A stretch of 33,631 nt of DNA from Opitutales bacterium (lineage in GTDB: Bacteria > Verrucomicrobiota > Verrucomicrobiia > Opitutales > PNEW01): positions 1 through 33,631 of the forward strand of contig CBDANS010000001.1 in the NCBI GenBank assembly GCA_965197745.1. Direction: 5' to 3'. Below the pieces are notes generated by a model that was not told where the DNA came from, made no database searches, and worked only from the letters and a program-made list of their open reading frames with translations. This document shows, in pieces, positions 1-33,631 of this stretch. How positions within the stretch are numbered: the stretch's first letter is position 1; each line of letters begins with the position of its first letter. The position numbers and the translations under genes were made by a program.

Positions 1-132
1 CGATTGCCCCCCCTCTATAGGTTTTTACTCTAAAAGTCACCTGCGTGATTATCTTGTCTCTAAATTAACAAATTCAGCATAACGATGCCCAAAAGCAATC
101 CCTGTGGGATTAATAAAAGAAAAATAAATTAA

Positions 133-867
133 GGGTCATGCCTAGAACAGAGGTTGTCTTAAGCACATATTAAGGTTGTTACGATAGAGACTTTGATGAC
201 GATGGTTAAAGCGATATTCAGTTTCTTTGAGGTGCAGTTGGAAGATCCTGCGGGAAAGACCTTTGAATTTAGCCAATCGGAGTTTGGCAAAAGCCCAAAA
301 AGATTCAATCCCGTTAATATGGGAGTGTCCTCGGGCAAACTAGTTGCCGTTGTGATCAACACGGTGATGCTTCTTATAGCCGAGATCCACGAGGCCGTTG
401 TAAGCGCGCCAACCGTCAGAATAAAGTACGCTGTCAAAAGTAACTCTCCCTTGAATCATCGCAGGAAGAGCGGCTCTGGAGACGTTGCGTACAACCTGGG
501 TATAGACTTTCCCATTCCGCTTGAGCAACCCGAAGACGGGCACTTTCTTGAAAGCACCCCGACCTTTTTGCTCCGGAATTCTTTTGCCCCCAAAGTAGGA
601 CTTATCCATTTCTACCGATCCTATAAAAGGCGAGGCCTGCTCACATTGCTGCGACAATCGCTCCCGCAACAAGCGCAAATAACGGTTGACTGTGTTGCGA
701 TTCAGTCTTGTCAATTGGGCTATCTTCAACGCTTCCATATCCAAGCTAAAATACTTTACTAACTGCCGAAATATGGCCTCTGAAATTTTTAAACGGTGCA
801 CATACTTGTTTTTCATTTGTCTAGAATAGCTTACACATCTGTTATGTCTCTATTCTAAGCATGACCC
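133..867 (-). mobile_element. IS1595-family insertion sequence (735 bp)
   Basis: Terminal inverted repeats GGGTCATGCCTAGAACAGAG (133) and the reverse complement GGGTCATGCTTAGAATAGAG (ending 867). ATAAATTA is present on both flanks (124-131, 868-875), consistent with a ~8-bp target duplication. Confidence 0.9.
142..816 (-). pseudogene. IS1595-family DDE transposase with one in-frame TAG
   Basis: Motifs VEMDKSYFGG, VFGLLKR and YSDGWRAY. Reading through the TAG at 340-342 continues in frame as FARGHSHINGIESFWAFAKLRL...HLKETEYRFNHR to a stop at 142-144 (225 codons). Confidence 0.9.
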
Positions 868-1199
868 ATAAATTATTATCCAAGATAGACCGTTCAAAAA
901 ACCCTGGGACAAACTTGATTAAGAGATCATGAATTATAATTTCTTATTGAAAAACTTACTCCAATAAAGCCATTCGAAAAGCAGATTTTGGAAGCTGTTA
1001 ATAATTTGCGGAGACAAAATCAACGAATCTGACGGACTTTCTTGTATGGAATGCTTATTTGCGAAGTTCTAGAAAGAGAGCTAAGAACCCTTGATTCTGT
1101 CAGGCCTGAATGGGAGGATGAATATATTAAAAAGCATATTCATAAAATATCAGTGGAGATGGGGGCTGGAATAACCTATACCGATTCACAAATTGATAA

Positions 1200-2012
1200 A
1201 TGGATTTAGAAATAATTATAAGCACTCGAGAGAAGATCCTTAATGAAGCGATTGACTATTTTAAATCGGATGAGGCGACGAAAGGTATTTTCATTGCGGG
1301 TTCACTAGCTACGAGCGAATCGGACGCGTTCTCCGATATCGATTTGCGTGTTGTCGTTACCGACAATGAATTGAACCGCTTTTTCGAAAATCGATTAGAA
1401 GCACCAAAGAAATGGGGGGTGCTTCTCTTTAATGAATGGTGACCTGTTGCCCACCACTGCGTTTCCCATTTCAAACCATTCGTTAAGATGGATGTTTTTT
1501 ATTACGGAGTGTCGGAATTTGGACCATCGCCATGGTACGCATTACCTATCCGAATTGCTTATGATCCTGAAAGTATAATTAAAAAAACAATCGATCAATC
1601 AACATCCTTGTCTTTTGAAATAGATAAAGATGAAGTCAATCGCGTAATCAACAGAGGGATTGCCTACGCACATGAAGCGTACAGACGTTTAATGCGTTCA
1701 GAATTATTTTATGCAAATAATCTAATGGATAGTCTGCGAAGCTGCATAATCTTATTAGACGATGCGATAAATGGACGAAATACAGTTTCTTCTCCTTTCT
1801 CCAAATACGAACAGAGAGCTGGGCAGAAGGATCTGCAAAAGATCACTGAGTCATAAGGGCAGCTCAATAATAAATTGATGGTCAATAAGCTTAAAACACT
1901 AACGGAAGTTTATTGTAAAAAGGTAGAAATTGCACATGATAAGTTTACAATGAGCCGAGCAATTGAAGACGATCTCTCTGCGTTGGAAATTATATTTAAC
2001 GAGAAATTTTAA
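1200..2012 (+). pseudogene. Pol-beta-type nucleotidyltransferase (lincosamide/aminoglycoside NTase-like), two in-frame stops
   Basis: GS..(D)AFSDIDLRVVV motif. ORFs 1200-1442 and 1488-1856 are in the same frame, separated by TGA 1440-1442. The frame stays open past TAA 1854-1856 to TAA 2010-2012, giving a ~270-codon gene with a helical C-terminal domain. Confidence 0.7.
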
Positions 2013-2157
2013 TAATTAAGACGAAAGCAAAGATGACGAAAAGAAGGTTATCTCGTGTTATTCGATTCAAGACCCCTGTGATAGGGATTGAAAAATTGGG
2101 ATTTAAAGCATATTATTAAATAGATAAATTAGAATAACCTATAATCATAGAGGATAT

Positions 2158-2901
2158 ATGGTAACACAGGAACAGTTGAATCACTACTGGGGAAAGGGAT
2201 GGGTAGTCATCGAAGGAGTATTTGACCCTGCCGTGGTGGACGGTATTGCAAAAACAGCGACGGCGATCATTGAAAAGGAGATTAAGGATCCTGATATTCC
2301 TGCGGTGGCGGGTGAACGCTTGGAAAACGGAGAAATTATTCCCCGTAAATTAATGGAAGCATTTTTCAAACATCCCTCTTTTCAGGAATTCGTTCTTAAC
2401 GAACGGCTCAGTAAAGTAATTGAAATGTTTATCAAGGGCACACCCCTTTTGTTAGCGGACCAGATACTCATGAAGCCGCCCCGTCACGGTGGTCGCAAAC
2501 CCTACCATCAAGATAACTTTCATTTTCAATGTTTTCCCGTCGACCATGTCACCACGACATGGATCGCACTCGACGATGTAGGTGAAGATAACGGCTGTCT
2601 GCGCTATATCAGCGGATCGCACAAAGAGGGAATGATCCCTCACGTTTCCATGGAAAACGAGCCTTACAATTTAATACCTCCTGAAGATCGCGTTGATTTA
2701 TCAAGAGAGGAACTAGCTCCGGTAGGTAAAGGAGGAGTGGTCTTTCATCACGGACAGACTTTACACAGTTCGCACCGCAATCATTCCGATCGCTGGCGAA
2801 GAGGTTACGCCACCCACTGGGTAACACCCGCTGTCACCGGCAAGAATGGCAATCTGGAAAGCGCATTTTTCAACGACGATCGCTATCCACTAGCTGGTTG
2901 A
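2158..2901 (+). CDS. Phytanoyl-CoA dioxygenase (PhyH) family Fe(II)/2-oxoglutarate dioxygenase
   Basis: KPP..GG..PYHQD (HxD), WIALDD...NGCL..I.GSH and FHHG.TLH.S..N.S...RR motifs. Shine-Dalgarno-like GAGG lies upstream. Confidence 0.92.
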   Translation: MVTQEQLNHYWGKGWVVIEGVFDPAVVDGIAKTATAIIEKEIKDPDIPAVAGERLENGEIIPRKLMEAFFKHPSFQEFVLNERLSKVIEMFIKGTPLLLADQILMKPPRHGGRKPYHQDNFHFQCFPVDHVTTTWIALDDVGEDNGCLRYISGSHKEGMIPHVSMENEPYNLIPPEDRVDLSREELAPVGKGGVVFHHGQTLHSSHRNHSDRWRRGYATHWVTPAVTGKNGNLESAFFNDDRYPLAG

Positions 2902-3260
2902 TGTGAACCTTTCCGATTCGTTCATCTGCATTCAACTGGTTTCCCTAGTCGTTATTTATAAGAATTTTATGAATTTTTTTAAAATGCACTAAAAAGCATA
3001 CAAAGAAGGAAAATTTTTAGCGAGCTTAACTTTATATTCAGCGTTAGTTTTAGTTACCGGATCTAACACCGCTGCCTCATGGCTAATAAAAGGGAGTAAG
3101 TCATATCTCGATGGTCTACCTTTGTAAACGACACGGTATTGTCACTGTAATTCAAATAATCTTTTTGATTGGCCGATTGTCCCCTCGCTTAATAGGCTTT
3201 TTACTCTAAAAATCACCGGTGTGATTATCTTGTTTCTAAATTAGAAAAATCAGCATAACG

Positions 3261-4217
3261 ATGCCCAAGAGTAAGTCAAAAGCAAAGCGTCAATCTCAAT
3301 CAGAAGCAGTCCCTAGGGGATTTTCTGAGAGTGAAAGAAAAATAAGTATATTATTATACAAGATAGACCGTTCAAGAAAACCCTGGGCTCAGACTGGATT
3401 AAGTGATGACGAATTAGAATTTCTTCTAGAAGAACTTACTCCAATAAAGCGATTCGAAAATCAGACTTGGAAAACTGTTAAAAATTTGCGGAGACAAAAT
3501 CAAACAATCTGGCGGACTTTCTTGTATGGAATGCTTATTAGCTTCGTTCTAGAAAGAGAGCTAAGTGACCTTGATACTTTCTGGCCTGAATGGAAGGATG
3601 AATATTTTACTAAACGTATTCATAAATTTATAGAGATGATAAGGGATGGAAGAATAGATTATGGATATAATAAAAGTCGACGAGACCGTATAAGGACTAC
3701 TGTGGATCCATATTTTAAATGGTTGGAACCCCATACTACTGGTGAATATGCGAAAGCAATTGCTGTTAATATTAAAACGATTGAAAGGTATTTAAAATCA
3801 ATAAAAGCGAAACCTTCCACCCCTGCCCAAGGTCCATATGGTCAGCAATATTCATCTACTGTAGGACTCAAGATATTTAAAGCGTGGCTTACTAAGCCGG
3901 GTTGGCTTACGGTTGGTAAACTGAAAAAACGTTTCCCTGTTAATAATAAAAATAATAATATAACACAACCCGGTGAAGCAGATCTGCGCTGTCAATTAGG
4001 TGTGATGTTATTAGAACGCTTATACTATGATGTTGGTGACGAAAAACTGATGGAAAAATTCAGAAGCATAATCTATGACAAATTGCCGGGCAGTAAAGAA
4101 GCGTGGCTTAAACAGCGAGAACATATAAAAGTGAGAAGCAATAATTTCTGGGATCTACCTATCAAATATCAGATTTATGATATGCTACCTTTTTCACCTA
4201 TTCTACCTATTAACTGA
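3261..4217 (+). CDS. Hypothetical protein (318 aa, basic), first gene of the putative element
   Basis: Long open frame, and a decayed paralog exists at 85-1150. No recognised family. Confidence 0.7.
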   Translation: MPKSKSKAKRQSQSEAVPRGFSESERKISILLYKIDRSRKPWAQTGLSDDELEFLLEELTPIKRFENQTWKTVKNLRRQNQTIWRTFLYGMLISFVLERELSDLDTFWPEWKDEYFTKRIHKFIEMIRDGRIDYGYNKSRRDRIRTTVDPYFKWLEPHTTGEYAKAIAVNIKTIERYLKSIKAKPSTPAQGPYGQQYSSTVGLKIFKAWLTKPGWLTVGKLKKRFPVNNKNNNITQPGEADLRCQLGVMLLERLYYDVGDEKLMEKFRSIIYDKLPGSKEAWLKQREHIKVRSNNFWDLPIKYQIYDMLPFSPILPIN

Positions 4218-4373
4218 TGGGACTATCAATATTTCTACAATGAATCTTTAGTGGGGACTTTAGATACATTAGAAGAATGTATTGGATATTTTAAATATAA
4301 AGCGGGGACTTTACTTTAAGATGTCGCCTAGATGATCAAAAGTCATATCATGTCGTTAGTTTTTTAAAAACTG

Positions 4374-4589
4374 ATGGTGTGTTCATATCTAAATAATGAT
4401 CAGTTGGTGGATGCTGCAAGGCTCCTGGAAATTCTCTTCGATGAAAGGTCCCGTCCGAGCTTACGCTGGCTTCGAGAACAGCAAAGAAGGAGAACTATCC
4501 CCTATATCAAGATAGGGCATCTGGTAAGATTTAATCCCGCTCAAGTAAGGGAGGCCCTAGAGGAGAGAAATACGGTAGTGCCCCGTTAA
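4374..4589 (+). CDS. Excisionase/AlpA-like small HTH DNA-binding protein
   Basis: 71 aa with the pattern SLRWLREQQRRRTIPYIKIGHLVRFNPAQVREAL, typical of HTH_17/Xis proteins. Confidence 0.8.
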   Translation: MVCSYLNNDQLVDAARLLEILFDERSRPSLRWLREQQRRRTIPYIKIGHLVRFNPAQVREALEERNTVVPR

Positions 4590-4603
4590 AGGGATAATTT
4601 AAA

Positions 4604-5402
4604 ATGTCAGAAGATCAAATAAAAGAAAATAACGAGAAATATATCCAGGTCCCCTTATGTCTTTTGACTTATCAAGGGAATGGTGTGAACGATATCGTAA
4701 GAGGGATGTTAGCAATTGGCATGCAAAGGAACCGTTTGTATTTATCTAATCTACCTGAAGATGAACTCTATCTGCCTGAGGAAAATGATTTACCGCATGA
4801 TTTTGATCTCAACAACCGCGAGCATCGATTACTTTGCGCTGCGGGAAAGATCTGCGGGAAAGATGTCAGGGATAAAATTAAGATCAACTTCAATGGTAAT
4901 TATTGAAAAAGATATAAGGAAATATCAGGCATATATCGATGATTTTGAGATAAAATTTGGAACTGACGCCTTAGTCCGACATAAGACAGCTTTGTGTTTT
5001 GATGTAAGAGACAAAGGTGCGCCCAATCCTCGTGAATTTGCTATTCTTTCAGCTATTTATTCCTGCCTGGGTCAAAGTAGTTACCGCCGAATCACCAGTG
5101 CCGAAATCCAGTGCCGTGCAACCGGTTGCCGTTCAAAAGAGATTTTTGACACTTTTGAAGAGAGACCGGAGCCTTATTCAATTAAACAAATACGAAAGAC
5201 TGTCGAAGATCTTTTTTTAAAAGATTTTTTTGGCAGATTTACTTATCGGTATCGTGAGACCTATTATTCTCACAAACTTGGTGAAGATGAGTTAAGAGAT
5301 AAAGTTTTCGAAAAGAGAACATCCCTTATGAGGAAGAAAAAATCCATCCAGGCTAAGGATGAGGCAATAAATAAAAGACTAATAAAATTAAAAATGGGAT
5401 AG
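4604..5402 (+). pseudogene. Putative winged-helix/replication initiator-like protein, apparently split by a frameshift near 4860-4905
   Basis: Overlapping ORFs 4604-4906 and 4716-5402. The C-terminal part has an HTH-plus-wing-like pattern (REFAILSAIYS...SIKQIRKTVEDL...FFGRFTY..ETYYSH). It lies between the Xis-like gene and the iteron array. Function is inferred. Confidence 0.45.
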
Positions 5403-5492
5403 AATCTTGCCCCCCCCTTTTAATGAACCAAACGCGACAACTTATAAATAACAGAAACAATAATTTCGTGAAATTCTTTATCCATTTTAGGT

Positions 5493-5610
5493 GGGCAACT
5501 TGAGGGCAACATAGGGGCAACATAGGGGCAAGTTGAGGGCAACTTTAATAGAGATATTCTTAATAGAGATTGTACGAATAAAGATACTATGAATAAAGAT
5601 AGATTTAATA
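5493..5610 (+). repeat. Iteron-like array (5 x 11 bp GGGCAAcwtrr) followed by 4 x 15 bp AT-rich repeats (kAATArAGAT-n5): candidate replication origin
   Basis: GGGCAACTTGA, GGGCAACATAG, GGGCAACATAG, GGGCAAGTTGA, GGGCAACTTTA at 5493-5547. Then TAATAGAGATATTCT, TAATAGAGATTGTAC, GAATAAAGATACTAT, GAATAAAGATAGATT at 5546-5605. Confidence 0.8.
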
Positions 5611-5867
5611 CTAAGGGTTGTCGTGGCCGACAACTGCGAAAAAAATTTATTGATGTGCTAGCAATTAATGAAATCAAAGAAACCTGGGTTGAGTATTGTG
5701 AAAACTTTAAACCAACAGATAAAGAAATAAGAATACGACTATCACTGATCGCAGACTATTTAAGAGAAGGCGGTGAAATGGACGCGATTGTCGAGGCCCT
5801 GGAGGCCGATTATGAAGTCGATATTATAGAGCTTTGTTGTGGTATAGATCTTAAGGGATTTTTATGA
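5589..5867 (+). CDS. Hypothetical protein (92 aa, acidic C-terminus)
   Basis: ORF with protein-like composition; its start lies within the AT-rich repeats. Confidence 0.4.
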   Translation: MNKDRFNTKGCRGRQLRKKFIDVLAINEIKETWVEYCENFKPTDKEIRIRLSLIADYLREGGEMDAIVEALEADYEVDIIELCCGIDLKGFL

Positions 5868-5976
5868 CTGCTAAATTATTCTTTTTACCCGAGTGGTAAA
5901 TATTTGAAATCAAATAGAAACAATAAATGCTGCATAAAAAGATAGGTTACCATGAATTCATTGAGCAAAGGCTTTT

Positions 5977-6133
5977 AAGGGGCCTGAGTGCCTCGAGAAA
6001 GGCCGTTTGAAACTTAAGCTAGGGATGGGGGGGTTCATAACAAAGAGTGATCGTTCATTCAGAAGCAAATTTAAGTGGGGTGATTTTAAAATATTTTTGC
6101 TGCCAAGCGTTGCTCGATTATAAGTATATTTTC
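5977..6133 (+). repeat. Non-coding direct repeat, copy 1 (~160 bp)
   Basis: Shares 'gcctcgagaaaggccgtttg', a G-run, 'ttcataac', 'gtgatcgttcatt', 'agcaaatttaag' and 'ttttaaaatattttt' with 6387-6560. Confidence 0.85.
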
Positions 6134-6165
6134 TGATGATTAAAAACATTAGAATAAAAACCTCA

Positions 6166-6193
6166 AGGTAACCAAAGTCTAATTTGGTTACCT
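6166..6193. promoter_or_regulatory. Perfect 11-6-11 inverted repeat
   Basis: AGGTAACCAAA-gtctaa-TTTGGTTACCT. Confidence 0.55.
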
Positions 6194-6386
6194 ACATGCT
6201 TTTTATCTGTGAACATTTTAATATTTAAAATGAGCTGTCTCAAGCAGACACGGACAACATTTTTAAAAGACAGATTTTAATGCGAGGAAATTTTCAAATA
6301 GATAATGCGCGTTTTCGTACACTCGTTTGAAAGTTTTCGAGGTCGGAAGGATTTTAAGCTTCGAAGCTTGATTTGATTTGCCCGTG

Positions 6387-6560
6387 AAGGGGTCTGAGAG
6401 CCTCGAGAAAGGCCGTTTGCATCTTAAGGCAAGATGGGGGGGGGGGGGGGGGGGAGGGTGTTTCATAACGAAGGGTGATCGTTCATTTTAGAGCAAATTT
6501 AAGCGTAGTTTTTAAAATATTTTTTGCTGTTTTAGAGTTGCCCTTTATAAATTTATTTTC
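6387..6560 (+). repeat. Non-coding direct repeat, copy 2 (contains a G19 run)
   Basis: Aligns with 5977-6133; the G7 of copy 1 is G19 here (6436-6454). Confidence 0.85.
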
Positions 6561-6767
6561 CGGCGAGTAAATCGATAGTATGACAGGTGGCCTGTCTGCT
6601 GATCGCACCCCCCCCTGTAACACGATCTGCTCCTAAAAGCGCGAGTTCAAGCGGTGGTGCGCGAAGGTGAACGCTCAAGGCATGCCCTCGTCCAGAGAAG
6701 GTGACAACCCTAAATCACCGGTCGTAAGGGTGTGGCAAGCGTATGTCAACAAGAGCTTAATTAGGGT

Positions 6768-7250
6768 TTTAAACTGGGGCGTACTCCTTAATTATCGTTA
6801 GTTTAAGACGGTTAGAAATTTTATGTGTAACTTTAACATGTTGATAACTAAATACTTAAAAAACTACTAGACATAATAACAATTGTGCGGTTCACCTTCT
6901 AAGACCTCATCTCCAGTCCGTCCTCTTTTGGTCCGCGCACACCGGCACTGATAACGGCCTGCTCAGGCAACCTTCAAACTACCAGTCTCTCTTTTTTATG
7001 TGTCCACAGGTTGGCCTTCATTGCGGACAAGCTAAAACAACCCTTAATCGATGGGCAGATCGATAAGGGAGGATCGTTTCGATCTTCTCTCCCCCTTTTA
7101 AGTGTGTCCACAGTTCACCGTTGTACAACGGTAAACGACAGACATAAAAAATGACAATATTGACAGCATCAATTTGGCGAAAAAAAACCGCCCCCCCCAT
7201 GTCTATCTCTCAGATTGAGGAAGGTTCTGAAAATAGCGCCGAAACAGTTA
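6768..7250. repeat. Conserved non-coding block A (contains a dif-like site and hairpins)
   Basis: Colinear block-wise similarity to 9741-10360, including an identical 27-mer CCCTTAATCGATGGGCAGATCGATAAG (7041-7067 and 10115-10141). Confidence 0.85.
6866..6893 (-). other. XerC/XerD dif-like recombination site 1
   Basis: Minus strand GAACCGCACAA-TTGTTA-TTATGTCTAGT. The 11-6-11 layout matches E. coli dif (GGTGCGCATAA-TGTATA-TTATGTTAAAT) at 7/11 and 8/11 in the arms. Confidence 0.75.
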
Positions 7251-7398
7251 CCCTCAAAATAGAAATCTGTCATGAGGAACTGTAAAATGGATTTGCCCAG
7301 GAGCTATCTAAGCAGCGTGCAGGTTCACTACTTAGTTAAGGGTATGAGATTTTTTCGGCTAGTCATATGACCACAGGACCACGTATAAAGTTACTCTT

Positions 7399-7647
7399 AT
7401 GGTTATCGTTCTTATCTGCTTTCTTCTGGTCTTTACTTTGATTGGTCTATCCTTGGTCTGGCAACACCGTGGCACCAGACAAAACGCAAGCGTCAACCAC
7501 AACCGGAGGGAGGCGCAGAGTTGTCGCGAAAATATCATCTCTCAAGAAGATACCATTAACCTCCGGGACAAATCGCAGCTTGAACTATTCGACGATGCGG
7601 AGCTCTCCCGTGTGGCGAGGGAAAGTGCTATTTATAGGAGGAAATAA
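7399..7647 (+). CDS. Small N-terminally membrane-anchored hypothetical protein
   Basis: Hydrophobic first ~22 aa followed by a charged tail. Confidence 0.4.
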   Translation: MVIVLICFLLVFTLIGLSLVWQHRGTRQNASVNHNRREAQSCRENIISQEDTINLRDKSQLELFDDAELSRVARESAIYRRK

Positions 7648-7910
7648 ATATCAATAGCTAGACACATGCAACGGCAGGGGTAACGCAAAGTACAAGCTGG
7701 GCCGATACACGATGCTTCCAGTTTTTAATTCAAGGCGATCCCAAGGCCAATCAACGGTTTTCTTCTATACTCGAATACAATCTATCAAAGAATTGGATGA
7801 TAAAAAAGAAAAGTGGTCACGACCACTACGGATAAATTTCCGATTATTGGTATATCCTATAGCAATTTTGTCATAGCCTATATTCACCATGGATCAAATC
7901 TGTGTTAAAT

Positions 7911-8399
7911 CTAACTAGTTATTCTTTCTAATGCTAAACGCTCATGATCTTTAATTTTTCTTAATTCACTTTCAGGGACATTTGTTTCGCAGCATGAAAA
8001 TCTAACTAGTGTATTATGAAGCTCTTTATTAAATATATATTCTGCACGTTTTCTATGAAAATTTGAAGTTACAATAATCAAGTCCGTTACCCTACGCTTT
8101 TCTATTATTGGTTTTGAAAGTTGAACATCCTCAATTGTGTTTGAACTTTCGATCCACTTTAAAATCTTTTCTTTTGGAACTCCCTTTGATAGCAATTGCT
8201 GTGTAGTATAATAACCATGCGGCTTTGGAGAAATATTGAAATGGTTACCGAATCCTCCAGTTGGGAGTATAAAATATTTTGGATTGTGATAATATTCTTT
8301 GATTAAATGCTTTAAGCGTTCTTGGGCAATAATAGAGAGAGTTCCGTCTATATCATTTGGAGCTCCTAATAGTAGAATAATCCCTTTATCTGTATACAT
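7911..8399 (-). CDS. YdcF/DUF218 (SanA/ElyC-like) family protein
   Basis: IILLLG...R....; TGG; E..NTIED; IIVTSNFH..RA..IF motifs. The IS3 end lies 1 bp upstream of the ATG. Confidence 0.88.
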   Translation of the reverse strand: MYTDKGIILLLGAPNDIDGTLSIIAQERLKHLIKEYYHNPKYFILPTGGFGNHFNISPKPHGYYTTQQLLSKGVPKEKILKWIESSNTIEDVQLSKPIIEKRRVTDLIIVTSNFHRKRAEYIFNKELHNTLVRFSCCETNVPESELRKIKDHERLALERITS

Positions 8400-8408
8400 T
8401 TGGTCGGG

Positions 8409-9387
8409 TTACACAAACTGGTCCACTGGGAGAGTTAGTCTGGAAAGGTTAATGTTGAAGTTAAGTTGGTAGAGGAAGTCAAGACTTGGGCGCAATGAGG
8501 GCGTAGCCCGAATGGAGCCCGAGCCTTCGGTCTTGAGGTTTTCAGCGAAACGTTGTGGAGTAATATTGCCGAGGCTGCGGTGGGGTCGAACATGATTGTA
8601 AAGCCAGCGCCAATCTTCGATCACCACGCGGGCTTCGGTCAAAGTCCACAGTTGTTCACGATTTAGACACTCCTCGCGAAAACGGGCATGGAACGATTCG
8701 ATGTATCCGTTCTGCCAAGGGCTTCCTGGTTCGATATAGAGGGTATTGATTTTCATCGCAGTTAGCCAGGCTCTCAATTCACTTCCAATAAATGGCTTCG
8801 CATGTCGTCGCTTCGCTCCTCGGAACCGATCCATTGTCGCTGCGAATATATTTTGGCGGCCCATGAGGGTCGAGCAGTTTTTGCATGACCCCGCGCACCT
8901 TCTCCGCATTGATATGGCGATCGACATGGATCACCCGACACTCGCGGGTGTACTCGTCAAGGACGGTCAGCATTTTGAGATTCCCACCGCGGACCGTCTT
9001 ATCGTGGATAAAGTCCCAGGTCCAAACATGGTCGGGATGTTCGGCCTTCGTCGGCAGCCCGGTGGAGACACCCCTGCGCCGGCGTCTTGGCTTGCGTGGG
9101 GGGATCGCCAGACCCAGTTCACGTCGCAGACCTTGCACGAGCCGTTTACCCACCTGCCAGCCTTCGTCCTTCAACAGCTTCGTGATCTTCGGATAGCCCC
9201 ACCTTGCGTATTGCCGTGATAACCGCCTTACTGCCGCCTTCAGTTTCGTTAGCCAGGCATCCGGATACTTCGCCCGATATGCATAGGTGGAGCGGTGCAG
9301 GTGAAAGTATCGGCACGCTCCACGTATCGAACACTGGCCCCGGGCCACAAGTCTCTCTGCCACTTGCCGCTTGTGCCCAGGGCTTAC
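8409..9387 (-). pseudogene. IS3 OrfB DDE transposase, frameshifted by an insert after DNGS
   Basis: WTWDF, LTVLDEYTREC and RSDNGS in one frame; PGSPWQNGYIESF..RFREECL and YNHVRPHRSLG in another. Confidence 0.9.
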
Positions 9388-9406
9388 TACCGAGCATAAG
9401 CGACAT

Positions 9407-9673
9407 CTACCATTTTTTTTCGAGCGTCTCCTGCAGAATCTCTATCCCCAGCAGCTTGTCCGCCAGCATCCGTTTTAACCGCGCGTTCTCCTTCTCGAGT
9501 TCCTTCATCCGCTTGGCCTGGTTGACATCAATCATCCCAAACTCACGTTTCCAGCGGTGGAAGGTCTGTTCGCTTATGTTGTTCTCGCGGCATACTTCCA
9601 GGATCGTTTTCCCTTTGTCTGCCTGCCGCAGCATCCGTATCTTCTCTTCGGTTGTATAGCTTTTGCCTTTCAT
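9407..9673 (-). CDS. IS3 OrfA (HTH_Tnp_1)
   Basis: YTTEEKI..LRQ...VCRENNISEQTFHRWK...KELEKENARLKRMLAD. Confidence 0.92.
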   Translation of the reverse strand: MKGKSYTTEEKIRMLRQADKGKTILEVCRENNISEQTFHRWKREFGMIDVNQAKRMKELEKENARLKRMLADKLLGIEILQETLEKKW

Positions 9674-9740
9674 TGTCTGAGTCCTTTCTAGGTGTCCCAG
9701 ACTAACTTTTCAAGTGGACCAGTTTTCGTGGTCACGACCA

Positions 9741-10360
9741 GGATTTAAATGAGTGCTACTCCTTAATTTATGTTATTTTAAGACCGTTAGGAATTTTATA
9801 TTTAAATTAAATATATTGGTTATCAATCACTTACAAAACTAATAGACATAATAAAGATTGTGCGGTTCACTCTCCAAGGTCTCCTTCACCATGTGAATCC
9901 GCGATCTGCTTTCGTAACAATATCCCAGTGGATTTAATTTTCCCTTAACGTCCCTTTTGTCCACACACACTAGCGCCGATAACGGTATTCTGGGCGACCA
10001 GGTGGGATAGTTTGTCATGTTGTGATCAGTAAAGTGTGTTGAGCCAGCTCGACAGTCATGTTCTTTTTTTAAGTGTTGCCACCTGGAAGCCCTCATTGCG
10101 GTAACCTGCAACATCCCTTAATCGATGGGCAGATCGATAAGAGAGGACCGTGTTGATCCTCCCACTCCTTTTTTAAGTGTTTCCACCTAACACCATAAGA
10201 TCCCGTTTTCACCATGGTGCACATGAAACAACAAACAGAAGGAAAGTTATAAATTTTATATTGTCCGCGTCATGTCGCATAAATCTAGCGCAAAAACAAC
10301 ACCCCCTTTGTCCGTCTCTCAGATTCAGGAAGCTTCGGTAAACAACGACGAACAATAACC
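9741..10360. repeat. Conserved non-coding block B (contains an IHF-like site, a dif-like site and hairpins)
   Basis: Paralog of 6768-7250 with several insertions. TATCAATCACTTA (9821-9833) matches the IHF consensus WATCAANNNNTTR. Confidence 0.85.
9841..9868 (-). other. XerC/XerD dif-like recombination site 2
   Basis: Minus strand GAACCGCACAA-TCTTTA-TTATGTCTATT. The XerC arm is identical to site 1, the XerD arm has 1 mismatch, and the spacer differs. Confidence 0.75.
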
Positions 10361-10592
10361 AGCCGGTGGTCTACCACGAAGATCTGATCTTCGAAATATC
10401 CCGATTGATTGCTCTGACCATAGATGCCATCAGCCGCACTACGTTTACCAGCCCATAGTCGAACAGGAGGAGGTCAACCATTGGAACAAAACGAAACGAG
10501 TAAGGATCCTCAATGACTACAACGTCAGAAATCTAAGTATTTGAGGCTTCAACATCGAACATGATAAAAAGAAATACCTTGTGATATAATCC

Positions 10593-13064
10593 TTATTCAT
10601 AGCGCAATGTTTCAATCGGATCAACACGTGCAGCCACTCGCGCCGGTAACCAGGCTGCAAATAATCCCACGAGTGCTATTAATGCGATTACCGTGCTATA
10701 AACAGTCAAATCATTGGGAGACACATCTTCAATAAGACTGGATAAAATTCGGGAAAGGGCCAGGGCCAAGAGCAATCCCAAAAATATACCCGCACCTATT
10801 TGAATACCGCTCTGTTTAATTACCATAGCAATAATGTTGCGCGGTTCCGCGCCCATTGCTTTACGGATTCCCATTTCCTGGGTACGTTGATTAACCGAAA
10901 AAGACATGACACCATACACGCCAATAGCCGCTAATATAAAAGCAGCGATGCCAAAAACAACAAAAAGACCGGGAATGAACTTAGTTCCTCTGGATATTTT
11001 ATCAATATAACCTTGAACTGTATTAATTTCATAAAGGGGTTGATTGGGATTTAATTTTTGCAACTCGGTACGCACTGCGGGCAACCAGTTCATGGGATCA
11101 TCTCCCGTACCCCGTAAAATGAATGTCATATGGCGTGTCGTAATATTTTGATTAAATACGGTCTCTTGGGCCATGGGGACATAAAATCCTGAGCCATCGT
11201 TATTCACTGTATTAAAACCCTCCATCTGTAAATCCGGTGCAACACCGACAACCGTTAGCCAAGGCTTCTCACCCGGCCCCTTCGCTTTAAACATTTTACC
11301 GATTGGACTCTGATTCGGCCAATACTTTTCCGCAAAAATAGTATTAACAATCGCTACCTGCTGAGAATCGGCAATGTCCGTATGATTGAATGCTCTTCCC
11401 TCTAAAATAGAGACTCCAAAGACATTGAAGTAGCCATCAGAAATACCTGCAAATTGAGCACGCGGATAGTCATCATCTGACGCATAACTCACCCCATCAA
11501 TTATAATAATCCGGGGAACTGCTATCGGTTCATTATGTGAAGAGGTCAACGCGACTGCCTCAATACCCGGAACAACCCTGAGGTTATTGAGCAATGTATT
11601 AAGAAATGAGATTTTATCACTATCTTCAGGATAGTCCGTGTCAAATAATGCCGTCCGTGCCTGTAATATAGCTTCCGGGTTATAGGGTAATTCGAACTGG
11701 TTTAGCTTATACGACATTTTTAACATCATACCCGAGCCTATAAGGAGCGCGCAGGACATGGCAATTTGCACAATGACCAAAAACTTACTGAATCGACCCG
11801 AACGCAAATTAGAAGAGGTGCGAGTGTTTTCCTTTAATAATTGATTTACATCCGTTCTCGATGCCTGAAGCGCGGGGACAAGTCCCGATATTATACCGGT
11901 TGCAAAGGTAACACCGATGACAAAAATAAACACCGATCCATCCAGTTCAAAATTTATCCAGGAGGGAAAATTTCCTCCCTCGAACATGACCAAAAGATAA
12001 TTCCACAAAAACTCTAAAGATCTATGCGCGATGAGAAAACCACCCACCGCACCGATTATCGAAATGATCAGGCTCTCGGTCAGTATTTGTGTGATTAATC
12101 TTTTCCTCTTTGCACCTAATGCACTGCGTATAGCGAGCTCCTTGCTGCGCAGAATAGATCGGGCAAAAAGTAGGTTTGCAACATTAGAACAGGCAATGAG
12201 AAGCACCATGAATGCGGCCACGAGCATAGTCGTGAATAATATATTTATCTCATTGCCCATAATTCCCTTAATATAAGGCTTAATATCGAGTGAATTATAG
12301 CCCTCGTTGCTTTCTGGATATTCCTGTTCCAGACGACTGGCTATGCCGTTTAGCTCGGTTAATGCTTCTTCAAGTGTAACGTCATCTTTCAACCTTCCAA
12401 ATACCGTCAATTTACCACTATTCTTTCTTGTCGTTGACGAAAAATCTTTGAGGCGCGGAATCCAAAGGTCCGCACCAAATGGAAACTTATAATCCTGTGA
12501 CATCACACCCACAATGTTGTGCGATACATTATTTAAGAGGACAGACCGACCAATTATATCGACATCTCCATAAAAATCCTTCTGCCAGATTCCATAACTG
12601 ATGATCGCTACCTTATCAGCACCCGGCAGGTCTTCATCTTTAAAAAATCCGCGACCTAAGAGAGGTTTGGCGCGAAGCAATTCTAGAAAATTAGTGGAGA
12701 TTGAACAACCATTATAACGCCGCGCGTAATCATCACCTTTTATATTTATCGTAGAATTGTCGGAACCACTTAAGCCCTCAAAAGTGGTTTGCTGTTCCTG
12801 AAAGTCATTGAGGTCATAGGCATTTATAAACAAATCAATGTTAAAATCTTGCGAGTTACTTTTAACGTTAGCCCATCTTAAAAGGAAAAGGCGATCCGAT
12901 TTATCAAAGGGCAGTCCCTTGATAATAAAACCATTTACGATACTGAACATAGTTACTACGAGGCCAATGCCGATGGACAAGGCAATTACCGCTATGACCG
13001 AAACACCTATATTCTGTCTCAACATCCGCAGTCCAAAAATTATATCCTGAAGTATGTTTCGCAT
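10593..13064 (-). CDS. ABC transporter permease, duplicated MacB_PCD/FtsX (ADOP-type)
   Basis: QDI.FGLRML, LLIACSNVANLL, RSKELAIRSALGA, QRTQEMGIRKAMGA, PARVAARVDP..LRYE. Confidence 0.95.
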   Translation of the reverse strand: MRNILQDIIFGLRMLRQNIGVSVIAVIALSIGIGLVVTMFSIVNGFIIKGLPFDKSDRLFLLRWANVKSNSQDFNIDLFINAYDLNDFQEQQTTFEGLSGSDNSTINIKGDDYARRYNGCSISTNFLELLRAKPLLGRGFFKDEDLPGADKVAIISYGIWQKDFYGDVDIIGRSVLLNNVSHNIVGVMSQDYKFPFGADLWIPRLKDFSSTTRKNSGKLTVFGRLKDDVTLEEALTELNGIASRLEQEYPESNEGYNSLDIKPYIKGIMGNEINILFTTMLVAAFMVLLIACSNVANLLFARSILRSKELAIRSALGAKRKRLITQILTESLIISIIGAVGGFLIAHRSLEFLWNYLLVMFEGGNFPSWINFELDGSVFIFVIGVTFATGIISGLVPALQASRTDVNQLLKENTRTSSNLRSGRFSKFLVIVQIAMSCALLIGSGMMLKMSYKLNQFELPYNPEAILQARTALFDTDYPEDSDKISFLNTLLNNLRVVPGIEAVALTSSHNEPIAVPRIIIIDGVSYASDDDYPRAQFAGISDGYFNVFGVSILEGRAFNHTDIADSQQVAIVNTIFAEKYWPNQSPIGKMFKAKGPGEKPWLTVVGVAPDLQMEGFNTVNNDGSGFYVPMAQETVFNQNITTRHMTFILRGTGDDPMNWLPAVRTELQKLNPNQPLYEINTVQGYIDKISRGTKFIPGLFVVFGIAAFILAAIGVYGVMSFSVNQRTQEMGIRKAMGAEPRNIIAMVIKQSGIQIGAGIFLGLLLALALSRILSSLIEDVSPNDLTVYSTVIALIALVGLFAAWLPARVAARVDPIETLRYE

Positions 13065-13095
13065 CTTTCTCTGTGGTTAATTATTTTGGGGTGGA

Positions 13096-14586
13096 CTAAG
13101 GTATGTTCACCGCGAATTTCTCCAAGGTGGTGCCAACTTGCTGATCGTATTCGGCGAGAGATTTATTGTAATCAATAATAGCTTGCAGTTCACGAATCTC
13201 AGCCTCTGCCAGATCATCCTGTAACCTTAAGACGATAAAGGTGGTACTCGTTCCTGCCTGAAGCTTCTTTTGTTCTGCAGCGAGGCTTTTCTCCGATAAA
13301 GCGCGTGCGTCTTTAGCGACCTTGATCCGTTTCCAGTTCGTATTGATGCGACCCGCAGCATTATCCAGGTTTATTAATATATCCTGTTTAAATTGCTTTA
13401 GTGTGATTTCCTGCTGATTTTTTCTTAAATAAGCCGCTGCTTTCTGTGATCTTCCGAATCGATTGGGGAAAGGCACATTAAAGTTTATACCCAGCCGATA
13501 AGCCTGATTTTCATTTTCCGTTAATCTGTCAAAGCTGCTCTCAAAACTATCATCTCGTCCTTGCCAACCATATCCTCCGATAAGGTCTAAATTGGGCAAA
13601 GCTTGATGGCTGTTGAGTGTTATTTCGATTTCGCTCGTTTCAAGATAGAGAACCGCTCGACGATAATCTGGTCTTATCTCTAATGCCTTTTGATAATCCT
13701 CTTCTAAATTGATAGTGATTTCCTGAGGTTGATGGGGTGGTAGAATGGATATTCTTTTCTTCAGCACACCCACTATGCCATCGTATAACAATTGCTTGAG
13801 TCGATTCTCCTGATCCAGCATGAAGCGTTCTGCAAGCAAAACGCGCTCTTCCCTTAATGCTACTTCTGCTTCAGCCTGAACAACATCCAATGGGGCCATT
13901 GATCCAATCTCAATCCGTCGAATATTATCCTCTTTTAATTTCAGTGCTAAGTCACGACTGCGTTTAGCAACGTCCAAATTCTGGGACGCGAAATAGAAAT
14001 CATTGTAAGCAAATATTGTTCTTGAAATTATGGAAATAACCACGCGCTTAAACTCCCACTCGGATAACTCTAATCCTTTTTTCGCAATATTAATTCTGGC
14101 TTTATTGAAACCGGGTCCGAATCCTCTAAGTATGGGTTGGGTTAAACTAAATCCGGCAAAAGTGTAATATTCATCCGTAAAATCATTAAATGTCCCTCTG
14201 CGATTATCACTATCAATGCCGATCTCATAGTTCGTTCCCCAGGGAAGGACTCCATTAAAACCAATTGATAAGGTATCATCCTCCAGAGTGAATGATTCCG
14301 GGGCATCGAAATTTAAAGGATCGATCAACTGCGGGTTGTCTTCCTGCCGCCGCAGGTACTTTGAATCAAATGTAGGATCGAATATGCCTTTTTCCCCCGT
14401 CAGCTCGTGGGCCGCAATATCCGGAGAAATCTGCTCAACCTGGATCGTGAAGTTCTTTGCCAGGGCTTGCTCAATTGCCTGAGATAGATTCAGTTTCTCT
14501 ACAACTGAATCTTCACCATAAGCCATCTGTAGAATTACAAAATGTGAGCCAATGATAAGTGTTCTGAAATATTTAATTACATTCAT
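13096..14586 (-). CDS. TolC-family outer membrane efflux protein
   Basis: Signal peptide, LNLSQAIEQAL..N, SLTQPILRGFG, ALPNLDL, and a C-terminal AEQKKLQAG.ST...VL..Q repeat. Confidence 0.93.
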   Translation of the reverse strand: MNVIKYFRTLIIGSHFVILQMAYGEDSVVEKLNLSQAIEQALAKNFTIQVEQISPDIAAHELTGEKGIFDPTFDSKYLRRQEDNPQLIDPLNFDAPESFTLEDDTLSIGFNGVLPWGTNYEIGIDSDNRRGTFNDFTDEYYTFAGFSLTQPILRGFGPGFNKARINIAKKGLELSEWEFKRVVISIISRTIFAYNDFYFASQNLDVAKRSRDLALKLKEDNIRRIEIGSMAPLDVVQAEAEVALREERVLLAERFMLDQENRLKQLLYDGIVGVLKKRISILPPHQPQEITINLEEDYQKALEIRPDYRRAVLYLETSEIEITLNSHQALPNLDLIGGYGWQGRDDSFESSFDRLTENENQAYRLGINFNVPFPNRFGRSQKAAAYLRKNQQEITLKQFKQDILINLDNAAGRINTNWKRIKVAKDARALSEKSLAAEQKKLQAGTSTTFIVLRLQDDLAEAEIRELQAIIDYNKSLAEYDQQVGTTLEKFAVNIP

Positions 14587-14629
14587 AACGACGGGTATAT
14601 TAAATTTTATTGTGGTTCAATTATTCCAG

Positions 14630-17119
14630 CTATCCATAGCGCAATGCTTCCATGGGTTCTACGCGTGAAGCATTGCGCGCCGGTATCCAGATGGATAATA
14701 ATCCCACTAAGATGATCACCCCGATAACTGTTAAGTAGACCGAAAGGTCATAAGGTGAAAAGTTTGCATAGGTACTGTGCAGAATTCTTGCTAGGGCAAT
14801 TGACAACAGTAATCCTATGCATAATCCCGTGCCAATTTGCCTGCTACTCTGCTTGAAAATCATTGCAAGGATATTGCGTGGGTCGGCACCCAATGCTTTG
14901 CGTACTCCCATTTCCTGGGTTCGCTGATTGACCGAAAATGACATGACACCATAGAGACCAATTGAAGCAAGAAATGTAGCGGCAATACCAAAGGCAATAA
15001 ACAGTCCGGTGAAAAACTTACGACCTCGAGATCTATCATCGATCGCACTTTGTACTGTTTTTATATCATATAGCGGTTGATTAGGATTTAACTTCTGAAC
15101 CTCGCTTCTGACTGTTGGCAACCAGTTCATGGGATCACGACCTAATCCCTTTAAAACAAGAGTCATGTATCGAGCGGTTACATTTCCTGAAAAATAGAGA
15201 AAAGCACTCTTTTGCGTCATCGGGACATAAAAACCAGGAAATCTTTCCTGATCATCCCAATTAAAACCTTGCATTTGGAGGTCCGGGGCAACACCAACTA
15301 TCGTCAACCATGGCATACCATCAGGATGATATAATTTGAATCGTTTACCAATTGCACTTTGTTTTGGCCAGTATCGTTCAGCAAAATCTGTGTTCACAAT
15401 AGCTACCTGCTGTGAGTCAGTAATATCGGTATCATAAAACGGTCTTCCTTCTAAAATGGACGCATTAAAGACATCGTAGTAATCTATTGATACACCGGCA
15501 AAACAAGTCCACGGATAATCATTCTTTGTTACATAATTTTCACCGTCTACTATGATCTTCTTCCAATCAGCGAATGGCTCGCTGTGTGTCGTGGTTAATG
15601 CAACAGCCTCAATGCCCGGTATGGTTTTCAAGTTGCGTAATAGTGATTTAAAAAATGAAAGCTTATCGCTATTCGTAGGATACTCTGTATCGTGTAAGAC
15701 TGTACGCGCCTGAAAGATGGTTCCCGGATCATAAGGTAAGTCGAACCTGTTTAGATTATTCACCATTTTTATCATTAATCCCGCTCCAATAAGAAGGACA
15801 CAGCACAATGCGATCTGTACAATAACCAGGCATTTACTGAATCGACCCACACGCAAACTTGAGGATGTGCGTGTATCTTCCTTCAGTAATTGATTTACAT
15901 CCGTCTTTGATGCTTTGAACGCTGGAACAATTCCCGAAATAATCCCAGTAAGGAGCGTTAGACCAATTATAAATATAAGAACCACCCAATCCATCTCGAA
16001 ATTAACCCATGATGGAATGGAGTACCATGATGTCATTAAAATTACTTTAAAATAATTCCATAAATAATCTAGTGTAAACTTAGCCAGCAAGATGCCACCC
16101 AATGCTCCCATAATCGATATTAACAGGCTCTCTGTTAATATTTGAATGATGATACGTTTTCTTGGAGCACCGATGGCACTTCGAATCGCCAGTTCTTTGC
16201 TTCGCAAGGTCGACCGGGCAAGAAGCAGATTAGCCACATTTCCACAGGTAATGAGTAGTACCAGAAAAACAGCTCCGAGCATCGTTAATAATCTATTTAC
16301 CATCCAATCTCCCATAAACACTTTAGTGTAGGGTTCGATATCCAAAGCATTTAATCCCTCATTGCTTTCTGGATAGGCCTGTTCCAGGCGAGCTGCTATG
16401 CCGTTAAATTCTGTTAATGTTTCATCTACATTGACACCGTCTTTCAATCTGCCAAAAACAAATTTGAAATTTCTACTATTTATTCTTGTTTTTAAGGGAA
16501 AATCATTCCGATAGGGTATCCACAAATCAGCACTAAGTGGGAATTTAAAATCCTGGGGCATTACCCCAACTATAGTGCGAGGTGCTCCATTTAATAGCAT
16601 TGTCCTGCCAATAATATTAGTATCACCGTAAAAATCTTTCTGCCAGATCCCGTAACTGATAATCACTACAGGATCTGTGCCGGGCAGCTCTTCATCATTA
16701 AAAAACCGCCTTCCCAGTAATGGTCTGACGCGAAGCACATCAAGAAAATTAGCCGAGATATAGACGCCAGAACAACGGCGAGCGTAGTCATCACCTTTTA
16801 TATTAACTGAGTCTTCGTCGTATCCGGATAAACCCTCAAATGTCGTCTGCTGTTCTTTGAAATCAATTAGGTCATGGGTATTTATAAGGATATCATTCCA
16901 ATCAAAATTTTGATCACCTCTAGCCCATCTAAAACTAAAAATGCGTTCAGGTTCGTCAAAGGGAAGGCCTTTAATGAGAAACCCATTTACAATACTGAAT
17001 ACTGTCGCAACCAATCCAATGCCGATTGATAAGACAAACACAGCAAGTATCGAAATCCCCATGTTCTGTTTCAACATGCGTAGCCCGAACACCATATCCT
17101 GAAGGATATTTCGCATCAT
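14630..17119 (-). CDS. ABC transporter permease, duplicated MacB_PCD/FtsX (ADOP-type)
   Basis: Same motifs as 10593-13064; a clear paralog. Confidence 0.95.
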   Translation of the reverse strand: MMRNILQDMVFGLRMLKQNMGISILAVFVLSIGIGLVATVFSIVNGFLIKGLPFDEPERIFSFRWARGDQNFDWNDILINTHDLIDFKEQQTTFEGLSGYDEDSVNIKGDDYARRCSGVYISANFLDVLRVRPLLGRRFFNDEELPGTDPVVIISYGIWQKDFYGDTNIIGRTMLLNGAPRTIVGVMPQDFKFPLSADLWIPYRNDFPLKTRINSRNFKFVFGRLKDGVNVDETLTEFNGIAARLEQAYPESNEGLNALDIEPYTKVFMGDWMVNRLLTMLGAVFLVLLITCGNVANLLLARSTLRSKELAIRSAIGAPRKRIIIQILTESLLISIMGALGGILLAKFTLDYLWNYFKVILMTSWYSIPSWVNFEMDWVVLIFIIGLTLLTGIISGIVPAFKASKTDVNQLLKEDTRTSSSLRVGRFSKCLVIVQIALCCVLLIGAGLMIKMVNNLNRFDLPYDPGTIFQARTVLHDTEYPTNSDKLSFFKSLLRNLKTIPGIEAVALTTTHSEPFADWKKIIVDGENYVTKNDYPWTCFAGVSIDYYDVFNASILEGRPFYDTDITDSQQVAIVNTDFAERYWPKQSAIGKRFKLYHPDGMPWLTIVGVAPDLQMQGFNWDDQERFPGFYVPMTQKSAFLYFSGNVTARYMTLVLKGLGRDPMNWLPTVRSEVQKLNPNQPLYDIKTVQSAIDDRSRGRKFFTGLFIAFGIAATFLASIGLYGVMSFSVNQRTQEMGVRKALGADPRNILAMIFKQSSRQIGTGLCIGLLLSIALARILHSTYANFSPYDLSVYLTVIGVIILVGLLSIWIPARNASRVEPMEALRYG

Positions 17120-17137
17120 CTGGGGTAGTGGATTATG

Positions 17138-17842
17138 TTATACCGTCTGTTTAGCGACTCCGTCTACAATCTTACCGTCAAAAAGGTGAACAACTTTGGA
17201 TGCGTAGGTGATGTAGTCTTCATTGTGCGTCACCATACAAATTGTCGCCCCTTCATCGTTTAGTCTTTTAAGGATTTCCATGACCGTCCTACCGTTACTT
17301 GAGTCGAGATTACCGGTCGGCTCATCGGCAAGGAGAATTCGTGGTTCACCGGCAAGGGCGCGGGCAACAGCAACGCGTTGTTGTTGTCCACCGGATAGTT
17401 GACTCGGAACATGTTTACTTCGATGAGACATCTCTACTTTATCCAAGGCATCATTGACGCGCGTTTTTCGGTCAGAAGATCTCATTCCTCGGTACGTCAG
17501 AGGTAGCTCTACATTCTCGTATACACTCAAGTCTCCTATAAGATTAAAACTTTGAAATATAAAACCAATCTCGCGATTGCGGATTCGAGCACGTTCATCT
17601 TCGGTGAGATTTGCCACTGCTTTGTCAGCTAGGGTATAACTGCCTTCCGAGGGGGAATCCAGTAATCCAAGAATGGACAGGAGAGTAGATTTACCGCAAC
17701 CTGAGGGCCCATTGATAGAGACAAACTCTCCGTTATTTATGTTGAGATCAATCTCTGAAAGCGCGTGTGTTTCCAGTTCGTCTGTAAAGAACACTTTTGA
17801 AATATTATTCAACTGGATTAGGGTATTATTTTTATCATTCAT
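17138..17842 (-). CDS. ABC transporter ATP-binding protein (MacB/LolD-like)
   Basis: Walker A GPSGCGKS, signature LSGGQQQR, Walker B LLADEPTGNLD, H-loop VTH. Confidence 0.97.
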   Translation of the reverse strand: MNDKNNTLIQLNNISKVFFTDELETHALSEIDLNINNGEFVSINGPSGCGKSTLLSILGLLDSPSEGSYTLADKAVANLTEDERARIRNREIGFIFQSFNLIGDLSVYENVELPLTYRGMRSSDRKTRVNDALDKVEMSHRSKHVPSQLSGGQQQRVAVARALAGEPRILLADEPTGNLDSSNGRTVMEILKRLNDEGATICMVTHNEDYITYASKVVHLFDGKIVDGVAKQTV

Positions 17843-17874
17843 GGTATTTCAGGGGTAATGGTTATTTGACGCAT

Positions 17875-19134
17875 TTAGTGAACTTGAATTCGATCGTATT
17901 TATCCCATGCCGTAGTATCGGAAAGAATAATCTTATCCCCGGGAACAAGGCCGTCAACTACTTCGATAGTACTTACTGAAGCGCGCCCAAACTGGACTCG
18001 GGTCCGTTCCGCAATTTCACTGTCGGGTAAAAATTTAAAGATCCCCACGGGAGTATCGGACCGTCCGAATACGGGCCGACCGACATAGATGACATCTTCC
18101 AGGTTTTCCAATTCAATTCTGCCTTCCACCGTTAGATCCGGTCGCGCCCCCTTGGGAAGCTCTCCTATTAGTTGAACATCGACCGCTACGCTATTGTTTT
18201 CTACATTTGGGTCGACACGAATCACTATGCCTTCAACATAACCGTTACGTGTATCGATTTCTGCCACCTGCCCTATCTGAACATCCTTAGCCTGAATTTC
18301 AGGAATACGGATAACCGCTTTAAGCTTCTTGGGGTTTGCCACTTGAAATAGACTCTCACCCGCTTTGACCTGCATGCCCTCTTCCACCGATAGACGCTGC
18401 AATACACCTGCAACCGCAGCTTTTACGACCAAACCATCAACCTGACTATTAAATAATTCATAAATAGCACGATCCTGTTCAATTTTTGCCCGTCGAGTTG
18501 CTAATTGTGACTCCAGTGATTCATCTCGCGATGCGACGCGTTGTTTCTCAATATCCCAGCGGGTCGCTAACTGTTCTGCACGAAGGACGGATTTTTTTTG
18601 CTCGAGTTTTGAAATCAACCCTTCTGTGAATAATTCATTATTCACTTCTGCTTCCAACTGCGCTTCCTTGTATTGCGCCTCCAATTGCGCTAACTCGGAC
18701 TTCATCTGAAGCAACTCCCCTTCCAGCTGTACCTTATAGCCTATGAAATCTGCCTCTGTTCCTTTCAATTGTAATTCCGCATTGTTTGCTTCTTGAAGGA
18801 GTTCCGGATTACTGAGTTCGAGGATTATTGTCTCCGGATCAACCCATACACCGGGTAGTTCAATTAATTTCTCAACTCTCCCTGAAGTGCGGGAAGTTAT
18901 CCAGCGGATTTCTTCAGGGAGCAATGTGCCCATCCCCCTAACCTGTCTGAGCATCGTACCTCTGCTCACCTCACCAACCCATACCGACTTGCTGTCGACC
19001 CTGGGAACCGCGGGGTCGAGCATAAAAGTAAAACCCAATCCAGCTATAAGCACTACCGCAATTACAGCAGAGTAGATGATCTGTTTCTTGCGCTTCTTTT
19101 TAAGAAGATCGGGGCGTTGGATGTCCATGGACAT
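17875..19134 (-). CDS. Efflux periplasmic adaptor (HlyD/MacA-type membrane fusion protein)
   Basis: N-terminal TM helix, lipoyl halves (SGRVEKL; GVLQRL.VEEG), a long coiled coil and a C-terminal GLVPGDKII. Confidence 0.93.
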   Translation of the reverse strand: MSMDIQRPDLLKKKRKKQIIYSAVIAVVLIAGLGFTFMLDPAVPRVDSKSVWVGEVSRGTMLRQVRGMGTLLPEEIRWITSRTSGRVEKLIELPGVWVDPETIILELSNPELLQEANNAELQLKGTEADFIGYKVQLEGELLQMKSELAQLEAQYKEAQLEAEVNNELFTEGLISKLEQKKSVLRAEQLATRWDIEKQRVASRDESLESQLATRRAKIEQDRAIYELFNSQVDGLVVKAAVAGVLQRLSVEEGMQVKAGESLFQVANPKKLKAVIRIPEIQAKDVQIGQVAEIDTRNGYVEGIVIRVDPNVENNSVAVDVQLIGELPKGARPDLTVEGRIELENLEDVIYVGRPVFGRSDTPVGIFKFLPDSEIAERTRVQFGRASVSTIEVVDGLVPGDKIILSDTTAWDKYDRIQVH

Positions 19135-19155
19135 TGTAAATATTAAATAAAAAAA

Positions 19156-21858
19156 TTATTCGTTGCGAATTGTCATTACTGGATCAACTCGTGCAGCTAC
19201 TCGCGCTGGCAACCAGGCTGAAAACAAGCCCACGAGGGCGATCAATGTGATTACCACAATATAAACAGTTAAATCATGTGGGGACATATCTTCAAATAGA
19301 CTGTATATTATGCGGGATAGGGCTAAAGAGAACAGCAATCCAATAAATATACCAATGCTTATTTGAACACCGCTCTGCTTAATAATCATCGCAATTATTT
19401 TTTGAGATTCTGCGCCCAATGCTTTGCGGATTCCAATTTCATGAATGCGCTGATTCACTGAAAACGATATGACACCATACACGCCAATGACAGCGACGAG
19501 AAAAGCTATGACACCAAATGCGATGAAAAGCCCAAAGTAAAATTTAACCCATCGGAAGTTATTATCGATAGAACCTTGAACGGTTTTAATTTCATAAATA
19601 GGTTGATTAGGATTTAATTTTTGCAGCTCTTGACGTACTGTTGGTAACCAATTCATTGGATCGCCACCTATTCCTCTTAAAAGGAGAGTCATATGGCGTG
19701 CGGTTATATTAAAAACAAAAGTGGTCTCCTGAGTCATCGGAACATAAAATCCCGAGCCATCGCTACGAACAGTATTTAAACCTTCCATTGTTAAATCTGG
19801 GGCAACACCAACAACGGTTAACCAGGGTCTCTCTGCAGGACGTCTTACTTTAAATCGTTTACCGATAGGATTTTGATTCGGCCAATATTCATTGGCAAAT
19901 ATGGTGTTAACTATTGCTATCTGTTGCGATTCAGCAGTATCGGTATCATTAAATGATCTTCCCTCTAATATAGAGACTCCTAAGAGATCGAAGTAATCGC
20001 TGGAAATACCTGCACAATGAGCTCTCGGGTAATCATCCTCTGTTGCATAGCTCACCCCATCAATCTCAATAAATCTATAAAATATCATCGGTTCAAAACG
20101 CGAAGTAGTAAATGCGACCGCCTCTATACCTGGGGTAGCTTTAAGATTATTTTGAAGAGTTTTTAGAAATGTTATTTTATCCAGATCACCAGGATAGTCT
20201 GTGTCGAATAATGAAGTGCTAGCCATGAATATGTTTTCAGGGTTATAGGGTAAATCGATTTCGTTTAGCTTAAACATTGATTTTAACATCAATCCCGATA
20301 CAATAAGGAGAGCACAGGATAGGGCTATTTGCACTATGACTAAAAATTTACCAAATCGACCTGAATGTGTACTGGAAGAAGTACGGGCGTTTTCCTTTAG
20401 TAGTTGATTTACATCTGTCTTCGATACCTGAAGTGCTGGCACAATACCCGAGATAACACCTGTCAGAACAGTTAGACCAATTACAAAGAAAAACACGGTC
20501 CCATCCAATTCAAAATTTATCCAGGAAGGGTATTGTACTCCCTGAATCATGACCGCATAATAATTCCATAAAAATTTTAAAGCCACAATCGCAATAAGAA
20601 AGCCACCAACTGTACCTATTATTGATGTTAACAGACTCTCGGTTAGGATTTGAGTGATAATCCTTTTCCTGGGTGCGCCAATAGCGCTGCGTATGGCGAG
20701 TTCCTTGCTGCGCAGGATAGATCTGGAAAAAAGCAAATTCGCTACATTAGAACAGGCGATGATCAACACCATGAATGCTGCTACAAGCATTGTTAAAAAT
20801 CGTAATCGTACACTCGATTCATCGCCTAAAAATTCTTTAATATAAGGTTTAATCTCGATAGAATTATATCCCTTATTACTTTCAGGATATTCCTGTTCCA
20901 ATCGGCCGGCTATTCCGTTAAATTCTGTTAATGCTTCGTCAACGGTGACGCCGTCTTTCAACCTACCAAATACAGTCAATTTATCACTATTTTTTCTTGA
21001 TACTAACGATAAGTTTTTGTGGTGAGGAAACCAAAGTTCTGCGCTCCTGGGAAACTTAAATTCCTGGGGCATCACGCCTACGACGGTATACGGTAAACCG
21101 TTTAAAAGCATAGATCGACCAATAATGTCAGCTACACCGCTAAAGTCTTTTTGCCAGATTCCGTAGCTGATAATCACTACAGGATCGGCGCCAGGCAGAT
21201 CTTCATCCTTTAAAAACCCACGCCCTAATAGAGGGTTGACACGGAGCAATTCAAGGAAATTAGTGGAGATTGAACAACCGTTATAACGCCGTGCGTAATC
21301 ATCACCTTTTATATTTATCGATTCATTATCGGATCCACTAAGCCCTTCAAAGGTTGTCTGTTGTTCCTGGAAATCATTAAGGTCATAAGCATTTATCAAT
21401 AATTCGGGCCTGGATTTATGCGCGTGGCTATCGACATTATCCCATTTTAAATGAAATAGACGGTCTGATTCTTCAAAGGGTAAACCTCTAATAATAAACC
21501 CATTTACGATGCTAAATACAGTTGTTACCAATCCAATACCAATCGATATAGCAAGTATTACTACTATACTAAAATTTACATTCTTCAATAACTGTCGGAA
21601 GCCATATCTAACGTCGTACCAAAAATTACTTGCAATACGTACACCCCAAGAGTCTATACACTCTTCTTTAATTTGACTGACTCCTCCAAATTCTCTTAGG
21701 GCTGCGTTTCTTGCTTCTTCGGGACTCATGCCAGAAGTAATATTTTCTTCAATCTGCATCTCCAAATGAGATTGTAATTCGTCTTCCAAGTCCTGCCGTT
21801 TTGAGGCTCCATATAACAGAGCCTTAAAACGGAAAAATACTCTCTTTAACAAAGTCAT
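19156..21858 (-). CDS. ABC transporter permease (ADOP-type) with N-terminal permease-prefix domain
   Basis: N-terminal DLEDELQSHLEM...GMSPEEAR.AALREFG prefix, then duplicated MacB_PCD/FtsX. Confidence 0.95.
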   Translation of the reverse strand: MTLLKRVFFRFKALLYGASKRQDLEDELQSHLEMQIEENITSGMSPEEARNAALREFGGVSQIKEECIDSWGVRIASNFWYDVRYGFRQLLKNVNFSIVVILAISIGIGLVTTVFSIVNGFIIRGLPFEESDRLFHLKWDNVDSHAHKSRPELLINAYDLNDFQEQQTTFEGLSGSDNESINIKGDDYARRYNGCSISTNFLELLRVNPLLGRGFLKDEDLPGADPVVIISYGIWQKDFSGVADIIGRSMLLNGLPYTVVGVMPQEFKFPRSAELWFPHHKNLSLVSRKNSDKLTVFGRLKDGVTVDEALTEFNGIAGRLEQEYPESNKGYNSIEIKPYIKEFLGDESSVRLRFLTMLVAAFMVLIIACSNVANLLFSRSILRSKELAIRSAIGAPRKRIITQILTESLLTSIIGTVGGFLIAIVALKFLWNYYAVMIQGVQYPSWINFELDGTVFFFVIGLTVLTGVISGIVPALQVSKTDVNQLLKENARTSSSTHSGRFGKFLVIVQIALSCALLIVSGLMLKSMFKLNEIDLPYNPENIFMASTSLFDTDYPGDLDKITFLKTLQNNLKATPGIEAVAFTTSRFEPMIFYRFIEIDGVSYATEDDYPRAHCAGISSDYFDLLGVSILEGRSFNDTDTAESQQIAIVNTIFANEYWPNQNPIGKRFKVRRPAERPWLTVVGVAPDLTMEGLNTVRSDGSGFYVPMTQETTFVFNITARHMTLLLRGIGGDPMNWLPTVRQELQKLNPNQPIYEIKTVQGSIDNNFRWVKFYFGLFIAFGVIAFLVAVIGVYGVISFSVNQRIHEIGIRKALGAESQKIIAMIIKQSGVQISIGIFIGLLFSLALSRIIYSLFEDMSPHDLTVYIVVITLIALVGLFSAWLPARVAARVDPVMTIRNE

Positions 21859-21870
21859 GGGCTGCTTAGT

Positions 21871-22206
21871 CTATCCATATTGCATGATCTGATTGATAGC
21901 CCTCGTGAACTGTTTCCAATAGGCTGTTTCTTCTTCGACCTGTTTTTTTCCTGACTTGGTCAGCTTATAAAATTTGGCTCGGCGCTTAGTCTCCGTGATG
22001 CCCCATTTAGCTTTAATTAATCCTCTTTCCTCCAAGCGATGGAGAGCCGGATAGAGCGACCCCTGTCGGATCCTCAATACGTCCTTGGAAATCAGTTCAA
22101 TTCTCTTCGCTATGCTGTAGCCGTGCCTGTCTCCAGAGCGTAGGATACGCAGAATGATCAAGTTTAAAGTTCCTTGTAATAATTCAGTTTTATTTAATTC
22201 CATCAC
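21871..22206 (-). CDS. PadR-family transcriptional regulator
   Basis: LLQGTL.L.IL, HGYSI, GSLYPALHRLE, RRAKFY.LT..G. The start could be ATG at 22203. Confidence 0.95.
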   Translation of the reverse strand: MMELNKTELLQGTLNLIILRILRSGDRHGYSIAKRIELISKDVLRIRQGSLYPALHRLEERGLIKAKWGITETKRRAKFYKLTKSGKKQVEEETAYWKQFTRAINQIMQYG

Positions 22207-22238
22207 TATATATAGTATAACTACATATAGAATGTCAA
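22206..22238 (-). promoter_or_regulatory. Candidate promoter and PadR operator
   Basis: Minus strand TTGACA (22238-22233), then two palindromic boxes CTATATGTAG and CTATATATAG (15-bp period) abutting the start codon. Confidence 0.6.
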
Positions 22239-22288
22239 CCTATTTAAGAGAAAATTATTAACTGCTTATGTATACATCACTTTGGGAT

Positions 22289-23611
22289 TGGTCAGGTTAC
22301 GCAAACTGGTCCACCGGGAGAGTTAGTCTGGAGAGGTTAATGTTGAAGTTAAGTTGGTAGAGGAAGTCAAGGCTTGGGCGCAATGAGGGCGTAGCCCGAA
22401 TGGAGCCCAAGCCTTTGGTATTAATGTCTTCAGCGAAGCACCGTGGGGTGATATTGCCGAGGCTGCGGTGGGGTCGGACATTATTGTAAAGCCAGCGCCA
22501 GTCCTCGATCACCACGCGGGCTTCGGTCAAAGTCCATAGCTGTTCACGGTTTAAACACTCCTCGCGAAAACGGGCATGCAACGATTCGATGTATCCGTTC
22601 TGCCAAGGGCTTCCTGGTTCGATATAGAGGGTTTTGATTTTATTTTCATCGCAGTTAGCCAGGCTCTCAATTCCTTTTCAATGAATGGCTTCGCATGTCG
22701 TCGCTTCGCTCCTCGGAACGGAACCGTTGTCACTGCGAATATATTGTGGCGGCCCATGACGGGCAAGCAGTTTTTGCATGATACCGCGCACCGTTTCCGC
22801 ATCGATATGGCGATCAACATGGATCACTCGACACTCGCGGGTGTACTCATCGAGCACGGTCAACATTTTTAAACTGCCACCGCGGACCGTTTTGTCGTGG
22901 ATAAAATCCCAGGTCCAAACCTGGCCGGGATGTTCGGCCTTGGTCGGCAGCCCGGTGGAAACACCCCTGCGCCGACGTCTTGGCTTGCGTGGGGGGATCG
23001 CCAGGGCCAGTTCGCGTCGTAGACGTTGCACGAGACGTTTACCCACCTCCCAGCCTTCGTCTTTCAACAGCTTCGTGATCTTCGGATAGCCCCACCTCGC
23101 GTATTGCCGTGATAACCGCCTTACTGCCGCCTTCAGTTTCATTAACCAGGCATCCGGATGCTTCGCCTTATACGCATAGGTGCAACGGTGCAGCCGAAAG
23201 TACCGGCACCCCGCTCGCATCGAACACTGGCCCCGAGCCACAAGTCTCTCTGCCACTTGCCGCTTGTGCCCAGGGCTTACAGTTTTTTTTCGAGGGTCTC
23301 CTGCAGGATCTCTATCCCCAGCAGCTTGTCCGCCAGCATCCGTTTTAACCGCGCGTTCTCCTTCAAAGAGCTCCTTCATCCGCTTGGCCTGGTCGACATC
23401 AATCATCCCAAACTCACGCTTCCAGCGGTGGAAGCTCTGTTCGCTTATGTTGTTCTCGCGGCATGCTTCCAGGATCGTTTTTCCTTTGTCCGCCTGCCGC
23501 AGCATCCGTATTTTCTCTTCAGTTGTGTATCTTTTGCCTTTCATTGTCTGAGTCCTTTCTAGGTTACCCAGACTAACTTTTCAACTGTCCCAGTTTTCGT
23601 GGTTACGACCA
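22289..23611 (-). mobile_element. IS3-family insertion sequence, copy 2 (diverged from copy 1), inactivated
   Basis: IRs TGGTCAGGTTACGCAAACTGGTCC and TGGTCGTAACCACGAAAACTGGGAC. It has a +1 frameshift in orfA (ELFEGER), the same insert after DNGS, and a small indel near 22640. Confidence 0.93.
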
Positions 23612-24255
23612 CTGCCTTTATCATTGATTGAGATTCCGTTTTATCTCTATATTTGGGAATTATGCATTTAAGTTGATGGACTACCATTCCTGCTGGAGTT
23701 CGCTTATACTGTATGAGCGCGGAGTGCGTCGATTCTTGTGAGATGGAAAGCAACTCACTGATCTATAAAAAACAGGTTTGTGTTCCAGGAAAGATGTCAG
23801 CTGACAAGTAAACTATAGATATTAATTAAAAGGAGGGGCCAAAAAGGAAATTTAAATAAAGGAAAGTATTAAATAAGATGAATCCTCAAACTATTAGTTC
23901 AATAGTGCATTTTACCTGTGATCAGAAAAACTAATCTGAAACCTGAGCTTCTGAATCTGTTTGATCGGGGTATCTGGAGAATCCATTACAGCTACCGGTG
24001 CGATTAAACTTCCCTATACTGGGCAAATAAATAATTGTTTTTTCTCACTAGAGTTACTTAATTGAATTTAAATCCACTCAAAAATTCTTGCCCGATTCCT
24101 GGCTGAAGATCAACAAAAAAGTATGATTCCTGCCAAACATTTTGAGGCAAAGTCAGGAAATCAGAGGAAAATATAAATTATTATTGTACCGTTATTTAAG
24201 TGTAACTAATTGTTATTAAGTAGCTTATAAGGCATTATTGAGTCCCGTTCATAGT

Positions 24256-24564
24256 CGGTTACATCGAATCGTTGCATGCCCGTTTTCGCGAGGAGTGTTT
24301 AAACCGTGAACAGCTATGGACTTTTACCGAAGCCCGCGTAGTCATTGAGGATTGGTGCTGGTTTTACAATCATCTCCGTCCTCCACCGCAGTCTCGGCAA
24401 TATTACCCCAAAGGGCTTCGTGAAGACATCAATACCGTAGGTTCGGGCTCCATTCGGGCTACGCCCTCATTGCGCCCAAGCCTTGACTTCCTCTACCAAC
24501 TTAACTTCAACATTAACCTCTCCAGACTAATTCTCCCTGTGGTCCAGTTTGAGTAACCCGGTCA
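24256..24564 (+). mobile_element. 3' fragment of the same IS3 element (OrfB C-terminus plus IRR), opposite orientation
   Basis: GYIESLHARFREECLNREQLWT...; ends GGTCCAGTTTGAGTAACCCGGTCA. Confidence 0.88.
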
Positions 24565-24626
24565 AGAGAAACTCTAAGTTCGTAATATTGATCCTTCAAC
24601 TCAACGATTAAATACTTTAGGATTTT

Positions 24627-25145
24627 ATGAACCATAATTCATTGTTCGTGGTACGTAAATGTTTAGAGACTGATGTGGATGAAATAGCCAAAGCCCATAT
24701 CGACTCAATACAATCAATTAGCTCATATTTATACTCACCTGAACTCATCGCAGATTGGATTGCTGTAAATCCAATAAACGGGCAAAGGTACATCGACGCA
24801 ATAAATCAAGGTGCAGTTATACATGTTGCAGAAGGAAAGAACGGAGAAATTTTAGGGTTTTCCGAGGTACATCATGTTAAGGATCGTCAACACAATGCAG
24901 CGGTTTTCGTATGTGGAAAGGCAACCAGAAAAGGAGTTGGCACTGCACTTTATCAAGCTGCAGAGACCATTGCAGTTCGATCTGGTGCTCACAGTATAGA
25001 ATTAAATGCGTCTCTTGCTGCAGTGGAGTTTTACAAAGCCCAGGATTTTGAAGAATATGAACAAGTGGAAATCGCGATTTCACCAGATAAATTTTTGCAA
25101 GGTATGCGTATGAGAAAAAACTTATCATGTGACAAGGACGGTTAA
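24627..25145 (+). CDS. GNAT-family N-acetyltransferase
   Basis: VFVCGKATRKGVGTALY acetyl-CoA motif and ASLAAVEFY..QDF. Confidence 0.9.
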   Translation: MNHNSLFVVRKCLETDVDEIAKAHIDSIQSISSYLYSPELIADWIAVNPINGQRYIDAINQGAVIHVAEGKNGEILGFSEVHHVKDRQHNAAVFVCGKATRKGVGTALYQAAETIAVRSGAHSIELNASLAAVEFYKAQDFEEYEQVEIAISPDKFLQGMRMRKNLSCDKDG

Positions 25146-25234
25146 CAAAATTTCGGATACGGGTATTAGTTAATGTCAAAATCCTCGGTCAAATTCATCT
25201 ATTTCGATTTGGGATAGACATTAATTGATGAAAC

Positions 25235-25484
25235 TTCTTTTTCCAACACTTTAAATCGCTTCGCATCGGCAAGCTCCAAGTTGCCATACTTTTTACCCCA
25301 GCGATAGAAGGTCTGTTCACTTACGTTGTTACCACGCCAGATTTCCTCTACCGTTTTATCGGTATCGGCTTGCCGCAGTATTGCGATGATCTGTTCTGTT
25401 GTGTATCTTTTTCTTTTCATTGAGGTTATCTGTTTATCTCGATAACCTCTCTCTGTAAATGATACGATTTTGGGGGTCACTCCA
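25235..25484 (-). mobile_element. 5' fragment of another IS3 element (IRL plus truncated OrfA)
   Basis: IRL TGGAGTGACCCCCAAAATCGTATCA, then MKRKRYTTEQIIAILRQAD...VSEQTFYRW...LEKE, truncated. Confidence 0.82.
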
Positions 25485-25497
25485 ATACCATTAACAT

Positions 25498-25546
25498 CCG
25501 GTAACTCTCTCACTTAATAAGTGATACGAATAACGGGGTCCGATCA
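25498..25546 (+). mobile_element. Orphan IS3-type right end
   Basis: CCGGTAACTCTCTCAC...TACGAATAACGGGGTCCGATCA, homologous to the reverse complement of 32842-32889. Confidence 0.65.
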
Positions 25547-26169
25547 TCCTCGAAATACGGCTTGGGGTTATCGCAGCCCGGGTCCTCTATCCAGTTTCCG
25601 CCCGGTGTGTCGCGTGTGACGGGCACACTGTGGTCGAGAAACATGGTCACGTAAATCGGCAAAACTTCGTACTCGATATCCGTATGCCACGCAAAATTCC
25701 CCCTCTTCCGTCTTCTCGTTGAAATTAGATACCACCAGTACGGTCGGCGACTCATGCGGCAGGCACTGCAACCTGTTGGGAAAAAATCTTATCGACCGCG
25801 TCCACCCTCCGCTTCTCGTACTGGACCCACTCGATTGGACCGTCGCTGGCTCCGTCATCTTGCGCCAGTTTGCCCCCGCGCATGAAATTGTTCGAGTGCG
25901 GAATCGGTGCGCCCCAGTGGTTGGCAAAGCGCTCAAAGTGAGCAAGAGGAAACCGAGTCAAATCCTGACCTGCTATGCACACAATCCGAAACTCGCTCAA
26001 TGCGTCGAGCAGAAAATCAACCTGGTCCTCGCTCAACTGACTGCACAGGTCGATACCGGTGAAGCGCACTCCAGCTCCATTTGGGCCATAAGGTTTTCAC
26101 TGTACGCGTCGCCGCCAAACAGCTCTGCAACCGCCGTTCCATTTGCTGATTTTTCGTTCCATCGTTCAT
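25547..26169 (-). pseudogene. TauD/TfdA-family dioxygenase, frameshifted and truncated
   Basis: G.RFTGIDL..QLS....L..AL......GQDL, then AWHTDIEY (HxD) in a different frame. It is cut at the IS end at 25546. Confidence 0.8.
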
Positions 26170-27170
26170 AATTGTCTCTTCATTTAATGCTATGAACTAA
26201 AACAAAAGAAAGCAAAAAGGAGTCGGGTTTTGTATGTGAGCAGTCGTCCCGCAGTTGCGGGACATAGGGCAGCAGGACGATAGTTTCCGTCCATGACTTA
26301 ATTCCGTCAATGTTGATCTGTTTTCTCTCCTATTAAATCTTCCCCATGCAACCAACGAAATCCAACGGGCCATCCACGACTACCCATCTCTAAAATGGAA
26401 TGGCAATAGTCATTGATACCGCTCGTGGTGTAGTCAAAATCATTACTCTGCCAGACAAAATAATTTACAATGCCCGCACCTGTAAATTGACCAACGCTGG
26501 TACAAAAAGCTGTAGGACACTGGTGCAACTCAATCAAGGAGGGCTGATTCATTAAATCCCACGTTGATGCCGGTGATCCATCAGGATGTCTATAGACTAC
26601 AGCAGTTGAAGAGTCTACCGCACCTCACTTTCCTCTGCGATACGCCTCGATAATTACATGACCGTTGTATGCTTGATTGGTATTATATAAGTTTAGGCGT
26701 TTATACCGTCAACATACGGAAAAATAACAACAGAAAGGATATATAAAATGATTGAAATAATGATGGATAAGAAAACTGATTCAAGAATCAGAAAGCAAGA
26801 CAAAGAACTTATATGAGAATTAGCGCAGCTATGGCTCATAACCATGAAAGATTCAAAGAGATGGTTTTGGACCCTTGCGCTCAGAGTGAAAATGAGAAAC
26901 AAGCTCGGTTGTGCGTACACAGTGTCAGGATATTTTTTTGTTGGGGAAGTTTTAGCTGAATGTAATTTCTCTATAGCAACTACAAAAGCTCACTCACCCT
27001 TATTCCTAATTCTAATATTCCTATCTATTCCTATCAATTTACACGCATTTAAATTCCTAATCATGCCTTTGCTTACTAATTAAAGATTAGACATATCAAA
27101 TACATTAATTTATGGAAGTAAGGTATTTACATAATAAATAAGTTCTTAGGAAATATTCCTTATATGTCTA

Positions 27171-27440
27171 TTGTATCGGTTCGCCTACCGTGGCGACTTG
27201 GATACAGTAAACCTCCTCCTGGAATTCGGTGCCGAGATCGATCCCATCGATATGGAATACCAATCAACACCTCTAGGCTTTGCCGCGAGAGGCGGACAAG
27301 TCGAAGTGGTCAAACGCCTACTCGCTGCTGGAGCTGATCCCAACCTCCCCGAGCACCCGTTCTGGGCAAAGCCGCTCACCTAGGCGAAGGCAAGGAACCA
27401 CCCGGAAGTGGTGGGGATATTGGAGAAGAGAGTGAACAGT
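27171..27440 (+). pseudogene. Ankyrin-repeat protein C-terminal fragment with an in-frame TAG
   Basis: AYRGDLDTVNLLLEFGA, TPLGFAARGGQVEVVKRLLAAGADPN, KPLT*AKARNHPEVVGIL. Confidence 0.82.
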
Positions 27441-27499
27441 GAGGGAAGCCGGAGGACCGGAGGCAAATTATGTATTAGGGATTAAGAATTATGAATTAG

Positions 27500-27575
27500 G
27501 GTGGAATGTGATGTCCCTACCGCGTTCAAATTAAGTAATAAAAAAAGAAGCGCGCTAGGGACAGCGCGCTCCACC
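27500..27575. repeat. REP/REPIN-like inverted pair
   Basis: GGTGGAATGTGATGTCCCTACCGCGTT...AAGCGCGCTAGGGACAGCGCGCTCCACC. The right unit is itself a hairpin with a GTGG foot on the minus strand. Confidence 0.55.
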
Positions 27576-27706
27576 TCTCACCTAACACCTAAAACTTAAA
27601 ACGCGCAACAGCGCTTCCTCCCTAAATAATATAAAATTTGACGGGTGATCGTTCTCTTTATTATAAATTTCAATCCTTTGAAGTTTAATTTATTAAAGAG
27701 CTCTCT

Positions 27707-29928
27707 ATGATGATAAAAAGATCGGTTACTTTCTTTGTTCTCTCGGTCTTATTCCCGCTTCTTCTCATTGCTCTGCCTCAAGACCAGGAAATATTCATTG
27801 ATTTCGAAAGTGTAAGTGGTGAGGACACTATCTTCGTTGGCGAGGAGCCAAACGTGATTACACTGGTTGGTTTCACGGTGGAAACATTAGAGGATCCCGC
27901 TCAACTCCATTCGGGAACGAAGGCATTAACCCTGGGTCCTGGACAGGAGGGTAGAATTGTCTCTTCAAGAGGGATTCAGTTTCTTGAATTTTATGCGGCC
28001 GAAACGACGGGTGGTGGTAAATTTGAGATAAGAGGACAACTCAATTTAGGTGGGGAAGGTGGAGATGCTAAAATTGGCACTATCATCGGCGACGATAGTG
28101 TTATTGAAGGGCTGCCGACCAATATCAGCCCGGGAGCCAATCCCCCCTTATACAGCTTTGTCGCAGACAGTGGGGTTTTCCTGGATGAAGATGATTTTAA
28201 CTTTCTCGCCGGTATCACAGAAGTAAAATTTCTGGAGGTTACGGGGAAACTCGTGCTCGACGACCTGGGGTTTACCCTGACCGAATTCCCATCAAACAAT
28301 ACTGTTTACACCACTTTTGATGAATTGGGTCCGGGTGAAGGACAGTTAGAACCCTTGATCGTTGGGACTTCTCCCAATACTGCTTCTTTTGATGGCGGTT
28401 TAACGATTGCTATATTTTCAGGTAATAACAATTACGTGCGCTCATTCTCAACTGCTTATGCAGTATTTAATGGCGGAGAGGCAACCATCACCTTTGAAAC
28501 CCCAGCTTATGAAGTAGATTTTTTCGGCGCTCAAAGTGTGAGCTCATCCCAGAGCGATCCCGATGGTTCAGTCGAAGTCTACGATACGAACGATAACTTA
28601 CTAGCAACTTTTACGAATTTAGATGGGATTCTTCGCCCTGAGTTCAAGCCCAGTTTTTTAACGATTAATGCGGTTGAATTAGGAGCCCCGGGTGGCATAA
28701 AGAGGTTGGTCTTGAAGGATGATGAAAATATCAATCCTTCTTTCAGTCGCGCTTCAATTGACGATTTTGGTTTTACCCCGATCGGCGCCCCAGGCACAGG
28801 ATCCGATGGTCCCCCACCCGCTGATGCGCCGGCGATCACCTCCCAGCCGGCGAGCCAAGAAGTTGCAGCCGGCGCCTCGACAAGCTTGTCCGTTGCCTCC
28901 AGCGGTAATGATCTCACTTACCAGTGGTATACCGGTAACAGCGGTGACACGGCAGCCCCCGTCCCCGTTGCAACCGGCAGCACTTTAGACACCGGCGCTC
29001 TCACCGCGAACACCAACTTCTGGGTACAGATAACCAACGCCAGCGGTAGTGCTGACAGCGATACTGCAGTTATCACTGTGGCCGCCCTTCGGTGCCTCTC
29101 GTTCTCGACGGTTCAGGAGACATCGCAGGAGAAAATATCCAGCATCCTAATGGTAATGTATTTGACCAGATTTTGTTAACCGGAGAGTCCATTCAGCTCC
29201 AAGCCAGACCGGGACAAATCACAAGGGTTTCCTTCATGGATGAAACCGAAGACATTGTACAGGTTGAGTTCTCAGGTGCAGGGACCTTTACCGTAACTCT
29301 GGATCCGGCAACCTTTCTGCCCCCGGCCATTCCTCCACGCTACAACCAGGCCGTAGAGTATGTTACGGGCAAACCGAGCGTGGTTATCGATGGTGCCGAC
29401 TCCAGTACCTTCTTCAGCATCTTCACGGTGGGATCGATCAATGCCGTGAACCAGGCGCTGTTCCCCGAAGGACAGGTCTATGATGCCCAAGCGGACGTGA
29501 CCCTCGTTGAAGTGATCAACTCCACGGGCATGGGCGGCATGCAGTTATCGAACGCCGCGTTCAGTGGAAGTACCGGCAAGGTCGGTGTCGATGCGCGCGG
29601 AGTACCGATCGCGGTACGATTAACGGTCGGCGACATCGATGCCGATGGCGATGCAGTACCACACTTACTATTTGGCTCAGGTTCCTTCACGGTTCCCGCG
29701 GGCAACCCCGGGTTGCGTATCACCGGTGGTGACCTATTGCAAACCAACGGTGCCGCAGTCGTAGTCGCGGAGAGTGGTTCGACTACGACCGGGTTTGAAA
29801 CTCTGATCACGCAGAATAATTTTAAATCGGACAACACGCCTCAGCCGACACTGAGCATTGATGCCACTTTTGCAAACGAAGACGGGGATGAAGTCGCAGT
29901 GACGACAGAAGAGCTTACAATTGAGTGA
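27707..29928 (+). CDS. Secreted acidic beta-rich protein with an Ig-like domain; single frameshift near 29086
   Basis: Signal peptide, and an Ig domain PAITSQPASQ.V..G....LSV......TYQWY. Adding one C in GCCGCCCTTCG joins ORF 27707 to ORF 29092-29928 (~740 aa). Confidence 0.75.
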
Positions 29929-30240
29929 ACCGTTGGACCGGAAAACCTGAAAACCGGAAGACAAGAAAGCCAGAGAACCGTAGGCAAATTATGAATTAAT
30001 ATTTGTGGTGCTGTCGCCGTGTTTGGGTGTTAAGTAAAAGGGTTCGGGGTTCAGGTTCAGGAAAAGATTTAAAAAAGATAGGAATTTACCCTTTCCTTTA
30101 ACCTATAGCCATCACCGAAAAGGTAAACCATGAATGATGAAGAATTTAAAAACGCCATCAAAAATGCGATCAATCAGGAAAGTGGTCTGTAACCTGAAAG
30201 CTCAATCAATTTATTTTAGAATCTATTTCTGCAAATAAGA

Positions 30241-32827
30241 TTAAGTTGCAGAAGGTATTTGACGATTCTCAAACCTACTCAGCCATTCTTTTAACTTTAC
30301 CAATTCTTCACCCAGTGTATCGGGATCAGGGATCGGAACGGGAGTCTCATTTGATTGGGAATGTTCATATTGTGAAAACTTTGTCATCATATCATCGATA
30401 AATTTGCAGTCTTCGAGTGTAATTTTGGAGAGTTTCATAATTTTCCCCTTTGTCATGATATCTCGACGAAAACGTTGAACCACATCTGCTAAAAGGTCAT
30501 TTTCTACCATTCGCTCAATTAAAATTCTAATATCACTACAAAATGATTTAGCTTCAACCTTATATGCATCCCACCCTTCATTCTTTAGTTTTTTTCGAAG
30601 TCTAGCCAATCGTTCACCCGCATAGCGGTTTAACACTTTTTTGGGCTTTTTTATCTCAGATGGAGCATCTCGTGGCACGCCGATTCTCGATCCTTCTCGC
30701 CCTATTGCGACAACTTCTAAATCAACATTCTCCTTCTTAGCATAAAGCTCAAAAAGTGCCAACATTGAAAGCCGGTGGGTAAAAACAATGGTTTGATTAG
30801 ACTTTGCTAGTTGAACTAACCTTTTCGTAGTAGCCTCTTCAAAATCTTGATCAAGAGATGAAATAGGATCGTCGAATACAACTGGAGTTGACCCATTATG
30901 CCCAAGAATATCGGCAATGAATGCTGCGAGTGATACTATTCGAAATTCACCTTCACTAAGAATGTCTCCAGCTTTATGATTTATTACACTATTCTCAAGA
31001 TTAACTTGGTGCCAGACTTTACCCTTTTCGGTTCTCGTTTTTTCTAACTTTACAGGTATTTGATGAGCAGATAATTTAGAAAGTTCACTTTTAAATCTAC
31101 TTATAAAAGCATCAGTAACAAGGAAATTGGCAAGAGAGGATTTTTTGTTAGATAGAGCTGTCGTGCTAGTGAGTCGCTTAGCTTTTTCAAGCAGTTTGAT
31201 TTCTTTTTGGCGATTAACATCTTTTAAAATCGCATCATGTTGTTCACTCATCCATTTCTTAGCCTTTAACTCTCTCTCACGAGCTACAAGTTTTTCTCTC
31301 TCTTTAATGTCAGCTTGCTTTTCAATACTAGTAGCAGAACTTTCAAGCTCTCTTTTTCGATCATATAGAAATTGAAGATTTTCGATTGAAGAAATAGTTG
31401 GGAGTTCGTTATCCGCAACACCCTCAATCATTTTGTCACGTCGACATATAGCAACGCTGTACCAATCAATTATCGTTTTCTTTTCATTTTCGTCCTGTAT
31501 TGAGCACGCAGAGAGTGCTTTTTCAATATCCTTTTCGCTTGGTAGTTCTTTAAGTTCGGTAATTTTTTTTTATTAAAGTATTTTCTGCTATTTGAGCCTG
31601 TTTCTGGAGTGTATCGTTTACGAATTCTTCAAATGTTTTAAAACGTTTTTTAGCATCATCATTCAAAGACTGCTGACAGAGTACGCAAAGTGCATCACTA
31701 TTCACGTTCGGGAATGTTTCATTTGGATAAGCTTTCTGTTCAGAAAAAAGGCGCGCTGCTTTCCACAATTCAAGCCACACATCTGACCCTATCCCATCGA
31801 GCGGTGCGGAAGCAAATGCATTCTCAGCAGCAACTTTCACTACATTTTTCTTGGTAGCAACCGCAGTAAAAAGCTCTCTAAACTCAATTGTTCCTGTTTC
31901 ATTGATTGCATCATTTATATTTTTAATATCACCAAGGAGATTTTCAATTTGTATTACAACATTTCTATATTTAAGAGCTTCTTTTATTGGTTCATTGACA
32001 GCTAGATGAGAAGTACATTCTTGAAGTTCAATTTGTTCATTATCTGTCCACTGTGTTTTTTCATCAATATCAACATCAGTTGTATCACAGCTAATGTTAG
32101 CGAACCATCTTTCAGAAATAGTTCCATCTAACTCATGTGGGATCGATGGTTTCGAGCTTGGTTTTTTTGAAATTTCAGTATCCAACTTAGTTTCGAGCTT
32201 GCCACATGCGAAAACTAGATCGGAAAAAAAACCTAACAAATCAGGTTCGATCGCTACTTCATTCTCTTTTGAAACATAGACCCGAGAGCATGCCGTGTCG
32301 AAAATCTCTACAGGTAAGAGTTCTTCAATTCGTCCCGTTTCAGTTGTGAACTCTTTTTCAAATTTGTTATCATTTATATCGTATTTGATTGTCGCTTTTT
32401 GCTTTGCGTTTGTTGAATCAAATGTATTCCCTAGGAGTCGGCCTATCTCTCGAGCACCACAAGCATGCTTAAGTATTCTAACATACCCAGACTTTCCAGA
32501 TCCACTTCCGCCATAAATCAGACAAAGGTTAGTTTTGCCAAACTCAAGTGGCCGCTTTGGTGCAAGAGCATTAATACCCTCAATATTGGCAATTTGATTT
32601 AACCGTAGATTGGCTGTACTACTGGTCTGAGTAACAAAATCGCTTTTATGTAAAGGAGAAGGATCTTTAGGATCACCAGGTGAAATATCGATTCCAGCTT
32701 GTTTTTTACACAATACTAATAGCACGTCTAAGTCTGATCCAAACCAGGATCCATTTTTCAACAATCTATTTATACCTTCCTGTATCCATAAAGGCTGCCT
32801 AGAAAACCAAGTTGGTAATCTAACCAT
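30241..32827 (-). CDS. Rad50/SMC-like (AAA_13/RloC-like) ABC ATPase with zinc hook; frameshift at an A9 run
   Basis: Walker A GGSGSGKS, CVLCQQ hook, LSEGE signature, VVFDDPISSLD and VFTHR. Removing one base from the T9 at 31563-31571 fuses both ORFs (~860 aa). Confidence 0.82.
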
Positions 32828-32841
32828 TGGAGATATGATAT

Positions 32842-32889
32842 TGATCGAACTCCTTTATTCGTACCAGTTTGAGTGAGAGAGTTACCGGG
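32842..32889 (-). mobile_element. Orphan IS3-type right end
   Basis: TGATCGAACTCCTTTATTCGTACCAGTTTGAGTGAGAGAGTTACCGGG; homolog of 25498-25546. Confidence 0.65.
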
Positions 32890-32891
32890 TG

Positions 32892-33631
32892 TGACCTGCA
32901 CCTGTTTACTGTATCAGAGCCAGTGGGAGATCCGGCAGGGGGTAAGGGTTTTCATTTGCTTAGACATAACTCAGAGAACTATGAGGTCTTTGAGTATTAT
33001 AATCAAGCCGCAAGGATTCATGCTTTTCTTTCGCTTCAGCCAGCGTACAAAATAGCTCGGTGTTAAGAAGTTTATCGTGTAAGCGTCCATTTAAACTCTC
33101 GATATAACCATTTTCTACGGGTTTGCCTTGGCAGATAAATCCAGCTCAATGCCATGGCCGTAAGCCCTCTGATCCAGTAATTTGCCTGCAAACTCGAAGC
33201 TATTATCGACGGTAATGATTTTGGGAAGACTGATCCTTTCAGTGGCTTTCTTAAGTGCGGCGCCGACTTTGCGTCCACCGATAGTTGTATAGGCCACAAG
33301 CAGTGGGCAAGCATGAGTGTAATGACTTAAAACGAACGGCGAAGCATGCGGAAGGGACGGCCGTTGGCCAGCTGATCACTCATAAAGTCCATCGACCAAC
33401 ACAACTGCATCAACCCGAACGTCCGGCGCTTGCTAACCTAATGGGTTTCCACTAACCACTAAGCAATCACCCTCTTGCCCATTGGTTTTATAACTTTTTT
33501 GCGATTACTTCCTACACCATGTAATTGTCCAGACTCAGATTAGCTACCCGCTTCTTTAAAATATTGTTCTCTTCGTCAAGTTGCTTCAACCGTCTTAACT
33601 CACTCAATCCCAAGCCTGGGTATTTTCCTTT
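32892..33631 (-). mobile_element. Degraded IS3-family element (runs off the window)
   Basis: OrfA tail ELRRLKQLDEENNILK and OrfB WSMDFMSDQLANGRPFR, ITVDNSFEF, with stops and frameshifts. The end is TGACCTGCACC at 32892. Confidence 0.85.

Follow-up and report, generated by a model that had tools for sequence, protein, structure and literature searches.

A putative plasmid-like element of an Opitutales bacterium carries a dif mimic that is probably a borrowed Xer recombination site

The window analysed here (33,631 nt) is the entire contig C1 of an Opitutales genome (Verrucomicrobiota; G000), which we compared with two relatives (G001 and G002) and with a family set composed of G000 and three other genomes. 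We give even chances to the reading that positions 3150-7290 belong to a lineage-specific family of integrated plasmid-like elements and represent a member in partial decay, whose core would serve XerC and XerD in multimer resolution or cointegration. The dif mimic of this element is probably a borrowed Xer recombination site rather than the hallmark of a classical dif-integrating element, because the module carrying it is scattered over the chromosome and is not found at dif. The original prediction had proposed a candidate new family of Xer-exploiting elements (IMEX). The observation itself was confirmed, as the hypothetical gene, the Xis-like HTH gene, the Rep-like gene, the iterons with an AT-rich array, the repeats and the dif-like site were all present in the window, while the interpretation was supported in part. 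The features of the element, the two dif-like sites and the true dif are as follows.

3150-3260, + strand: left element boundary (left-junction alignment, BLAST extents)
3261-4217, + strand: F7, an orphan protein of 318 aa, all-helical with a basic N-terminus
4374-4589, + strand: F8, a small Xis/AlpA-like HTH protein (HTH_17 and phrog_1840 matches)
4604-5402, + strand: F9, a 'Rep-like' gene, frameshifted (two frames, 4604-4906 and 4716-5402)
5493-5588, + strand: five 11-nt iterons, GGGCAAC-N4 (5493-5543), followed by short AT-rich repeats
5589-5867, + strand: F10, an orphan protein of 92 aa, conserved in 3/3 copies
5961-6147 and 6371-6579, + strand: two 'A' repeats of ~190 nt (direct-repeat detection, nhmmer)
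6166-6193, + strand: perfect hairpin between the A repeats (hairpin search)
6746-6865, + strand: L, the left core flank, homologous in 21/21 cores (69-98% identity)
6866-6893, + strand: dif mimic 1, 28 nt (XerD-type arm ACTAGACATAA, spacer TAACAA, XerC-type arm TTGTGCGGTTC)
6894-7290, + strand: R1, the right core flank, two ~104-nt units with hairpin-plus-T-run motifs
9841-9868, + strand: dif mimic 2, 28 nt (AATAGACATAA-TAAAGA-TTGTGCGGTTC)
C7:1785408-1785430: true dif (AGACATAA-TGTATA-TTGTGCGAA)

The two mimics are in direct orientation and 2975 nt apart, in agreement with the predicted second site ~3 kb downstream. The true dif was located at the cumulative GC-skew maximum of contig C7, near 1.79 Mb. 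It is single-copy and conserved in 4/4 genomes of the family, and a dif motif was found in 102 of the 151 genomes of the order, nearly always once and with AT-rich spacers. The arms of the window sites match this locus, as expected of mimics of the host dif: mimic 1 shares with it AGACATAA plus the first T of the spacer and then, at equal spacing, TTGTGCG. A search of the 4.45 Mb genome allowing up to two mismatches returned 21 matches, 11 of which were exact cores within a repeat, and the sole match with one mismatch was the true dif. The likeness of the sites to dif is far beyond chance. The host genome encodes a XerD that passes the cut-off (TIGR02225, 334 bits) and a XerC-like paralogue that scores 305 bits against a cut-off of 335.

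We counted 11 instances of the mimic core, GACATAAT-N5-TTGTGCGG, in G000; it is present three times in G001 (two of these being 592 nt apart) and seven times in G002. The 16 arm positions are 100% identical in all 21 cores; the spacer is 52% identical, appears in 14 variants and has only its first T in common with that of dif. In G000, all 11 cores lie away from dif, the nearest by 119 kb, and the 10 cores of G001 and G002 lie at least 0.7 Mb from their own dif or on a different contig. The predicted integration at dif is not supported, with 0/21 cores at this position, and the true dif itself was placed on C7, not on the contig of the window. Homology of the three G000 copies and the G002 copy starts ~110 nt 5' of F7, and the sequence left of this boundary is unrelated between copies in the left-junction alignment. 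We found no second dif-like site (up to two mismatches) at the left boundary of the three G000 copies, which offers only CAAATAAT, matching 6/8 positions of the XerD-type arm. There is one dif-like site per element, at the right end only, and the expectation of a dif-type site at both ends did not hold.

The core is embedded in a non-coding module of ~0.9 kb (hereafter A+B), which is present in 11 copies in G000. Twenty A copies were detected in this genome by nhmmer, all within B loci and 2-3 per locus. In most other loci the position between the A repeats is occupied by a Cache-domain gene; in the window, a poly-G run (6436-6462) lies within the second A repeat. The left flank, L, holds near-invariant blocks such as TAAGACCGTTAGGAAT, and each ~104-nt unit of R1 terminates in ...TTTTTTAAGTGTGTCCACAG. 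Over the 21 cores the left flank has a mean identity of 74%, and no other 8+8 window in it exceeds 87%. The 120 nt to the right fall into three classes (R1 in 13 cores, R2 in 4 and R3 in 4) with between-class identities of 54-66%. The invariant flank is L, on the XerD-arm side in 21/21 cores, with R1 on the other side in 13/21. Homology stops where the XerC-type arm ends on its outer side; between loci C7_12 and C6_177 it runs to +135, just beyond the arm. With a left flank common to all cores, right flanks of three kinds and a loss of homology where the XerC-like arm ends, the core behaves like a junction of recombination.

The gene set of F7, the Xis-like HTH protein, F9, the iterons and F10 occurs three times in G000 and once in a relative, always with B downstream. 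The original prediction had called for homologues of 3261-5402 to be compared with dif-like sites, and 4/4 intact F7 copies (three in G000, one in G002) have a dif-like core 3.6-5 kb downstream. F7 to F10 are almost without homologues in the searched databases. For instance, F7 matched no family in Pfam, PHROGs, NCBIfam or PADLOC; its homologues amounted to 10 clusters among 5.8e9 proteins, and a profile search gave 14 matches among 1.84e9 representatives. It carries a conserved HTH-like stretch, EYAxAIAVNxKTIERFLKSI, and its dN/dS between paralogues is 0.6-0.85. F8 shows a weak HTH_17 match (Pfam, E 0.003) and a match to the excisionase phrog_1840 (PHROGs, E 2e-6), with a dN/dS of 0.25. The break in F9 (~4851-4858) falls on a perfect 13-nt tandem duplication (4839-4851/4852-4864), and the paralogues on contigs C5 and C6 are intact (258-259 aa). 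Its homologues form 22 clusters, every one at least 68% identical. No relative of F9 was found in Pfam, PHROGs, NCBIfam or PDB, and thus no known Rep family stands beside the iterons. The iterons number 5, 6 and 3 in the three G000 copies and always adjoin F9; their motif is confined to the three F7-type elements, bar two matches with two mismatches elsewhere. The AF2 models of F7 (mean pLDDT 53.6, no assignable fold) and F9 (mean pLDDT 58.4) are poor. Since F9 joins no Rep family and modelling succeeded for neither protein, the label 'replicon' derives solely from the iterons and the gene position.

As predicted, the window has no recognisable integrase, capsid or conjugation gene: none of these families was found among the 30 ORFs scanned, only DDE transposases, and PF00589 had 14 matches in G000 and 0 on C1. 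The ~5-7 kb preceding the C5 and C6 paralogues likewise held nothing integrase-like. F7, having neither a family nor an assignable fold, might still be a novel recombinase. Nevertheless, the A+B module also ends 4/11 loci of G000 that possess their own tyrosine integrase (F5 type), and it is hard to maintain that the Xer site stands in for a missing integrase. These F5 integrases (380-430 aa, 31-90% identical among themselves) are encoded 5-8 kb upstream of the core, and for the other 7/11 cores the 10 kb upstream are free of integrases. In the place of F9, the integrase-type elements carry DnaD-like (phrog_2514, E 2e-11) and DnaC-like (phrog_50, E 4e-28) proteins, and F9 bears no profile similarity to the replication proteins or initiators of these elements. 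One integrase-bearing locus adjoins tRNA-Asp, with an att-like repeat (22/23 nt) 66.6 kb away. A further protein of 409 aa, int409, has the tyrosine recombinase motifs HxxR...Y, and a degenerate B-like core with an R3-like right flank lies 50 nt past its gene (G000 C5:6565-7868, and the orthologous place in G002). The cores adjoining an integrase are the sole degenerate ones, with 1-3 arm mismatches; 21/21 perfect cores have no adjacent recombinase.

The DNA on either side of the element in the window comprises the following.

22-98 and 869-1174, + strand: decayed copy of the element left end and F7 (direct repeats D1, D3 and D9; tblastn)
340-816, - strand: ORF of an IS1595-type transposase fragment splitting the decayed copy (PF12762)
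1200-1442 and 1488-1856, + strand: nucleotidyltransferase gene, broken into two ORFs (Pfam)
2158-2901, + strand: PhyH dioxygenase (Pfam)
7399-7647, + strand: small ORF between the two cores
7911-8399, - strand: DUF218 gene between the two cores
~8409-9727, transposase on the - strand and frameshifted: IS3-family insertion (IRs 8415-8443 and 9697-9725)
9744-10345, + strand: second, diverged B module (L-type left flank, mimic 2, R3-class right flank)

The decayed upstream copy of the first gene, already noted in the original prediction, retains 63% identity to F7 across residues 38-126 and contains three stops (tblastn). The window copy of the element is itself damaged: F9 is frameshifted, the Cache gene is missing and IS elements lie close by. 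From 10345 on, the sequence matches the DNA after the B copy at C7:951.6 kb with 93% identity. The ABC exporter, which had been taken as cargo of a stack of elements, is no such cargo but a 93%-identical duplicate of the cluster behind another B copy on C7.

Positions 1245-7118 of C1 align with G002, and ~1645-4440 do so at 96-100% identity, whereas the dif loci of G000 and G002 are only ~70% identical. The comparison indicates that the segment moved recently between lineages; the nucleotidyltransferase and PhyH genes are part of the block common to G002. The copies also swap parts by homologous recombination: between F9 and B, identity to G002 falls to 62-88%, right beside the 96-100% block. 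Some flank changes therefore need not involve Xer. All copies seen are chromosomal, the G002 orthologue sitting in a 2.16 Mb contig. We found no circular or plasmid form of the element: the PLSDB plasmid collection held no F7 or F9 homologue, and the circle junctions sought in contigs of public runs were only joints explicable by paralogues.

CTX, VGJ and TLC carry mimics of the dif arms, integrate at the chromosomal dif and have dif-type sites on both sides. Like the IMEXs (CTXphi, VGJphi and TLCphi of Vibrio, the gonococcal genetic island, LME-1 of Legionella and gokushovirus prophages), the F7-type copies apparently lack an integrase and mimic the host dif arms with a spacer differing from dif. 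IMEXs, however, sit at the chromosomal dif between dif-type sites, whereas the present copies are dispersed, one-ended and in 0/21 cases at dif. Moreover, the site module here is also found on integrase-bearing elements, and phage genes are absent; Pfam scans at E up to 0.01 yielded nothing like DUF3653/XafT. We therefore consider it unlikely that the F7-type element is a true IMEX, which inserts via XerC/D at a chromosomal or resident dif-like site and whose relatives pile up in tandem. The exact dif mimicry, the lack of an integrase on C1 and near two paralogues, the direct core pair in the window and the two neighbouring cores in G001, the break of homology at the core, and a defined left boundary common to three copies with unrelated flanks all fit this explanation, and LME-1 of Legionella (PMC9765430) offers a non-phage precedent. 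Besides the dispersed positions and the lack of a left-end site in three copies, the integrase-bearing loci that also end in B and the spacers sharing only one T with dif speak against it. A stack of Xer-dependent elements is conceivable only if the sites carried by the elements recombine with each other and not with dif.

It is quite unlikely that recombinases encoded by the elements (int409 or F5) use the core for attachment or crossover, its likeness to dif arising from a recombinase that targets the Xer system or descends from it rather than from use of the host Xer. The B-like core past int409 in two genomes and the F5 genes upstream of 4/11 cores argue for such a role, but the integrase-adjacent cores are the degenerate ones, most G000 cores are integrase-free for 10 kb upstream, and the arms are invariant despite the divergence of F5 and equal the order-wide dif arms. 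Least credible, in our view, is that A+B encodes a non-coding RNA, has a solely regulatory function or is an inert remnant, with no present recombination role for the core. The maintenance of ~0.9 kb of non-coding DNA in 11 copies, a TTGCTG-N16-TATAAn motif at the 3' end of the A repeat, the hairpin-plus-T-run motifs of R1 and the old and damaged appearance of the elements would fit. Nevertheless, the module had no Rfam match at E up to 1 and no RNA covariation (term -0.14, 3/57 predicted pairs compensatory), promoter and terminator counts were at the level of shuffled sequences, and a relic would not hold 16/16 arm positions invariant in 21 copies beside DNA that is 74% alike.

Other known systems also share features with the putative borrowed Xer site. 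The accessory sequences of cer, ~180 bp, lie on the XerC side. Like cer (ColE1) and psi (pSC101), the present elements each have a single putative XerC/XerD core whose arms are conserved while the spacer differs from element to element, the site adjoins a replicon-like module, and the conserved flanking DNA could be accessory sequence. In contrast, cer and psi lie on autonomously replicating circles, while the present copies are all in chromosomal contigs, the invariant flank is on the XerD-arm side and the putative replication protein is without a known family. The pdif modules are bounded by oppositely oriented Xer sites. As in the pdif (XerC/D-site) modules of Acinetobacter plasmids (PMC5790767, PMC7399989), there are many Xer-type sites per genome with variable spacers, and homology between relatives breaks exactly at the sites, as at module-exchange junctions; here, however, the sites are chromosomal, each lies inside a conserved 0.9 kb module, and the window pair is direct. 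Iteron theta plasmids likewise have tandem 11-nt iterons beside a small DNA-binding gene, but F9 has no match to a Rep family. Plasmid-like islands that integrate at tRNA genes resemble the sister elements with an integrase, a Xis-like HTH protein and DnaD/DnaC-like genes, one of which is at tRNA-Asp, whereas the F7-type copies have no recognisable integrase and no tRNA.

Returning to the proposed borrowed Xer site, each member has three parts. The front end is either the set of F7, the Xis-like HTH protein, F9, F10 and the iterons or, alternatively, a tyrosine integrase accompanied by a Xis-like HTH protein and an initiator of the DnaD/O-like kind. It is followed by A repeats, one to three in number and often around a Cache-domain gene, and by a B module centred on an exact copy of both host dif arms with a free spacer. 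Unique spacers would prevent copies from recombining with dif or one another, and the B core is not used for integration at the chromosomal dif. It may occasionally recombine with other copies of the same site, and such recombination would explain the two direct sites of the window, the tandem cores of G001 and the exchange of right flanks. In this element family, which is restricted to one family of Opitutales, XerC and XerD of the host would bind the B core, which may resolve multimers of a circular replicating form much as cer and psi do, the conserved blocks beside it acting as accessory sequence.

The window is the whole of contig C1 (33,631 bp, GC 42.5%), one of the seven contigs of a 4.45-Mb genome (G000) that is dense in IS elements. 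The contig begins within a repeat and has IS-like sequence at its other end, and its orthologous stretch in G002, a relative of the same family, sits within a 2.16-Mb contig. On these grounds we rejected the idea that C1 is a plasmid and regard it as a chromosomal fragment. All features described in the original prediction were found in the sequence, and the underlying observation is real and non-trivial. They are arranged around an integrase-less element carrying the genes F7 to F10 (window 3150-7290), as follows.

22-98 and 869-1174: decayed copy of the left end and first gene of the element, split by an IS1595-type fragment
3261-4217: F7
4374-4589: F8, Xis-like HTH gene (HTH_17, E 0.003; phrog_1840, E 2e-6)
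4604-5402: F9, the 'Rep-like' gene, frameshifted in the window
5493-5543: five 11-nt iterons, then AT-rich short repeats
5589-5867: F10
upstream of the first dif-like site: two 'A' repeats of ~190 nt each
6866-6893 and 9841-9868: dif-like sites, in direct orientation
10593-22206 (-): PadR regulator, three MacB/FtsX-type permeases, ABC ATPase, HlyD-type adaptor and outer-membrane factor

The window copy of the element is partly decayed, and the break in F9 falls on a perfect 13-nt tandem duplication. A run of ~26 G (with one A) lies at 6436-6462 within the second A repeat, where the other copies have few G; its length may be unreliable because public contigs break there. When the ends of the F7 element were searched for inverted or direct repeats, the matches, a 14-nt direct repeat (3164-3177 and 7437-7450, 86%) and a word resembling TTTGATTGGCC where the A repeats begin, were both at chance level. 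Elsewhere in the window, the nucleotidyltransferase gene upstream of PhyH (1200-1856) is probably broken, as it is split over two ORFs of 80 and 122 aa. Two adjacent ORFs of 425 and 396 aa (30241-32827, -) correspond to the N- and C-terminal halves, respectively, of PDC-S06, a candidate defence protein in PADLOC (E 6e-117 and 4e-146), representing either a split gene or a two-gene form. A tRNA scan of the window found no tRNA gene.

The dif site of the host was located with the pattern ACATAAT-N5-TTGTGCGG, allowing up to two mismatches, which gave 21 matches in G000: 11 exact, one with a single mismatch and nine with two. The 1-mismatch site, AGACATAA-TGTATA-TTGTGCGAA (C7:1785408-1785430), occurs in one copy in each of the family's four genomes, and the GC-skew check proposed at the outset placed the cumulative maximum of C7 at ~1.79 Mb, the very place of this site. 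With up to one mismatch, the motif is present in 102 of the 151 genomes of the order, nearly always as a single copy; its spacers are rich in A and T (TATATA, TGTATA, TATTTA and similar), and TTGTGCG is followed by A, T or C. This order-wide single-copy motif is the dif of Opitutales, and its consensus over the 151 genomes (102 with a match, once per genome in most) reads GACATAA-T(A/G)T(A/T/C)T(A)-TTGTGCG(A/T/C). Kono et al. (PMC3025954) predicted a dif in three of three Verrucomicrobia, including Opitutus terrae. The host genome encodes XerD (TIGR02225, 334 bits, above cut-off) and an XerC-like paralogue (305 bits). Compared by XerD, its closest named relatives are MAGs labelled Opitutales or Puniceicoccaceae, in Verrucomicrobiota. 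All 11 exact matches lie within copies of one repeat. The dif-like nature of the window sites stands on firmer ground than the original prediction could know. The motif is multi-copy only in this family, with 12 matches in G000, four in G001 (another relative) and nine in G002, dif counted in; extra matches in other families of the order (G052, G076, G095, G115 and G116) are unrelated and not B-like.

Each mimic core, composed of an XerD-type arm, a spacer and an XerC-type arm, is embedded in a conserved non-coding module of ~500 nt (B), and the 20 genome copies of the A repeats are all found in core loci, two or three per locus. We aligned 21 cores (11 from G000, three from G001 and seven from G002). 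Identity over all of them is 100% at the 16 specified arm positions and 52%, with 14 variants, at the five free positions of the spacer; it averages 74% over the 120-nt left flank, where any other 8+8 window reaches at most 87%. All 21 cores share a homologous left flank (L; 69-98% identity), with conserved blocks including TAAGACCGTTAGGAAT. The right flanks fall into three classes, R1 (13 cores), R2 (four) and R3 (four), which share 54-66% identity between classes, i.e. background level, and homology ends at the outer edge of the XerC-type arm. Given a common left flank and three classes of right flank, the core is therefore the joining point of different left and right partners. Both core arms have inverted and somewhat lengthened counterparts in R1 (6894-7120 and 12 other copies), namely CCGCGCACA, ~45 nt beyond the XerC-type arm, and, more distally, TTATGTGTCCA / AAGTGTGTC(C/T)A. 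In RNAalifold models (pairs 139-145/188-194 and 123-130/365-372), these counterparts could, when single-stranded, pair back onto the core, a fold resembling the folded attP of CTXphi.

The F7-F10 set occurs in three copies in G000 (C1; C5:44.4-41.1 kb; C6:1506.4-1509.7 kb; ~81% identity) and in one copy in G002, and all four lie 3.6-5 kb upstream of a dif-like core, bearing out the proposed association. The three G000 copies share a left boundary ~110 nt before F7, beyond which the DNA is unrelated. F7 and F9 are near-orphans: their homologue clusters among 5.8e9 proteins number 10 and 22, respectively, and the F7 profile gave 14 matches in 1.84e9 representatives. No F7 relative was found in the genome collection or the JGI metagenome collection, nor any F7 or F9 homologue in the PLSDB plasmid collection. 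Neither protein was assigned to a family; PDB profile searches returned nothing below E 0.03 for either, and Pfam nothing over cut-offs for the remote F7 matches. Predicted structures (mean pLDDT 53.6 for F7 and 58.4 for F9) gave no usable model, and the best Protein Atlas score for F7, 0.77, was too poor to use. With hhalign, we detected no relation between F9 and the initiators of sister elements, or between F7 and a 322-aa ORF at the same position. Values of dN/dS between paralogues were 0.6-0.85 for F7, 0.25 for F8, 0.36 for F9 and 0.3-0.6 for F10.

Identity to G002 is 96-100% over C1:1645-4440, which spans PhyH, F7 and the first part of F8, against ~70% at the dif loci of the two genomes; this block hence passed between lineages in recent times. 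Next to it, from F9 to B, identity drops to 62-88%, which makes the copies mosaics. A further stretch, C6:549308-552055, is 99.2% identical to G002. Genes in the high-identity blocks comprise PhyH, F7, a second PhyH and a 2-hydroxyacid dehydrogenase, and such levels of identity indicate recent exchange of DNA between the G000 and G002 lineages. G001 and G002 are too diverged and rearranged for an empty-site comparison. The joints seen in short Logan contigs from four public runs, among them 7041 to 10115 and 3069 to 1, are compatible with paralogous copies.

The original prediction explained these elements as a stack of related Xer-dependent elements or integrated plasmids, a candidate new family of integrative mobile elements exploiting Xer (IMEX). 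The features, the dif mimicry and the lack of a recognisable integrase held up: none of the genome's 14 PF00589 matches lies on C1, and the 30 window ORFs scanned contain no integrase, their only mobility genes being DDE transposases. The proposed mechanism held up only in part. No core is located at dif, the nearest lying 119 kb away in G000 and at least 0.7 Mb away or on another contig in the relatives, and each element carries a single site on its right, rather than one at either end; the left boundary bears no more than a 6/8 likeness to the XerD-type arm. Nor is the ABC exporter stacked cargo, as C1 from 10345 on is 93% identical to DNA behind B at C7:951.6 kb, the duplicated cluster (C7:952-958 kb) covering at least window 10345-16761. 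Integration by Xer at secondary sites is unlikely. A further point against an IMEX is that integrase-bearing elements carry the same A+B module. Four other G000 cores follow such elements, which encode a 380-430-aa tyrosine integrase, an HTH_17/MerR Xis-like protein and a DnaD-like or O-like protein, with a DnaC-like loader in one and a Cache-domain gene between the A repeats; upstream of the remaining four cores are IS elements or other genes. A decidedly unlikely alternative is that the core is the site of an element-encoded recombinase. Around the four integrase-bearing loci, one of which lies next to a tRNA-Asp gene, the sole att-type direct repeat is that of a tRNA-Asp 3' end, 66.6 kb away: at C7:5258-71961, a 22/23-nt copy of this 3' end lies downstream with no tRNA gene there. 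The left end of this ~66-kb region consists of the integrase, DnaD-like, DnaC-like and Cache genes and the B module, which is therefore internal to a larger island. Cache-only proteins of ~325 aa (dCache_2/sCache_2) are encoded in at least 10 copies (tblastn), nearly all beside A repeats and some in tandem; examples near B are at C6:1503.8-1506.2 kb and C6:178.3-180.6 kb, and one C5/C7 pair is 100% identical. A separate 409-aa tyrosine recombinase (int409; C5:6565-7868, L036) has the HxxR...Y motifs and was missed by PF00589 at E 0.001; it has an orthologue in G002 (C1:239.3 kb, L035) and a paralogue at C7:1464784-1466010 (L037). In G000 and G002, a core that is B-like but degenerate, GAACATAAT-AACGC-TTGTACAG, follows int409 by 50 nt together with an R3-like flank, and an IS3 element takes the position of this core at the C7 paralogue.

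That A+B is an RNA, a regulatory region or a relic is very unlikely. RNAalifold found no covariation in the 13 R1-type copies (term -0.14; 3/57 pairs compensatory), an Rfam search of the whole window with E up to 1 gave nothing in the element and one sub-threshold match elsewhere, and a promoter/terminator scan gave counts at shuffle level. Since covariation and Rfam matches are absent, the conservation looks like that of protein-binding DNA. The explanation we favour, and to which we give an even chance, is that the elements are small integrated replicons whose Xer-bound mimic serves multimer resolution of a circular form. We infer that they may be, or may recently have been, small replicons able to reside in the chromosome; host XerC/D would bind the mimic core, which would resolve multimers of the circle, with accessory sequence provided by L (and R1). 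Now and then, recombination between molecules at the core would produce tandem cores and exchanged right flanks, and the difference in spacers would keep recombination with dif, or of one copy with another, in check. Of this picture, the anatomy, the pattern of conservation, the behaviour of the core as a junction and the transfer are established, whereas Xer binding, the circle and its resolution are inferred. A further, improbable speculation is that the B modules together make up a system for exchanging modules within the chromosome, driven by Xer, with the F7-type elements as a new integrase-less, Xer-dependent class at secondary sites rather than dif. Host XerC/D would then act on a dozen dispersed, spacer-insulated dif mimics, joining front ends (the F7 replicon, the integrase-bearing elements and int409) to the back ends R1, R2 or R3 and the genes behind them, much like a pdif-like or integron-like platform but outside plasmids.

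Xer recombination has been reviewed (PMC5357621), and its hijacking is known in three settings: elements landing at dif (e.g. TLCphi and, in Legionella, LME-1; PMC9765430), plasmid resolution sites and the plasmid modules of Acinetobacter. The present case differs from all three in that each genome maintains a perfect dif mimic at up to 11 ectopic positions in the chromosome; it varies a known theme, the borrowing of Xer sites by mobile elements, in an unstudied lineage. We call it undescribed solely because our literature searches listed no paper on Xer-exploiting elements or ectopic dif mimics for Verrucomicrobia. In practical terms, the analysis provides the Opitutales dif consensus, a set of orphan genes linked to the site (F7, F9 and F10) and a hypothesis on recombination whose testing is cheap. 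It also raises the question of how cells cope with numerous dif arms that look functional and lie at a distance from the terminus, for which insulation by spacer diversity is a suggested answer.

Follow-up and report, generated by a model that had tools for sequence, protein, structure and literature searches.

Two IS3 copies of the window and their shared block

The window analysed here, that is the whole stretch of 33,631 nt from Opitutales bacterium (GCA_965197745.1, contig CBDANS010000001.1, positions 1 to 33,631, forward strand), carries on its minus strand two IS3-family copies with ends TGGTCGTG...CCCGACCA, one of 1340 bp at 8401..9740 (copy 1) and one of 1323 bp at 22289..23611 (copy 2), which share 94% identity (mean column identity). 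Profile searches recovered the two-ORF layout of IS3, with an HTH in orfA and a DDE/rve core in orfB. In copy 1, orfA (9407..9673, minus strand) matches HTH_Tnp_1 (E 4e-20), and orfB is recovered in pieces that match HTH_21 and rve (E 6e-16, the match being cut at profile position 76 of 102), with a further piece matching rve_3 (E 2e-27). An A8 slippery run can be read in the sequence of copy 1 at 9413-9420 (minus strand); such a run, together with orfB in the -1 frame, is present in two intact copies of the same genome that are empty at the site described below (C7:1353548 and C7:407131). Copy 1 bears two inserts, designated here types A and D, and copy 2 bears type A only. The type D module, TACCGAGCATAAGCGACATCTACCA, lies at 9388..9412 on the plus strand, opposite to the gene and directly 3' of the A8 run, where it replaces AG for a net gain of 23 nt and thus takes orfB of copy 1 out of the -1 frame. 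The corresponding site of copy 2 (23281..23282, plus strand) is empty and reads cttac-AG-tttttttt. Copy 2 belongs to a cluster of 18 copies (cluster 0) and has a private 5-nt duplication.

Both copies contain the 34-mer GTTCCGAGGAGCGAAGCGACGACATGCGAAGCCA, which a search of the window placed at 8793-8826(-) and 22686-22719(-) with 0 mismatches, 0 of 100 shuffles being matched. The codons around the block are AGC GAC AAT GGA TCG (34-mer) TTT ATT in copy 1 and AGT GAC AAC GGT TCC (34-mer) TTC ATT in copy 2, with five synonymous differences between them. The 34-mer holds two GCGAAGC heptamers, at its positions 11-17 and 26-32, and it breaks the frame, the 0 frame of copy 2 reading SDNGS-VPRSEATTCEAIH-stop; the +1 frame through the block is open (FRGAKRRHAKP), and an SD-like GAGGAG can be read within it. 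The preliminary description of this DNA had singled out an identical, frame-breaking 34-nt block with two GCGAAGC motifs at two sites with five synonymous flank differences, and both the window search and the codon reading bear it out. The two mini-hairpin motifs of the block are stable according to a passage of PMC13037366. In nearest-neighbour DNA folding, the block alone or with its flanks did not rise above shuffles (z +1.35, -0.72, +0.95), scores that say little on the mini-hairpins because the parameters omit the sheared G·A pair of GCGAAGC. Six loci, namely the two IS copies of the window and four SRM/MITE loci, were also compared with Rfam (E up to 1), and the only match, to a snoRNA, was a chance one.

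The limits of the insertion were set by comparison with empty alleles, which read GGTTCC-GAG-TTT-ATT or GGCAGT-GAG/GAA-TTC-ATT and encode SDNGSEFI: type A is a 33-nt unit replacing the AG of a GAG (Glu) codon, for a net gain of 31 nt. The element proper spans 8793-8825 in copy 1, position 8826 being the G of the original GAG, and 22686-22718 in copy 2. A contig of run X15 provides an independent confirmation of this 33-nt register, since it skips 22686-22718 and carries CT in their place, that is AG on the gene strand. The net gain of 31 nt given in the preliminary description thus stands, whereas the inserted unit is the last 33 nt of the 34-mer, whose first G is native to the GAG codon; the uninterrupted protein, expected at that time to read DNGS(P/A)FI, turned out to read DNGSEFI.

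The insertion of the IS copies themselves left matching 4-nt flanks in 6 of 35 filled family-1 copies, with a distinct 4-nt sequence in each of the six, and in 1 of 5 empty copies; none of 40 IS copies had a 3-nt target duplication, the duplication being of 4 nt where present. In copy 2 (window 23330-23400), a 1-nt change from CTCGAGAAGG to CTCTTTGAAGG upstream of the slippery site sets the orfA N-terminus directly in the orfB frame. The resulting natural OrfA-OrfB fusion variant, in which the leucine-zipper segment is swapped for ~30 unrelated residues, occurs in filled and in empty copies (cluster 0, cluster 2 and the empty copies C4:137754 and C7:1902161). Elsewhere in the window, partial matches to the transposase C-terminus at 24173 (+) and 33193 (-), with 75% and 46% identity, correspond to decayed or different IS fragments, and a short ORF (MELNKTELLQGTLNLIILRIL..) adjoining copy 2 at ~21900-22200 (-) presumably resembles a PadR-type regulator.

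Distribution, empty sites and rate of change of type A

Across the whole genome (4.45 Mb, 7 contigs, bacterial SSU), the 34-mer has 73 matches when 3 mismatches are allowed, of which 51 are perfect, 19 differ at one position, 2 at two and 1 at three, and the reversed-pattern control has 0. All 73 copies lie at one codon of an IS3-type orfB, after ..SDNGS and before FI... At 97% identity or more, the host IS copies form four clusters, with 18, 15, 9 and 9 members, and the other 22 are singletons. Identity across the filled copies ranges from 70 to 100%, going down to ~70% between groups, and two IS superfamilies are represented, which differ in their inverted repeats and in the sequence adjacent to the block (FIEKELRAWL versus FIAHQVQQWL). 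In the sister genus, type A was found in two of three genomes, with 12 copies in G001 and 14 copies in G002, and it was absent from 37 other genomes of the order. All 11 matches in a species-representative collection belong to one record, an Opitutales MAG, and a pattern of 25 specified bases had 0 matches in the JGI metagenomes. The earlier reading would have been refuted by an insert restricted to the two window copies or arising from chimeric assembly. The genome-wide and between-genome search speaks against both, with the copy numbers given above, and blocks with point variants were recovered in three independent assemblies and in contigs of four separate runs. Nothing was found in favour of an artefact of assembly or sequencing, and we consider its probability negligible.

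Empty and filled sites stand at 8:73 in this genome, 4:12 in G001 and 56:14 in G002 (counts from a degenerate empty-site pattern and from the 34-mer), and 90% of the A sites of this IS-rich genome are filled. In the assembly, the IS3 A-site codons lacking the block are GAG (7), GAA (1) and TAG (1), the last being a stop in place of GAG at the insertion codon of an empty copy on the minus strand of C7 (~1466425) in which a D module is present as well. A canonical orfA, the A8 site and a full-length -1 orfB are all found in two empty family-1 copies, two further empty copies are of the fused variant, and no fully insert-free family-2 copy was found in this genome. Given these intact empty copies and the predominance of the empty form in G002, the block is dispensable. 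Moreover, four empty copies lie at about zero distance among nine filled copies, all nine with the A28A variant, and this nesting argues for a recent gain with subsequent multiplication of the filled copies. The contigs of the sequencing runs comprise family-2 filled forms and, in run X15 over window positions 22555-22793, an empty allele (depth 22) beside a filled contig (depth 4.9). The empty contig of X15, a metatranscriptome from another study, has cluster-0-type flanks, which in the present genome are restricted to filled copies; hence, the A site appears polymorphic between populations.

Counted on a tree of the 73 filled copies, changes amount to 0.5 per site in block A and to 2.55 per site in 879 flanking columns, that is an about five times slower change in the block than in the flanking coding sequence, and no 34-column window of the flanks is as low (minimum, 1.15). 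The changes of the block on the tree number 17, including 11 at two CpG positions, and one or the other GCGAAGC motif is destroyed by recurrent G-to-A changes on 11 branches. In the 19 copies that are at least 5% different from their nearest relative, 12 block differences were observed against 36.9 expected, the expectation being half the flank distance. A perfect block A is retained even in copies whose reading frames are stop-riddled. As a cis-signal would decay in such dead copies, the invariance is more readily explained if the block is younger than its host IS copies or undergoes homogenisation at the DNA level. A functional cis-signal would nevertheless also be expected to be as strongly conserved as A.

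IS chimeras were found to cross over exactly at A, with a family-1 left part and a family-2 right part in G001 and the reverse arrangement in this genome; the 34-bp identity patch is a crossover point between IS families. A further mosaic was observed in cluster 1 (15 copies, e.g., C6:1443168), in which a family-2 5' part with A and B is followed by a family-1-like ESFHARFREECLNREQLWTLTEARVVIEDWR segment and continues into reverse-oriented family-1 sequence, the mosaic itself having been amplified.

A family of short hairpin modules

Type A belongs to a family of modules of 25 to 45 nt, with a 5' T(A/T)CCGAG, a GCGNAGC-type or longer covarying hairpin and a 3' GACAT..CCA. The five types that interrupt IS3 (A to E) have the 5' T(A/T)CCGAG and an AAGCGAC(GAC)A core in common, and like type A the four others replace AG: type B (44 nt) at the LD-E-YTRE site, in frame and with a TGA; type C (43-44 nt) at the PW-Q-NGY site, in frame in family 2; type D (25 nt) in antisense just 3' of the A8 slippery run, with an offset of +23; and type E (37 nt) at the RLRD-E-CLN site, with an offset of +35. 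Among the 82 copies that retain the A site (73 filled and 9 empty), B is present in 32, C in 11, D in 6 and E in 9. A stands alone in 34 of these copies and together with B in 26, and the rest have other combinations, with up to four inserts per copy.

In its generic form, TACCGAG-(hairpin)-CGACATCTTCCA, the family is also found outside IS3. Modules with exact termini number 42 in this genome and 65 and 82 in the sister genomes, and two other families of the order have 6 and 5; there were 0 in 36 other relatives, 0 in reversed-pattern controls and 0 in 400 other sampled genomes of the phylum. The inner stem shows compensatory changes (GGCGAAGCC, GACGAAGTC, AGCGTAGCT, TCCCGCAnnTGCGGGA). Generic modules of 24-35 nt are nested in SRM-type repeats, in heptamer arrays and in a third repeat family. 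Within inverted repeats built as GTCATTGCGAGG-(hairpin)-GACGNNGC^A(A)^TCCAGG, they take a single exact position, and they also occur in CCCTGAA heptamer arrays and in a ATAGCCAC..AAAGCAC repeat. The SRM-type inverted repeats with modules bracket GIY-YIG genes of 90-130 aa as well as many gene-less derivatives. Junctions are exact to the base: in 151 filled/empty pairings, which are many-to-many, non-independent and drawn from four contexts, the empty site is AG in 71, AA in 50, A in 17 and other in 13. The modules have neither terminal inverted repeats nor target duplications, one or two bases being replaced. An identity as MITEs was rejected on account of these missing inverted termini and of the replacement, instead of duplication, of 1-2 bases.

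The IS3 orfB is the only real coding sequence hit by modules. Of 89 modules, six are spanned by ORFs: four of these are IS3-antisense frames, one is a spurious ORF over an SRM/MITE copy, and the last is a host gene in which the regex match is false; none of the 89 lies in frame within a real host gene.

Outside the window, this genome has GIY-YIG genes (~90-130 aa) between GTCATTGCGAGG-(variable hairpin)-GACGNNGCAATCCAGG inverted repeats, for instance at C7:483646-483864, C7:1545659-1545877, C7:1542004-1542222 and C6:787949-788140. There are 8 matches to PF01541, and at least 4 small ORFs are bracketed by SRM-type repeats, the assignment being at the level of PF01541 and not of cd10448. The sequence CATTGCGAGG occurs 101 times in the genome, chiefly in gene-less MITE-like copies. 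Long tandem arrays of the CCCTGAA heptamer lie at C6:1441388-1441490 and at minus-strand index 56880-56980 of C6; elsewhere in the heptamer context, a generic module replaces AA.

Origin of the block and its relation to known short elements

Altogether, type A is a non-coding module of a lineage-restricted family of ultra-small hairpin elements. We propose, with a probability of about 0.6, that the block is a site-specific, homing-like nano-element, by which IS3 copies are inactivated and left to persist as non-autonomous elements. Of the two explanations offered at the outset, one was a tiny site-specific mobile element, and it is now supported and extended by a module family that occupies five fixed sites of IS3 as well as three other repeat contexts and offers many pairs of filled and empty sites. 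According to this proposal, type A would enter orfB of IS3 after the first base (G) of the Glu codon in SDNGSEF, in the region of the second catalytic Asp, with loss of the AG. Translation of the window copies would stop soon after this Asp, ahead of the third catalytic residue, and with such a truncated reading frame a filled copy would make no transposase. Filled copies could persist and multiply as non-autonomous IS elements with transposase supplied by the few intact empty copies. Against this putative mobilisation in trans, 4-nt flanks match in only 6 of the 35 copies considered, and no fully insert-free copy of family 2 was found here. Type A would reach the same codon in diverged IS lineages by copying at the DNA level, either through site-specific re-insertion or through break-induced short-patch conversion from a filled paralogue ("homing"), and such copying would keep it near-invariant as the flanks diverge, as suggested by the rate contrast. 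Two properties limit this proposal. Type A occurs in IS3 only and always as the same sequence, as would be expected of copying between paralogues more than of free transposition, and five fixed sites are more than a target as short as (G/C)^A(G/A)^N can account for.

As to a possible enzyme, none could be linked to the modules, which speaks against the proposal. No gene is bracketed by modules, save the Ssn-like genes whose own repeats are interrupted by them. The genome has one Y1-transposase gene (PF01797), with no module inside its 1.9-kb locus, and a RAYT-type enzyme was rejected given this single Y1_Tnp gene and its lack of association with modules. An RNA intermediate copied by a reverse transcriptase, an idea taken from the frequent 3' CCA, was likewise rejected, no RVT_1 match being found in the 92%-complete genome. 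Ssn-type GIY-YIG nucleases are the only genes associated with the modules, and indirectly so, their flanking repeats being the commonest home of modules. A more speculative form of the proposal, to which we give little credence for now, would make the modules the smallest homing-type mobile DNA: a nuclease, for which an Ssn-type GIY-YIG protein is the candidate, might cut single-stranded DNA at (G/C)^A(G/A)^N, two bases would be lost, and a 25-45-nt module would be copied from a filled paralogue through arms of ~8 nt, thus acting as a self-spreading "vaccine" against IS3. If this were true, homing modules would turn autonomous transposons into dead, non-autonomous copies, at 90% of the sites in the present genome.

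The main rival to a mobile nano-element is a single insertion of 33 nt into an ancestral IS3, with no mobility of its own, the block having then spread by IS transposition and been homogenised by ordinary recombination or gene conversion. Ordinary recombination after one insertion could indeed also yield the distribution of A, which is one sequence at one site, with variants that follow the IS lineages (A28A in 9 of 9 cluster-2 copies), and recombination among IS families is frequent, as seen in the chimeras at A and in the mosaic cluster 1. However, between families differences in the flanks are already seen at 6 nt on the left side of the block and at 8 nt on its right side, so that conversion tracts would need limits lying nearly exactly at the block. 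Moreover, in other repeat families generic relatives whose inner hairpins differ share exactly the same positions, a sign that site-specific insertion took place repeatedly and independently, and related modules occupy five separate sites of one gene. A one-off event thus strikes us as somewhat unlikely, while being the alternative to be taken most seriously. A system of the host or of a symbiont, e.g., the SRM/Ssn nuclease apparatus, might also deploy the modules so as to disable IS3 transposase genes preferentially. Such a service to the host would agree with orfB as the only real coding target, with the high filling of A sites in an IS-rich genome and with the co-occurrence of modules with Ssn-like genes and their repeats. 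Nevertheless, selection against insertions in host genes would explain their absence equally well, most generic modules sit in non-coding repeats, and the mechanistic tie to Ssn is conjecture; a silencer of this kind therefore seems quite improbable.

The second explanation offered at the outset was a maintained switch, in which expression of the transposase would need removal or skipping of the block by ribosomal bypass, +1 frameshift, RNA processing or reversible DNA excision. The slow change of the block, its open +1 frame, its SD-like GAGGAG and two stable mini-hairpin motifs, and the clusters formed by near-identical filled copies would all suit a switch, but it gained no support and we judge it very unlikely. 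Empty copies are intact and outnumber filled ones in G002, many copies hold 2-4 inserts, and the sister inserts would need other solutions, B being in frame with a TGA, C in frame, D at +23 in antisense and E at +35. The GCGAAGC-breaking G-to-A changes are also recurrent, as counted above. For a bypass, the sole repeated take-off/landing candidate, GCG at positions 16-18 and 26-28, lies inside the block; as the two frames, incoming and outgoing, have no other codon match, the gap is not bounded by a take-off/landing pair. For an excision, the product allele is absent from the assembly, in which no IS3 A site has the allele expected from removal of 31, 33 or 34 nt, and a single cut-and-join of the filled sequence cannot recreate AG, so that the empty allele is a separate DNA allele. 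The precise removal that had been suggested for DNA and RNA data was not seen in the contigs of four runs (three RNA libraries), where 31-, 33- or 34-nt removal products were looked for. The missing 31- or 34-nt skip is weak evidence, since contigs hide rare variants, strand and expression level, and the parts of the stretch uncovered in X16 and X17 are uninformative.

Several known systems resemble these modules in part. SDR4-6 of Nostoc/Anabaena, reportedly described by Elhai et al. in 2008, are said to be repeat modules of ~21-27 nt with exact insertion positions, often nested in repeats. To our knowledge, SDRs encode no protein, and we know of no mechanism for their movement. A passage of PMC4390886 places the insertion of SDR5 precisely between the 3rd and 4th base of HIP1. 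The generic modules (24-35 nt) share with SDRs the exact-position insertion, the nesting in other repeats and the lack of an encoded protein. Nonetheless, the modules described here replace 1-2 bases, reach 33-45 nt, use fixed transposase codons and belong to another phylum; judged from descriptions, their sequence probably also differs from SDR4-6. REPs with GTAG/CGTC tags, some of them lying within genes of Opitutus terrae, are reported by Di Nocera et al. 2013 (PMC3733652), and REP/REPIN elements with RAYT transposases by Bertels and Rainey 2011 (PMC3116915). Such elements are likewise stem-loops of 20-40 nt with conserved unpaired tags and covarying stems, some of them intragenic, and the Opitutales are rich in REPs. 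However, no GTAG/CGTC stands beside the module stem (termini, TACCGAG / CGACATCTTCCA), no RAYT gene is flanked by modules, and the modules insert at fixed IS3 codons.

The SRM/NTS repeats of Ssn GIY-YIG ssDNA nucleases have a GTCATT-palindrome-AATCYRG frame, as given in a passage of Chenal et al. 2025 (PMC11893778). The repeats hosting generic modules have this same frame and flank GIY-YIG genes of 90-130 aa, and types A and B share the core GAGGAGCGAAGCGACGA with them; block A itself is not an SRM, because the GTCATT and AATC arms are both missing. We know Ssn as a nuclease only and are aware of no insertion activity for it. Bypassing elements (T4 gene 60 and the mitochondrial "byps") are frame-breaking inserts of 27-55 nt in coding sequence, the byps being thought to be mobile. 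Type A is likewise a short frame-breaking insert inside a coding sequence, but the codons at its gap do not match as take-off and landing sites, one of its sister inserts runs antisense, and the interrupted IS3 gene, which shows no sign of expression, is not the functional allele, intact empty alleles existing and predominating in G002. Rickettsia palindromic elements (RPE) are small palindromic repeats that lie in frame in protein-coding genes and are translated in functional host proteins. They too are small palindromic inserts in coding sequence, whereas type A shifts the frame and the sole coding target is a transposase. RPE are named in the relevant part of PMC3733652.

A full-text search of the published literature returned no account of short modules inside IS3 transposase genes. 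It has long been asked how repeats as short as a few dozen bases, such as those of the REP, SDR or SRM kind, move. The present system offers well over 100 pairs of filled and empty sites, with junctions known to the base and 1-2 bases consistently replaced. Inactivation of its coding target can be scored, and its three related genomes have between 20% and 90% of their sites filled. The mechanism of insertion, and any link to Ssn-type nucleases, can therefore be tested directly. In genome annotation, gene callers will list block-bearing IS3 genes as frameshifted pseudogenes, or the blocks may be taken for recoding signals.
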